A DNA stretch of 62,959 nucleotides, counting the filler, from Hausera hauseri (taxonomy: Eukaryota), in NCBI GenBank assembly GCA_046269625.1. It is 9 parts of 9 records of this genome, joined end to end, with 100 filler letters (N's around TTAATTAATTAA, not from the genome) between each part and the next. Parts side by side here need not be neighbours in the genome. Positions count along the whole stretch, not along the records: positions 8,738 to 25,148 come from JBJURY010299944.1; 8 more parts are not named here. One strand, 5' to 3'. The notes under the pieces were generated by a model, which was given only the letters and a program-made list of their open reading frames with translations, searched no databases and was not told where the DNA came from. The translations under genes were made by a program, and so were the position numbers. Positions 1 to 62,959 of the stretch are shown one piece after another. Every line of letters starts with the position of its first letter. Positions within the stretch are counted from its first letter, which is position 1.

Positions 1-377
1 ATATACACACAATGTATAAAATATTTTCTTAAAAAATATACAATTCTGCAATTAGTACCAAAGACCAATGTGACCGACATCATTTCCAAGAAGCAGAAGT
101 TTGTTATGAAGGAACAACGACGATGTTGTAACAGATCCACGAAACAGTGTGGCTGACAATCGATTGAGACTAGTGTACTAATTCATGTAGAAAAACAGGC
201 CAAATATATTGTAAGAAGCACCAGCAAGTATTTGATTTGGCAGAATCATTAGGGAACGAATTCCGTTCAAATCAGAGCCTTGTGTTGTGTGGTTTTGAGA
301 AAAGTTAGACAATGAAGTAAAACACAATTTCCCATTCGGTTCATTGCTACTGGTAATACACCAGTTTCTGATGAACT

Positions 378-1015
378 TTATCTGAGATATTTCTGATCTT
401 GATTAATGATATTTGATGTATTCGTGAGGTTCTGATTGTTGGAAACTGTTGGACAGAACAATAACAATTTCGGTGATTGAGTTGCCGAAATCGTTTGACC
501 GGAATTGGAAATGTTTGGAGCCAACAGAAATATTATATTCTTTGTTCCGGGTTTAGATATTGACGGTGAAATGAATCTTAACTGGAATGAAAACAGCGAA
601 GACAATTGAGGTTGCACTGAATGGACGATACCAATCGGCTGTAACGTTGATATGTCTTGGAGATGGACTGACTGAGTTGGAGAGAGATTGTTTGATGTGG
701 TAGAAACGTTAACTGCATTTTTCGCTTCGGTAATCGTATTTTTAAAGAGTATGGGTCGATTGATGTTATCGGATTGGAACTCAGCATTTGTTAATAAGTC
801 AGTGGAGTTCGGTGGTGGTACTTGACCAATAATATCGTTATTCGTAGAAGATATCTGTATTGTAGTCTGTTTTGGTGGTGCGGTTTGATTCCGAGTTTTT
901 TGGAAGTTGTTGAAATTTGAAGCACATGGTTGAACTTGAAACTGATGTGCATTTTGATAAGGTAAGTGATACGTACCGTTCGAATGTTGAAAATAAGGAG
1001 TCAGGTAACCTTCTT
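378..1015 (-). CDS. Possible exon of a low-complexity Q/S/T/N/P-rich protein
   Basis: Stop-free frame of ~210 codons extending upstream of the 378..617 ORF (..HLPYQNAHQFQVQPCASNFNNFQ..); no recognisable domain. Confidence 0.3.
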
Positions 1016-2075
1016 AAGTTTAAATGTTACGAAAATCAGTGATGTGCATCGTGAAAATTATTATGTGGTTTATCGGATACGTTCATGCGTACCGTACAAG
1101 AAATTTAAAGATTCCGATTAATGGTGGCTAAACTTCCGACTAGCCATGACGAGTAAAGCGTAACAAAAGTCGTCTGTATAAAACCACGAGTCATTTGTTG
1201 ATATTAGAGTCTGTCTGAAAATAAGACCATACCACCTGCTTGCATGAGACAGAGTTAAATTGCACAACCTATTGGACTCCTGTCACTTTCACAGGGGTTT
1301 ATTTATGAATATTCATTCTGATTGACGGACTTGCAACGGTATTAAATTCTTAAGGCGGGGAATCGGGTCCGACTATTTATCCGACGCGGCGACATCGGAC
1401 GCCCGGCCGTGCCCAACCAAATGGACCAAAGGGCACCGGCAGCGGTGGGTGCCACATCGGGATTCCATCATCAGTGCACACACATGGGTGTCTGTGACGT
1501 CATCGGTGCATCGTGCGCCTTTCTTTCCGGTTGCGTTCGGCTACTTATTGTCCGATTGTTACGGGACCGGTGCCAGCTCACCGATACCGTTTTCCAGTTC
1601 CCCATAAACCATAGGCCGGTTCTGGATCACTTTTTCTCAATCTCCTCGTGCCGATGTGCTCCATCTGATCGACTTCGTTCCTTTGTCATTTGATGCGCCA
1701 TCGCTCGTCCATTATTTCTATGCGTCACACATGACTATCCATCATTTCCTTCTAACATCCACTTTTTTCGTGCACTTCCCCAACTTCCGGGGTGCATCAT
1801 GCATCTTTCCGGGTGTGATTTTTGAAATCTCCGTCGCCCAATTGACAAACCCAGTACCTGTGTGCGCATCAAGCACGTTTCGTATTGGCTGCATGGGGGG
1901 TGATCCAGAACCGGCATTTTTATACTACTTACGCGGAATTACGTGACTTATTAAACAAAATGAACATAAACATAATCTCGGCAGAATAAAATAGGAAATA
2001 AGTAACATTAATTGAATTCGTTTGAAAATATAATTTTAATTAAACATTATCATCAATTAATCGGTCATCAAATCC

Positions 2076-3839
2076 ATGGGCAGAGGGAAAAACTTTGACA
2101 AAGATAAGACAGTTAAAAAATTCAAAGTCGGTCACTTCAAGGTTTCCGAGGAAGGCATTTTAACTTACAAAAAGGTAATTGTTATCATAGATACGTATTT
2201 TGTTTTGACCAACTGTATTGTACAGAAAACTTTATCAGACATTAAAGCCGCCATCCAGTTGGGAATTATGATAAGTGTTGGGTCGGTAAATAATCAGCCA
2301 GAAAGAGATTTGCTATCAAAAGATTTTGGTGTCGAGGAAGTAGCGTGGGTGCCTCAAGATGGAACTTCTTTAACACTGGCACACAGTCTCGGGAATTTTC
2401 AATTCCGAACTTACTCGCCGATTGGCTTTCGGTATTTCAGGGATATTTACAAATTGAATAGATGTGAATTTATGGTAAGGTATTTTTCGTTTACCCCATT
2501 TAATATGCTCTTCGTACATGACATTTGTTAACACCTTTAGCAGACACTTGCAGTTTATTTTAATGTTTACAGTAACCATAATTCAGTGCACGTTTGGGTA
2601 AATTAGACAAACTTAATAAAATCAATATTTATCTATTGATATAATGTACAATATATTATAGTAAAAATTAGGCTATTGTAGAAATTTACCACCCTTTCTG
2701 AATACTATTGTAAGTGTTAATTTCATTGACATTTAGTTTATCATGCTTGTGTGTCAAAATATTATTTGATGATTGTGTGTATTTATGACATTTTTGAATT
2801 TGAACAGATTTAAATACGTTATAGTTTATTATCATCTGAAACTGTGATTAACGATATGATTTCATTAGAATTCCGTTTGTTCCAAAGAATTGGTCGACTT
2901 AAGCAGTCTGGGAGCTAGTGGATCGATATTTTATCGCACAGAAGACGACGAGTTTATCATTAAAACAGTTAGTAACAAAGAAGCACTGTTTCTGAAAAAA
3001 CTACTACCAGAGTATTACATGAATCTGATGCAGCATCCACGAACACTGTTGCCGAAATATTACGGCATGTACAGTTATGAGGTAGGCAGTTTTCCATTCA
3101 TTTAAATAATTAATCACCGAATTTCATGTAGACTTTGGATCGAAGTATTCGGTTTGTTATCATGAATAATATCCTCCCATCAATGGTGATCCATGAGAAA
3201 TACGATTTGAAAGGATCCAGTTATAAGAGATATGCGAGTAAAACGGAACTCAAAAAACAGTTGCCAACGTTGAAAGACCTTGATTTCAGGTTGGATTGAT
3301 GGATTTACATGATTGTTTACATTTGGTTTAGAGAAAACCACCCCGGTGGATTGATTTTGGATGCAGTAACGTATGATGCTTTGATTAAAACAATCCATCG
3401 AGACTGCAACGTTCTTGAGTCTTTTAAGATAACAGATTATTCTTTGCTGATCGCCATTCACAATATCGATGACAGCAAAAGTCGAGATACAACATCAAAC
3501 ACCACGGTTGTTGAAAATCAGGATGAATGCCCAGTTGAAAATTCCCAAAACGACACAGATAAACCCAGGCTAAGACCAAAAAAATTGGGCTATAAAGGAT
3601 CACAAAGACGGTTGTCTTCATATACAACACCAATGGAGGCCATCATGTCGGGATTTGAATGCACGGCTAGTGTTAATGGAGAAAACCCTAATTCTTTAAG
3701 TCTACCACCCGGTGGAATTCCAGCAGTTAATGCTAAAGGCGAGAAACTGAATCTGTATATTGGTATCATCGATATTCTCCAGCCGTACAAAACGAAGAAA
3801 AAGATTGAACATACATTGAAGTCAGTTGTCCTCGATAAG
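2076..3839 (+). CDS. PIP5K1: Type I phosphatidylinositol-4-phosphate 5-kinase, multi-exon, 3' end missing
   Basis: Motifs [64 protein letters not shown] introns at about 2175-2225, 2475-2868, 3082-3131, 3290-3331; donor at 3840. Confidence 0.93.
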
Positions 3840-3957
3840 GTAAGATAAATTTGACCTTTGGTTTTATATACCATGTTACTATGAATTTACGTATATTGCA
3901 AAATCCTTCGCAAAATATTCATTGAAGGTAATTAGCATAGTTAATAAAAAAATCCAA

Positions 3958-4057
3958 NNNNNNNNNNNNNNNNNNNNNNNNNNNNNNNNNNNNNNNNNNN
4001 NTTAATTAATTAANNNNNNNNNNNNNNNNNNNNNNNNNNNNNNNNNNNNNNNNNNNN
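3958..4057. other. Artificial contig spacer (N44-TTAATTAATTAA-N44); same spacer at 8638-8737, 25149-25248, 29526-29625, 37309-37408, 44307-44406, 52427-52526, 56852-56951
   Basis: Eight identical 100-nt N blocks with a central all-frame stop linker; sequence character changes abruptly across them. Confidence 0.97.
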
Positions 4058-4636
4058 AACAATTTGTGAAAATCTTTTCCTGATCATTACATCCGTACTC
4101 TAACATTGTTTTTACATACAGTATGTAATTTTTTCACAAAATTTTTTTTTATTTCTTTGTCGTGTTTTTTTTTTAGCTTGATACATGATTAATCCTTAGA
4201 AACTGCCAATGTAAAGGTTTCCATCATGTTGCATACTTTTTAATTCACTTTTTAACCAATTTAAAGTAGGTGCTTGACTGCTGCAAGAGCCAGTTTACAG
4301 CTGCTCTAAATTTAACGCCTTAAAAAAACAGCTTTTCTTCTGCCTCATCAGAAAAGGCACAACACAGCAAGAGCATTACATCATTGGAAAATTTCTCCAA
4401 TACATTGTTTAATTCTCCCACAGGTTTTTCTACATTTCTATAGAGAAAAACATTGCTGGGAGAAAGATTATCTCCACAGATTACAGTGTTTGTCTCGTTT
4501 TCCTCACAAATCGATGTCTTAATATCTTCAGTGTGCATTTATGTGCTGCTGCAAGCGGCAGTCACTCTCTGTGAGTGCTCAGTCACAAACAGTACAGCAC
4601 AGTAGTTGTGTGTAGGTCAGAGTGTGTGTCTAAATA

Positions 4637-5682
4637 TGTTAGGAAGTGGAAAGCGACGCGTTGCTATGGCAACACGAGCGCTGATCGCTTTCCACTTCCT
4701 TGTTTTGATTTGACTCGTTAGCCAGCGCTGAGCAGATGCACCTGATTCTAATCAGCGCTGTGTATTTAATCCCCTGGTTTTCTCCAGTCCGGTGCTGGAG
4801 CATTACGTGGTGTACATTATGCACGTTGTGAGTAGTCCTTACCTTTTGAGTTGTTCTGTCGTTTGCGGTCCGTTCTAGAAGTAATCTAAGCCTGTTTGTT
4901 TTTGTCGCGGTTTTCTTAGTTCCGCCTCCGAGTCCGTCGCGCTTTACTTTCCGTGTTTTTTCGCCGTTCAGTTCCGTACCCAGTCCTGCGCTTCTCCCCT
5001 CTCGTCATCCTGTGCCTTCTCCTGTCGTATCCATTCCTCTACCCCCAACCCGGACATAAACTGTGTATCCTGTCTGCCATACCTGTGTCAAGCCTGCGTC
5101 CACCTGGTTCCTGTCCTGCTGTGATCCTACCCTCCTGGTTCCTGTCCTGCTGTGGTCCTACACTCCTGGATCCTGTCCTGCCGTTGTCCTGCTCATCTGG
5201 TTCCTGTCCTGCCGCTGTCCCGCACTCCTGTTCCTGTCCTGCCGTTGTCCTGCACTCCTGGTTCTGTCCTGCCGTTGTCCTGCACTCCTGGTTCCTGTCC
5301 TGCCGTGGTCCTACTCTTCTGGTTCCTGTCCTGCCGCAGTCCTGCACTTCTGGTTCCTGTCCTGCCGTTGTCCTGCACACCAGTTCCCGTCCTACCACCC
5401 GGTCCAAGTTCCTGTTGCCTGTCTGTCGTCCTGCCTCCTGGTCCAAGTACTTACCTTTGTGTCTGTCGTCCTACCACCCGGTCCAAGTTCCTGTTTGCCT
5501 GTCTGTCGTCCTGTCACCCGGTCCAAGTACCTACCCTCGTGTCTGTCGTTCTGCCACCCGGTCCCAGTATTAACCTGTTTAGTCTCATTTAGTTATTTAA
5601 TAAACTCTTTATTTTTCCCCAAGACTGTGTGTGTGTGCGTCGCTAGCTGGGTTCCCACCACTAGAACCTCCAACTCCTAACA
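4637..5682 (+). repeat. 5' LTR
   Basis: 8-bp terminal inverted repeat, TATA-like TATTTAA ~4763, AATAAA ~5599, internal ~31-bp tandem repeats ~5104-5380, homologous to 6761-7802. Confidence 0.9.
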
Positions 5683-5683
5683 G

Positions 5684-5694
5684 AATGCTCCAGC
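5684..5694 (+). promoter_or_regulatory. Self-priming primer binding site (Tf1-type)
   Basis: AATGCTCCAGC immediately after the LTR is the exact reverse complement of GCTGGAGCATT at 4794-4804, about 25-30 nt downstream of the TATA box. Confidence 0.8.
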
Positions 5695-5979
5695 CAGACA
5701 TGGAACCCAGCAGCACACACACTAAGGGCTCCTGGCCTGCCCAGATTTTTTCAGGCCAGCAGCCCACCCAGCAGACCCCGCTCAGGCCACAACTGGCCTT
5801 GCTCATCGAGAAGAACCAGCAGCTGTGTGCCCAGGTAGCAGAATTGGGCAAGCTGCTGGGCACGGCTTCCCCCCGTGGTCCAGGTCTCTCGGGTAGCTTA
5901 GGTGACGGTAAGCCCGTTGCTCTCCACCCCGGGAGCTGGTTAGCGTGTCGGTTGGTTGCGGGTCCGTCTGCGCTCCCCG

Positions 5980-6535
5980 TGTCCATCGGCTCCGGTCCCG
6001 TCCGGGGGTCCGACTCTGTCTCCGTCGGCTCCGGTTCCGTCCGGGGGTCCTACTCTGTGTCTGTCGGCTCCGGTTCCGTCCGGGGGTCCGACTCCTTTTC
6101 CGTCAGCTCCTGTACCATCCGGGGGTCCGACCCTGTTTCCGTCGGCTCCGGTACTGTCCGAGGGTCTGACTCCGTGTCCGTCGGCTCCAGTTCCGTCCGG
6201 AGGTCCGAGTCCGTGTCCGTTGGCTCCGGCCCCATCCGGAGGTCTGACTCCGTGTCCCTCGGCTCCGGTTCCACCTGGAAGTCCGACTCAGTTTCCGTCA
6301 GCTCCGGTTCCGTCCGGAGGTCCTACTCCGTGTCCGTCGGCGCCGGCCCCATCCGGAGGTCTGACTCCGTGCCTGTTGGCTCTGGTCCTGCTCGGAGGTC
6401 CGATCCAGTTTCGGTTGGCTCCGGTTCCACCCGGAGACCTGATCCAGTGTCCGTCGGCTCTGGTTCCACCCGGAGGCCCGATCCAGTTTCCGTCGGCTCC
6501 GACTCCTCGTCTGTCAGCTCCGGTTCTGTGCGGAG
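5980..6535 (+). repeat. Degenerate 39-bp tandem repeat within a gag-remnant ORF (ATG ~5700 to 6749)
   Basis: Unit approximately TCCGTCGGCTCCGGTTCCGTCCGGGGGTCCGACTCTGTC (SVSVGSGSVRGSD), about 14 copies. Confidence 0.85.
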
Positions 6536-6760
6536 GACCAAGCCCTTTTTCAGTCTGCGCCGTTTCCGTCCTGAGGTCCAGCCCAGTTTCGTTCGGCCCC
6601 GGCCCCATTTCTGTCAGTCACAGTTCCGGAGCAAGCCGAAGGTCCGGTTCAAGGGCGTGACCGGTCCATTTGGGTCCACAGGGCCCTCCGGCCAGACCCC
6701 CTCCACCCACCCGGGGAAGGTGATTCGGGTGCCAAGAGGCCCCCGTTAGGGGGGGGGTAC

Positions 6761-7802
6761 TGTTAGGAAGTGGAAAGCGAACTGCGCTCGTGTCGCCATG
6801 GCAACACGTCGCTTTCCACTTCCTTATTTTGATTCACCCTATTGGCCAGCGCTGATCGGGCTCGGCAGCTGTGTTGCATCAGGCTGATCAGCGCTGTATA
6901 TTTAAACCCCCGGTTTTCTCCAGTCCGGGGCTGGAGCATTACGTTATGTACATTGTGAGTAGTCCATTACCTTGTTTTGAGTTTATTCTGTCGTTCGCGG
7001 TCCAGTCTGGAAATAATTTAAGCCTGTTTGTTTTGTCGCGGTTTTGGTTCCGCCTCCGAGTCCGTCGCGCTATTATTTCCGTGTTTTTTCGCCGTTTCGG
7101 TTCCTTTACATAGTCCTGCGTTTCTCCCCTCTCGTCATCCTGTGTTCCACCTGTCGTGTCCACTCCTCTACCTCCAATCTGGACATTACCTGTGTATCCT
7201 GTCTGCCACACCCCAAAGTCAAGCCTGTGTCCATCTGTGCATCCTGTCTGTCACACCCCAAAGTCAAGCCTGTGTCCATCTGTGTATCCTGTCTGCCACA
7301 CCCCAAGTCAAGCCTGCGTCCACCTGGTTCCTGTCCTGCTGTGGTCCTGCCCTCCTGGTTCCTGTCCTGCCGTTGTCCTGCACTCCTGGTTCCTGTCCTG
7401 CTGTGGTCCTGCCCTCCTGGTTCCTGTCCTGCTGTGGTTCTACTCATCTGGTTCCTGTCCTGCCGCTGTTCCCGCACTCCTGTTCCTGTCCTGCCGCAGT
7501 CCCGCACTCCTGTTCCTGTCCTGCCGCAGTCCTGCACTCCTGGTTCCTGTCCTGCCGTTGTCCTGCACACCAGTTCCCGTCCTACCACCCGGTCCAAGTT
7601 CCTGCTCGCCTGTCTGTCGTCCTGCCTCCTGGTCCAAGTACTTACCTTTGTGTCTGTCGTCCTGTCACCCGGTCCAAGTTCCTGTTTGCCTGTCTGTCGT
7701 CCTGTCACCCGGCCCAAGTACTTACCCTCGTGTCTGTCGTTCTGCCACCCGGTCCCAGTATTTACCCTGCCGTTTAGTTTATTTAATAAACTCTTTATTT
7801 TT
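6761..7802 (+). repeat. 3' LTR, truncated after the polyA signal
   Basis: Starts TGTTAGGAAGTGGAAAGCGA after the PPT; colinear with 4637-5615; lacks the TCCTAACA end. Confidence 0.88.
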
Positions 7803-8737
7803 ACAAAAGCCTTTTCAGTTTGCATTGTAGTCTCATTTGAATGGGCTTGCATAGTCATGGAAAGTGTATACCCCAAATTGGGGAAATCTTTATAAACCAT
7901 ATTGCGGTAAAGAATGAAATTGATAGATTCTAAGATAATTAAGTTTATGAAATCTTAGCAGGAGAACATAATAAAGAAAAACAACATTTACATTCCGACC
8001 TCGAAATCTTTATCTCGCACAACGAACGCGAAAGACACAAAGGGAAAGAAACATATTGTTTGCATGTGATAGTCACATGACAAATTAGCAAACAACATTA
8101 AAAAAGAATATTATTAGAATAATAGTCAAGCATGAGTACCAGGAAAGTTAAATACGCAGATCAGCAATAGAAAGTTGTACTTATCCTTTTATTATAATCA
8201 CAATTTGTCTCAATAACTAGAGCCCTTGATAAAATATCAAATTCCAGACAAACCAGTAACCGAGCGATGGGCAGTTGGACTGACATTGCTTGCTATAAAA
8301 AGGCAATGGAAGCAAGTCAGAATGAAACTTAACGATCAGCCCAGGAGATAGAAACGAACAACAACGATCATGTGTGAGAAAAGAGAACAAAAGGCATTGA
8401 TACTGTACACTTATCACACCTTGAGTGTCTAGACAAGAGAGATGATAAAAGGAAGACTCGAGGACTGCTGAGGAGGGAGTGAAATGATGACAAAATAAAG
8501 AAAAAGAGAGGAAGATGGTTAAGGCATGGAGAATGGGACTGGAGGTGATGAAAGATGCAGAGTAGAATACGAATTGGGAGCGGGAGGTCTAGTATCAAAG
8601 AAAGGAAGATTTACATTCACTCCAAATGGAATGAACANNNNNNNNNNNNNNNNNNNNNNNNNNNNNNNNNNNNNNNNNNNNTTAATTAATTAANNNNNNN
8701 NNNNNNNNNNNNNNNNNNNNNNNNNNNNNNNNNNNNN

Positions 8738-11700
8738 ATATCTATGACTTTAGAAATTTTAAAATCGACGTAGAAAAATTTAATGGACAACCGGATAAGT
8801 TGATACCATTTTTGAAAGCTTACAAATCACAAAGTACTGCACTAGAAGTTAGTGAAAAGGATCAAATCAGACGTTTACCATTATATTTGACAGACATAGC
8901 CATAGATGCTTATAACGATTTGACTGAAGCCGAGCGAAAAAATTGGAATACCATAAGCATAGCAATGATAGATAGGTTCTTGCCAACCATGTCCCCTCAA
9001 CAACAATTAATTATTTTCCAAAATAGGTTTCAGAAGAATGAATCAGTTACTCAGTTTGCATACTCGTTACGACAGTTAATTTCCAATTATGTAGAAGCTA
9101 TTAAATTGACTAAAATGAGAAAAAATGGAAATAACGAAGTCGAAGAGATCAAAGTTGATACTGATATTTTGTTATCTACACAATTTATTCGTGGTCTCGT
9201 ACCAGATTTGAGGTATAAGGTTCTGGCCGGAAGCCCAAATACATTTGCTGATGCTTTAAAAATGGCACAAAATTTTGAGGCATTTAAACCGCCTAAGCAA
9301 AATAAAGATAATAATTATCAAGCTTCGAGCTCAAATTTTCAGCAAAGCATGCCACGAGAAGATACTAGACAGAATCTATCTAGTAATCAGCAACGAAATG
9401 ATAATTTAGACGCTAACCAAAGTAATAGAAGACCATTTAATAAAGGCAACAATTATCAAAATGATGGTCGTGAAGATATAAATAAAACAGGAAGAGTTAT
9501 AAAATGTTACAGATGTCAGCGTACAGGACATACTGCAAACAACTGTAGAACTCCTAACGACAGATTACCGATAAAAAGCGAGCCTACAACAAAATCAGCA
9601 GCTTTTAATGGTCCTGTAGAAAATTATTACCTTGATTATTGGCCTATGGAAAAACAAGATGCTAAAGAACTTGCTAAATTTCAAAGCTCTAATCCAAACC
9701 GTACGTATCATTCTTGTGGTACGGAAGAAGATGAGGAATTGTTACAAGCTAAGAGAATAATCATTGCAGCACATAAGGATGCAGTACGAAAACACTTTGC
9801 CGGATATCAACTAACGGAACTAGAGCAAATAGCATTTGACTCACTGCCTATACCCGTAGCAGCAGTAGATAAAGATGGAAAGAAAACTATTAAAATGTTG
9901 TCATATGGTTACACCGATGGTTTACCAGCAAAGTTGAAAAAAGTTCCAGAAAAAATTTCCGAAGATACTTTATCAAAACTAAAGAAGCCGAGAAAAGGCT
10001 CAAAATCTCCTCCAAGAAAATTTGCAGATAAGTTTATAAAAGAAGATAAAGAAATTTCCGAAGAAGCTAAAGAAAAAGTTATGAATCAAATGATTAAAGA
10101 TTTAGATCAAATGGCAAGAGGTGAAATACCTTTTGGTTTAGAGAAACTTGATTCTATTAATGCATATTTGCAACCCACCAGCTCATCAAAAGGTAATTAT
10201 AATAAACTTATGAAAGAAATGTACGATTTTCGTAAAACCGAAGTTCAGGAATCGCAAAGAAAACAGATTGACGAGGTTATTGAAGAAGTGCTAAACAAAG
10301 ATAAAACACCTGAACAAATTGAATTAGAAATGTTGCTTAAGGAAGCGCAAGAACTTATAAATAAAGAATTTTCTACATCACAATACGTAGAAGACGTGAT
10401 TATTAAATTAGTTCAGTACAAATTAAAGACAAAAGATTTACCAATTAAGCAAAAACAATTATTGAATGATGATATTAAAGCATTAGAAAGTAAATCCAGC
10501 TACATAAAAAGCAAATTAAATGAATTTCAAGTAGCAAATGACGAAATAGCAGACCTGTTAGACCAAGCACTATCAGTGTCTGAATTGCAAAAATGGAGCG
10601 CCCTCCAAATTTTAGCTCAACGAAGTCAAAAAGAACCTCTTAGTTTGGAAAAATTGGAACAATTAAATGACATTCAAAGCAAATTGCTAGATGTTACTAC
10701 ATCTTTTATAGAATCTATTTCAGAATTAAAGTTTGAAATCCGGAAGTTACTAAATGACAATGAAGATATGGATGACGGCCAGCGAAAGAAACTAACGAAA
10801 ATTCTTAAAGAAATTAGAAAATTAGGTATCGAACCAGATGAGGAAAAAGAACAAAAATTGGAAGAATTCATAGTAACAGTAAAAAGAATCAGAAATAATA
10901 TGTTATATAATGTTGATCTAGATAAAGTAGATTTAGAGTCAGAATCTACCACGCCAAAAACAATGCCCATGGAAGAGGCACAAACCAAAAAAGTGGAGAT
11001 TGTAACAATCTCATCAGATTCTGATGAAGATTTGTACAAACCACAGAGAGATGAATTAGTAAACGTTGCCATTCAGAAAATAGATTTGCAGCAAGAAAAT
11101 ACTGACAACGACTTGGAAAAACAAATAGATGCCTTCAAGAATCATCCTAGTTTTCTAGAAACATTGTTACTGACTTATCTTACTCAAAAACCAGATACTG
11201 AAAACATAAAAAAAGTTGCTCATAAGCTGGTTTCGTTAACCGCTGACGAGTATGCGTATAACGCAACTCCCAGAGTATTGTTAAAGTTGTTAGGAACAAA
11301 TATTAGACGAGTTATAAATCCAGAATTAGATTATGTAAATATCGTAACAAAATTTAACAGCTTAATAATGCCACAAGCCAAATTTTTAGTAAATGATACT
11401 ATAAGACAAATAGACAACCATATCAGAACCAGTATTGACAAACCATTAAATGAGTTGAATTATAATTTTAAAGGACGTTCCTTAAATTTAGACGACTGTA
11501 TTACTGACTTAGGAATGTTACCTCAAAAAACATACATAATAGATGTAGAGGAAGGAGACCTTAAACCCCTACCAGTAGTGCCAGAGAACATCAACTTAAC
11601 TGAGGTTTGTAATGATGATACGGAAATGCTCGAAAACGTAGCAAAATGTACATTGCTAGAATTAAATAAAACAGCAAAGACTAAGCGAACAAAAACAATT

Positions 11701-14700
11701 ACGTTAGCACAACAGTTTGCGAAACAACTTCAAGATTACGAAGTTCCTCAGCTATACAAAGAATACAAAGAAGTAAAAAGCTTAGTAAAAGAAATATTTG
11801 ATATCGATAGAGGTGTGACTAAACCTAACGCGAATCAAAAATGGAGAACCAGAGTAATCGAATTGCTAAAATATATTAAAAAATTGAAGAAAATGCCTGC
11901 ATACAAGAACATTACCTCGGAAGATTTAGCTCAATTACTAGTGGAAAAAACCACTCGAAAAAACCTAGAAAAAGGTATATGTCTCCTCGTGACGGACATC
12001 CATGATCAAAGCGATATAAAGACAATCACTGGAAAGGTTATACAATTAAGTCAAAATATTATACCAAGCAAATGTTCTTGGGATGAGTTATTCTTACGAA
12101 ATAGCCAAACCTTGGCGAAATTCCAACAAGAGGCTGAATTAACTTATAGAACTATTCTAGAAAAAGAAGAAATTTTGTTGCCAAAACTAACCAGTGAATT
12201 GACTAAATCATTGGAAAATGAAATTAAGGAAACTCGGGTTAAAGGAAGCAATGCAGCATATTCATCTATATTCCTCTTGATATTACTATTTATGTCATTA
12301 ATTAGGAAAGGTAATAATATCTTGGCATACGATTGCGAACATATTTATGAAGGAGATTATTACTCCTTGATGGACCTGGATTCATGTCCTGAAGCACATC
12401 CCAGGAATATAACAACCGTTCAAAAGACTTTATATATTTATCATGATCGAGCAGCGGTACAAATAAAAGGATATGAATGCATGCTCACAAGGTCAAGAAC
12501 AGTAACATATTGCGGAATGCATAGTCATGAAACCATTATCATACCAACTACTATACCAGAACCAGAAGCGGTATCACCTGAAGCTTGTAAAATAGCTGTT
12601 GAAACAGGATTTTTAAGATTTGATAGAATGGAATTTAAAGCAGGTATAGGAGAAGTTCATCAAACAGAAAGATATGTTGTCGGAACCAAAGATTTAGGTG
12701 GAAACTGTAATGGAGGAACTTATGATTTAGGAAAAGGACCACAATCGGGTTTAATAATACATGATCAATACAGAATTCAAATAAAACAGCAAACTTACAA
12801 TTTTGACACTAATACAAAAGCTATGATGGATGCTTCATTTTGCAAGTTAGGGAAAGGGTACTGCCACACTATAAATTCAGTCTTGATATGGGACGTACCG
12901 AAAAAATTTGACTGCCATTTAGTATTGATAAAAAAGGGTATATTTAACGTAACTTCAGGCAAGAGATATGCTAAATATTTCGAGACCAACTTCGAACAAA
13001 CTAATGTAAACCAGATACCAGAAATTAAAACACCTACAATTGTTATGTCCGCAAACTTAGTAGGAGGAGTGAAGTTTATCCAACAAGAACCTACATTTAA
13101 ATGTGGAAAGGCTATCCATTCCACGAACTATCCCTCCTATTATATCGCAGATTCAGAAGTGCCAGACGCCGATAATTTACCAGTCGATATTAAAAGCTTT
13201 CTGAACTTAGGAGATCACTTTAATATTAGAGATGACACCTTGTTTTATATAACGCAAAAAACTATGGATGAAATGTATACCGAGATAATTGAAAATTTCT
13301 GTAAAGTGAATCTCGAGACATTAAGGAATAGATTAGCAATTCTAGCAACTAATCCAGAAATGGCTGCAATAACCATGCCGTTAGGCGAAGGAATCCAAGG
13401 AAAAATTATAGGCGAGGCCCTATTCACCTATAAATGTAAACGTATAGATGTGCCATTAGTAATATTGAAGAATATATGTTATATAGAAATTCCGGTAACT
13501 TATAAGAAAGCGATTCGTTATGTCCAACCAATAACGCGAATATTGTTAGATAAAAATACTGAACCCACTAGAATAGTGAATTGTACGACTTTATACCAGC
13601 CTTATATAAAATACGACAACGAAGGCACATGGGTAGTATTACCCGAAAGAAAGAAACCTCATAAAACACCTAAACGTCTCACAATGACAGCTTTACGACA
13701 TGCTGTAGAAAACAATCTGTTCACAGATCTATCAAAAACCACTCTCTATACCAGAGATGAGATAAATGATATGATCCAAGCTTTAAGATATCCAGTACAA
13801 AGAGAACAAGCTTTAAATAAAGCCTTACACCGCATACTGGATGATGGAGTTCAAGATGCTAGATGGGAAAAATTATTAAGTCCAGATCATTATAAGGAAG
13901 TAACTATGAATTTCTTAAAAACTTTATGGGGAGGTTTTATAAAGTTTGGCACAGTTTCAGCGGGAATATTCACTATTTATTTGAGTATACAGACTGCCAA
14001 AGCGATCCTTTCGTCATTATTGAACGCCTATGAAATATATACCTTAACCGGGTTTTCATTAAAAATATTATCTGCCGTCTTCACACCATTTGGTAAGATA
14101 TTAAAAGCTCATGAAGAAAAAAGATGGAAAAATCTAATAGAAAAACATGTTAAAATGGACAACAGAAAAAAGAAACCGCCGCCTAAACCTCCACCGAGGT
14201 TAGATGGTGAGAACAATACTTACACTGAAGTACCGGTGACAAGTACAAATAATCAGGATTTGCCTCTAATTACAGAAAGAATTGAAAGAGATATTAAAAA
14301 CCCCTACGGTGAACACGATAAATACGGAAAATTGTTTGTTATACCGAGAGTTTCAAATCAAACAGACCAAATCAAGAATGAACAATTAAGGCGAACTAGC
14401 CAATACCCAGATTTAACGTTATTCTCACAAAAATGGCAACCGATTACCACGTCAATGACTAGACCAAAAACACCACCCGTATCTATTTCCTCTAGACCAA
14501 CCTCTCCACTACTGACTAACTCGATTTTATTAGAAAATAACAATACGACTGACCTAACCCTCACTGGTAAATTTGTGGTTGAAAACGGTGTGGTCAGAAC
14601 TGCAGGCGTATATTCACTATTACCTTTGGTCGAAAATCCTACAGAAAAACAACTTCAGGCCATAAATCGAGTGCGAGATCCAAGACCGCAAACTACAGTA

Positions 14701-16446
14701 CGAATTAGAAATTTAGAAATAAATGCCTTAATTGACACTGGAGCTACAATATCTCTAATTCATCAAATGCTTATACCAATCAATTACCAGCACGAAGTAC
14801 GCCTACCAAACCCGTCAGATACAGGCAATGTGTCGCTTTTTGGACAAACAGTATTTCCAGTAGGATATTGGACAACGGAAATAATTCTTTACGATCAAAA
14901 GTTGGTTGTGACATTGCAAGTTTTGCAACAGTTGTACCCTAATATGATCATAGGTATGGACACATTGAAAAAATTAAAAGATTCTGTAATAGATTTAACA
15001 ACGGGTCAAGTACATATAAATCACAAATTCCAGTTGCAAGATAACCCAAAATACGTTAATGCTGTATGGATTGAAAATGAAACCATATTACCACCGTATA
15101 GTGAAATATTAATCAAAGGAAAATTATTGGCACCAGAAAACACAATAGTAAAGTTCGAACCAAGAAGATTTTGTAAAGGATACTTTTTTGCTTCAAATTG
15201 TACAATAGTTCAAAATGGTACTATTCCAATAGTAGTAGCAAATTGTAATCCAAAGACAATAATTTTATACCCAAACACTCGAATAGGTGAATTCTATTAT
15301 ACATTTAGCCAAAATATTACGGAGTATTTGGCTGCAACAACCCACGGAGAATTATATGACCATGAAATTTTTCAGCAATTGGTAACAAATATCAAACAAA
15401 GAATAAATGACGAGCAACTAAAAGATATGATAAAATTAGTGAAAGAGTTTGCAGAAATCTTTGCAGTTAATGATGTAGATATTGGATGTACAGACTTAGT
15501 AGAATTTAGATTAAATTTGGTTACAGATGAGAAAACGGGCAAAGAGATAGACTTAAACAAGCAACCAATGCCTAAATGGTACCCTCCACCTCATTCACTT
15601 CAAGCCGAAGTAGTAGAACAGGTTCAAGATTGGTTAAATAAGGGAATTATAGAACCTAGCCAAGCATCATGGGCATCACCAATTGTGATGGTTCCAAAGA
15701 AAAATACCACAAAAAGGAGACTATGTGTTAACTTCGTACAATTAAATAAATATTTAGAAAATCATATCTATCCCATACCACGAATCAAAGAAATAATAAA
15801 TGACTTGAAAGGATGCACCTTATTCACTGCCTTAGATTTACAATGGGGATTTTTGAACATCCCAATAGTAGAATCAGATAAATGGAAAACAGCTTTTAAA
15901 ACTCATACTGGCATATATCAATTTAATAGGATGCCATTTGGTCTAAAAACGGCACCAACTTTTTTCCAGGAATTTATGAGAATAGTTCTGAAAGGAATAC
16001 GGAGTCTATCGTATATAGATGATATTCTAATTGCCTCCAGAACTTGGCACGAACACATGCAACAACTTCGAGAAGTTTTTGAGAGAATACGTGATGCAAA
16101 ATTAAAACTAAACCCATTGAAATGTGACTGGTGTCAAACCTCTGTAACTTATTTGGGTTTCAAGATCTCTGCCAACGGCATTGAAACTAGTCCGCACATA
16201 GTTGCCAAAGTGTTAGAATTTCCTGCTCCTACGAATAAAAAAGAACTGCAATGTTGGTTAGGACTTATTGGATACTACAGTATTTTCATACAAAATTTCT
16301 CCCAAATAAATAGTGTATTATATGAATTGTTACGAAACGATAAAAAATACATTTGGGAAGAAAAACACCAAAATGCTTTTGACATCATGAAAAAAAAATG
16401 GTTTCAGCACCGATTTTACAATATCCAGACTTTGAATTACCATTAA
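8738..16446 (+). CDS. Polyprotein part 1: Gag, helical insert, glycoprotein, aspartic protease, reverse transcriptase
   Basis: 2548-aa ORF from 8800, open to the contig edge. CYRCQRTGHTANNC at 9505-9546; ALIDTGA at ~14725; WASPIVMVPKK, RMPFGLKTAP, YIDD at 16012-16023. Confidence 0.95.
12250..14110 (+). CDS. env: Envelope glycoprotein domain, chuvirus (Jingchuvirales) G-like, putative class III fusogen
   Basis: Hydrophobic signal SIFLLILLFMSLI, then ILAYDC..YSLMDLDSC, CMLTRSRTVTYCGMHSH, GEALFTYKC, CYIEIPV, QPITRIL; N-glycan sequons NIT, NVT, NCT; C-terminal hydrophobic LWGGFIKFGTVSAGIFTIYLSI at ~13925-14020. Pattern matches chuvirus G as I recall it. Confidence 0.8.
15060..15300 (+). other. 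dUTPase-like beta-rich spacer between protease and RT, probably inactive
   Basis: TILPPYSEILI...IPIVVANCNPKTIILYPNTRIG resembles the degenerate dUTPase-fold segment found in many Gypsy pol proteins. Confidence 0.45.
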
Positions 16447-16523
16447 TCTTGAAGACAGACGCTAGTTTAAACGGATTAAGCTATATCTTAGCACAGTAAT
16501 ATCCTAACGAAAAAATCGAACAT
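16390..16523 (+). pseudogene. Disrupted RT-connection/RNase H junction: 1-nt frameshift in an A9 run plus in-frame TAA
   Basis: Shifting at A9 (16390-16398) gives VSAPILQYPDFELPLILKTDASLNGLSYILAQ*YPNEKIEHVVAYGGR, in frame with ORF 16524; TAA at 16497-16499. Confidence 0.9.
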
Positions 16524-19500
16524 GTGGTGGCATATGGAGGTAGAGCCTTATCTAAAGAAGAAAAGAATTATTCAACTACTGAATTGGAACTTTTAGCTGT
16601 CCTAGAAGGATTACGAAATTACGAATTTTATATCTATGGTTACCCTGTGATAGTGTATACAGACCATCAAGCATTAGAAAAACTTGACTGTAAAAACAAA
16701 AGAATATACAATCGTATACAACGATGGAAATTGGAGTTGTTAAATTACAACCCAAAGTTTAAATATGTACCAGGAAAAATGCACACCGATGCAGATGCTA
16801 TATCGCGAACCATATACCCTTCTGAGATCGCATCAGCAGCGCTCACATTGATGGATGAACACGAATTTACAACAATGATGACAGATTTCGCCAACCTTAA
16901 TACCAGCAAACTAGCAACCGTTCAGGATGATGATCCTTTACTGTATATAGTGAAAAAATTTGTACAAACATCAGAAATACCGAACATTGATGAACGTTTA
17001 ACCGATTGGCTAACTGAACATAAGTCCAAACTGATTATCGATCGAAATATACTAAAGTATGTATATAATGACAAAGCTTTAATAGTGATACCCAATTCAT
17101 TGATTAAATCCGTATTACTCCAGGAACATGATTCTCACCTCGCTGGCCATCCTTCGCTAAGAAAGACTATAGAACGAATTAAACTCAAGTACTTTTGGCC
17201 GAATCAATCAGAGGATATAGTTAATTGGGTCAAATCTTGTAAGATTTGCGCAACCCGAAGGGATAGGGGAAGATGTATAAGACCAATGCTTGGAACACTT
17301 CCAGAGCCCAAAGCACCTATGGAAATATGTGCTATGGATATTTCAGGACCTTATCCGATATCCGAATCAGGCTATAAATATATACTGAGTTTTATTGACT
17401 ATTACACAAGTTACATTATATTAATCCCATTAAAAACTATGACTACTGAAGCAATAGCAATGGAACTATTTAACAAACTGATATGCGTATTGGGATCACC
17501 TAGATTAATATTAACTGATAGAGCGCCATATTTTACGAGTCAACTATTTAACGAAGTTTCAAAAGTATTACAAACTAGACATGTGTTAACCACAGCTTAC
17601 CATCCACAGTGTAATGGTAAAGTAGAACGATCTAATAGAACTGTGCAAGGAATTTTATCTGTACAAGTCTCAACAGACCAGAAAAATTGGCCAGATAAAT
17701 TGCCCACTGTAGCCTTCGCCATGAATACCACACCAACGAGAAGTACAAGTAAAACACCATACGAATTGATGTTTGGAAGACTTCCTTTGTTACCTTTAGA
17801 CGTTGAGCTACTACCAACAGCTTTACCATTTACGGGTAACCAGCAAGAAGAAAATTACGTAGTTTTGCTAAAACAATTAAACGAATATGGAGAACAAGCG
17901 AAAGCAGTTAGAGAAGAATACAAAAAATCCTATACTAAACATTACAATAAAAAGGCTCAGACAAATCCCTATAAAAAAGGAGATTTCATCATGATTCACT
18001 ATCCAGTAACAACCAAAGGAAGATCCCTAAAACTGACGCGCACTGGCAAAGGTCCATATAAAGTTGTGGAAGTTAGACCACAAACTCTATTCATTGAAAA
18101 ATCTCCAGGGAAAATAGAGAATGTTTCCGTACAGAATGTAACTAGAGCCCCAAAATCGTACACAGGAAAATTCGGTCTCACATCAACAAATTTGCTTTCC
18201 ACTAATTTGTTAACAATGATTTGCATTCTTATTATTCTGTTATCTTGTACTCATACAAGTTATGGTCAATTTAATATTCCTTATAAATCTATGGTACAGC
18301 TGATTAAGCAGAATCAAAACCATACAGCTAGCGATGAGATATTCAACAAGGAAATACAAGTACTTGGACCAGATTTTGAAAGAGGCTGTATAAAGTTCAA
18401 AAAGAGACATACCAGTAATATCGTGCGAATAGTGATTTTCTACAAAGAAAAATTAGCATTCACTGATTTGGATAATGAGAATAACTCAACATGTCTTTTA
18501 GTAATTAGAGATCAACCATTTTCCTTGCTAGCATTAATTTTTAAAGGTAATAAAGAGAATAAGTGGGACTTACATCTAACAGTCAAATCCAGTATAAAAT
18601 GTTTAATACCTTTTAAAATCAACGAATGTGTTTATGACGTCACCTTCATGATCAAGCAAAATAGGTGCAACATAACTTATAAAGAATATAGAAAGATGGC
18701 AAAACATAATGATTTGGAGATCACCGAAAATTTATTTGTAATGATTTACCCTAAATCTGATCGAATAGCATTCGCTTGGAATTATCAATCAAATATTAAG
18801 AATACACAAGTTAGCGTCACTTGTATAAATCAGCATCATCAACAACGAATTATCCTTGAAAGGAAGCAAAAATATGCTCATTGTGCAAAGTTAAGTTCAG
18901 ATACTGATTACTTAATAGTAATAAAAAATTGCACTCATTATTCAGAATTGTATGCTAGAACCTTACCCAGAGTAAATAGAATAATCAAGTTCAATTATAA
19001 TAAAAATGACTCTAAGACTGATTCACAAACTGTGAAACCAAAAATAGATAATATTGAATCAAGCATGGTTGCGTGTGCCTTCCTAATCATTATATTAAGT
19101 GTAACTTTGTTCTTTGTGTTGGCTATAGGCACTTTAATTATTCCAAAAATAGTACGATACAGCCATAATGACACTATCACGTGTCACTGCCCACTAATTT
19201 CAAGATGGCGGTCGCAGGCTAGTCATCCGCATGAGCAATTATCGCACACACTACACGCGCCCCCACAAATAGTTACATTATTAGCATATTCATTGGTTAT
19301 GTGTTGTTCGCACACCAATAGAGGTGAGTATTTAAATGAAGTTCATTTATTTTCAGTCCTCTACAAATTCAATATGAAACGACAAAATCCGAAAATGACA
19401 AAAAACGATTCTCAAATTCAGTCTAATTTGCTGTATTCCAAGATGAATCCCCAGTATCATGCAGATCAATTGGACTCGCAAACGTTAATCCAGAATTTTG

Positions 19501-21365
19501 GGAGTAAAAGAGGGAGTCTCAACAAAACTATGTCAAAAACCTTCTATAATAATATCCGGAGACAGATGATAAAAATGGACCATTTCGTAGCTTTAAGTGT
19601 GGTTCGAATCCCGAATCAATTAAAGCACGAAATTACTGTAAACCGAAATCTCGGAATTTACTTGATCCAGGAGGCCCAGCAGTTAGAACTAAAGAGATAC
19701 ATGTCCAAAACCGACATGATAGATGGACTAGTAATCCATGTCGCCAGAGGCATGATCAGCTTAAAAACCCGGAGCGAACAGCAGTATCCTGATTCAAACG
19801 TCTGCACGATCTGTGAAGAAGAAACTCTATTTATCAACACTCCCATGAGCATTGATTTAATCCAAGCCAGACCAATGTATGTACCACTCGTTATAATGCT
19901 AGAATGGCTCCTCCCTGAAAAACACCTATATTTACCCAGACCAATGATCTTGGCTCATAATCCTCCTGAAATAGTGCGACAATCCAGGTTGAATTTTATC
20001 AACACCAACCAAAGTAACACAATCCGAATATTAACAGTATCAGTCGGATACATGCAGGATAATAGCCCCTTACCTATCCACGTCATTATCACCAACAAAA
20101 CGGGGACTATATTGTACGAAGCCATAGTTGCCAATAGAAAGAATGTACACAATGTTAATTCAATAAGACATGGCATATTACCGGAGTATATTGCTCATCA
20201 CGGGCAAGACATATTCGATGTCACAAGAGAAATTATTAATTGGCTATTCGGGACCGTGGTAGTTGGGTTGGAAACACATAAAATGTTAGAAGCCTTCGAC
20301 ATACCACTCAATTATTTTGCAGGAATTATAGATTTATTAAAACACGAGGAGATCACCGGACACACGTTTCAACAGTTGACGTTAATGAATATCAGCACTG
20401 TTCTGAAACTACCTGGATCACGAAATGGTCATGGATATGCACAAGACAACCACGGTAAATTACGACTTACTATGGATATTTTTCAGAAGGTAACAAACCC
20501 CTTCCAAGTAGCATGGATACCACCGGAACCTTTTAATAATGTTATTGACCCTGGAGAGCTGTTTTATAACAGGGAAAAATATTTAGCAGAATTCGCTTGG
20601 ATCCATCATGTGATAGAAGGACTTGTTCAGGACCCAGAAGCTATTGTGGATGAAATCATGGATGAGTTAAAAACACCATCCATGTCGGATATTTCAGATA
20701 TCGTTGCAGATGAAGAACGAAAATTACAACTGGAAGATCAGACTCTTGAAACCACTGACGAACAAACATACAATACGGATTGGGGTAAATGGAATCATAA
20801 TACCAGCAATATGAGCTCAATAGCAGTCCAGACAGAGGACACTGATTTCGACAAGTTCGTTAGAAGAATAAAACAAGGATTGAGAAAATCAGAAGTCTTT
20901 ACATTTCCATACGGAATCATTATTTACACGAGAAGCTTCAGCTTTCCCGTAGTAATTGATTCCATCGAGGCACCACTCTATATTGATCAGACAATCCCTC
21001 AAATTACATTACAATCATGGGACAGCAGCAACAACATACTCATTGGATTTATATATGAGAGATCAGTGGACATAAAGATCCTTTTCCTATTCGAAGATTA
21101 TGAAAGACTGTATAAATTACCCATAAGACTGGATGCCGAATTACACGTTAAGCTCCCGGTTCAGGTAAAAAATAATACCGTAGTAACGAAGCTGAAAAAT
21201 GAGCATAAAGGAGGGAAATTGACTTATATCTTGTTAATCAAATGCCAGAAACCTACTATGATCCCGATTGAGCGTGTACCACAAGGAAAGAAACCAGATT
21301 CTGAATTAACATTGACATACAGAATCGAAAATGAAATCAGACAAGAAGTTGACCTGGACTATTGA
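16524..21365 (+). CDS. Polyprotein part 2: RNase H, integrase, signal/ectodomain/TM module, exonuclease-like domain, unknown C-terminus
   Basis: NYSTTELELLAV, VYTDHQAL; HHCC (HDSHLAGH..CKIC); DDE core (AMDISGP, TDRA, VERSN); GPYKVV ~18050; hydrophobic stretches ~18207-18265 and ~19065-19150. Confidence 0.93.
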   Translation: MVAYGGRALSKEEKNYSTTELELLAVLEGLRNYEFYIYGYPVIVYTDHQALEKLDCKNKRIYNRIQRWKLELLNYNPKFKYVPGKMHTDADAISRTIYPSEIASAALTLMDEHEFTTMMTDFANLNTSKLATVQDDDPLLYIVKKFVQTSEIPNIDERLTDWLTEHKSKLIIDRNILKYVYNDKALIVIPNSLIKSVLLQEHDSHLAGHPSLRKTIERIKLKYFWPNQSEDIVNWVKSCKICATRRDRGRCIRPMLGTLPEPKAPMEICAMDISGPYPISESGYKYILSFIDYYTSYIILIPLKTMTTEAIAMELFNKLICVLGSPRLILTDRAPYFTSQLFNEVSKVLQTRHVLTTAYHPQCNGKVERSNRTVQGILSVQVSTDQKNWPDKLPTVAFAMNTTPTRSTSKTPYELMFGRLPLLPLDVELLPTALPFTGNQQEENYVVLLKQLNEYGEQAKAVREEYKKSYTKHYNKKAQTNPYKKGDFIMIHYPVTTKGRSLKLTRTGKGPYKVVEVRPQTLFIEKSPGKIENVSVQNVTRAPKSYTGKFGLTSTNLLSTNLLTMICILIILLSCTHTSYGQFNIPYKSMVQLIKQNQNHTASDEIFNKEIQVLGPDFERGCIKFKKRHTSNIVRIVIFYKEKLAFTDLDNENNSTCLLVIRDQPFSLLALIFKGNKENKWDLHLTVKSSIKCLIPFKINECVYDVTFMIKQNRCNITYKEYRKMAKHNDLEITENLFVMIYPKSDRIAFAWNYQSNIKNTQVSVTCINQHHQQRIILERKQKYAHCAKLSSDTDYLIVIKNCTHYSELYARTLPRVNRIIKFNYNKNDSKTDSQTVKPKIDNIESSMVACAFLIIILSVTLFFVLAIGTLIIPKIVRYSHNDTITCHCPLISRWRSQASHPHEQLSHTLHAPPQIVTLLAYSLVMCCSHTNRGEYLNEVHLFSVLYKFNMKRQNPKMTKNDSQIQSNLLYSKMNPQYHADQLDSQTLIQNFGSKRGSLNKTMSKTFYNNIRRQMIKMDHFVALSVVRIPNQLKHEITVNRNLGIYLIQEAQQLELKRYMSKTDMIDGLVIHVARGMISLKTRSEQQYPDSNVCTICEEETLFINTPMSIDLIQARPMYVPLVIMLEWLLPEKHLYLPRPMILAHNPPEIVRQSRLNFINTNQSNTIRILTVSVGYMQDNSPLPIHVIITNKTGTILYEAIVANRKNVHNVNSIRHGILPEYIAHHGQDIFDVTREIINWLFGTVVVGLETHKMLEAFDIPLNYFAGIIDLLKHEEITGHTFQQLTLMNISTVLKLPGSRNGHGYAQDNHGKLRLTMDIFQKVTNPFQVAWIPPEPFNNVIDPGELFYNREKYLAEFAWIHHVIEGLVQDPEAIVDEIMDELKTPSMSDISDIVADEERKLQLEDQTLETTDEQTYNTDWGKWNHNTSNMSSIAVQTEDTDFDKFVRRIKQGLRKSEVFTFPYGIIIYTRSFSFPVVIDSIEAPLYIDQTIPQITLQSWDSSNNILIGFIYERSVDIKILFLFEDYERLYKLPIRLDAELHVKLPVQVKNNTVVTKLKNEHKGGKLTYILLIKCQKPTMIPIERVPQGKKPDSELTLTYRIENEIRQEVDLDY
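20022..20485 (+). CDS. DEDDh 3'-5' exonuclease-like domain (ISG20/REXO4 type) with degenerate catalytic residues
   Basis: HVIITNKTGTILYEAIV..HGILPEYI..DIFDVTREIINWLFGTVVVGL..IIDL..LTLMNIS parallels REXO4-type RVSIVN..G.VLYD..V..SGIRPE.L..F..VQ.EV..LL.GRILVGH; DxE and later Asp residues are not present. Confidence 0.65.
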
Positions 21366-21657
21366 TATGTTGACTAACGATGTACGTTATTAACATTGGT
21401 GATCAATTATGACAACTTTCTATCTTGTCTTGATCTTTCGTTCCCGCATGTTTCTTATATTTTTATTTGTAATTGATCCTTTCATTATATTTTGTAGCTT
21501 TTACTCTTTACTTCATTTGGTTTATATGTACATATTATTTTCTTTTATTGACATTTTTTACATCGTTCTATTGATGTTGCTATTATTCATCATTAGTTTT
21601 GTAAATATTAATAATTCCTTCTATTTCATTCGTCTTGGTCATGTTAAATGACCCCTT

Positions 21658-21670
21658 AAGGGTCGGGGAT
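21658..21670 (+). promoter_or_regulatory. Polypurine tract
   Basis: AAGGGTCGGGGAT directly precedes the TGTTGTGG LTR start. Confidence 0.75.
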
Positions 21671-22234
21671 TGTTGTGGATTAGTCAGCTAGTAGTCTAGA
21701 CTAGTTGTACTAGACTGACCATCAAAATCAAAATCCCCGCGCGCGGCTAGTTTAAAAGTGACAGTTAATTTGATAATTGCGCCGGCGCTACAAAATTACT
21801 ATAAATAGTGAGACGAATTTCATTCTCACCGAATAACATTTTTGTTTAATGCTGTTGCTGAATCAATTTTGGGAAATTTTTGACATTTGGAATTTCTAAA
21901 TAGAGATTCATTTTTTAAAACCATTCATAAGTGAGTTTAGTATACGTAATTGTGTTCGTCTTATTTTTATCTTTATTTGGTAAATTGGTGGTTTTTATCA
22001 GTTTATTTGCTCGATTTGGTAAAATACATATTATATATTTTAATTCACTTCTTCTTATAAGTAAAAATATTGAAGCACGTTTTGCAGAGAAAACGTAGCT
22101 AACTAAACAAGTTTTTTATTTCCTCAATATAACAAATACCTACATACAATTAAATAACATACTTTTATCCCTCAGATTTGTGCATTTAAGAATTTTCAAT
22201 TAAAATTTTGATTGAACATTCTTAAATAACAATA
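21671..22234 (+). repeat. LTR (~560 bp) shared between tandem copies 1 and 2
   Basis: Bounded by PPT+TGTTG and by TAACA(ATA)+PBS; TATAAATA at 21800-21807; only one copy visible so the 3' end is uncertain by a few nt. Confidence 0.8.
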
Positions 22235-22237
22235 AAT

Positions 22238-22249
22238 TGGCGCCCGAAC
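22238..22249 (+). promoter_or_regulatory. Primer binding site, tRNA-Lys(UUU)
   Basis: TGGCGCCCGAAC equals the first 12 nt of the canonical tRNA-Lys3 PBS. Confidence 0.88.
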
Positions 22250-22821
22250 TCAAGTACGTTTGATTTACATTTCACCATTGATTTCATACGACGATTTTTA
22301 TCAAGGCGTAATAGGCCTGAATTTACCGTTATTGTTGGAGAAACAAAAATCCGTTTTCGTAATTACCAAACCTTTCTGGATTTCCTTGAAACTCAGAAAC
22401 GTTCTAATAATATCGTGCTTTTTAAGAAAGCTATTGTTATTGAAAAAAGTACTTGAATTCTGGTTGTTCCCCTACATATAACTTGAAACTTTCAACACAC
22501 GTTGTTAACCTTCAAGGGTCGGGGAAAATTGTAGTGTAAAATTGTGCGTTAGAAAACAAAAGTAATTAAATTCTTTTTTGACATACTTAGACTTCTGACT
22601 CCGACAGTCAAGTAGTCGCACAATATAAAATCAGCCAAGACTTAAGTAATAATTAATAAATACCATTGGGAAAAATATACAAATTAAAGTAGCTAAAGCC
22701 AACACTAATCATAAGTCGAAAAACTAGAAGTCAAAGCTTACTTAGATTTAAGGATAAAATAGACTTACCTACTGAAAAAATACCTATAGTTTTAGCAGAA
22801 AAACTTCAAATTAATAAGGAA

Positions 22822-25148
22822 ATGGCTGCTAAAGAAAACAACCTAAATGTTTATGACTTTAGAAATTTTAAGATTGATGTAGAGAAATTTAATGGACAAC
22901 CTGATAAGTTGTTAACGTTTTTGAAAGCATATAAATCTCAAAGCACCGCATTAGAAGTTAGTGAAAAAGACCAAATCAGACGTTTGCCTTTATACTTAAC
23001 AGACATAGCTATAGACGCTTATAATGAGTTGACTGAAGCCGAGCGAAAAAATTGGAACACAATAAGCATAGCAATGATAGACAGGTTTCTGCCGACCATG
23101 ACTCCTCAACAACAGTTAATAATTTTCCAAAATAGATTTCAGAAAAATGAATCAGTTACTCAGTTTGCATACTCTTTACGACAATTGATTTCCAACTATG
23201 TAGAAGCCATAAAATTGGCAAAAATGAGACAAAATGGAAATAATGAAGTCGAAGAGATCAAAGTTGATACTGATATTTTGCTATCTACACAATTTATTAG
23301 AGGTTTAATACCAGATTTGAGGTATAAGGTTCTGGCCGGAAGTCCAAATACATTTGCTGATGCTTTAAAAATGGCACAAAATTTTGAAGCGTTTAAACCG
23401 CCTAAACAAAATCGAGATAATAATTACCAGTCGCCAAATTCTAATTCTCAGCAAAGCATGCCACAAGAAGATCCTAGACGGAATTCTCCTGGCAATCAAC
23501 AACGTAATGATAATTTAGAAAGTATTCAAACTAACAAGAAACCGTTTTATAAAGGCAACAACTATCAAAATGATGGACGAGAAGATGTAAATAAAACAGG
23601 CAGAATTATAAAATGTTATAGATGTCAGCGTACCGGTCATACTGCAAATAATTGTAGAACTCCTAATGACAAATTGCCAATAAAAAGCGAGCCTACAACA
23701 AAATCAGCAGCTTTTAATGGCCCTGTCGAAAATTATTACTTTGATTGCTGGCCAATGGAAAAACTAGATGCAAAAGAACTTGCTAAACTTCAAAATCCTG
23801 ATGCAAACCGTACGTATTATACTTGCGGTACGGACGACGATGAAGAATTGTTACAAGCCAAGAGAATAATTATTGCAGCGCATAAAGATGCAGTTCGAAA
23901 ACATTTTGCTGGATATAAATTAACAGAAATGGAACAAATAGCATTTGACTCATTACCAATACCAATCGCAGCTGTAGATAAAGATGGAAAGAAAACTATT
24001 AAAATGTTGTCTTATGGTTATACAGACGGACTGCCAGCTAAGTTGAAAAAGATTCCAGAAAAAATTTCTGAAGATACATTGTCAAAATTGAAGAAACCTA
24101 GAAAAAGTTCAAAATCCCCTTCAAGGAAACTTGCAGATAAATTCATACAGGATGATAAGGAAATTTCTGAAGAAACTAAAGGAAAAGTTATGAATGAAAT
24201 GATAAAAGATTTAGACCAATTAGCAAGAGGTCAAATACCTTTTGGTTTAGAGAAACTTGAATCTATAAATGCGTACTTGCAGCCTACTAGTTCGTCAAAA
24301 GGCAATTATAATAAACTTATGAAAGAAATGTATGATTTTCGTAAAACTGAAATACAAGAAGACCAAAGAAAACAAATTGACCAGGTTATTGAAGAAGTAT
24401 TAAACAAAGACAAAACGCCTGAAGAAATTGAATTAGAAACCTTACTTAAAGAAGCACAAGAGGTTATAAACAAAGAATTTCCTACATCACAATATGTAGA
24501 AGACGTGATTATTAAATTGGTTCAATATAAATTAAAGACAAAAAACTTGCCAACTAAGCAAAAACAAGCATTGAATGATGATATTAAAACATTAGAAAAT
24601 AAATCCAGCTTTATAAAAAATAAGCTAAATGAATTTCAAGTTGCAAATGACGAAATTACCGACATTTTGGATCAAGCTTTATCAGTGTCTGATTTACAAA
24701 AATGGTCTGCTCTTCAAATTTTAGCTCAACGAAGCCAAAAAGAACCTCTCAGTCTAGAAAAAATAGAAGAACTAAATGACATTCAAAGCAAATTATTAGA
24801 AGTTACCACATCATTTATAGGCTCTATATCAGAATTAAAATTCGAAATTCGTAAACTATTAAATGAAAATGAAGATATAGATACTAGACAAAAAGCTGAA
24901 TTAATAAAAACTCTCAAAGAAATTAGAAAATTAGGTATAAATCCCGATCCAGAAAAAGAACAACAATTAGAGAAACTTATAGTAGCTGTAAATGAGATCA
25001 GAAATAATATGTTATACAGTGTAGACTTAGATAAAGCAGATTTGGAATCAGAAATTACAACACCAAGTACGACAGCCATGAAAGAGATAGAAGAAAAGAA
25101 AACGGTTACAGTAGTGATCTCATCAGATTCTGATGAAGATTCACTTAA
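22822..25148 (+). CDS. gag: Gag and helical insert of tandem copy 2, truncated by contig end
   Basis: Colinear with 8738-11035; ATG start MAAKENN; identical CCHC knuckle; many synonymous differences. Confidence 0.95.
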
Positions 25149-25438
25149 NNNNNNNNNNNNNNNNNNNNNNNNNNNNNNNNNNNNNNNNNNNNTTAATTAA
25201 TTAANNNNNNNNNNNNNNNNNNNNNNNNNNNNNNNNNNNNNNNNNNNNCAATACGTGTGTATATATTATATATATTATGTAAATATTGTTTAATAATTTA
25301 TCAATTTATCAATAAATTCAATACATAATCGTGTTTCTTTCGTTGTTCTTTCAACTGTTGGATTTTATTTATACAATGGATATATATCTACCCACAGTTG
25401 GGTTTTCAGTCGACGTGCCGTTGATCGTCTGGGCCCAT

Positions 25439-26671
25439 TTAGTTTTTTGACGGCTTATGAAACTTGCAGCCGGGTCGACAGACCTTTGCATCTGGACCGA
25501 AATAGTTGTGATAAATGCAAGTGTCTTGCATTTTTACGTTTGCCGGTGGCTTGTTGAATTGACAACCATGGTAGCATTTATAGGCGGATTCGCCAAATCG
25601 AGTGTGGAAATGGCAAATTTTAAAAAATTTGCCTTTCTTTCGCTTGGGAAATTGGCGCCTAGATTGCGGTTTGTCTCTGGCTGGCGGATTTTTGTGCGTT
25701 ACAAGTGCCTGCAATGCGGCAATGATAGTATCCAGCTGATTTTGCTGGGTCGTTGTGACGGAATGGATATTTTTCGTCAGTGCAGATTCTACGGTGCCTT
25801 TAGTACACTCGTATATTTTGTCGGCTTTTAATGCCATATCGTCCAAAGTGGTATAGGGCGGTAATAGCACCAATGGCGCTTAAATTTGATTGGGCAAACT
25901 ACTTAGGAAGTAGCGCCGTAGTATATGCTGGTTGGTGTGGAAGTCCAACTCAGCACTGCTCAGGTCTGAGCGTAACTTGTGAAGCAGAGCAGACGGTTTT
26001 CTATTGCCTGTCTGTCGCTTGGTGAAGACCAAGTTGAACTGGACTTGTTGGGATGGTAGATATGCTTTGCATGTGGTTGCTTTGATTTTGTCGAACGGTT
26101 TTTCATTTGACAGTAGCGTGTCCAGATCCGTTATGGCTGCAAGCGTTGTTGGCTGCAGGTATTGAATGAGTGTTAAGGCCTTGTTTAGTTGGCCAGTGAT
26201 GCTGCATTGAGTAGCCCATGTTTCAAACACATGGAACTACTTCAATATCGTTCCGGCCGAACCTATGAAGAAAGTTGGACATTGTAATTTGGGTGGTTTA
26301 GCTTATGCTGCTGAAGCAGTTTCTACTTTTTTGTCAGGCGTAAGGTTGTCAACGCCTCCTTTTAGTTTGCGGGTTGCAAGCAGTGTCGCATTGTTCGTAG
26401 GGAAATAATCCGAAATGGGATTGTCCCATGGACGCAAAATTTTTGAGTTGTGTGAAAAAATGTGGTCCGAACATAAAATGGCGAGCTGTTGTAACATTGC
26501 CTTAACGGACATGTGTTCCAAGAAGCGATACGCTTTCGTGTTGCGTAATCCGCGTATAAAAAATTGCATCACTTGCGGTTTTGTTGTGTCATTGGAATCC
26601 TGTGCCGAATTAACTGTGTTGGTGCGTGTGTTAGTGCTAGGATATCTTAGCACTTGTTCAGAATCACTCAT
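25439..26671 (-). pseudogene. gag: Ubiquitin-like domain-Gag fusion of a second Gypsy family, three in-frame stops
   Basis: ORFs 26303-26671, 25880-26230 and 25439-25873 share one frame (stops at 26303, 26237, 25880). KLQCPTF..(W)F capsid-like start; two C-x2-H-x2-FG-x2-A-x2-C-x3-C knuckles; A AAA AAC slippery site before the stop. Confidence 0.8.
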
Positions 26672-26830
26672 TGTGATTTTCTAATTGATAACCGTGTGGT
26701 TAACGGGTCTCGTGTTATCACGTATAGTGATGTGAGTATTTGTGGCCGGATTATTACCAACGGCGGTGTTCGTTATAAAAACCGGATGAGTATCCACGGT
26801 TCTGTCCGAAAGGGACGAGTGTGCGGTATT

Positions 26831-26841
26831 CGCTGCCACCA
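26831..26841 (-). promoter_or_regulatory. Primer binding site, tRNA-Leu
   Basis: TGGTGGCAGCG on the minus strand, 160 nt upstream of the Ubl-gag ATG. Confidence 0.75.
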
Positions 26842-26844
26842 TTT

Positions 26845-28043
26845 TAGAAGTCTTACATATAATAAAACTTGTAAATAAAAAACGGCAGAGCGTGCGAATG
26901 CAGTTGAATAAAACGACTGAAAAAACCATAAGAACAACAACAAAATAATGAGGGTAACATTTATTAGTTTTGTGTGAGTCGTCCTCCGAGGCGTACGAAT
27001 CCTCGGTTGAGGAAACGGCTGCGTTAATCCTCGGATTCCGGCGCGGGCAAGTCGAAATGTCATCCGAACTTGAATCAGTTGGTGCTAATTCATGTCTGTC
27101 TGGCTCCAACCGGCGGCAACGGAGTGGTGTGGAAGCATCGTCTGGGGAGGAGCACACTGTCATAACTGCCTGCTTATGAGTGGCTCGATGGTTTGGAATC
27201 AGCTGGCTCTCCGATGGAACCAGTGATTCATATAATCGATCGGTTGACTCCATCAGTCGCAGGAATACCGGGAGGAAAACCGACGAATCGAAGAGACGAC
27301 GGTTATCTCCATCCTGTTAAACCGATGGAGCGTGCTTGCTGGGAGAGGGTATGGATCATCTCTCTACAGCCCGACCAGGTATCATATGAAGCGACTCCTC
27401 TGCAGGAGTTCCCGTACCGTCAGAAAGTCCAAATAGGACCGGTACGGGGCTTGCTTGTGTGTGTCGTGACGGCGTTTTCCTCTGGAGGCGGCGTTCCGTC
27501 CGATGGTGTGTCGTTCATCCGGTCGATCCTTGTCCTGTTGTGTGGTGCGATTGTAGGCATTATTGTCTGTCTTGGCATCTACTGGTCGGGGTATCTTTGG
27601 GATACGATACCCCGAAGTCAGTAAAGTTTTCCTTTCACCGTGGGTGGTGTCAGATGTTTTAATGTATCTGCGGGGATTGTTCTCGCATTGTTTCGGGCGA
27701 TCGGTTCGCCGGGTTTGGTAGCTCAGATTGATGGCTTCATTTTCTGCATTTTAGGCACGTTTGATTCGTATTTCTTTTTTTTTGAAAAAACTGTCCGATC
27801 CTTGATCTGTGGATTCAAACAAATGTATTAAATCCACAGATCTTGATTGTTTTTATTTTGTAAGTGCTGCTTATTTCAGCACTTGTGATTCCGTGATTTA
27901 TTTTGATAATTCAAATTTTGTAAATTTTGCTGAATATTAATTTTATTTTGATAATTTAATTTTTGTTTGTACATGAATCCGTGATATTATATTGTAATTT
28001 TAAATTTTTATATTTTTTCCTTGTTGTAAGGTGGAACCTTACA
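26845..28043 (-). repeat. Putative ~1.2-kb LTR of the Ubl-Gag element
   Basis: Starts TGTAAGGTTCCACCTTACA; AATAAA at 26960-26965; ends just before the PBS; 5' part homologous to 37600-37740. Confidence 0.6.
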
Positions 28044-28239
28044 ATATGGTCACTACCACATTCTTCTGTTAATTTGTCAAGAATTTCTTTGTCCTGAGTT
28101 AAAATTTCTGGTCGTTTGGGTCTGTGTAAAGCTATATTAAGTAACTGATATAAGGATATACCCCATGTAATAAAAGACGTAGAAACTCCTGCATGTAAAT
28201 TAAGAGGATTTGTTTTCAAGAATTATTGAGCATCTAATG

Positions 28240-28632
28240 CTATAGTTTTGAAAGCATAGGCATCGCATTGTGCAAAATATTGATTTTAGATTTACAAATG
28301 TGTAATTTCAAATAGTAGTATTCCGGAGACCATTTATTGTCTGGAGATCTATTGATTTCCCATAAGAATATACGTATCCAAGTTTGCTTATGAGTCAATC
28401 CAATGTCTGATTCTGCTACCAATTCTCCAATTAGTTCAATTTCATTACTTTCTGTTTCCAAGCTTTTTAAATATTGTTGACGAAGGGAATGCACAATTTC
28501 GTGTAAATTCTGTTTTGGATATTGTTGTTTTAGTTTAACTATTTCGCATTCCACGTTCAAATTTTGTTTTGGTAATTTTTTGAGCATTTGTAATAGATGT
28601 GTTACTTCATGTACTTCAATTGATCGGTCCAC
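28240..28632 (-). CDS. Hypothetical protein (130 aa)
   Basis: ATG-initiated ORF overlapping the end of the upstream ORF; no motif recognised. Confidence 0.3.
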   Translation of the reverse strand: MDRSIEVHEVTHLLQMLKKLPKQNLNVECEIVKLKQQYPKQNLHEIVHSLRQQYLKSLETESNEIELIGELVAESDIGLTHKQTWIRIFLWEINRSPDNKWSPEYYYLKLHICKSKINILHNAMPMLSKL

Positions 28633-29525
28633 TTCGTTTTTTTGTAAGATTTAAATCTTTTTATTATTGCTGTGATATTTCTATATGATGAGCTATCCCA
28701 CGTGTTTCCTTTTACTATATCATTATTCCTTATTGCATTACATGATTTTAATAGTAGGAACTTATCTTTTGCTGACATTTCCTCATAAGACTTTCCGAAT
28801 TCTATTAAAATGGTATCAGTAATTGATATAAATATATTGTCGTCTGATATTATATATCGATCTATGGCCATTCTATTGAATTCCATTTGTACTTCTTCAT
28901 CATCCATCCAGGGTATATCATCTAATTCCACTCTGGGCCATGTACGGCTTTTAACAATTTCCTTTGTAGTGGTGGTGGTGGATGATTCCTTCAATAAACG
29001 TTGTATATGAGGATCCTTTGTCCATGGGTTTTCAATTATTTCTACTTCAGGTATTATGTAATTTAAAACTGTTCTAGCGGCTAATATATCAAAGATTTCA
29101 CCCAAAATCTTTTCTCTACTAACTCGTTTTTTCTCTTCCCATTGTCGTTTCGTGAATCGAATCAATTCTGTTAATTGTTCAACTGCATATATTGCTAGTA
29201 TGTATGATATAAATTTTACGTATTTCGCATGATCGAAATCGCTTGAGTGGGTTCGTTGGGCGGCACAGTTTCCCATTAAACAACATATTACTATGGTAGA
29301 TAGAAGTACTGAATTTGGTCTACCATGATTTCTTTGGTTTTCTTCATAATCAGAAGGAAGCAGTTGTTTAACCATCCTTTGATAATATCTTACTACTTGA
29401 CAAAATTTATAACATACTACTATTACCAATGCAACTACTGTGCTGCTTGCTAAACCTATTAAAAACATCAGTAATAAAAATAATCTATAATCTACAATTG
29501 GTAGAGTAGGAATAACTGCATATTC
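28602..29525 (-). CDS. Uncharacterised multi-TM protein, open to contig edge; possibly a retroelement accessory ORF
   Basis: At least 288 aa with three hydrophobic segments, intronless, immediately upstream of an LTR. Confidence 0.4.
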   Translation of the reverse strand, partial: EYAVIPTLPIVDYRLFLLLMFLIGLASSTVVALVIVVCYKFCQVVRYYQRMVKQLLPSDYEENQRNHGRPNSVLLSTIVICCLMGNCAAQRTHSSDFDHAKYVKFISYILAIYAVEQLTELIRFTKRQWEEKKRVSREKILGEIFDILAARTVLNYIIPEVEIIENPWTKDPHIQRLLKESSTTTTTKEIVKSRTWPRVELDDIPWMDDEEVQMEFNRMAIDRYIISDDNIFISITDTILIEFGKSYEEMSAKDKFLLLKSCNAIRNNDIVKGNTWDSSSYRNITAIIKRFKSYKKTKWTDQLKYMK

Positions 29526-30248
29526 NNNNNNNNNNNNNNNNNNNNNNNNNNNNNNNNNNNNNNNNNNNNTTAATTAATTAANNNNNNNNNNNNNNNNNNN
29601 NNNNNNNNNNNNNNNNNNNNNNNNNCATTACTTCTAAAATGTAATAGTTGTAATTATAAACAGCAACATGATAATACATACAAAACAAGAAGAATTCCTG
29701 TTTAAACACAATCATTTATATTTTTATTTTAAATGTGCAAATCTGCAAAATACACATTTTTGCATCAAATCTGCATGATGAACAGAATATGCTTTTTTTT
29801 GTACCTGAGAGCATAGCAGCACTTTTTACAGAAATGGGCGATTTTATCACAAAATCCTTTTAGCACCATTAGTTTAAGTCAAAACACTTGAATCAAAGAA
29901 CTTAAAGAGCATTTAAACCTTAAAGAGTTTTACCGTTTTTAGTGGATTTGTAGTGCATTTGTCTTATGCTTCCATTGTTGCACTTCACAAAAAATTTGAA
30001 AGAAACAACTTCAAAAACAAACAAAAATGACACTTTTTTTGGCACAACAGCATGTGGCAAAACTAAAGTGGCCAAGGAGGTTTAACAAAGTGCAAAACAC
30101 ACAAATAAACCCATTCATACTCCTTAAGTGTCCTTTTTACTCTTCAAGAAGTGACCTGTAAATAAACTTAGACAAACTTGGCAGGCAATCAAACCAAAAC
30201 TATGAAACTGAACCTGCATTTAAAACAATGACTCCGTCATAAACATGT

Positions 30249-33200
30249 TCAGTCACACTGGAGCTTTTTTCGCAGTGACTGGACTTTGGGTGAAAGTTTC
30301 AGGACATCTAGCTCAAGGAAGAGCTTTTGAAACACTTCGAACGTGTACTTCAGTCTTGGTGGATAACTTAAGTTCAGTGCGTAGATGATCCCCATAAGCA
30401 GGAGGCTGGCCTTTGCAACACTTTGACAACTGTGAAGTACCTCAGTTCCTTCGATGACAATGGAAACATCTAGATGGGTTGGGCCTTCACATTCTTCACT
30501 TACACGAAAGACACAGATCTTCATGATTTGCTCAACTTGATCCCCTTTGGCTTCCTCTCTGCTAACATCCTGTAAGAACATGTAAACCTGTGGTTAGTTG
30601 CATAATATTGTCCAAAAATATATTTGTGTGTTCATATACACTACTGATCAAAAGTTTTAAGACACCCTCACTTTTCCATTTTTAAATTTCATATTCAGGC
30701 AGCTCAAGTCCAATGAACAGCTTGAAACTGTACAAAGTTAAGTGCGAATTGCCAGAAGATTTTGAAAAATCCACGTCATTTACCCAGAATCCTTTCCGTG
30801 TAAATAAAATGTCCCCGTCCGTGTGGTATTTTTAAATTTTTAGTTCAAAAATGATAAAAAATAAACAGCCTACAGTATTTTTACAGTCTTTATTTTACCA
30901 TTAAAATATGTTTATCTAACAAAGTCTAATCTTACAACTAATCATGAACCCCTTCAATCATGTGCTTAGTGTGAACAATAATCTTTTCACATTATTTACA
31001 GTTTCCCAGAATCACCTTTAAGTGTCGCCAATGGAACCAGAACCATAGAAACGAGCGTACTCCAGCCTTGGAGTAGGTGTGGGGCTGCCCACGTTTCAAC
31101 ATTTATTTCAGTCTTGATACATCTGGAGTTTTGAGTGGAAAGCGGCGTACGCAAGGTTTTTGTCCATTGATACATGAGCCCCCTGGACTTTCTGGTTTGA
31201 CTAACCTTACATCATTTTAAAGCTCTGGCAGTTCAGCACTTACAATTGTACCTTTTCAAGCTGTTCATTGGACTTAAGCTGCTTGAATTTCAAATTTAAG
31301 ACTGGATAAATAAAGGTGTTGTAAAAATTTTTGAAAAGTAGTGTGTGTTTTTTTTAAACAGTCCCTAAAAATGTAACAGTACTTGCAAAGTTAGAGTGAT
31401 GCTTTCATTACCGTTTCATGTTTAAAATAGGAGAAATGAGAAATTCATTGTTTTCACAAAAGCATGAAAAAGGCAGTTAGTGGTAAGAACACAAAATATT
31501 GTTAAGTAATTTACTGTAAGTATGCAGATTTATGAACTAATACACTTTTACTTAAAGTTTATAAATACTTTTATTTTTGATTTGCTCCTTTTTTACTGGA
31601 AAGACAAGAAATGTGTTCTGTTATATGAACTCTCAATCCAGTTTATATGGTAAGGTAACCAGATAACCTCCAAGAAATCATGTTATGACCTTAACTTGAT
31701 CAAATCCTGATGTGATCTTACTGAGCTAACAAGATTTTAATTAACTTACTTTTATTTACTTTAAACCTGTAATTGATCTATTGATGCACATTTTTGCATT
31801 TGTGATCTAGCTCAAAAAATGTTATGTTACAGGATACACAGGGGTCTGCTTTAAAATTCTGAAACTGTTGGAATTTACAGTGTAGTCCTTAAAAAGTTCC
31901 TCTGCAGACTCTCCAAGATATTCCATCAGGCAGCGGATAATGGTCTCCCGTCTAGCTTCAACATGTTGCTATTTAAAAAAGACAAAGATTTATGAAAGTA
32001 GGTTGTACAATATATAAATCACACATGCATACATACCAAAACAAATTATTCTTAATGTCTTTTTTGTAAAAAAAATAAATAAATAAAATAAAAAAAGAGC
32101 CAGATAATATTGAGGATGAGCTTTGACAGATCATCTAATAACTTTTTGATTCTGTTGATGCTTGCCTGATGATAATATGGTTCTTTTTAATTTAATTTGT
32201 TGTGAATTCAGTTTATGGCAACAGTATGCAACACCTTACCTGACTGAGTGACTTGATTGCAGGTCTTATTTTAGTGCCAGCAATTCCACCTTTTTTGCTA
32301 AATATCTCAAGCAATTTTGGGGTGTAGAGGTCCAGCTTCGTCAGAAAGGTTCTCTCCAGATGTAAAGTTGTAACTCGTCTGAACTCCTCTTTAATCTGAA
32401 ACAAAAGAGATAACAAAAACGAATGTTGTGTTACAACTTTGACTAAGAAAAGCAGCTGGTTTTGATAATGTTCCTATCTGATGCTTAAAGCCTCGACCCC
32501 CTACAGCTTACAGACCGGTCCACTCCAGCTTGAGAAAGGGGGTTAGCATTTTCTAGCAGTGCTAAATGTTTTCTTATCATTTAATTTAAAGATGTCAAAA
32601 ACCTTACAGCATTACATGTTGGAGCCAGAATCTGTCCCAGAACCAGAGAGGAATTAAGACGGGGAAATTGTAGTCAGTAAGTACAGACCTTATTTGTCAG
32701 TTTTGTCACAATTAATTTGACATAGTAGTGGAATAGTAGAAAACAATAGAAAACACAGAAACTGAACAGGCTGGAAAATGACCCAACATCTTTTCAGCAC
32801 CAGGACAGACTAAATCAAACTGTTCTGCACTCCTAGAGACTCCAAGTACACAAAAAATGTATTTAACAGATAAACAAAGTTGAATTTGCATGATATGTCC
32901 CCTTAAATACTCAAAACATGGATTTACCTGTGCTTCAGTGAAAAGCGCAGGCCACCTCTCCTGGAAATCTTCGATGGCAGGACACTTCTTTACAACTTCT
33001 AGTCGTCGATAGGCGAAACACCTATCCATTTTCTCTGCAATCACCTTCTCATTGTTCTTTTTCTTCATTTCTTGCAAAAGGTTTATTCTCTCCTTCTCCA
33101 ACGTGTCTTCTGTGTCTCCCAAAGGAAGTGGAGGGAGGTAGTTCACTTCAGCTTTCTTAGGCTTTTTGATTCCTTTGCTTGAACCTTGTTCATTCAACCT

Positions 33201-33998
33201 CTTTTTTTTCAGTGAGTTCACCTCCAACTCTGGACAGACAAGTTGGCGACCTCTTAATTTTGCTCGGTAATTACCCATTTTATATTTGATCCTTTGCTGC
33301 CATCCATACAGACCATTAAAAGATCCTGGCTCTTTGAGGCATGGGTACTTTTCAATTAGAGCTTCAACCACAGTCAATATTTGGATCCCAGTTGGGTATG
33401 CTGTGTAGCCAAATACCACTTCTGCCAGCTTCTCTAGTATGCTACTTGTCAATCTTGGGTCATTGAGCAGCGTGCCATCATTGAGGAATGCTTGGTTTCC
33501 AGCTTCCAGCTGAAGTTCAACATCATAGGAAAAGGTAGGTATTTCAAACTTGGCTGGCCAAAGTTGAGTACGACGAGATGTGCCACTTTCATCTGAAGAA
33601 GAGAGAAGGATAGTGTCCTGAGATCCTGATGAGTCCGCAAAAGAGTTGTCTGAGGATTCTTCTGGTAGTGGGGAGTCAGCCTCTGATTCTTCCACAGAAC
33701 TCAGATTCAGCACAATTGGCTGTCTTTGGACAATCTTTAATGTTGCCCTGTCTTCCAACTCTTCAATGGAGCTCAGAGTAAAAAACTCGCCTCCAAAGTC
33801 CATGTCTTGATAAAGGACAGTAAAATCCCCTGGAATATTGAAAGTCTCTCTGATTACATTTAAAAGGTCTGTGAGAGTACTTGGTAAGCCTGAAAGAAGA
33901 GTCATTTTGCGAATATCGTTCTCTTCAAAAATGATGCGTAGTTTTGCTGGAGCATCCAGCTTGGCTGAGGAAGCTGCATTGGAAACAGAAAAGACCAC
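30249..33998 (-). CDS. SAMD3-like protein of fish EnSpm/CACTA-type transposons, 4 exons
   Basis: Motifs YTAYPT..LIEKYPCLKEPGSFNGLYGW..KYKMGNYRAKLR, KKPKKAEVNYLP, RWPALF, IYALNLSYPPRLKYTFEVFQKLFLELD; exons approximately 33998-32928, 32395-32240, 31967-31880, 30570-30249. Confidence 0.85.
30639..31343. mobile_element. Non-autonomous Tc1-like element within an intron
   Basis: TA+CACTACTGATCAAAAGTTTT at left, ..TTTTGAAAAGTAGTG at right; long imperfect TIRs (GCAGCTCAAGTCCAATGAACAGCTTGAAA / TTTCAAGCTGTTCATTGGACTTAAGCTGC). Confidence 0.8.
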
Positions 33999-34375
33999 TG
34001 ATATTTTTTGTTGTTTTCACAGAAATGCTAAAAGTAATGTTGAAAAAGTAATGTTGACTTCAATATGTTCTATCAATTTTTATATGAAAAACTTTAACAT
34101 TTCCATACATACATTTGTGTTAAATAGTACCAACAATGTATATACATTATGAAATATAATATAGAAATAAGTTTTACCCAAACTGTGATTAGAAGAACAA
34201 AGAGAGCCAAATAAGTGGGTTTTCAAATAAGATTGACTGTAGATAATTACAAACAAGAAAGTGTTATAAAAAGGTAACGAGTAGCTTGTTATATTTCTGT
34301 GGCATTGTGCAAATTTTTACTTATGCCAAATTTTATTTAAGAACTTCAGTTTTGAACAGTTTTCGTTTGTGGCCA

Positions 34376-34567
34376 CTAATAACGGAAGCAAATATGATGT
34401 TTCAAGGTAACCAGTCGTCTTCCTGCCAAAGTGTATGCACCCAAAGGATAGAAATCTGGAAGATGTCTTGGCTCTATTATTTGCATATTGCTTGTGTACT
34501 CCAACTCAAAACTTCTACAATTTTTTGATGTGAAATTCCAAAGTAAAAAGTCCTTAAAATAAAACAA
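34376..34567 (-). pseudogene. C-terminal remnant of an EnSpm/CACTA-like transposase
   Basis: HLPDFYPLGAYTLAGRRLVTLKHHI resembles the D.YPL..Y...G...V.LK C-terminus of the ORF that precedes SAMD3-like genes in fish elements. Confidence 0.55.
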
Positions 34568-35973
34568 TTTTCATTTTACCCTCCCTAAGTAACGGAGTTT
34601 CTTGCAACAAAATTTTTAGCTTCCAAAGAACAGCCTTAAGGGTCACTGTAAAACATCGCCAGATATATGATATGACACATGTTGGAAATGGTTCGTTGAG
34701 TGCTAGTCTTAGAAAAAGCCAGAACAGTTGGAACAGTCTGTTGTGTTCAGGTTGATTACAATATTTTTTAAAAAAATCACGTTTCTAAAAATGTAAATTT
34801 TGACTGTTTAGCTGGTGTTATTTATTGTTTTTAATTCAATTTGTTTCTGCACCTTCACTTTTATATTTTGGAGAAAATGTATCCATTTATCAACAACTTC
34901 CATGTATGTGTACGCATATTTTGGGGAGAAGTGTTTTTAATTAGGATTGTAGTAGTGTTTTGAAATGTAAGTAAATGTGAATAGATGCTAAATAAGATAT
35001 TTCTGCACAAGGGTTTGACAATTATAAACAGATGAAAAAAATAAAAATGTTGACACTGCAACCTATTTTTTGGAAACTAACTTTTTTGTTGCAACAAACA
35101 CTGTAACTTTTGAATTAAATAAATATATAGAAAGAATGTAGTTTTTTTTTATAAGTTTCACATCAGGTGAATATTGCTGAGCCTCAACCACGAGGGACCT
35201 GTTGCAGAACAGCTTTGACTTCCAGATTTACATTTTTATTTTTTAATTGACACTCAGTCTTTGAAAGTAACAGGACAAGTCTGCTTTTATTTTATAAAAA
35301 CACCTAGAAAGGTTTGCGCGCAACAAAATCATGATAATTGAAGTGGGGGCTAGATTGACCGCAGTCAGCGTTAGCACGGTTTACCTGATGAAGGTACAAT
35401 TAAAATTGATGGTTTTACTGAGAGCTGCTCAGCCCAACGACATATTTACTCACACTACACATAGACAAAAGCAAACGAAACTCCAACATTTCACAATTTC
35501 GGCTTCCGTGCGCTATATGGCTTCGTGGATGGTGGATGCTAATACTAGCATTATTTAAGAAAAAAATGGAAAGCTAGGGAGGCAGAAGGGTGGGGTCTCG
35601 GGCAGTACTTAACACACAATTTAACTTTAAAGCAACTAAAGTGTTAAGCAGAAATATAAATGCATCTAATATGGCTATATTTATTAAATATGTAGTAGGT
35701 AGCAATAACTTATTCACAACAAAGGGTTGCCACGTTTTGCTAGCAAGGTAACAAGCTATCAAGTGCAGATAAACATGTTAAAAAATCTCACTCTGACTCA
35801 AGTTGCATTTTAACTCTAAAGCAAAACGTTTCCAAGACACAGAAACATACTTACCGGGTTCCATATGAACAAAGTCTTCAAAAAACAATCTCCATTTCTC
35901 CAGTGTGACTCCAGTTCGTTCCGAACGTCTTCTGCCCTGCCCTTATGGTTTCAGAGCGGGTTTTTTTTCCTTG

Positions 35974-35990
35974 TGACGTCACTTCCTGGA
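35974..35990. promoter_or_regulatory. CRE (TGACGTCA) overlapping an ETS-like CACTTCC site; likely promoter of the element
   Basis: TGACGTCACTTCCTGG lies upstream of a minus-strand splice donor CGGTAAGT near 35850. Confidence 0.45.
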
Positions 35991-37408
35991 TTTGAATGGG
36001 GTTCTCAGGTTTTTTTATTAAAATTTACTTGATTGTGACAGTTTTAAGACTACATATAGTAAGTGAGTAAATCTCACCTGAAAATGTCATTTACATTTAC
36101 ATTGTAAAATGCATTAAAAAAGTTACAAGTAAATACCAAGTAGTGCATTAAAAAAATACATATTATTTTTGAGTAAATATGAAGAATTAAAAAACTATAG
36201 TAAATATAATTATGAAATCAAAATAATATTTACAGAGTCAAAAATTATTTTTATCAGTGTAGAATAAACCAAACAACTAAAATGTCTATAAAACAGCCAT
36301 CCCCCCTTTTATAATCAACTATCCCAGGTGTCCGTCTATAAAGAATAAATGATGTGGTGCAAAACTAAGTGAATAATAACCCAACACAAAATTAAAACAA
36401 TCAATTCTCTCATAAATAAGCACCATTCTCAATAATAATTAAAGTTAGACCGGGCCGGATTGGAATGCTTGTCCAATGTATGGATGGATGGACAGGATGG
36501 ATGGACAGATGACCGGATGGAGGGATGGACGGACAGAAAGGCCGCAGTGATGTCACTGTCAGTGTTTCCAGCCTCCTCAGAGTCAGTGGCACGTTCAGTG
36601 CAGAGGTACTGGTAATGCTGACCACGGCTCACCCAGCAAGACAGACAAACAGACAAAAGCAAGAAAAACAGAAGATTAAAATTGAGAATAAATCTTTGAT
36701 GAACTCTGATATTAAACATGGAAGGCTTGTGATGTATAATCACCAGACAGAAGCAGCTAGTCTCCAATATTACTGCATGTCAGAATAAAAAGTCAAATAT
36801 ATTATACAGCCAGTAATGTTGTTCTAATCAATAATATGTTGTCATGGTGGAGAATGACTCACGTTATGAAATGAGGTTTTGACGTCCCAGCAGAAGTGGC
36901 CGCTCCAGGGTCAAACCCATCCAGTCAGCTGCCTACAAGGCCCCTCCAGGGCCCAGCCACCTCCTCACTGCATCTCGTCTTACTCAGATGGCTGCACCAT
37001 CACCCTGCTGCACCCAGGCGTCCAGCCTTAGCACGCCAACACGAGAGGCTGGACACTTGGACTCCTCCGCCTCAGAGAACCAACAGCTCCCAGCAGAGAT
37101 TGTCACCACAGACTTCAGGACAGAACTTGGACAGGGCAAAGCCGGACAGGACAAAGGCGACAAGCCCCCTCCCTTTAGTCAGGCCCCTCAGCAGATGTCG
37201 TGAACGACACCAGTAGCCGCTGCCACAAAACCCTGAAGTACCTTGGTTCTGGAGTCAAAGCTGAATATGGAGTGCAGCAGGTCAGGTTCGTTGGCAGTGA
37301 GTGAAAAANNNNNNNNNNNNNNNNNNNNNNNNNNNNNNNNNNNNNNNNNNNNTTAATTAATTAANNNNNNNNNNNNNNNNNNNNNNNNNNNNNNNNNNNN
37401 NNNNNNNN

Positions 37409-37759
37409 GGCTCGTCGTAATTTCGGTAATCGTCTTTAGTGTAGGTTGATCGGCGAATAAATTGGAATATTTCGGCAGATGGTCCATTCGATATGTGGTT
37501 GGTAACGATGGAGTCGCAGCGGAAACTGCAGCTGCTGATGACGACCACAACAACGCGACTTTGATGCTTGTCGATTTCCCTTTTTGAAAAAGTTCAACTC
37601 TTCTATTGATCTGTGGATTTAAACAAACGGGTTTTTAAATCCAGACTTTTGTTATTTATATTTTTGGGCGAATTCGTGATTTGTATTGTGATTTTGCTAT
37701 TTTATTTTATTTAAAGTATTTTGTAAGGTGGAACCTTACAAGGCTCCCCCGCCTGAAAA
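37409..37759 (-). mobile_element. PPT and 5' part of an LTR related to 26845-28043
   Basis: Minus strand GGCGGGGGAGCCT then TGTAAGGTTCCACCTTACA (identical 19-mer to 28025-28043); shared GATCTGTGGATT..AAACAAA..AAATCCA block. Confidence 0.65.
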
Positions 37760-39042
37760 ATAAAATTAAAGTCATCCGTTGATTTTAATTTTTTTAAGAT
37801 TACATAATTAGTTGAAAATTTAAAATTTTTTTTTTAATTTAATTTTCATGATTGGTTATTATTTTATAATCACTTCTGTTCCAAAACACAACTATCAAGT
37901 CTAAATAAAATGAGCTATGAAAATCTGGGCAATTATCTAAATTATGCAAATGAAATTAGTAGTCTAGTGTTTTTAAGTATATGCAAAATAAATTATATTT
38001 CATTAAAATGCTCATGCGACAAATTCAAATTTTAAAAATGTCAGATTTATTTAAAGTTAGGACAACAATCTTAATTTTACAAGTGTTAGAAATTTAATTT
38101 ATATTAGTGAATCGTTTCGTTGTGCTTCGATTTTGGTATTTTTAATCGAAAACAATTGAAACAAAATAAGAATCTAATGTGTAATTCATTAAATATAAGT
38201 GAAATTCTTATCACGCAACAAAACTGGTTTTGAAAAAATAATTCTGTTAATTAATTGTAAGAGTAATTTCACTTAAAAAAATTTTGCAGTTCAAAGAAAA
38301 ATGTATTAAATGAATTCACTGTCATTTTATGACATACTAAATGAAAACGTAGGAAATGCAAGAACTTGAAATACTAATGAAAGTTTAACATTGATGTTGT
38401 TATATTACCAATGTTTAAGTTAAATGCTAATTTTAAAATAGATTTAGTACACACTGTAGATGTTGCATTATGTTACATATCACAAAAGAATTAGATTACG
38501 ATGGCTAAAGGAAATTTATCTTTGTGCATGTATTACCTATACATATAAAAGTAAGCTGAGTGAGGAAATGACTTAAGTGCTGATTTAAACACGCGCATTC
38601 GCCCTTTTAAATTCAATTTAATTTCAATAATTCAAATAGTTTGTTTAAATATTAATATATAAAATTTTTCAAGTTTGAAAATGGGATTTGGAGGTACTTT
38701 TGTGAAATGGCGTGTTATCATTAAACAACAATTTAAATTAGCACGCTTAAAACCTCTGACAATTGATAATTATTTTGACTGCATGTGTAGGGTATTTAAA
38801 AATTAATACAAAATTTATTATAATGACAATTATTCAATCTGGTACTGGAAGTATATTTAATAACCATATATTAGAGGTCATATCGTCGTAATTTATTTAA
38901 GTAGCTGCTTCGATTAATGTACGATATAATTCAGTTTGCTCCATCTTATATACTAATATTTTTTGTAAATTAAACTATATATGTAGTTTCAAAGAAAAAT
39001 TCACAACATCAATTTGTTTGATCTGTTTATCTGTCAAGTAAC

Positions 39043-39819
39043 ATGAAGCTGATTTTGCTGTTTATTCTGCATTATGCGATCGGCCATGGGGACAACGAGA
39101 GTCCAAAGTTATTTATTTTATCAATTATTGGAATAGATCGAAACAATTTGTCAACAGTTATCTCCCACAAATTTTTCAATCGATTCAAAAATTCTATCAT
39201 CAACATTCCAATGAAAACAGTTGCCGACAAACCCGTCAACATGAAATCTGCACTTAACGGTTGCAAACTAACAACGGGCGATTGTTCGCCGATCTGTCTC
39301 GTTAATCAGGAGAAATCATTGGAGTCAGCAGTAATTGATTGGCCGAATCAATGGAACTATAATAACACTTCACCGCAAATGGGATTGTGGATTGATGGCC
39401 ATGTCGATCGGAAGGCAGCAGTCGTTAGCAAATGGATGGACGGTGCTCATCGGTCGTTGGTTGTGATGAATATTGACATGGCGAATAATTCGTTGTCCAA
39501 CGTTACCGATAATCTGCGTAATATCGACGAGAATTTCAAAGACGATTCACTCAATCTTTTTGTTCTGTTTGGTTTAGATTTCTCTTCGCCAAATGGCGGT
39601 TTGTTCTTTGCCAGTGGACCGCGGATTAGACAGCTCCATGAGACATTGGCTCAGAATGTCTGCGTTGTCGATTTGTTCGCGATTGCCACTGCTGTTTTGC
39701 GGTTGGATAAAATTGGATTGCGTGATGGCAGTGCGGATGTTGTGAAACACGTTGTCATGATTGATACGCATCAGAGTCATTCAGTGTTTTCATTCGTTGC
39801 TGGTGAGTTATATAGATAA
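39043..39819 (+). CDS. Secreted, highly divergent ENPP/alkaline-phosphatase-superfamily protein; probably spliced at ~39803
   Basis: Signal peptide; KLFILSIIGI resembles LLLVSFDGF; GLFFASGPRIR..VVDLFAIATAVLRL..RDGS resembles AIFLARGPAFK..NVDIYPLMC.LLGL..NNGS. Confidence 0.55.
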   Translation: MKLILLFILHYAIGHGDNESPKLFILSIIGIDRNNLSTVISHKFFNRFKNSIINIPMKTVADKPVNMKSALNGCKLTTGDCSPICLVNQEKSLESAVIDWPNQWNYNNTSPQMGLWIDGHVDRKAAVVSKWMDGAHRSLVVMNIDMANNSLSNVTDNLRNIDENFKDDSLNLFVLFGLDFSSPNGGLFFASGPRIRQLHETLAQNVCVVDLFAIATAVLRLDKIGLRDGSADVVKHVVMIDTHQSHSVFSFVAGELYR

Positions 39820-40228
39820 TTATAGGAACAAATTTAATTAAATGGAAGTTTCAAAACCTTGTTAAAGATTATTTTTACATCATAATTTAATTAGATTGAG
39901 ACATGTATTATCGACATCATTAAAAAAAACTAATTCAAACACAAACTGAATGTGTGGAACTCATTTTGATGAATTCTATATAGTACGTTTTTAATTTTTT
40001 GATTTCCGTTCGGAAATTTGAAACTTGTAAATACAATTTGCACAACTCTTGGATAAAAGTCATCAAACTAGGTTTTTCGGAGAAAAAAGATCGGTAAAAT
40101 ACAGTGAAAATGTTGGAAATTAAAATTTGTACTATATAGATTAGTCGAAATTCATTACAAACATTGAGTTTGCGTGGATTAATTTTTGAGAAGTACAGTG
40201 TGGAATAAACTTCCTGGTAGTCTAAATT

Positions 40229-40502
40229 CCAGAAATATTGGACACTAGAAAAAATGTGTAATTTTGTTAGTTAAAGAAGATCTATATATGTTAAATAATT
40301 TAGAAAATTTTTTAAGTAAATATGAAGTGTTGGTTAGCTTTTTACGCAATATTCATAACCATATACCGTATTTAGTTATAAATATTGCGTAAAAAATTAA
40401 CAAACAGTTTATAGTTATAAAATTGTCAAAATTATTTAATCTATATAGTTCTTTTTTAATTAACCAAATTACACATTTTTTCTACTGTCCAATATTTGCT
40501 GG
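40229..40502. repeat. Foldback/MITE-like imperfect palindrome
   Basis: AAATATTGGACA..GAAAAAATGTGTAATTT..TTTTTACGCAATATT mirrored by AATATTGCGTAAAAA..AAATTACACATTTTTTC..TGTCCAATATTT. Confidence 0.8.
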
Positions 40503-41139
40503 TTCGGTTCAATTAAGGGGATTTTAGATTTTATTTTTGTTTCTTTTTAGTCTTTCCAAAAAAATAACGAACTGCGGATGACTTAATTACAATATGTATT
40601 TGGAAAACTATATAGCACTATATAATTCGTTTCAATGACTAGAATCAGTTAATCTGTCAGAATCGACAAGAAACGTAGAAAAGCAATTTCCAATAATTAC
40701 ATTTTGAGAATTGTCCTAAAATTCTGATTTCCGATACATGTATAAAATCTGTCGTAGGAAAATTCTGAAAATTTCATTAATATAAATAAGCAGAGGTTTA
40801 CCTTTTCTAATGATAACTCTATAAATATACTTTGAAATAGAATTGTCAAACAAAATGGCAACCGGAAGTAAAATTGTCATTTTAGATGATTTATACGAAC
40901 ATGGAGACAAGTAGAAAATTAATAAATGTTGGACAATCCTTATCAGTTGTACACATAGCGACACAATTCACCCCGGCTGGGCGGTGACGTGAACGGCGTG
41001 GATTCGCACGCTGCCAACATGAAGAAAATTTAAGGACAAAATCCATCAAAACAAAAAGAGACTGTTGAATCAAATAGTTTACTCAGTCAATTGTCTGTCA
41101 AAATTAAATGCATGAATAACCATCCGACACACAAATCAC

Positions 41140-41542
41140 TAACAACTCCAGAATTAGTGCAACATCAACTGATGTCACGTGATAATCCAAAAGTTGAATG
41201 AAAGACGCATTTGAACTTTTCTGTAAACACTCCATGATCTTTACTTCTTTCATAATGTCATCGAGACGATCGATGCCTCGTCGTCGTCGGCGAATAATTT
41301 TCACAGCGACAACGTTTCCCGTACCACATGTTCTCGCTTTGAAAACCTTCGAAAAATGGCCCCTGTCAAATATCATTTGGAATTGGAATCAAAACAAAAC
41401 AAATTTGCCTTCCAATAACGATAGGATTAATCGTGTATGATTTTTTCCAATCAACAGAATCCGATTCCGATCCTATGTTACTGATATCGTTGAGAAAATA
41501 AAGGCTAGATGCTTTCGTCTTTAGATTGTTGTATCTCCTCAT
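41140..41542 (-). pseudogene. N-lobe fragment of a STK17/DRAK-like Ser/Thr kinase (two exons; remainder not found)
   Basis: IGRGHFSKV..VAVKIIRRRRRGIDRLDDIMKEV..LILEL resembles STK17 GRGKFAVV..AAKF.RKRR.G.DCR.EI.HE; no C-lobe exons visible downstream. Confidence 0.7.
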
Positions 41543-42339
41543 TGTGTAAATACGATTTGATGTTTATACAATTTTCGATTTATTTCAAAATAAAGCTAAA
41601 AAACCTTTTTCAACAAATTATTTGTTATTATGCAACCTTTAAAATGACCAATAAAAGTAATAAAATAAAGTAACATTTAAAAGTTATAAATTAAAAATTC
41701 AGTAACTGAAAACTCTGTCATAAAATCAACGAACGGTTGCTAGGGTCAAATAAGGAAATTTACATTAGTTACAAAAATATCAAAATGTTTGTGTGTTTCA
41801 TCAGTAGTGCACATTCATTCTAGAATAATATAGAGGATCTAATACATATAAATGTCATTCTCAATATTACAACTTTGAATTAAATTTCGGAATACTAACT
41901 TATCACAGAATTTATATATATGGGCTTTTAATATGACCTTTTAAAGGTGTTACGAAGTTGTTACTTATGATATAAGCATTATAGCATAAAGCAGATGTTT
42001 TTGCAACATTATCAAAGTATTTCCTGACATCACTTTTAAAGTGCTTTTAAGTTAAATTCTAAAAACGATCAACCATTATTTTGTAACTTTTGTTTGGTCA
42101 TATTAATTGTGTCACTAATTCAATGTACATTGGGTGAATATAATTGGCTTCATTTAGCCAACATATTAATAAATGTTAATCTCCTGTAAACTATGAAATA
42201 AATAATTCATATTTTAGTTTTATAAATCATGATCAATACACCAAAAAGTACAATGAATACGAAAATGGTCACTAATAAAATAAATAAAGTGTGTTCTTTT
42301 CAGGTGTTACGTTCAAGAATTTTGTTAATTTTAAATTAC

Positions 42340-42620
42340 TAATTAAATCCGTACAAATCCTGTTGACTTTTGCATAGCCACATCTTGTGTCCTTGTGCTA
42401 CTATATAGCTTATTTATATATCGTTTACCAGTCGTTTCATTGAACTTCAGTTCTTTAATTTTGATGATATTACAATATTTTCCAGAGGGTTGTTCCCATC
42501 CATCAACGAATAATTTTGGTCAAGTTTAAATTTGTCACAGTCATATACCGTAATAGCTGCCATTTGTTTTATCAATATCATCAGAGTTATGTAGTTAATT
42601 AACCAACTTGGTTCGTTTCC
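42340..42620 (-). pseudogene. Remnant of a chuvirus-like glycoprotein N-terminus
   Basis: YITLMILIKQMAAITVYDCDKFKLDQNYSLMD aligns with LILLFMSLIRKGNNILAYDCEHIYEGDYYSLMD of the large element. Confidence 0.65.
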
Positions 42621-42764
42621 TAGTTTATTACCTGTCAAATTTCGTACCAGCATTCAATTTAAATAAAAGAAGTTTGTTTAAATTTAGGACAATGTCCATT
42701 TTTAACAAATCAAACATTACTAAATTTCGTTTTATAATATCTTTAATTTCAGAAATTATCAAAA

Positions 42765-43510
42765 ATGTTTTGAGTACGACTAAAAACAGTTGTGGGAGTA
42801 GTAGATCAGATTTTGTCGTTGCCGAGAAATGGAGGTTAGTCAGAAAAATTGGTTCAAAATATTTTGGTGATATTTATCTTGGTGTTGCTGTATCAAATGG
42901 CGAAGGAGTTGCATTAAGTTAGAATCGGTGTCTGCAAGACATCCGCAGTTACTGTATGACAGTAAGGTGTATAAGTTTCTTCAAGGCAGATTTTATTGAT
43001 GTAAACCTGTGAAATTTGTTTCATTTCGTAGGATGGTGCAGGGATACAGAGGATTCGGTGGCATGGAATCTATGGTGTAAGAATTAATACAATGCTCTCG
43101 TTATGGATTTACGTAGTCCATGTTGGAGGATTTCTTCAATTTCCGTGGTCGTCGATTTACATTGAAAACTGTTCTGATACTAGCTGAACAAATGTTAGCG
43201 CGAGTTGAATTTATTCATTCAAAGAATTTCATTCATCGGAATATTAAACCCGACAAATTTTTTGATGGAAATCAGTCGTCATTGTAACAAATTGTTCGTC
43301 GTGGATGTTGGGTTGTCAAAAAAGTACAAGTAAAGATGTTTTACAGAGAAACATTATTTAAAAATTATTTACAGAGATACTAAAACAAAACAGCATATTC
43401 CATACAGAGAAGACAAAAACCTTACGGGAACAACACGGTTTGCTAGTATAAATGCTCATGCTGGTATTGAACAATCAAGAACAGATGATATGGAATCGAT
43501 GGGCTGTTTT
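42765..43510 (+). pseudogene. CSNK1A1: Casein kinase I alpha unprocessed pseudogene
   Basis: [77 protein letters not shown]; frameshifts, catalytic HRD changed to HRN, introns retained, truncated. Confidence 0.88.
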
Positions 43511-43929
43511 TTTGTACTTCCTGAGAAGTACTTAACCATGAAAAGGGTTGAAGGTATATTTCTAAATTTTACCTATGTATTCGTATATTGTATATTTCTG
43601 TTTGTGCTACAATATGGTTACTTATATATTTGTGGTAAATTGGTCAATATTGCATGGGATTTGAATTTTTCGCGATTAAAGCTTTTTCACCTCGAAATAT
43701 TCACAGCCGTACTGATAAGTTGTGCAATAATAAGTTATTTATTCAACGAGAATGCAGTTTTGTTGTATTATATAGGTCTGTAATTAATTGACTGACGTAT
43801 ATATTATGCTGGATAAATTGAATATTGTTTTGTAAGAGCGTTTGCATGAATAATTAATTAGATAAAATATACTTTGCACAAATCACAAGTTCACTGATCA
43901 AGAATTATTCGTTTTTTTTGGAAATACAG

Positions 43930-44003
43930 ATTTTTGAGTCATGATACAAATAAATTTCGGTTTTCTTTACCTTCGCCACAGCACAAACGTGGATTGCCAG
44001 TCA
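43930..44003 (+). pseudogene. Isolated exon of NADH-cytochrome b5 reductase
   Basis: SHDTNKFRFSLPSPQHKRGLPV resembles [22 protein letters not shown]; flanked by TACAG acceptor and GTAAG donor. Confidence 0.7.
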
Positions 44004-46622
44004 GTAAGGATTTCTGATATACTTTTATTTAATATCTCCTTTATATTATTCTAATTTGTTTTTTTTAATTGAAAGTCTTGTCAAATTGTACATATAACAA
44101 AGTATTGTCAGTTAGGGTTATAGTCAAAGCAGGGATAAGGCGGATTGATTCATCTATCAAAATATCGAAAATGAAGGTGAATAATTTTTTCCTCAGCACA
44201 TATACAGTATTATTTTGTAAAGTAAAATAATATCCCCGAAATATAAATTTTTTTTAAAGTAAAAATGCCTCCTAGAATACTCTTCTGCCTCTAACACTAT
44301 TACTTANNNNNNNNNNNNNNNNNNNNNNNNNNNNNNNNNNNNNNNNNNNNTTAATTAATTAANNNNNNNNNNNNNNNNNNNNNNNNNNNNNNNNNNNNNN
44401 NNNNNNTTGAAATCTGTTAATAGTTCATGAACATTAAAAAGTTCTTTAGAAATCTAAAAATTAGAATTGAATTCTTAATTTGGATTATCCAAGAACGATT
44501 GGAATTTTTCTTTGCAAGAGAAGCTATCGCAAAAGAAATTCAACACCAGCAAGAGTTGAAACAGCAACAAAACTTTCTTAATCAACAAAATTCAAAAAAG
44601 CGAAAAAGCTTTTTTAAAAAAAACACAAGCATCCGAAATTTTAAATTTATAAATATTTTGAAATTTTGGACACTGAACCAACAATTCTATTAAAAAAAAA
44701 AACTACAAAATAAGTAAATATTGATTTTTTAACGTAAAAGTACTAAGATCAATGTCACCCGCTTTAAACGTTGAGTAAACTTGTTCTAGGCTACTCATAG
44801 CTAGTTAATATTGAAAATGTTTTATTTAACATTTAATTATATTTAAGTAAATTGAAATATTTAAAAAAAGTTTTAAAAAAATTTAATTAGCTTAACAAAA
44901 GTACCTACTAAAGTACTTCAGTTTCAAACTCATCCTTGAATCAACAACAAGGCTGTAGTCAGAATAGTTACTAAGAAAAGTAACCTTTTGACAAGACATC
45001 AAACGTGCCTCCACAAATACAAACCTTTGCAGCAGGTTTCATCTTACAAAACACGAATGCAATAACATTAACCAACCTTTGGTTACTAAAAAAAGTAACC
45101 TTAAAACACTTCCAACGTTTTAGCGCCCTCAAAGAATTTAAAAAGCATTCAAAATTTGTTTGAGTCAGCCACTGGCACTCAAATTGTTTCAAACACTGAA
45201 CTTTTATTTTTCAGTACGCCACAGACCTTCAAATTATCTCAATCTTTTACACTGGTTGATTAATCTGCTATACGGTCTGAATTTACTTTCAGAATCCTCT
45301 ATAATTCTCTCGGTCGTCCAAAAAGTTTGTAAACTAAAATTATTACTCCGTTGTGGATCAAATTGTTATCCTGAAAGGATATGAGTAATTTCATTTGTTT
45401 TGTTTAAATTTTTATTATAGATATCATGCTTTTGTTTTGTATTGCTCAAAATTTTTCTGTTTGATTAAAATGGACTATGTTAAAAACATTTTACACAAAA
45501 TTGTGAAACCGTTTATACCGAATAAATACTATTTCGTCCGCATTAAAAAGTTAACCTTCCGATTCAAATCAGTCAAAGATCCGGTGACGGACAAACGGAC
45601 TATAAATTGTATAGCCTCTTTGGAGACCATTCCTTGAAATTATTGTCATTTGGGTAGCGTTCAAATAATTACGGACTTAATTTTTGTTACCAAACAGTCG
45701 TAAGTACATTTGTAAAAAAATTTAAAATTAAGATTTCTAATTTTTAATGTATCGTAATAAATGACAACGGATGTAAATGTTTCCGACTTCAGAGAAAGCA
45801 AAAAACAATCAGTTTATTAAAGAAAAACAGTATAATTTCTTGAACACCACTTGTTCTTATAAATATTTCCAACTGATTATTGAAGAAATAATGGTCTGAT
45901 ATTTTCTGAACATTGACGAAAAATATGAAAACTTTCAACTTCAGCAAACACTTGATGGTTAAATTAGTCGTACATATTCAAATCAAAAATTGAAATATTC
46001 AACCGTTTGACATTTTACTATTTCATGTCGTAAGATGGAAACGAAGCTTGAAATTTTATTTTCAATACGCGTAAGAATTATGCGACAAATTTGCGACTAG
46101 AATTTTTCATTTTTCTCATTCATTCAAAATTTCCATGGTCCGTGTCAATTTAATCATAAGAGCATTTGACAGTATGGTTTAAGATAAGCTGAACATATAG
46201 CCGTGGCAAGTAATAAACAATNNNNNNNNNNATCTAAAATTATTCAGTATTAATTTAAAATCAATATTATGACGAGTGTAAATGTGTTTGATACATTTTT
46301 GTACAAATGACTGCATGCATTTGCTACTCAATTTTTTGCCTGTATGTGTGTGTGTGTGTGTCTACGACATAAGTCCTTGTTAATCACAATCACCAAAATT
46401 TTTAAAAAGAATGCAAAAATGTTTTAGTAAATTACTTTGTATGTTGGTAATAATCTACTAAATGTTATTAACAAGCAATCTGATATATGTATACATTATT
46501 TTTTCATTGTTCGAATGTTTGTATGACATTTTCCATAGAAATTTTACAGTGCACACCTTTTCACTGCAGTAATTGCTCTAATTTGGCAACTAAGCAAAGC
46601 AATTCCCATAATTAAAAAAACC

Positions 46623-48056
46623 TCACGGTTTACAAATATCGACCATACCGACAAAAATTTTAACAAACAATTCCCCATTTTTGCAATAATCGGAATCTGA
46701 TTTCATAAGAAAACTTTGCTGTATGAATTTCGGCGCCCCTGACGCGATATTCATACCTTCCACTGGTTTCCGATAACAACTCGAATTGGCATCCGGTTTG
46801 AATGTTTCAGTTCTGTGTTTCGAGTTGGTACTTTGATCGAGTATGCTTAGTGTAACTTTCTGTCTAAACGGCCAACTGAGCAGGTCATCATATTCCCCTT
46901 TCATAATGGCAAAGTAAACGGATAAATGCGTTCCTTTACCCATTCCATCACCATCTGGATAAACCTTCAAACATATTTTGTAACCATAATCACTCGTATA
47001 AAATGGATCACTGCATATCGATACATTAGCCCCACACTCTGCCTCTGCCTTTTTGTCATAATAATCTGTTATTTTCCAAATGTAAGTCCCATTTCTGAAT
47101 TGAATAATTTGTGGCAGACTAATCACAGTTGGCTTTACGCTTCGCGATATACTGCTATGTACTTTGATTGTATTCTGGAGTTGAATAATTGAATTCGTAG
47201 TCTTTTTATTTTCATCAATAATAATAGATATTTCACGTTTTTCATTTTCTAATTCTTCTTCCATCAATTTTATCGTATTCCTCAACTCAATAATTTTATT
47301 CACTGCTAACAACGAATGATGATATTCGTTGTTATTCATATGATCATTTAATTTTAACCTTGGTAGAATATTTGTGGTACACTTTAATTGATGAAAAGGA
47401 CAAATAATTCCCCTGTTCGAACATGACTTCAAATGTTCTTTTAGTAACACCTTTTCATCAACTTCACATTGGTTTGGACAAAAACAATAATACTTGTCGC
47501 ACAATTCACTTGAATCAAAATTATGATGTTTGCTAGTTAGATCAAAATAAGTCATTGATTGGGAACAAAATGAGCATATTTCTTGGCGACATGGACACTG
47601 CTTTGTGTCATGGTTGGACCTTTCAATCGCTGGAAACGTTTCTTGACATACTTCACATTGAATCTCTCGATATTCACATGATTTAACATGAGTCATCAGA
47701 TTAATGAGCTCATCGGTAAATTGGCATTGTTTAAATGGACATTTCCCTTTCAGATGACTTATCTCTCTGTTTGTAGCGTAATCTTGATGTACATAAAAAT
47801 CAGACTTTTCCATTTCCTTGCAATCATCAGATCTATTAGGACAAGAAATATTGCCATTACTTGTGTAGGTAGTTATACATGAATGGCAATATCTGCAGCC
47901 ACAGCCAATTTGAGTGGTATTGATCAGCATTTTTGAGCAAATAGTACATTTGTGATGATCTTGCAATGGCTCAATTAATTCGATGTTATGATAATGATGT
48001 TCAACAAATAGAAATAGCTGGTCAAAATTCTTGGCTTTTATAGACTGCATAGACCT
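46623..48056 (-). CDS. TRAF: TNF receptor-associated factor (RING, TRAF zinc fingers, coiled coil, MATH)
   Basis: RING CTICSKML..CGCRYCHSC; zinc fingers; IWKITDY, YPDGDGMGKGTHLSVYF, WPFRQKVTLSILDQ, NIASGAPKFI; single large exon with acceptor near 48057. Confidence 0.95.
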   Translation of the reverse strand, partial: RSMQSIKAKNFDQLFLFVEHHYHNIELIEPLQDHHKCTICSKMLINTTQIGCGCRYCHSCITTYTSNGNISCPNRSDDCKEMEKSDFYVHQDYATNREISHLKGKCPFKQCQFTDELINLMTHVKSCEYREIQCEVCQETFPAIERSNHDTKQCPCRQEICSFCSQSMTYFDLTSKHHNFDSSELCDKYYCFCPNQCEVDEKVLLKEHLKSCSNRGIICPFHQLKCTTNILPRLKLNDHMNNNEYHHSLLAVNKIIELRNTIKLMEEELENEKREISIIIDENKKTTNSIIQLQNTIKVHSSISRSVKPTVISLPQIIQFRNGTYIWKITDYYDKKAEAECGANVSICSDPFYTSDYGYKICLKVYPDGDGMGKGTHLSVYFAIMKGEYDDLLSWPFRQKVTLSILDQSTNSKHRTETFKPDANSSCYRKPVEGMNIASGAPKFIQQSFLMKSDSDYCKNGELFVKIFVGMVDICKP

Positions 48057-50161
48057 AAATTGAAATAAAATAAACATAATTTCAATAGTTACAGTTAATT
48101 TCTATGTAATGCATGTCATAAAACTCAAGGAACTAAACAAATATAATTGGGACAAGGAAACAATAATAAGGTGTAATAAAAATATTCAGAAATCAAAAGA
48201 ATAAAACGTTATTGTACATTTTTTGAGCTTGAATTATAAATTAGAATCATACCTCAAACGTCTGAAAAATGTCCAACTAGCTCGATATTTTAATGCTACT
48301 TTTAATGCAAAATATTGAATTGTCGTGTTTCATCTACTATAAATAGTAAAAAACTGACATTTCTATTTTTGGATCAAATTCTTGGTTTTCCAAAATATTC
48401 TGTCAATCTAAATAAAATTGCGAATATGTTCAGCTATTATTAAAATAAAATTGCAGCTAATATAACTATGCCATTCTAAGAATATAAAACTCCGAAATAT
48501 TAAGTGATACAATAGCATACGGAATTTGAATTTTTGAATCAATTTTGATTATTTGAAAATCAATTTTCCCACGTTTGTATGTAACAAGTATTTCAGATAA
48601 ATTGCAACATAATCATCATCAAATGATAATCAATGAGATGACTAATCAAACAGTAATTATTATATTTTAAAGTATACGTTCGTTAAAAAAAGTAATCTAA
48701 AATTGGTATAACAATAATTTCTTACCTTTGAAAAATGTTACCATTTTTTCCAAACATATTAGAATATCAAGATTAAATTTGATAAATTTGAAGTAATAGC
48801 GACTAATTTTCACATACGATCATCTTCAGTTGAATAGCCAATGCATACGATTTTATGTATATTCATAGCCTGATAAATTGCCGTACAACTTATGCTATAG
48901 AATCAAGACGCATATCAATTTCGTACAATTATAATAAATTTGAAATATATTGACTTTATCTGTATCTTCATTAAATTGTATAAATTAAGCTTAATTTCAT
49001 AAAAACCAAAGATAATAAATTATTACGATTAATGATTAACGAGTTAATAATATTACAAAAATGTATGACTTTTAAAGAAATTTCAGTTTTGGTGAACAAC
49101 TTTTCGTAACACATTAATTATTAGAAATTGACAACATAAGCCTACTCAAACGTGTAGCTAAACTTACAAATGTTTCTGAATAACGGATAAACATTGTACT
49201 TTAGTATCAGAAAGTACCATTTCATTCCAAACTGTATACATAGAAACAGAATAAATGGAAAATTCAAAGTTTTTTAAGTAACATGACGATATTTCTATTT
49301 TTAGATTTTCTTTGGTTTTCCAAAATGCGACTGTTACAATTGATGGGGTTGTTATATCTTAATTCGGTGTCCTTCTATTGATTAATTTCAAGTTATTAAA
49401 TTATATCAGAGACTGTCCCACCAACGCAAGAATACCCCAATGAAAGCCTAGTTGCCTTTAAGAGGTACGGCCTTCTCGATGTTTCACACTTCTACTTATA
49501 AATAGTTGGTTTTCAAGTTAATAACGATCAAGTCTCCTTTGAAGTACAATTAACTAGTGCTACCTTTAATTCAAATTTTTAATTGCAACAGTTTCCGCTG
49601 TATTTTATTTGTACAAACAACAGAGGAGTCGCGGCCGATCACTGAGCGGTCCGAGGCTTTCCTCTGCCCATGCAAACTGTTTTATCATTCATTTTATGCA
49701 AAATTTTTAAGTCGACAAGCAAAGGAGTCTTTAAACACGTAAAACAAGCAAAAGAGAAAAAAATTGACAATTAAAGTAAACCAAACAAATAAAGCGATAA
49801 AAATATACCCACTTTGTCGAAATTCTACTTTACGTAACAATCAGACGAGAGGATGACACGGTCGGGTTTCACAATGATCACTTCGAAAACGAATTTTATT
49901 TATTCAAGAAATTCACTGTCACAACTTTTACAACTTGTTTTTATATACATCTATAACATAATAGAGAGAGCAAAAAAACTAATTAATTTCACACATGCAT
50001 AATTATCTAGTTCTCTAAACAATAAGATTATTGTTTATTACATCGATTGCAAGAAGCAATCTTCAAGCAGCTGTTTTATTGTATCGGTCGTTCTCAACAC
50101 AAGGGGGGGAGGCAAGTTAATGCCTTCCACTGGCATCAAAAGTAGTAGTTAATAAATACAA

Positions 50162-50995
50162 TCAGGGTGAATCTAGAATGATTGAATTCGTCCATGCTGA
50201 AAAATCACCCGTGGTTGAAGAACGACTCGACTGGGGTGCTTTCAACGCTCTTTGGTGAAAGGAGTTGAGGGGCAGTGAATCCATGGCAGGGTCATCGGCA
50301 TCCTTCGGCACATGTGGGGATGGTAGGGAAATATCGAGAGGTGGATTCTCAAGAAAAGAAAAGCAAGACCAAGAACATGGTGGAATCGAGGAAAGAGGGG
50401 TATATGGTAATTTCCATATAAAGTTGGGTAATAGGTGTGGACGGCACGGTGACAGAAGCGAGTTAGAACGACGTCGCTCTTTGTAGATATCGTGGGCAAT
50501 AAACAGCATATATTCGGCATCCATCTTACCAGAAATAAAATATTCGGACAATTTAGAAATAAAGGTAAATGGGAGGAAACCGTTTCTACTGAAGTTTAAA
50601 TCTATACAACCAAGAACAATTGTGGGAGGTAAATGCCACAAGGCAAGAAAAAATTGTGGATTAAACGTAACTAAGATTTTGCCATATATAGCTCTTCGAA
50701 TATGAGCTCTGCACAGAAAAATATTTGGGGAAAATTCGATATCATCTAATGATATCCCATGGTAGTGCTTGTCAATATTATCAATCTTTTCTCTTGGACA
50801 TACGTAAGATTTATAGCGTGGTGTTAAATTTTTATCGGGATCAACGGATAAGTCAGCAAGAGAAATCTGAATAAGTAAAGGAAGGGTGCCTGAAAAAGCA
50901 ACGGCATAACCAATAAAAAGGATGTCCTGGAGTGAATATGAATGGGGAATTTTAACACAGGAGTGTAAAATGGGTTTGGGGGTTGAGGTATCCAA
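50162..50995 (-). CDS. Hypothetical protein (277 aa); may be a frameshifted continuation of 50824-51783
   Basis: Overlaps the upstream ORF by 172 nt in another frame; TTG start only. Confidence 0.4.
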   Translation of the reverse strand: MDTSTPKPILHSCVKIPHSYSLQDILFIGYAVAFSGTLPLLIQISLADLSVDPDKNLTPRYKSYVCPREKIDNIDKHYHGISLDDIEFSPNIFLCRAHIRRAIYGKILVTFNPQFFLALWHLPPTIVLGCIDLNFSRNGFLPFTFISKLSEYFISGKMDAEYMLFIAHDIYKERRRSNSLLSPCRPHLLPNFIWKLPYTPLSSIPPCSWSCFSFLENPPLDISLPSPHVPKDADDPAMDSLPLNSFHQRALKAPQSSRSSTTGDFSAWTNSIILDSP

Positions 50996-51783
50996 TCCAA
51001 TTCATTAAATGAAAGCCCTCCGTTAGGGGAATTATCTATATAGTGATACCAAGCCGGAATATCTGCATACTCCAGTTCAAGGTAAAGAAGGGAAGTCTCT
51101 CTGAATGCGATGGTGCACGATGTTGAAGACCAAATATCGGAAGTGAACACAATAGATCTGAAGGAGGACAAATAAACTTTGAATAAAGGTAGAGGCGGTT
51201 TATATATTTCTACTATAACTGAACCTAGGGCAACAGTCAATAAAATATCTTGAGGGTGTAGTGGAAAACCGGCGATAGCAAACTGTTGTTCTATAAAATC
51301 GCGTAAGGGATAAGGTCCATAATTATGGGACCAATAAGAAATTAGGATGCACCGATCGCGTAAACTATTTCCTTTATATTTATTAGGAATTGTGAATACT
51401 GATGGATATCGGGTAATAGGTTTATGAACTGAAGCGTCTATACGCATAGAACGATATGTAGAACGAGAGCGAAGGACCTCGGTAATAAATGGAATAACGT
51501 TTTTATTGGGTAGGTATAGGGGTATGCGGGGCATTTGCTGTAAGTTAGCAAATTGGAGGCTTTGTCCAATATTACGGATTAGTGGAGACTGATCTAGGAC
51601 ATGAGATATACCTGAACACGAAGGCCCAGGTGACAGAATTAAAGGTTGTTGAACATCTCCCACAGTGCGGTCGACAGACGTCGATTCTGATTCAATACTG
51701 ATACCGGAATTCAGCCAATCAATTTGATGGTTGGTGTTAATTTTTGTTGGAAATTGACTAGCTTCTTCAACGGTGTTTGACAT
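50824..51783 (-). CDS. Hypothetical protein (319 aa)
   Basis: Long intronless ATG ORF in AT-rich context; no motif recognised. Confidence 0.45.
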   Translation of the reverse strand: MSNTVEEASQFPTKINTNHQIDWLNSGISIESESTSVDRTVGDVQQPLILSPGPSCSGISHVLDQSPLIRNIGQSLQFANLQQMPRIPLYLPNKNVIPFITEVLRSRSTYRSMRIDASVHKPITRYPSVFTIPNKYKGNSLRDRCILISYWSHNYGPYPLRDFIEQQFAIAGFPLHPQDILLTVALGSVIVEIYKPPLPLFKVYLSSFRSIVFTSDIWSSTSCTIAFRETSLLYLELEYADIPAWYHYIDNSPNGGLSFNELDWIPQPPNPFYTPVLKFPIHIHSRTSFLLVMPLLFQAPFLYLFRFLLLTYPLIPIKI

Positions 51784-52526
51784 TAGAACTGACTGGTTGG
51801 CGTATTGGTTTACTAAAATATAAATGTGGGTATGAGAAACATATGACCAAGCCTGAAGGTAATAGGCCGTGGCAAACTTTAACTGTCATAAAATCGAAGA
51901 GTACATATTATCATATTGCCTATTTACAATTTCGTCAGTTACGAAGTAATTTAAATTAAAATTAATGTCGTATTGTGGAACATTCTCATACTCATTAAGA
52001 TAGTCAGCATAAAACGCTTCGTTAGACCTTTTAAAGTATATGGCTAAGAAAAAACTATGCCTGAAAGGATGATGACGACAACCCATATGTAAAAGAGGGG
52101 CAATGAGTTTTGTTTAAATTTTACAAATGCACTAGTTGTTGAGGCCGGTATACTTGAAAAAAAAAATAAAAAGCAAATTTTTGCTTTCAATTTGAAAAAT
52201 TTGTTTCAAATAATATGGGTTTTTCCAGCGGTTTGGAAATTACAAAGCGTGTTGTATTGCGTCCACGCGCCGTCAACTCAAACAAGGATTGATTTGGTGT
52301 AAAGTTAACTGTTGTAGTTAGGAGGTCCATTTTCGTAGAAACAATTCGTGAGTCTAACATAGCAACTCTTGGTTTTATGTGTGGGGATGACTTAGATGAG
52401 AATAAATGCTTTAAATTTAGCGTAGTNNNNNNNNNNNNNNNNNNNNNNNNNNNNNNNNNNNNNNNNNNNNTTAATTAATTAANNNNNNNNNNNNNNNNNN
52501 NNNNNNNNNNNNNNNNNNNNNNNNNN

Positions 52527-53480
52527 TCGCGACAAGTTGTGTACCGTTTTGTGATTTTGTATTATCGGTTGTATTTTTGATGACACGATGTTGTCTGCAG
52601 TCGGCAAGTAAATTGTGATGTGATACAAAATCAGAACCTAACAGGGGAGTTTTGATGTCAGCGACTATGAATTTCCATGGGAAAACTTCATAGAAAGTTC
52701 TGCAGTACCAGAAATGCGTAAAGCTTGCCCACTGGCAGTGAAAAGTCTGGCGTCAATCAGAAATTTGATGTGGTGCGGGAAAGATGTCAGTGCAGCGTTG
52801 GTACGGCGATTAAGTGATGAAAATGGCCTTTGCCAGAGGTTGCCATAGTTTCTGGCGGCTTTGTTCGTTTTTTGAATAGATGAAGATGTTGGAGTTGTCT
52901 GCGTGTGAAACTTGCACCGAGGTAAGCAGCGTTCTGCATTGCCTTTAAACTTGCTGTGACAGCACAGCACACCATTTGTCTCGAATGTGACTGGCCGTGC
53001 CTGAAATTTGCAGACGACTGCCTGCTTCGATCCGCGCTAATCTGATCGCGACGCGGTGGAGACGAAGCATCAATTTTGCTAGAGATGACCGGTATGGATT
53101 GATGTAGGGCCGCATTATCGGCTTGCAGAATTTGAATTTGATGAACTGTATTGTTCTCGTTGTTTGATTGGTTTGCTGATTGCTGATGTGCAACTGTTGC
53201 GCACGTCATTGCGCTGCTTGTACAGCTGAAATCGTTTTCTTTGTATGAAATTGTTATGGAAAATTTCGTAGCTTCTGTCCGCCAGTTGCGCCTGTTTGTC
53301 GAGCGACGTGCCATATTCAACTGCAGTGAGGAGTGCACGTATTTGCATTGGCAAAGCTGACAGGAAATAACGTCGAAGATCGGCAGGAATTCGGTGGGTT
53401 TTTAAAATCCAGGAGCGTTCTCATTGAAATAATTTTGAATTGCAGAGTCAACGAAAACTGAGTTGCTTTAGTCACACCGT
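52527..53480 (-). mobile_element. Decayed Gypsy gag-protease remnant
   Basis: LDKQAQLADR, knuckle CCHSKFKGNAERCLPRCKF, KFLID, LFTASGQAL, FIVADIKTPLLGSDFVSHHNLLAD across frameshifts. Confidence 0.75.
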
Positions 53481-56338
53481 CCAATGGAGATTTTTCCCGA
53501 TCAGAATACTTGAAAATGTCAGATGGATTAGTGATGAAGCAGCCAATGAAGGCGGATGTGGCGTATGGAATAGTGGTTCATACATGGAATTTGGCACGGC
53601 GGGAGAATGATTTGCTGACATGTAAACGATACGAGAGCAGAGTGGAGCAGAAGGTAAATTTGGTTGTTGACGGAATGAATGCGGCACAAATTTCTGTTTG
53701 GGTCAAATCTGATGATGAAATCGATGGCAAATTGGCCTTTGGGTTTTCATTCAAATTTGATGGGATGCCGTTGAAATTTGACGGATTATTGAACAGGAAG
53801 GCAATACGCGATAGTGAAATTGATTTCATTGCAACGATACAATGCGAGATATTCGGCATGATATTATTGACGAATAGTGCAATATTTCAATGGATGACAT
53901 CAGGACGATAACGTTATTCCTTTCTTGTCAAATGGAGCAAGCAAATAATTTGCCAAATCCAATAATCGATTTTCAATTGATTTTTGAATCAGTCCAAATC
54001 GGCTTTTCGTTTTTCTGTCAATAATAATGAATCAAATTGTTTCAAATGAGGTTTTTCTCGAATGTCAGCGAATTGGTTCCGTTGAGGAGGCCAATGAAAT
54101 GCAAAGGAATAGCAGATGGAACAATTTGTAATTGATTATGGGTCAATTGTACACAGGGAAATGTGGCACCGTCCTGCATCAGTTGGATCCGATTTCAAAT
54201 GAATCAAATTGCACAATGAATTGAATGAGTGACGAATAATCATTGATTCCGCATTTCTCTTATTCCAGTCTAATTTGATATTGCGGTAATCGGGGGGGGG
54301 GTATGCCGTACGGAACCAATTCACCCCATTCAGTTGGCCGGTGGAGAAAGCCATTTCAGATGAAAGGATCAAAATTGAAATTGCGCGGAAGCAAGAAAAA
54401 ATGTCTGCATCAGTGCAAATGCAAATTGGAATTACCGAATTGATGCGCGTTACGCATAAAATTGATTTTATGAAAATGGATCAAATAGCGGCATTTACGA
54501 TTAGAATAGAAACGGAATGCGCATTGATTTGCGGACTGGTGCAGGATGAGATTGATGCAGCCTCATTGAATGCTGGCCATGAAATTGAATTCAGTCACAC
54601 GAACCAAATCAGGAATTCATGCTGCAATTATGCGATTCGCCCCCCATTCAACAAATTGCGGCATTGCATGCCACTGACTGTATCGAATGCCGGTTAGGCA
54701 ACATTTGCAATGAAAAAAAGGATCCATGAGGACAAGCTGGCAATTGGAAAATTGACGAAAATCAGACCCAATGCAGAGAAAATCAATGCGCTGCAAGCAC
54801 AGCAAACAAGGATGGGGGGAATAAACCAATTCAAATGTCAAATTGCAATTCAATCAGAAATTGCAATGAAACAGAGAAATCGTGAGGATGGAAAGAAAAC
54901 AGAAGTCGAAAGTAAAAATAAATCAGCAGCAGAGAAAGATTCCCATACGACAGAAAAGCCGAACACAAAAAAGAAAATTCACAGAAAAAATTAAATCGCA
55001 ACCACCAAAAACCAAAAAACATGAAAGGAAACAAAATTCCATAAATGCAAAAATTTAACAAAACCCCAACAAAATCAAATGACATTCAAATTCATAAAAC
55101 TTACTTATTTGCCAATTGAACAAAACCATTCGGCACATTTCACAAATCAATCCGCAATCATTGGCCAACATGCCGACATTCATTCGATAAAATTTCTATG
55201 ATAAATTAACAAACTGCAATTTACAAATTTTACCTGGTGAATGTCAAACATTTCATTGACTGAAAATTCGGCACAAATTTCCCCAATGTCATTTCATTTT
55301 CATCAGCTAAATCAACAACATTAATTCCCATTATAAAATATATCCATCATATTGCAATATAAACATTTCCTTGCCCATTCCATTTATCAACATAACTGCC
55401 GTGCAATTCGTAACGTTTATCAAATTATTCTATTCAATCTGCTATCGGCATTCGGCACAAATTCAAAATGCCCATCTCTACTCATCAACTGCAATATCCG
55501 CCAATAACGACGCTACATTCGTTCGCTTCATCAATTTACAAACATTCTCAATCAAGTTAACATTTAAACTGTTACCAGGCCAGTCCAAAGCTCAACCTCA
55601 CGATGACCAAAGAATTTCTTCAACACATTAGAACAATGACAAGGTGGCTTGTTCAAATTTCGTGCAGGCATCCTTCATTCACACTCAGTTGCCTTGCAGA
55701 CGTACAATTTCATGCTACAAATTAACGCCATTCTAACAAAAATTCGACACAAAAAGTATCATAAGAAAACAAAAGCCTATAGCACATTTATAGCTAATTT
55801 TAAACTCCATACGCAAAATAATATTTGCCAAGTATTCTGCATGGCTACACATTCGTTCGTAAATGTAATTGTTGCGCAATCTAGTGTAACCGCTTTATTC
55901 ATCGAAAATTGAATTCCATTGGGAATTTTGAACAATTTTAAATTCTGCAACGTCACCAGTCAGAAAATTTGCAATCAAAAAATACGGATTTAATTATAAA
56001 TTAAAACCGATTAACACAAATTAAAAATCCGCCAAAATGTTACATCAACCGACTAACAACGGCAACATGTACAACATTCATGCAGAATCAGACAGTTTAT
56101 GCACACACAAAATCTTCTGTTGTAGTTGCGCGAAAATTTAGCCAATTTGTTTTTGCGTTTATTAATTAATTATTTGCTATAAAAATTTCATTATTATTTC
56201 AATAAATTCACAAAATAATTACCAAAATTTTATCCGTTTATTTGTATTGAAATAAACTCACACCGCATGGCATCACAACTATATTACAACAAAATTCCAC
56301 AAATCCAATAGAAATATTTCTAGCAGTCCCACAGGTCA

Positions 56339-56851
56339 TCAAAGGACCTTTCTATGTGAACTTCCGCCACTCATTGCAGCTGACCACAGCCGAATTAATC
56401 GCAAACCAAAATACAGCGAAAAACCGTGAATCTGAACACAGCAACAGAAGAAAATGTACCAAATAACAACAAGTGGCAATCCCAAAAGTGTAACCGACGT
56501 CGTTCGAGTCTGCAGAAAATCGTACAAATCCATCGCTTTAATACAGACAGCGACAGAAATCGGCAAAAGGCCGAATAGTAACGTCCCAATCATTGCAGTT
56601 CGCATGAGAAATAGTCTGTTGCGATTTAGTGACAAATAACCAAGAACTGATGGAGTGAGACTGCCCAAGAACCAACAAAATTCCCATGTGTCTGGTGGTG
56701 GCAACAATGTCTGGAATTATTGGATATTCACAACAGACAATCCACAAATTTGCATTGAACAACTCACCGAATCCAACAAGCCAATTCTCACGTCCAATTT
56801 ACGAAAGACATCTGGCAAAAATTTCATAAACATTACCAACCAAACGGCAAT
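56339..56851 (-). CDS. JAGN1: Jagunal homolog (ER membrane protein), 3' exons
   Basis: WEFCWF..PSVLGYLSLNRN..FGLLP..LVVIWYIFF..VQIHGFSLYF..LW; intron at about 56790-56711. Confidence 0.8.
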
Positions 56852-58190
56852 NNNNNNNNNNNNNNNNNNNNNNNNNNNNNNNNNNNNNNNNNNNNTTAAT
56901 TAATTAANNNNNNNNNNNNNNNNNNNNNNNNNNNNNNNNNNNNNNNNNNNNTTCACATCATTACGTATTTTTTAAAAATTCATATGCATTTTAAATTTTT
57001 GGTGAATTTAATATTATATTTGTTATTTGTTATTCGTGAGTCTGTTTCGTTCTTAGTTTACCCCGAAGTTACTAAGTAAATAAATAATCGCAAAAATAAT
57101 CTGGACGCGTCGCCGACCAGGTCGAACCTACCTGACGGCAGGCAGTTTAATTGTCAGTAAACCAATAGAATAGCATACAGTAGTAAATAACAATAAATAA
57201 TCTCACTTTACGACACATTAAGGTCCCCTCACACCGTGTCTTCACTGCATACTGTACTTGAGCCTAAGTAAAAGGGATAAATTTGTTCTCCCCATTAATT
57301 TCAACACGTTAAATAAGTCTCTCCCAAACCGGAATTAGTGAGGATTGAACATTGGTGTAACGTCATTATTTGATACTAATATTGATAATGTTATAGTTTG
57401 TGTGAGCTCTACATAACTCCATATTATAACAGCAGATTACACTTGAAATTGAAGTTTAACTTATGCAAGTTCGGTTTAACGTTCTCGTTAAACGAATGTG
57501 TCTCTTTTAGAATGCTTGCAGATGCTTGCAAATCCTATGCAAAGTTAACAATTTTTCCTATTAACTATATAAGTTTCACATTATGTTATAACTTATGGTT
57601 TGTCTAACCACCCTTAAGGAGCAGTGCGAAACTATCGAACAAGATCTTTAAAAGAAACAAATATATTCAACCAAAAGAAATAATACCGAAGGGAATGATT
57701 ACACAGCCGCGAATCAATACCTGTCTTCAATATGTATACGTCTGGCGATGCTTCTCGGAAATCGTCGTACTGTCTGATCAACAAGTAATTCTATGATAGC
57801 CTCTCAGCGGCTTAACGAGTTCTCAACAATTTAATAGTTTACTAGTTCATTCCTCTTCGTTTTGGTTCGGTATTTATACTACTCACTTCGAATGCATTAT
57901 CTCCATATTTTTTAATTTTAATCCATTATTTGCAAGTTAGAACCAATTATCCAGACATCAAATAAATAAACCGATTATATTCAATATTAACTGAATAACA
58001 TTATTTAAAAGTGTCGTATGCCAGTTAATAATTAACAATGATTAAATATTGTGCAAACAAAATCACTAAATAAATGAAGTGATTGTAACAGTAGACGTTA
58101 AATGAAAATTAAATTACGAAGTAAATAAAAGGAAATTACCTTCAATTTGATTTGAAATTCTTTGCATGACTTACAATTACTGAAATGGTG

Positions 58191-58368
58191 TTTTTATTTT
58201 CTTTCAATTTGTGATAATGGATTTTTATTTATTATGCAAATCTTTTCTAATAATCGTTGACTATAAATACTGATATGATCTGTACCATTTTCAATGTTTT
58301 ATAATCTCGACACTCGCTACGATATGAACGTTGTCTATGATAATTGTGAGTAATTTTGTATTTATTAT
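58191..58368 (+). repeat. 178-bp apparently identical direct repeat; second copy at 62782-62959
   Basis: No differences seen by eye; weaker homology continues upstream of both copies. Confidence 0.92.
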
Positions 58369-59058
58369 TACTTTCATTTTTGTTACATATTTTGATTGTA
58401 AAAAGACAATTTTGATTAAATATCCTTATTTGATTCTTTTTCTTTATTGTATTGATTAGAATTCGTTAGTAAGTGTATTGTATAGTAATAGGTATAAATA
58501 ATATAAATTCAGGGTCCCGTTATTTTTGGTATACCTTCCGTTAAAAAGGTCGATTGTCAAAATCCTATAATTAAGGGTGAGCTACGTCAGTGTACCTCCT
58601 GACGAACCTCGCACACTAAGGTCAAATAATAATAAATAGACTTCAGCGGACCCACAGGCCGCTGATTACCTCAATAAAATAAGTAGAGCTTCAGACAAGG
58701 AGAGGACTCAAGCTTTTAGATAAAGAGTATAAGTTTAAGGTCGAAAGTCCAAAAAATCTTAACCTTTAAACTTATCATATATATACAGGCTGTCCCAGAA
58801 GTTACTGTTACTTCTTTTAAAATAGCTTTCTAACAAGTATTGATTGTCATGTATAACATGGCAACATTTTAAATTTGTTTAAATAAATAAAGGTTTTTCT
58901 GCCTCAACTTTTTAAAAGTTTTTCTTCTTCGATGACTTCGAATTTTTCAATCGGATCACTTTTTATTCCAGATGTGTGCACAAAGGCAGAGCCAACAAAC
59001 GAAAATAATCACAATGGTATCAGAAATGGGATTCACACAAACCAAAATTATTACATAT

Positions 59059-60145
59059 ACAGGGTGGGGCAAAATATTATGAACTTATTTTACGTAAATA
59101 GTTTATTTGTTTATATGTATAAAGTAATATCAATTATTTTTTTCCTGCCATTAGACTTGTAGCTCTTTATCTTATGGGAAAAAGGAGTGATCTAAGCAAA
59201 GATATTCTTGAGTGGATTATTATGCACTATAAGGATGGAAAATCCTACCGAGAAATTTATAGATATTTGCATGACTAACAGTCAAGATAAGTGTCACTTT
59301 CGTGTGATATATTAATGTCTTCTAATATATTTAACATATATTTTGTAGAAATTCACTACCGTTGGGTCTGTGGAGAGTAGAAGAGGAAACAGTGGCAGGA
59401 AATCGTAGATTTCAAAACGAGGAGCAAGATTTCTGAAGCTGACTGTCCACAAAAACCCATCTATAACATCCTCTCAGCTGCAAGCAGAACTTCAGCTGTC
59501 TGGAAATACCTCAGTGAGTACTAGAACTATTCGCAGGCACCTTTTATAACATTTTTCCAGAGACAGCGAAGATTACATTGGGCTAAAGAGTTTCTGCAAA
59601 AGCCTGCTTTCTGGAAAACAGTTTTATTTTCAGATAAAACATCCCTTCCCCTGTTTGGAGGTTATGGGATTGAAAGAGTTTTCAGAGGTCCCCATGAGGA
59701 AAATTACCACAGCATGTGCGCCCAACCGTTAAGCACAGCCAAGGGATAATGCTATGGGGATGCTTCAGTTTCAAAGGTACAGGAGAAATTAAGATTCTCA
59801 AGCAAGCAGAATCCATGAATTCTGATTGGTATTGCTCAGTATTGAAGAGGTAAAAAACTCCTTAATGAAACATTTTTGACATGCTGCAAGAGGTAAATTC
59901 CAAGATGATGGTGCCTCTTGCGACAGATCCAAAATGACAAACTTTTGCTGTTAAGAGCTCGGTATTACTCGAATGCCATGGCCTGGACAATCACCTGACT
60001 GTAACCCTACTGAAAATCTATGGGCCTATCTTAAGAAAAAAGTATGAGCAAAAATCTCCGGACAATTGAGTTCAGTCCAATCTGTATCTCGGCAAAACTG
60101 CCTCAAAACTGTTGTACGTTCCCATGGCTTCCCAACTTACTACTG
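59059..60145 (+). mobile_element. Decayed Tc1-family transposon
   Basis: TA+CAGGGTGGGGCAAAA end; MGKRSDLS, RTIRRHL, MLWGCFS..GTG, FQDDGASC, WPGQSPDCNPTENLW; many stops and frameshifts. Confidence 0.85.
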
Positions 60146-60171
60146 ACTTAACTCACGTACTTGTCTTCTCC

Positions 60172-60882
60172 TATTAGGATGTCCCATAATTTTTCGGAAT
60201 TATTTTAAATATTGTTTTCGCTTTATTTCGTCGTTGCATATAAACTCGGAAAGGTGATACGCAGTTACAGAAGTCCCGCATGAATTGACTTGTGAAATGG
60301 CTCAAAAAAGAGTTGATCTTTGCAGAAAACTCCTGAAAAATCCCCAACATGATCGTTTTCTGAAGCGAATTGCTACATGTGATGAGAAATGGGTTTATTA
60401 CCATAACCCGATGGATTAATCGAGAAAAAAGTGAACTTCCGGTCGACCAGAAAGAACGCTTTGAAAAAGCTTCTGCTTTGCGTCTGGTGGAATTACGAGG
60501 GTAATTCATTTTGAGCTCGTCCCTAATGGCAGTACCATCAACGCTGATATGTGTTCTCAACAACTTAAACGAGTACATAATGCTATTTAGGAGCTTTATC
60601 CAGTAGTGATCAATCGTAAACGTGTAATTTTGCAACAAGATAACGCGAGACCTCATAATGCAATTGACGCAGCAAAAACTTAAAATGGAGTTTGAGGTTA
60701 AGTTCTTAGCCTCAAAGCCGGCTGCATGGTATCGGGCCGGAATAGAAAATTTGGCTGATCGATAGTAAAAGACCATAGAACATAATGGATTGTATTTCGA
60801 AGATTGCAATTTCTTACATCTTTTCTAGTTTGTTAATAAATGCTTTACTCTTTACTGCTTCGTTACTTTTGACTCACCCTCT
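60172..60882 (+). mobile_element. Decayed mariner transposon
   Basis: PHELT, FLKRIATCDEKWVYY, LLCVWW, VILQQDNARPH, GIENLADR..NGLYF. Confidence 0.85.
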
Positions 60883-60889
60883 CTACTTG

Positions 60890-62570
60890 TCCCTTTAGAC
60901 CAGTTTTGTCTATGATCGGAATAACTCAGCATAAAGTCTCAAAAATATTGGATCAGATTTTAAAACCACTAATTGAAGATAAATACAGCTGCACCGATAG
61001 CTTTGATTTTTTTGAAACGTTAATAGAATTAACTCCGTCGTGTAAAACAAATTATATGATCTCGTTTGACGTAAGTAGTTTGTTTACAAACGTACCACTT
61101 ACAGCAACAGTAGAAACTTCTCGTTCACTTTGGAACGAAAAAGGAGACAAAAGAATTTTGAATTCTGAGGCTTCTCGCTCCCTGTTAAAATTTGCGACAA
61201 TGGATGTTAATTTCTTAATCAATGAACAATGGTACAAACAAATCGATGGAGTTACAGTGGGTTCACCACTTGCACCAACTTTTGCGTCAATATTTCTGTC
61301 AAGTCTAAAAAAACATCGAATATTATGCAGATGGAAAACCTTTGCTGTACAAAAGCTATGTTGATGACATTTTCATTATTTTTGAGAAAAAAGAACATGT
61401 TCAAAGCTTTATGGATTTCATGAATTCATTGCACATGAACATAAAATTTACATTAGAAGCAGAAAAAAATAAAAAACTGGCATTTTTGACATACTTGTCC
61501 AAAAGATAATCATTAAATTCGCCACAGAAATATATTATAAACCAATAGACACCGGCTTGTATATGACATCAAAGAACTTCTGTGACGGCAAACATAAGCA
61601 TTATATACATGTCTTAGAGTGCAACTAGTGTACTATACATATATGTAGGTACAACAAATTGTGTGCGAGATTCAAAAAGATGAGCAGACATCGCTTAGTT
61701 CGTGTCGAAATATCTGCCCGACCAATGTTCTCTGATGATCTTAGTAAGATCGAAATATTGGAGCGTTTAACAAAGAACGTCGCTTTCCTCTAAAAGACAT
61801 GTATGTATAGTTCATAACCTCATGTTGCTCCTAAAGAACCCTGTTGTTAAATATAAGCATTCCATAATCACTGGTTTAATCCATAGGTGTTGGTCACTAT
61901 CGTCATACTTTAAAAAAGCAGACAAATGCTAGGCTCAATAAAAATGGTTACTCCTCAAAGATAATAGACAAGAAAATCAGAGAAGTGTTCGACAAAAACT
62001 CAGAAATCTGCCAAAAATCTACACAGAAATCAAAGATCCTGTGATCCTTACTCAGAAGGTAGCAATGAATTTAGAAAGATCCCATCCATCAATCATGTGT
62101 AACATAATATTCAAATCGAGAAAATTTTTGGATAATTTCAACACAAAATCTAGGACACCATTGGGACTTGTTTCAGACAGTTAATCAATTTAACAGTAAC
62201 GGTGGCAACGCATCCTACATAGGTGGTCAAGTCGTCGTCTCTGTGAACGTGTCAATGAACATTCCCTAAGTCGAAATAGTAGCATCGTAGATCACTATTG
62301 TTCGTGCCAAATGAGAACAGAGAAAGTAACAAAAGAATTTAAAATACTGAAACAGCTTCAATGTCACACATGACTTAAAATCTGAAGTATTTTATTAGAT
62401 TATGCAATCCATCATTAAATATGCAAACAGATCTAAATAAAATAATTCGTGTGTTTACATAATCCTTGTAAATGTGAGCCAAATTTATTTTTTTATTCGT
62501 CTTTTTCTCATTATTAAATTTATTTGAGTGAAAATGGCCAATAATGGGCCGAAATTAATTTCAAATAACA
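60890..62570 (+). mobile_element. Decayed Penelope-like element (RT plus GIY-YIG remnant)
   Basis: RPVLSMIG, ISFDVSSLFTNVP, QIDGV.VGSPLAP, YVDDIF, FTLEAE, YYKP.DTGLY; SYIG and PSLN.Q remnants at ~62210-62430. Confidence 0.85.
62520..62568 (+). ncRNA. Degenerate minimal hammerhead ribozyme of the Penelope terminal repeat
   Basis: Stem I TTATTTGA/TCAAATAA; core GTGAAAA (consensus CUGANGA); stem II GGCC/GGCC; GAAA; palindromic TTAA. Confidence 0.5.
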
Positions 62571-62959
62571 TTTTAATTAAATGGCGTTCTCTTGATTTTT
62601 ATAACAGGCCATTTTTTATGTTATATATGTGCAAATAAAACAGCCAAACCACTGAATAAATAAAACAGACGATCAGAAATCGAATTAAATTAAATACAGC
62701 AGTATATCTGAAATAGAACGAAATCATAAAACAAACAAAAAATTAATTACTTTGAATTTCTTTGAATGATGAGTAATAAACTTTTTATTTTCTTTCAATT
62801 TGTGATAATGGATTTTTATTTATTATGCAAATCTTTTCTAATAATCGTTGACTATAAATACTGATATGATCTGTACCATTTTCAATGTTTTATAATCTCG
62901 ACACTCGCTACGATATGAACGTTGTCTATGATAATTGTGAGTAATTTTGTATTTATTAT

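Follow-up and report, generated by a model that had tools for sequence, protein, structure and literature searches.

The contig JBJURY010299944.1 of Hausera hauseri (GenBank assembly GCA_046269625.1) carries a long retroelement with a viral-type envelope glycoprotein between Gag and protease. This raises the question whether the locus represents a new enveloped lineage that captured its glycoprotein independently, as a sequence-only reading had proposed, or a member of a group already described. The window, i.e. the whole stretch of DNA that was analysed, comprises 62,959 nucleotides including filler and consists of contigs with N linkers between them. The element is located on the contig at 8738-25148, and all of its features described below are on the plus strand. 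It is a real retrovirus-like mobile element of the Ty3/gypsy type, with a predicted fusion protein in frame between Gag and protease.

Open frame, domain order and surroundings

Since the contig starts at 8738, the 5′ end of the element and its 5′ LTR are cut off, and contig ends truncate the element on both outer sides. An ORF at 8686-16446 is open over 2586 codons when counted from the N linker, and over 2568 codons at 8740-16446. There are no stop codons in 8740-16443, compared to 109-262 in each of the other five frames, and the probability of this by chance is ∼1e-90. A second frame (16500-21365) encodes RT_RNaseH, Integrase_H2C2 and rve domains according to Pfam, followed by ∼1050 extra residues. 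Both frames together span 4207 codons, in agreement with the earlier proposal that one frameshift and one stop separate the first frame from a polyprotein of ∼4,200 aa extending through RNase H, integrase and 3′ extras. The open frame and its Pfam matches also bear out the proposed order of Gag with a CCHC knuckle, insert, signal-like segment, glycoprotein, protease and reverse transcriptase (RT) in a single frame.

Gag (8740-9600), the start of which is lost at the contig end, contains a CCHC knuckle at 9505-9546 (Pfam zf-CCHC, aa 254-270, E 5e-4); a Retrotrans_gag match is found on the second Gag copy described below (E 0.002). The insert (9601-12246) is ∼870 aa long, charged and cysteine-poor, and no Pfam or NCBIfam family was matched. 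Comparison of the two copies gave a dN/dS of 0.05 for the first 200 codons of Gag, 0.11 for the 467 codons of the insert common to both, and 0.10 over 757 codons; the insert is therefore under constraint. A predicted internal signal-peptide-like segment (12247-12324, hydropathy 1.87) precedes a gB-type (class III-like) fusion glycoprotein, G (12322-14190), with 14 cysteines. Monjiviricetes_fusion (PF24664) matches aa 1176-1816 at E 1.1e-73, covering profile positions 4-628 of 653, and this gB-type (chu-like) ectodomain match sits between the signal segment and a membrane anchor. The C-terminal anchor (∼13912-14085) is long and weak, with a Kyte-Doolittle maximum of 1.43.

The aspartic protease (14677-14979) has its DTG at 14734 (RVP, aa 1980-2080, E 1.4e-8), and the RT (15400-16446) its YIDD at 16012 (RVT_1, aa 2318-2476, E 5.5e-30). 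RNase H and integrase, the latter with HHCC and core domains and a GPY motif at 18051, occupy 16500-18150. The Pol order PR-RT-RH-IN given by the Pfam positions, together with the GPY motif, is the Ty3/gypsy arrangement. Among solved structures the RT is nearest to Ty3 (E 4e-49), followed by caulimovirus-type (1e-30), foamy virus (1e-27) and MLV (1e-21) enzymes, with no BEL/Pao RT among the rows. The gypsy identity assigned earlier is thereby supported. The best database matches of the RT are gypsy-type, with 27-40% identity to anything found, and a metagenome scan returned 80 loci with generic gypsy RT at 28-40% identity. None of the 87 loci and 46 proteins recovered matched G, the insert or the tail.

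Three-frame translation places a break at the start of RNase H (16430-16499), consisting of a frame change and an in-frame stop: the first frame is terminated at 16444-16446, and the RNase H frame has a stop at 16497-16499. The copy is thus broken at two places and, as a copy though not as a family, falls outside the uninterrupted-ORF rule given in the part of PMC13524379 considered here. A programmed frameshift was discounted, as the new frame itself runs into a stop.

Downstream of the second frame, a polypurine tract-like motif (PPT; 21658-21670) and a primer-binding-site-like motif (PBS; 22238-22249), which we take to be of the tRNA-Lys type, enclose a likely LTR of 561 nt (21671-22231, TG...CA). 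Its ends are predicted, and self-BLAST detects a single LTR on the contig. A second copy (22822-25148) comprises Gag and the first half of the insert before being cut by the contig end; it is 84.8% identical in nucleotides and 85.7% in protein, and the repeat unit is 14,109 nt. Two copies, 85% identical, thus follow each other in the same orientation with one LTR between them (21671-25148), an arrangement that may stem from tandem insertion, from recombination of copies or from an assembly error. The PPT-like 12-mer at 21658-21669 recurs exactly at 22514-22525, ∼265 nt behind the PBS within the second copy's leader (chance 0.03), and the start of the PPT-LTR region folds into a hairpin (z -3.1).

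Other repeats and genes are present elsewhere in the window. GC-rich tandem repeats with periods of 31-45 nt (4058-8000) form two diverged blocks 2.1 kb apart, with a composition unlike the rest. Together with an ORF at 32712-34016, these repeats look to us like fish repeat DNA, and the assembly may mix organisms. On the minus strand, a 307-aa open frame cut by a contig end (28602-29525) contains a number of hydrophobic segments and shares the A-rich codons of the main element. No Pfam family matches this frame, which could represent cargo from the 3′ part of another element. It is followed at ∼25440-26650 (minus) by a broken stretch that looks Gag-like by eye. A fragment at 60873-61364 resembles, by eye, an RT of the Penelope/non-LTR type. 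An intron-less TRAF-type gene with a RING finger and a MATH domain (Pfam E 7e-41) is found at 46623-48101 (minus), and MATH/TRAF cargo is described in Burro elements (PMC6431247).

Sibling copies and assembly integrity

Sibling copies were viewed as short contigs of one public run, possibly the source of the assembly itself. At 85% likeness, 13,569 run contigs map to the element contig and all 30 of 30 bins are covered. Their summed depth drops in the tail and LTR relative to G and RT, but this measure cannot rank parts and no conclusion is drawn from it. Among 15 of the 21 joints, none removes G alone. At 90% likeness, 4789 contigs map to 11900-16700, and those listed contain no joint and no indel. 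Contigs covering 12198-12354 and 14114-14576 match without a difference where they cross the beginning and the cytosolic end of G, and one site of G is covered by up to 35 variant contigs. Third codon positions hold 8 of the 10 listed differences in G (p 0.003), 20 of 24 in protease-RT, and 31 of 39 overall. Among its copies G therefore varies like a constrained coding region, the differences being mostly at third positions. The claim that G is common to the sibling copies is supported, as variant contigs cover G and no listed junction skips it. At the break site no indel or difference is present among those listed for sibling contigs, and no intact sibling was seen among these short contigs of the one run.

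These data bear on the explanation that the locus is an assembly chimera, in which G or the 3′ tail would derive from other repeats. The contig is short and comes from a repeat-rich assembly, and both of its ends fall within Gag. A single LTR separates the two 85% identical copies, and none of the listed contigs spans the element or connects G with the protease across the intervening linker. Against a chimera, the frame is open over both G junctions, Gag, the insert, G and Pol have similar GC3 values (0.24-0.32), and contigs traverse the start and tail of G unchanged. The domain order is moreover that of published relatives. These checks are less extensive for the tail and for the junction of the tandem copies. 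We regard a chimeric origin as very improbable.

The fusion glycoprotein and its likely relatives

The in-frame position of env ahead of the protease and behind Gag has been known since 2019 and was mapped across three phyla in 2026, according to the parts of the two reports used here (PMC6431247, PMC13524379). As the GAG-ENV-POL order is already published there, the suggestion of a new lineage with a new architecture is not supported. Burro/GYPSM1 of planarians is a single ORF of 4,873-5,140 aa in which env separates gag from pol without a change of frame (Arkhipova and Yushenova 2019, PMC6431247). Its env matches mononegavirus fusion glycoproteins, and extra cargo domains are found within the polyprotein. 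The window element shares with it the single-ORF plan, a Gag with CCHC, a long insert, the in-frame env and the order PR-RT-RH-IN. Peculiar to Burro, in the sections of that report considered here, are Smc, MATH, BIR, ankyrin, BCL2-like and dUTPase-like parts and internal regions of ∼25 kb. None of the Smc, MATH, BIR, ankyrin, BCL2-like or dUTPase families was detected by Pfam in either frame of the window element, whose repeat unit of 14,109 nt also differs from the ∼25 kb of Burro; the element would work like Burro but is not assigned to it. A simple heptad scan of the insert revealed no strong coiled coil, which leaves a likeness of this region to the Smc region of Burro without support. 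Unlike in Burro as described there, the cargo of the window element is placed after the integrase.

Chary and Hayashi (2026, PMC13524379) describe GAG-ENV-POL Ty3/gypsy elements that carry an env of the gB type; these elements come from Nematoda, Bryozoa and Platyhelminthes and are not monophyletic. In the part of their report covered here, 10 bryozoan and 9 flatworm elements are tabulated and one Schmidtea family has 215 copies; published regions of up to ∼18 kb would imply an ORF of ∼12 kb, given 3-kb flanks. The window element resembles their planarian C1a group in its Ty3/gypsy Pol, a gB-type env between gag and pol, multiple copies, an LTR and a PBS. The cysteine pattern of G and its domain II end motif are like those of Schmidtea elements 1-6. 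The text of their report considered here does not state whether gag, env and pol lie in a single frame, and it mentions no membrane protein or exonuclease after the integrase, in contrast to the window element.

The end motif, TP-x9/10-G-xx-F[IL]-x5/7-KC[GSD]-x5-TNY, was derived from the six planarian C1a rows of that table and occurs once in the window protein, at 13030. TNY ends domain II in six of the six planarian rows, and the other 11 of its 17 occurrences in the table stand elsewhere. By eye, the cysteine spacing of G is like that of the C1 rows, and the end of domain II like that of the six planarian rows. Judged by eye and from the one motif taken from those rows, G is likely akin to planarian C1a env. 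Since it bears this planarian-group signature, G was probably inherited rather than newly captured. Of the parts of the element, only G suggests a flatworm host. The same cysteine pattern and end motif speak against the independent env capture proposed in the sequence-only reading. Three word-based searches found no relatives of G, fused or alone, by a method that is insensitive and misses the published planarian rows, so that this outcome does not speak for uniqueness; viral contigs likewise contained no relative of G.

Nematode endogenous retroviruses are reportedly organised as a continuous gag-env-pro-pol frame, a description attributed to Sacco et al. in 2022. For the nematode elements from that study, a Metavirus-type Pol with env before pol is given (as cited in PMC13524379). 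The domain I-II pattern of nematode env rows differs from that of G in the few of the 19 C1 rows that were compared. The mosquito element Anakin (Dezordi et al. 2020, PMC7642597) carries a glycoprotein of the same superfamily with the CGMHSH motif that is also present in G; the BEL/Pao Pol and an env placed after pol are features of its own (as cited in PMC13524379).

The polyprotein model and the tail after integrase

We consider it probable that the locus is a broken copy of a multi-copy GAG-ENV-POL Ty3/gypsy element of the published type. It is likely planarian-related through G, and its predicted polyprotein would be threaded through the ER membrane and cut into Gag, G, Pol and a lineage-specific tail. 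The membrane-threaded polyprotein proposed earlier is plausible, with a topology taken from hydropathy. Gag and the insert would stay cytosolic, and the segment at 12247 would send G into the lumen, where signal peptidase would free it. The C-terminal anchor of G would return the chain to the cytosol, and the element protease would release protease, RT-RNase H and integrase there. A weak point of this topology is the length of the G anchor, which could allow two passes and would then place the protease on the wrong side of the membrane. A further segment, at 18192, is predicted to direct a second, receptor-like membrane protein into the lumen, and the cytosolic end of the tail, probably an inactive exonuclease domain, may bind RNA. 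Cleavage by signal peptidase and by the element protease would yield equal amounts of the individual parts. Gag may assemble on these membranes, so that enveloped particles would bud and move the element between host cells as in Drosophila gypsy, for which movement between cells via particles is discussed in PMC13524379.

Two other explanations accept the element as real. A separate gypsy lineage could have captured the glycoprotein of a chu-like RNA virus and converged on the GAG-ENV-POL order. Such a history would agree with the polyphyly of GAG-ENV-POL elements in the POL tree of PMC13524379, with the low identity of the RT to anything found, and with the presence of CGMHSH in mosquito BEL and insect env rows of that report. 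The domain II end motif and the spacing of G, however, match planarian env, while insect and BEL rows end differently, and the available text of PMC13524379 argues for an ancient env with rare exchange; we therefore judge an independent capture unlikely. Alternatively, env may have been retained for a function inside the cell, where it would anchor assembly at ER membranes, in an element that no longer makes infectious particles. The copy is broken, a furin-type R-x-[RK]-R site is absent from both frames, and infectivity is described as unshown for nearly all such elements in PMC13524379. Against this, the whole ectodomain of G matches the fusion-protein profile and is constrained, and gB-type env proteins do not all conserve a furin site (PMC13524379, in the portion considered), which makes an exclusively intracellular function quite improbable. 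The published-type element with a predicted ER-threaded polyprotein remains our preferred explanation.

The tail of ∼1050 residues begins with a second predicted membrane protein (18192-19127), in frame after the integrase. It consists of the signal-like segment (18192-18248, hydropathy 2.37), a domain of ∼270 aa with eight cysteines, and a strong transmembrane segment (19071-19127, hydropathy 2.97), and is followed by ∼740 further residues. The sequence of this domain recalls fibronectin type III by eye. A single-sequence structure model of 18258-19070 is poor (pLDDT 34), and its best Foldseek match has E 0.015, with none at or below 0.001. About 33 of the best 44 rows are fibronectin type III (FN3) or cytokine-receptor chains, judged from their titles. 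The model thus suggests a weak resemblance of the ectodomain to FN3, to be taken as a lead only.

The region at 19563-20567 is assigned, from homologues and a profile, to a conserved partner domain and, from ∼20016, an ISG20/REXO4-type DEDDh exonuclease domain. A full HMMER search with the tail detected seven proteins (E 2e-8 to 8e-4), all over ∼19340-20440. RNase_T of Pfam is matched by four of these seven homologues and lies above the cut-off in two. A tail profile built from nine sequences, including that of the window, matched ISG20L2 (E 1.6e-17), ISG20 (1e-9) and SDN1 (5e-9), as well as PolC and DnaQ, and hhalign of the tail group against six DnaQ-family sequences gave a probability of 94%. 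The window tail alone had no exonuclease match in Pfam, NCBIfam, PDB or phage data; it reached E 0.032 against DnaQ in BLAST and 0.06% in hhalign, and one of six bacterial or viral exonucleases scored above shuffles (14 of 1000). A model of the exonuclease region of the window alone was unusable (pLDDT 30), with no meaningful fold match. As judged from sequence comparison, and by way of its homologues only, the tail domain is homologous to the DEDDh fold. The first catalytic D-x-E motif is present in four of the seven homologues, and absent from the other three and from the window copy; the domain is therefore probably inactive here. The homologues (P0047-P0053) have a conserved domain of ∼150 aa ahead of the ISG20-type exonuclease, and P0049 adds a RING finger. 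No tail homologues were found in viral contigs. The C-terminal ∼265 aa (20568-21365) have no family above cut-off and no homologue over this part.

Comparable cargo is known from LTR elements of bdelloid rotifers, where an exonuclease or a transmembrane ORF3 lies downstream of pol (Rodriguez et al. 2017, PMC5408684). In the rotifer elements, as presented in the part of that report covered here, ORF3 is separate and the exonuclease is of the DEDDy/RNase D type with its catalytic residues present. In contrast, the window tail is in frame, of the ISG20/REXO4 (DEDDh) type, without the catalytic motif, and located behind a membrane anchor. A weak test, a literature search in which a superfamily survey (PMC3985635) was the sole entry for exonucleases in LTR elements, yielded neither an in-frame membrane-anchored DEDDh derivative in LTR elements nor, in the portions of the reports on related elements that were covered, an in-frame tail of signal, FN3-like domain, anchor and exonuclease.

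A bolder interpretation is that a branch of GAG-ENV-POL elements extended its polyprotein past the integrase with a surface protein of the cytokine-receptor (FN3) type and a dead ISG20-like exonuclease. The chain would then cross the membrane four times and, in addition to the gB-type fusogen, supply a protein for attachment or as a decoy, and a guard that binds RNA. We put this forward as speculative and, at present, unlikely to be correct in full. The element adds one divergent family to the known GAG-ENV-POL order, and its worth lies in the tail, which adds a DEDDh exonuclease derivative to the cargo of LTR elements. How gB-carrying elements enter cells is called unknown in PMC13524379, since herpesviruses need further glycoproteins. 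The additional membrane protein predicted in this polyprotein is a candidate partner for the fusogen and, if the bolder interpretation is true, would bear on the entry of gB-only retroelements into cells in the absence of partner glycoproteins.

Follow-up and report, generated by a model that had tools for sequence, protein, structure and literature searches.

Results

Organization of the locus

The window analysed here, a stretch of 62,959 nucleotides, consists of nine contigs joined by eight 100-nt linkers of N around TTAATTAATTAA (one lies at 8638-8737), and because this joining is artificial, contigs on either side of a linker are possibly neither adjacent nor from one organism. One contig (8738-25148) carries, on the plus strand throughout, parts of two tandem copies of a large LTR retroelement with a unit length of about 14 kb. 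Copy 1 opens within gag (8738..9600; Pfam zf-CCHC E 7e-05, Retrotrans_gag E 0.003, Ty3_capsid E 0.009), whose CCHC zinc knuckle lies at about 9499-9549 by the Pfam zf-CCHC match, and whose 5' end is missing together with the 5' LTR, both lost in the linker at 8638-8737. In the same frame follows a spacer of about 880 amino acids (9601..12246), which has no assigned family and no convincing match in Pfam or NCBIfam, and then a glycoprotein, hereafter G. The latter begins with a predicted internal signal peptide (12250..12327), a hydrophobic stretch (best 11-mer KD 3.15) that ends right before YDC, continues with a predicted class III fusogen ectodomain of the chuvirus-G / HSV gB-type Env kind with 14 cysteines (12328..13920; PF24664, AF2, Foldseek and VIA) and closes with a membrane-proximal region bearing LWGGFIKFG, a transmembrane anchor predicted from hydropathy and a cytoplasmic tail (13924..14170). 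An aspartic protease with a DTGA motif (14677..14979; Pfam RVP E 1.3e-08) and a reverse transcriptase of Ty3/Gypsy type with a YIDD motif (15691..16167; Pfam RVT_1 E 5.2e-30) remain in frame with G, such that one open frame of 2,586 codons (8686-16446), starting inside the N gap, holds gag, spacer, G, protease and RT. The intact ORF of about 620 residues described by the earlier note is indeed free of stops from 12250 to 14109; it is, however, not an ORF of its own, being the middle of this much longer frame.

Behind a break between RT and RNase H (16390..16499, from three-frame translation), a second frame (16500-21365) encodes RNase H and integrase with an H2C2 zinc finger, core and GPY motif (16500..18101; Pfam RT_RNaseH E 3.7e-20, Integrase_H2C2 E 2.7e-18, rve E 1.5e-10, GPY from the translation), followed by an extension of about 1,060 more residues (18180..21365). 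Further 3' lie a putative polypurine tract, AAGGGTCGGGGA, immediately 5' of TGTTG (21658..21669), a putative LTR of about 560 nt recognized by the polypurine tract on its 5' side, its TG...CA ends and the primer-binding site on its 3' side (21671..22231), and that primer-binding site, TGGCGCCCGAAC, with a TGG start (22238..22249), which we take to be of tRNA-Lys type. A second polypurine-like word AAGGGTCGGGGA stands in the leader (22514-22525) of copy 2, whose gag and spacer (22693..25148) are cut by the next N linker. Rfam gave no match within the window.

By its Pfam domains the element has the order gag(CCHC)-PR-RT-RH-IN of Ty3/Gypsy (Metaviridae-type) elements. The pol domains are of Gypsy type, with neither DUF5641 nor any other match of Bel/Pao type, and the best solved relative of the RT is the Ty3 RT (E 2.5e-47), with caulimovirus, foamy virus and MLV RTs behind it. 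The earlier assignment to a Gypsy element, a superfamily other than the Bel/Pao of the reported case, is borne out by these domains and this RT match, and a Ty3/Gypsy LTR retroelement whose env lies in the same frame as gag before it and pol behind it is one part of the joint explanation that we regard as highly probable.

The second copy, the break and the extension

The two copies stand head to tail (21658-25148), are diverged and share a single putative LTR, the only one on the contig between polypurine tract and primer-binding site, since copy 1 has lost its 5' end and copy 2 its 3' end at the linkers. Copy 2 is 84.8% identical to copy 1 in DNA over 2,292 nt, and 90% in the amino acids of gag. 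The differences are mainly silent (dN/dS 0.075 in gag and 0.11 in the spacer, 9601-11031), and the spacer is under purifying selection between the copies. When contigs of one sequencing run were placed on the contig, 9,341 found a place, 8,341 of them with 90-99% identity; although such depth does not equal copy number, this cover is in line with a large multi-copy family. Among the datasets listed, one run contains the element and no RNA dataset does, which has no bearing on expression.

In copy 1 the frame shifts near 16390-16400, and a stop stands at 16497-16499 in the RNase H frame (three-frame translation), whereas RT and RNase H are continuous in all six related polyproteins that hold both. 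The break reflects either decay or an assembly error, and the four indel rows of the run mapping, none of which falls at the break, are weak evidence on this choice. Copy 1 falls short of the bar set in PMC13524379 for intact errantiviruses, namely intact RT and integrase in continuous ORFs; it is a defective or mis-assembled member and, being broken between RT and RNase H, is therefore likely not autonomous.

The extension behind the integrase has a signal-like stretch (18192-18248) and a transmembrane-like stretch (19071-19127), both seen in hydropathy, together with a beta-rich part and unassigned domains. It gave no convincing match in Pfam, NCBIfam or PDB, and a single-sequence fold prediction reached a pLDDT of 33.6; one part of it may be FN3-like and another exonuclease-like. 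Its GC3 of 0.36 is above that of the rest of the element, and between about 19.7 kb and 21.9 kb there is a steep drop in run cover, as if this part differed between copies.

G belongs to the chuvirus-G family

All six chuvirus-G motifs reported by the earlier note are present where it had placed them, in one frame: AYDC (12325-12336) with SLMDLDSC nine residues on (12364-12387), YCGMHSH (12508-12528), GEALFTYKC (13411-13437), CYIEIPV (13477-13497), PITRIL (13528-13545) and LWGGFIKFG (13924-13950). When loosened, each of these patterns is found in between 35 and 132 of the 144 family rows, and 13 cysteines are nearly invariant across 112 alignment rows. The profile search that the earlier note had proposed came out positive, as the 620 residues encoded by 12250-14109 match Pfam PF24664 Monjiviricetes_fusion with an E value of 3.6e-73 (247 bits, the cut-off being 27), and G scores 344 bits against a 126-member family profile built without the window and without its closest polyprotein relatives, whereas 200 shuffles and the reversed sequence score 4.4 at best. 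The homology of G to the chuvirus-G family is real. Other sequence searches gave little: a word-indexed protein search with G returned none of 3,574 candidates (341-1,085 aa only) at E <= 0.001, the same search with alignment A1 gave three matches only, and nothing in a PDB sequence search with G fell under E 0.3.

In the window, as in all 12 related polyproteins checked and in both chuvirus G proteins, [AG][YF]DC is preceded by hydrophobic sequence. The anchor of G is weaker than that of its relatives (best 19-mer KD 1.43 versus 1.8-2.5), yet it aligns with theirs. GC3 of G is 0.28 as compared to 0.26-0.29 in gag, spacer and pol, which leaves no compositional seam.

An AlphaFold (AF2) model computed from the 112-row alignment (pLDDT 88.7, pTM 0.71) has a long central helix (298-345) and the five-domain class III fold of the gB kind. 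Foldseek against viral models ranks chuvirus G best, with a TMq of 0.74 for Wenling crustacean virus 14, and proteins of qin-, xinmo-, nyami- and rhabdo-like viruses next; because the structure library holds viral proteins only, retroelement relatives cannot appear among these matches. Against the PDB, Foldseek gives 118 matches at E <= 0.001, and all rows among those listed are herpes gB (HSV gB E 1.9e-14), and VIA-align places 378 residues on gB with a Z of 10.1 and an rmsd of 7.2. Signal peptide, ectodomain, transmembrane domain and gB-like fold are thus all predicted for one protein, the anchor being weak (KD 1.43), and on the strength of this model we predict G to be a class III fusogen belonging to the family of chuvirus G. 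The earlier note had staked its reading on profile or structural similarity of G to chuvirus G or another class III fusogen, and since the profile (PF24664), motif, Foldseek and VIA matches are all positive, the reading survives.

Relatives of G

A full phmmer scan with G over 1.84 billion representatives gave 1,020 matches at E <= 0.001. In 10 of the best 15 of these, G is followed within one protein by a protease or RT. The remaining five are either fragments or long proteins that end with G, and in one of them gag-like sequence stands ahead of it. Names were looked up for 30 matches, and two of the 30 clusters are chuvirus glycoproteins. In the alignment, four polyprotein relatives are 28-32% identical to G and two more distant ones 22-24%, the two named chuvirus G proteins 21.5% and 19.3%, and the Bel/Pao-linked G (P0030) 20%; identity to gB is 9-13%. 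Among the relatives (P0003, P0004, P0151, P0005 and P0127), two to several protease-like domains can stand behind G. Ankyrin and C2H2 domains also occur in P0151 (4,844 aa), and ahead of G in P0005 there is a weak match to Bcl-2, both as described for the planarian element Burro, and P0127 has Ig domains joined to a G of the chuvirus-G family.

For the trees, 144 of 163 rows were kept and 19 rows under 430 aa left out. With FastTree the window falls inside an 18-row polyprotein group (support 98), and with IQ-TREE on 30 chosen rows inside a 12-row polyprotein group (100/99). Instead of nesting with chuvirus G, of which two named viruses were sampled, it stands apart: the AU test rejects grouping the window with the two chuvirus G proteins together or with that of Wufeng shrew chuvirus 2 alone (p 1.8e-05 each), as well as with the Bel/Pao G, P0030 (1.9e-83), on groups that were defined after the first tree was known and in trees that are unrooted and have most tips without labels. 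P0030, which carries DUF5641 ahead of G, falls on the chuvirus side, and stand-alone G proteins without names branch beside the gag-G-pol group. The window branch is long, 1.26-1.44 in the large G trees and 2.2-2.6 in the 7-row trees. The comparison of G and RT phylogenies suggested by the earlier note could be made for seven elements only; in these, the G tree reproduces both starred splits of the RT tree, without any supported conflict.

Scans for DNA context gave 18 pattern matches for relatives in metagenome contigs, none of them confirmed, and none in viral contigs with a chuvirus G; because both scans came back empty, the stand-alone G rows are not divisible into viral and retroelement ones. 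Likewise, six short motifs of the published Schmidtea rows had no exact match among the stored proteins (best 7/9), so that the tree tips are not linkable to the published Schmidtea elements.

Discussion

Relation to known elements

The novelty implied by the earlier note is not borne out, given that the literature already has Gypsy elements whose glycoprotein is Chuviridae-like and whose genes are ordered GAG-ENV-POL (PMC13524379, PMC6431247). In the first of these articles, Chary and Hayashi (eLife 2026) describe Gypsy elements with Chuviridae-like envelopes, among which those with GAG-ENV-POL order come from flatworms, bryozoans and nematodes. Their GAG-ENV-POL "ancient errantiviruses" with HSV/gB-type ENV, Platyhelminthes C1a (Smed_errantivirus_1-6), appear there likewise with Ty3/gypsy pol and gag-env-pol order, their gB-type Env is called Chuviridae-like, and the elements measure 14.5-18 kb. 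In a comparison by eye only of G with the Smed_errantivirus rows, the eight cysteines of domains I-II and the pattern TP..M...F.....KCG...TNY agree; YCGMHSH is absent from all seven supplementary files, and "chuv" occurs 0 times in the ENV sequence supplement. The present element differs from the C1a elements in the broken RT/RNase H of copy 1 and in the extension of about 1,060 residues behind the integrase. PMC13524379 states in its text that no global phylogeny was inferred for gB-type Env, and the literature searches listed no rooted tree joining gag-G-pol envelopes with chuvirus G.

An older precedent, described in a 2019 review (Arkhipova and Yushenova, PMC6431247), is the giant gypsy-like planarian element Burro / GYPSM1, whose single polyprotein has env in frame behind gag and ahead of pol, an env region that matches fusion glycoproteins of arthropod and fish mononegaviruses, and large accessory regions. 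The review also ties Burro env to gypsy Env and paramyxovirus-type proteins, so that Burro env may or may not be of class III. Burro, at 25-30 kb in that account, is far longer than the unit of about 14 kb seen here, and unlike in Burro, no MATH, BIR, BCL2, ankyrin or dUTPase domain was found by Pfam in the present element. Anakin (PMC7642597) is a Bel/Pao element with a Chuviridae-derived glycoprotein, that is, the same glycoprotein family on an LTR element of the other superfamily. With Jingchuvirales G and herpes gB, G shares a family profile, cysteine frame and predicted fold, and chuvirus G itself is reported to match gB by Foldseek (2026 preprint, 10.64898/2026.08.30.748148); in contrast to Jingchuvirales G, it lies within a retroelement polyprotein without an adjoining L or N gene. 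Troyka elements were considered and dropped, as they are without envelope and have another zinc finger and other ends (PMC12440569). Seen against these systems, the layout is a published one and the element is a divergent, broken addition to the published group.

Origin of G

We are quite confident that G is the in-frame envelope of an invertebrate Ty3/Gypsy element, that it shares an ancestor with chuvirus G and that it has likely been inherited within the element for long. That it was long carried by the retroelement group follows from its nearest relatives being gag-G-pol proteins, from the AU rejections, from the agreement of RT and G splits and from the lack of a GC3 seam. The contention of the earlier note that G is derived from chuviruses thus stands as regards the common G family and the gB-like fold, and is not supported if it is taken to mean a lineage-specific capture. 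Such a recent capture of a chuvirus G gene by a Gypsy element would fit the structural matches, which chuvirus G models lead with a TMq of 0.74 for Wenling crustacean virus 14, and the naming of the Pfam family after Monjiviricetes, and an event of this kind has been proposed for the Bel/Pao element Anakin (PMC7642597). However, the named chuvirus G proteins are only 19-22% identical to G, below its retroelement relatives, the AU test rejects grouping with the two chuviruses sampled, the in-frame layout and internal signal recur throughout the group, and there is no compositional seam at G. We therefore consider a recent capture very unlikely and, for the two chuviruses sampled, largely refuted. 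Still harder to credit, to the point of being nearly negligible, is that G is a non-retroviral endogenous viral element, a chuvirus G relic landed in a retrotransposon by chance, or that it entered by an assembly chimera. Gypsy fragments do often flank chuvirus G relics, and Dezordi 2023 reports such fragments beside chuvirus glycoproteins with no clear capture (PMC10084718); the window, moreover, is made of contigs joined by artificial linkers. Nevertheless, a single contig carries gag, G and pol in one frame of 2,586 codons, the same fusion occurs in 10 of the best 15 matches, and the run covers G like gag and pol.

That the founder of the gag-G-pol group took its G from a chu-like negative-strand virus in one ancient event, with vertical inheritance thereafter, differs from the long-inherited envelope that we favor solely in naming the donor, and to this naming we would give somewhat less than an even chance. 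The G family is broad in negative-strand viruses (chu-, xinmo-, qin- and nyami-like), structural matches place it in xinmo-, qin- and other such viruses, and unlabelled stand-alone G proteins branch beside the group. On the other hand, the tree is without a root, those neighbouring proteins are without names, and Chary and Hayashi argue for a pre-Cambrian association of gB-type Env with Gypsy elements (PMC13524379). As the tree is unrooted and few viruses in it are labelled, the deep transfer may have gone either way, in which we concur with the earlier note. A further, rather speculative proposal, which we consider improbable, is that the gag-G-pol envelopes are an old lineage, sister to or source of the G of chu-like viruses, and that the present element extends their group to a parasitic flatworm and adds a second membrane protein behind the integrase.

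A putative expression scheme

General knowledge of membrane polyproteins permits us to propose how the in-frame envelope may be made. Gag would be synthesized by the ribosome in the cytosol, whereupon the internal signal peptide would thread the G ectodomain into the ER, and cleavage by signal peptidase would expose the N-terminus of G at YDC. The anchor would then halt transfer and bring the polyprotein back to the cytosolic side; there the retroviral protease would separate the G tail from PR-RT-RH-IN and so free Pol. Trimers of the gB-like G on budding particles could fuse these into other cells, as a parallel to the Drosophila errantiviruses, which have another Env. With a single polyprotein message, Gag, Env and Pol would consequently arise in a fixed ratio without splicing.

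The host

The element probably belongs to an invertebrate, a flatworm, the latter being suggested by its likeness to the Schmidtea elements, and this host may be parasitic, perhaps of fish. The nine curated flatworm elements in PMC13524379 are all from free-living species, and the survey there has ENV adjoining POL in none of four Monogenea rows and in one among the 21 trematode rows listed of 28.

Other contigs of the window carry a TRAF gene without introns (RING, zinc fingers and MATH; 46623-48101, minus strand), which points only to an animal, and a divergent PIP5K gene with very short introns (2700-3848, plus strand), an exon of which is 38-47% identical to many animals, without narrower affinity. 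An exon at about 43650-43780 (minus strand) may be casein-kinase-1-like. A frame with several hydrophobic stretches and no family match (28602-29525, minus strand) may be the tail of another large element. Two contigs, 4058-8637 and 29626-37308, differ from the rest of the window, one having 51% GC, LTR-like direct repeats and tandem arrays of 31-45 nt, and the other being CpG-poor (o/e 0.38) with a 434-codon frame (32712-34016). Both may resemble fish repeats, which would fit a fish parasite sequenced with DNA of its host.

Implications

A useful by-product of the analysis is a tree of a kind that PMC13524379 did not attempt, which places the in-frame envelopes as a supported group of their own, apart from chuvirus and Anakin G. 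If the host is parasitic, the element would be a small extension beyond those of free-living flatworms. If the less probable proposal of an old envelope lineage were true, with viruses nested in retroelement diversity, class III fusogens would have passed from retroelements to RNA viruses, and retrotransposons would be a fusogen source for negative-strand RNA viruses, which would bear on how these viruses gained their envelopes.

What the first reader, a model, noticed from the sequence alone, without database searches (positions are those of the whole stretch)
20022..20485. ISG20/REXO4-like exonuclease fold carried by the retroelement, apparently catalytically dead
Seen: spacing and hydrophobic pattern of a DEDDh RNA exonuclease, but ExoI DxE reads ILTVSVG and ExoII GH..ND reads GLETHKM. 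Known: ISG20 is antiviral and arenavirus NP uses a DEDDh domain for immune evasion. Inference: a pseudo-nuclease repurposed for RNA binding or as a decoy against host RNA defence. It is followed by an acidic linker and an unknown ~170-aa C-terminal domain.
Basis: inference. Interest (0 to 1): 0.72.

Follow-up and report, generated by a model that had tools for sequence, protein, structure and literature searches.

The report
Dead exonuclease domain in a retrotransposon
A virus-like jumping gene carries an extra protein with the shape of an RNA-trimming enzyme whose cutting site is broken, joined to a second, jelly-roll-shaped domain; it may bind nucleic acid or host proteins rather than cut.

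Summary
Confirmed, with one correction and one addition. Window 20019-20504 encodes a DEDDh exonuclease fold: best structural match human ISG20 (Z 18.8, rmsd 2.9, 159 aligned), and a profile of relatives hits ISG20L2 and ISG20. ExoI (both acids) and the ExoII acid are replaced, so canonical two-metal catalysis is very unlikely. Correction: ExoIII may keep His and Asp (HGYAQD); its register is ambiguous. Addition: the domain is half of a cassette with an upstream double-stranded beta-helix (cupin/2OG-oxygenase-like) domain. The cassette lies in frame after integrase and a membrane-protein module in a GAG-ENV(gB-type)-POL Ty3/gypsy element. Of 19 metagenomic relatives, 16 keep all five catalytic positions and 3 are degenerate; a second degenerate copy lies at 50162-51885 (minus). 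Best reading: an old pseudo-nuclease kept by selection as a non-catalytic binding module in a cytoplasmic accessory protein. RNA binding and counter-defence are untested; the domain has fewer basic residues than its relatives. DEDD domains in LTR elements (bdelloid DEDDy) and host pseudo-nucleases are known; I found no report of this combination. New variant; interest 0.5.

The parts
8738..16446 (+). gag (CCHC knuckle) - long charged spacer - gB/Monjiviricetes-type fusion glycoprotein (about 12265-14187) - protease - reverse transcriptase, one ORF; 5' end falls in a scaffold gap; reading frame breaks near 16390-16400
   Evidence: (PF24664 E 1.1e-73, RVT_1, RVP, zf-CCHC)
16500..18149 (+). RNase H and integrase; an in-frame stop at 16497-16499 precedes this ORF
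   Evidence: (RT_RNaseH, Integrase_H2C2, rve)
18150..19373 (+). Post-integrase membrane-protein module: signal-like hydrophobic stretch (18192-18269), about 260-aa putative ectodomain, transmembrane segment (19053-19154), short third hydrophobic stretch (19269-19310)
   Evidence: hydropathy; no Pfam or PDB sequence match
19374..19535 (+). Candidate start (Met at 19374) and polar leader of a 663-aa accessory product, about the size of the complete-looking stand-alone relatives (about 500-670 aa)
   Evidence: use of this start is inference
19536..19910 (+). Double-stranded beta-helix domain (cupin / 2OG-Fe(II) oxygenase-like); keeps the family's IPNxLK, Arg (19644), His (19737) and Gly (19749); no HxD/E..H or RxxxxxR motif seen
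   Evidence: Z 9.3-9.9 to a cupin, ALKBH6, P4H, OsALKBH1, ALKBH7, Ofd2; 46 bits against shuffle maximum 9.9
20019..20504 (+). DEDDh (ISG20-like) exonuclease fold with a degenerate active site: T at 20034 and S at 20040 (ExoI), M at 20283 (ExoII); ExoIII either H 20430 / D 20445 with an insertion, or Q 20442 / K 20457
20505..20849 (+). Acidic linker
   Evidence: 26 D/E, 6 K/R in 115 aa
20850..21365 (+). Unidentified 171-aa C-terminal domain and stop codon
   Evidence: no significant hit; not folded
21658..22249 (+). Polypurine tract (21658-21669), LTR-like stretch, then a PBS-like motif (22238-22249) ahead of a second, related gag; places the cassette inside the element's 3' end
   Evidence: LTR identity is inferred, since the 5' LTR is lost in the gap
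50162..51885 (-). Second, distant and degenerate copy of the same beta-helix + DEDDh cassette, split over two frames near 50970-51000; ExoI reads FIGYAVA
   Evidence: (25 bits; next best of 1017 ORFs 5.1)

Best explanation
The segment is a pseudo-exonuclease domain in an accessory protein at the 3' end of an envelope-carrying Ty3/gypsy element. Shown: DEDDh fold, loss of both ExoI acids and the ExoII acid, fusion to an upstream beta-helix domain, position inside the element, and a family with live and dead members. Inferred: (1) the beta-helix + DEDDh cassette was picked up as a module; (2) it is made as an about 660-aa cytoplasmic product, from its own start or by cleavage behind the transmembrane segment; (3) catalysis was lost long ago and the fold has been kept by selection; (4) it now acts without cutting, most likely by holding nucleic-acid 3' ends or the element's ribonucleoprotein together with the beta-helix domain, which would shield them from host 3' exonucleases or small-RNA silencing. 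My odds: no canonical activity 0.85; kept by selection 0.75; binds nucleic acid 0.45; specifically counter-defence 0.25.
For: Fold. Active site: 16 of 19 relatives keep D-E-E-H-D, including distant P0006, which keeps 5 of 5 catalytic but only 33 of 50 other conserved columns. The query keeps 20 of 50 and at most 2 of 5. The three firm positions differ from any catalytic codon by 3, 2 and 2 nucleotides, so this is not fresh decay or a read error. The 1071 codons after integrase are open (chance about 5e-35 at local base composition), while pol carries two lesions. Dead versions recur: P0004, P0005, P0008 and the second window copy; the tree needs 2 changes of the label. GC3 is 0.33-0.48 in the cassette against 0.25-0.29 in gag, env and pol, fitting a captured module. 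Precedent that DEDD folds without the acids bind nucleic acid and do not cut: PML PXL and Exuperantia (PMC13659232, passages).
Against: No binding evidence. The domain has 13 K/R against 18-27 in relatives. Exuperantia and PXL binding is attributed at least partly to a SAM-like subdomain, and no such domain was seen here. ExoIII His/Asp may be retained (6 of 7 alignments). No close copies were found, so dN/dS could not be computed. The relatives' genomic context is unknown, so the cassette's link to retroelements rests on this one element. The tree has long branches and does not rule out a single origin of the dead forms.
Confidence: 0.5

Rival explanations
1. The beta-helix domain carries the selected function (binding a metabolite, a modified base or a host protein). 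The dead nuclease fold is kept mainly as a structural partner or protein-interaction surface and does not bind nucleic acid.
For: IPN, K and R are invariant in 16 of 16 and H and G in 17 of 17 aligned beta-helix domains, dead-nuclease members included. The nuclease fold has lost basic residues, and the positions it retains are mostly Gly and hydrophobic core.
Against: The second window copy keeps only part of the beta-helix motifs in the alignment. The low-confidence linker (pLDDT under 50 at model residues 141-169) gives no evidence for a packed interface.
Confidence: 0.27
2. The domain is not dead: it keeps or has rebuilt a non-canonical metal site from the HGYAQD His and Asp, the Glu of GLET and nearby histidines, as Maelstrom swapped DEDD for a zinc-binding ECHC set.
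For: H-x4-D aligns with ExoIII in 6 of 7 alignments. The domain has 10 His. Maelstrom precedent: bioRxiv 10.1101/2021.02.01.429129, passages.
Against: Both ExoI acids and the ExoII acid are gone in all alignments. In the model the last helix starts after the Asp. End-point offsets of the superpositions on ISG20 and ISG20L2 put the catalytic Asp position at model residue 318-319, not 315 (inferred from ranges, and partly circular). Two relatives have 9 and one has 12 His, so the count is not unusual.
Confidence: 0.11
3. The domain is a passenger decaying without function since capture.
For: This copy of the element is broken in pol. The second cassette in the window is split over two frames. 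The dead members sit on very long branches.
Against: About 75% amino-acid divergence from live relatives with no stop or frameshift in 1071 codons; core residues kept; the model is confident over most of the domain.
Confidence: 0.12

Closest known systems
ISG20 / ISG20L2 (REXO4-type DEDDh exonucleases)
   Same: Top structural matches (Z 18.8 and 17.8) and top profile hits (E 2.4e-17, 8.7e-10).
   Different: 14-16% identity; ExoI and ExoII acids absent; fused to a beta-helix domain; element-encoded. Live relatives have Glu at the ExoII position (D-E-E-D-h).
DEDDy ORF3 of bdelloid Juno/Vesta LTR elements and Terminons (PMC5408684; part 1 of 5 and passages)
   Same: A DEDD-superfamily domain carried at the 3' end of an LTR retrotransposon; there too the motif reads DEED; function unknown.
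   Different: Those are RNase D-like DEDDy domains with intact catalytic residues in a separate ORF3. This one is DEDDh-type, degenerate, in frame with pol and fused to a beta-helix domain.
Host pseudo-exonucleases Exuperantia, PML PXL, Maelstrom (PMC13659232, passages; bioRxiv 10.1101/2021.02.01.429129, passages)
   Same: DEDD fold without the metal-binding acids; PXL was shown not to cut and to bind nucleic acid. Exuperantia matches the model at Z 10.9.
   Different: Host genes with EXO-SAM or zinc-site architecture; no SAM domain seen here, and the partner is a beta-helix domain.
AlkB-like 2-ODD domain of orchid Ty3/gypsy elements (PMC9289625, passages)
   Same: A double-stranded beta-helix domain captured by a gypsy element.
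   Different: The orchid protein keeps HxD/E..H and RxxxxxR and demethylates m6A. Those motifs were not seen here, and the fold match is tied between cupins and 2OG oxygenases.
GAG-ENV-POL errantiviruses with gB-type Env (PMC13524379, abstract, section 5 part 1, passages) and planarian Burro elements (PMC6431247, passages)
   Same: Env in frame between gag and pol; Burro also loads extra domains on a polyprotein.
   Different: The errantivirus paper's main text has no occurrence of 'exonuclease', 'nuclease', 'DEDD', 'AlkB' or '2OG', and the Burro passages list no such domain. Here the extra cargo lies after integrase.
Arenavirus NP exonuclease
   Same: A viral DEDDh domain with a role in immune evasion; an arenavirus NP cluster is Atlas rank 9 at 0.89, a lead only.
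   Different: NP has a catalytic DEDDh site and a zinc finger; this domain lacks the ExoI and ExoII acids.

Membership tests
DEDDh / DnaQ-like 3'-5' exonucleases | RNase H-like DnaQ fold | tested here: met
   independent of the model:
DEDDh / DnaQ-like 3'-5' exonucleases | ExoI Asp-x-Glu | tested here: not met
   T-x-S in all alignments
DEDDh / DnaQ-like 3'-5' exonucleases | ExoII acidic residue | tested here: not met
   M where 16 intact relatives have E
DEDDh / DnaQ-like 3'-5' exonucleases | ExoIII His-x4-Asp | tested here: inconclusive
   HGYAQD in register only with a 4-residue insertion; ungapped register gives Q and K
DEDDh / DnaQ-like 3'-5' exonucleases | Pfam RNase_T curated cut-off | tested here: not met
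   no hit for the query; relatives P0006 and P0009 pass
DEDDh / DnaQ-like 3'-5' exonucleases | Metal-dependent 3'-5' exonuclease activity | not testable with these tools
   needs an assay
ISG20 / REXO4 subfamily | Groups with ISG20/REXO4 in a tree of cellular DEDDh families | not tested
   only best-hit evidence; no cellular sequences were held for a tree
AlkB / 2OG-Fe(II) dioxygenases (upstream domain) | Double-stranded beta-helix fold | tested here: met
   Z 9.3-9.9; a cupin (94 aligned, rmsd 2.5) and 2OG oxygenases (129-140 aligned, rmsd 3.2-5.2) are tied
AlkB / 2OG-Fe(II) dioxygenases (upstream domain) | HxD/E...H iron triad and RxxxxxR | tested here: inconclusive
   not seen in the query or as conserved columns in 17 members; no residue-level superposition on AlkB was available
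gB-type GAG-ENV-POL errantivirus (Ty3/gypsy) | gag, gB-like env, then PR-RT-RNase H-integrase in gypsy order | tested here: met
   equating PF24664 with the paper's gB type is my inference
gB-type GAG-ENV-POL errantivirus (Ty3/gypsy) | Two matching LTRs and target-site duplication | not testable with these tools
   5' end lies in the gap at 8638-8737; the 3' LTR-like stretch has no second copy in the window
gB-type GAG-ENV-POL errantivirus (Ty3/gypsy) | Placement in the POL phylogeny | not tested
   no reference set held
Arenavirus NP-type immune-evasion exonuclease | Intact DEDDh catalytic site | tested here: not met

The most novel reading that the evidence does not exclude
The beta-helix + DEDDh cassette is an undescribed accessory gene family of invertebrate retrovirus-like elements. 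Live members trim nucleic-acid ends; several lineages have independently turned it into a double pseudo-enzyme that caps or masks element RNA or cDNA against host exonucleases and piRNA/siRNA machinery. That would make it an element-encoded mirror image of host pseudo-nucleases such as Maelstrom and Exuperantia, and a dedicated counter-defence protein of a metavirus.
Probability: 0.2. Interest if true: 0.8.

Novelty: new variant of a known kind. Interest (0 to 1): 0.5.

Why it matters
Accessory proteins of invertebrate envelope-carrying retrotransposons are almost uncharacterised. This cassette gives a natural pair of live and dead versions of one nuclease family, so the question of what such elements gain from DEDD domains, left open for the bdelloid ORF3s, can be tested by comparing unaltered natural proteins. 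If the dead form shields element RNA, it would be a new kind of counter-defence factor. If not, it is still a clear case of repeated pseudo-enzyme formation in mobile cargo.

Tried and rejected
Direct Pfam and PDB sequence searches with the segment found nothing relevant. The word-index protein search with residues 1100-1621 found no relative among 5292 candidates of 891-2837 aa. The profile search returned only P0008 among 4572 candidates. Single-sequence folding failed. The Atlas search on the beta-helix domain gave unnamed clusters at low recognition. No relative of the intact subfamily turned up in GTDB genomes (119 pattern matches, 0 confirmed) or in 50,697 phage records; both are limited to fairly close relatives. 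Arenavirus NP and Maelstrom are not among the 50 rows shown, which does not exclude them. The first tree included an out-of-frame row and was redone without it. Sequencing error as the cause of the catalytic changes was rejected (2-3 nucleotide differences at each of three codons). No complex prediction was run. Sacco et al. 2022 on nematode metaviruses was not held. No supplements were read; those of PMC13524379 list elements and may bear on whether this family is already catalogued. Repbase and Dfam could not be searched.

Full report
Setting. The window is a gapped eukaryotic scaffold; the host was not determined. The finding lies in a Ty3/gypsy element. ORF 8738-16446 encodes gag with a CCHC knuckle, a long spacer, a Monjiviricetes-type fusion glycoprotein (PF24664, E 1.1e-73), protease and RT. 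ORF 16500-21365 encodes RNase H and integrase and runs on for 1071 more codons. This copy is broken in pol by a frame break near 16390-16400 and a stop at 16497-16499. After the ORF come a purine tract (21658), an LTR-like stretch and a PBS-like motif (22238) ahead of a second related gag. The domain is therefore inside the element. The GAG-ENV-POL order with gB-type Env is described for elements of nematodes, bryozoans and flatworms (PMC13524379, section 5 part 1) and, as env in frame between gag and pol, for planarian Burro elements (PMC6431247, passages).

Is the fold real? The segment alone misses Pfam RNase_T and PDB sequences. A phmmer search of 18150-21362 against 1.84 billion representatives gave 7 hits (E 2e-8 to 8e-4), all overlapping the nuclease region and 6 of 7 also the domain before it. 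Two of the 7 pass the RNase_T cut-off. A search with one of them added 12 more proteins. A profile of the query and the first 7 hits finds ISG20L2 (E 2.4e-17), ISG20, SDN1, PolC exonuclease and DnaQ. Profiles built without the query score it at 76.6 and 56.9 bits, against shuffle maxima of 15.6 and 7.7. The Atlas, from the single sequence, returns RNase_T clusters in 24 of 30 hits. The 22-sequence AlphaFold model (pLDDT 75, pTM 0.69) matches ISG20 best: Foldseek E 2.5e-7; VIA Z 18.8, rmsd 2.9, 159 aligned, followed by Pan2 at 15.2 in the wide search and ISG20L2 at 17.8 in the second look. The model depends on an alignment dominated by intact relatives, so the leave-out profile and the Atlas result are the independent checks.

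Is it dead? Of 19 relatives, 16 have D-x-E (ExoI), E (ExoII) and H-x4-D (ExoIII). P0004 and P0005 have none of the five, and P0008 lacks both ExoI acids and ends before the rest. The query has T and S in ExoI and M in ExoII in every alignment. ExoIII is unsettled. Six of seven alignments pair HGYAQD with H-x4-D by opening a 4-residue insertion; one pairs Q and K without a gap. All agree that LRLTMDIF pairs with the helix after the catalytic Asp. In the model that helix begins just after the Asp of HGYAQD. DEDD enzymes need four acids to hold two metals (PMC13659232, passage), so losing three makes canonical activity very unlikely whichever register is right. The three firm codons lie 3, 2 and 2 nucleotides from a catalytic codon. 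As a control, the distant live member P0006 keeps 5 of 5 catalytic and 33 of 50 other conserved columns; the query keeps at most 2 of 5 and 20 of 50.

The model has a second, well-predicted domain at 19536-19910. It matches double-stranded beta-helix proteins: a cupin (Z 9.9, 94 aligned, rmsd 2.5) tied with ALKBH6, prolyl hydroxylases, OsALKBH1, ALKBH7 and Ofd2 (Z 9.3-9.8, 129-140 aligned), and viral cupin, JmjC and AlkB models. A leave-out profile scores it at 46 bits against a shuffle maximum of 9.9. I-P-N, K and R are invariant in 16 of 16 and H and G in 17 of 17 aligned members, but no HxD/E..H or RxxxxxR pattern is seen, so dioxygenase activity is doubtful; the subfamily is unresolved. 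The complete-looking relatives are stand-alone proteins of about 500-670 aa (P0005 870 aa) with variable acidic or low-complexity tails. A Met at 19374 would give a 663-aa product of the same plan. GC3 in this part is 0.33-0.48 against 0.25-0.29 in gag, env and pol. The same profile found a second, degenerate cassette at 50162-51885 on the minus strand (25 bits; next best of 1017 ORFs 5.1). On a 21-row tree the dead label needs 2 changes, and 0% of 200 bootstrap trees need only 1. Dead members are on long branches, however, and well-supported branches do not exclude one origin.

How it most likely works. The cassette follows a transmembrane segment, so it should be cytoplasmic whether it is cleaved from a polyprotein or translated alone. 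A short third hydrophobic stretch leaves some doubt. An open frame across about 75% divergence argues for selection on the fold. The simplest role for a DEDD fold without its acids is binding without cutting, as shown for PML PXL and reported for Exuperantia. For a retroelement the likely ligands are its own RNA or cDNA ends; host DEDDh enzymes restrict retrotransposons (PMC10123124, search listing only). Against this, the domain has 13 K/R where 18 relatives have 18-27, no SAM-like partner was seen, and the invariant polar residues of the cassette sit in the beta-helix domain. I give binding or shielding 0.5, a scaffold for the beta-helix 0.27, neutral decay 0.12 and non-canonical activity 0.11.

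Comparison and novelty. DEDD domains in LTR elements are known: bdelloid Juno and Vesta carry DEDDy ORF3s with intact DEED motifs (PMC5408684). Orchid gypsy elements carry an active AlkB domain (PMC9289625). I found no report of a DEDDh, a catalytically degenerate or a beta-helix-fused exonuclease in a retrotransposon in searches. The errantivirus survey's main text does not contain the relevant words. The library omits most subscription papers and all of Repbase and Dfam, and no supplements were read. The domain works like, or descends from, a DEDDh exonuclease but fails the ExoI and ExoII tests, so it should be filed as a DEDDh-fold pseudo-nuclease and not as an ISG20 or REXO4 enzyme. Verdict: real, a new variant of a known kind, interest 0.5. 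The counter-defence reading has probability about 0.2 and would merit 0.8.

Noticed in passing
window 50162-51885, minus: Second degenerate beta-helix + DEDDh cassette, about 23% identical to the finding's domain, split over two frames; here it starts as its own ORF. Its element context is cut off by the gap at 52427-52526.
   Followed up: partly
window 18192-19154: Signal-like stretch, about 260-aa ectodomain and transmembrane segment in frame after integrase: a second membrane protein besides the gB-type Env. The last about 90 residues look FN3-like by recalled pattern only; no database support.
   Followed up: partly
window 18246-18266 and 19305-19325: The motif C-[TS]-H-T-x-x-G follows both the first and the third hydrophobic stretch; possibly a repeated cleavage site. 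If the third stretch is a signal peptide, the cassette would not be cytoplasmic.
   Followed up: no
window 22238-25146: PBS-like motif and a second gag, 85% identical in DNA over 2292 nt to the first, directly after the LTR-like stretch: tandem related elements, perhaps sharing an LTR.
   Followed up: partly
window 21658 and 22514: The same 12-base purine tract occurs before the LTR-like stretch and again in the leader of the second element.
   Followed up: no
window 9701-12263: About 850-aa highly charged spacer between gag and env with no significant Pfam match.
   Followed up: no
P0005: A degenerate relative begins with a hydrophobic, signal-like stretch and ends in a C3HC4 RING finger, so the cassette's C-terminal partner varies.
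   Followed up: no
window 28602-29573, minus: 323-aa ORF with several hydrophobic stretches, cut by a gap, no Pfam match; possibly the 3' cargo of another element.
   Followed up: no
window 46623-48101, minus: 492-aa intronless ORF that looks like a TRAF protein (RING, zinc fingers, MATH-like end) by eye; label recalled, not searched.
   Followed up: no
window 4685-7806: GC-rich block of tandem repeats (39-, 31-, 40- and 45-base units) with a duplicated segment about 2.1 kb apart.
   Followed up: no
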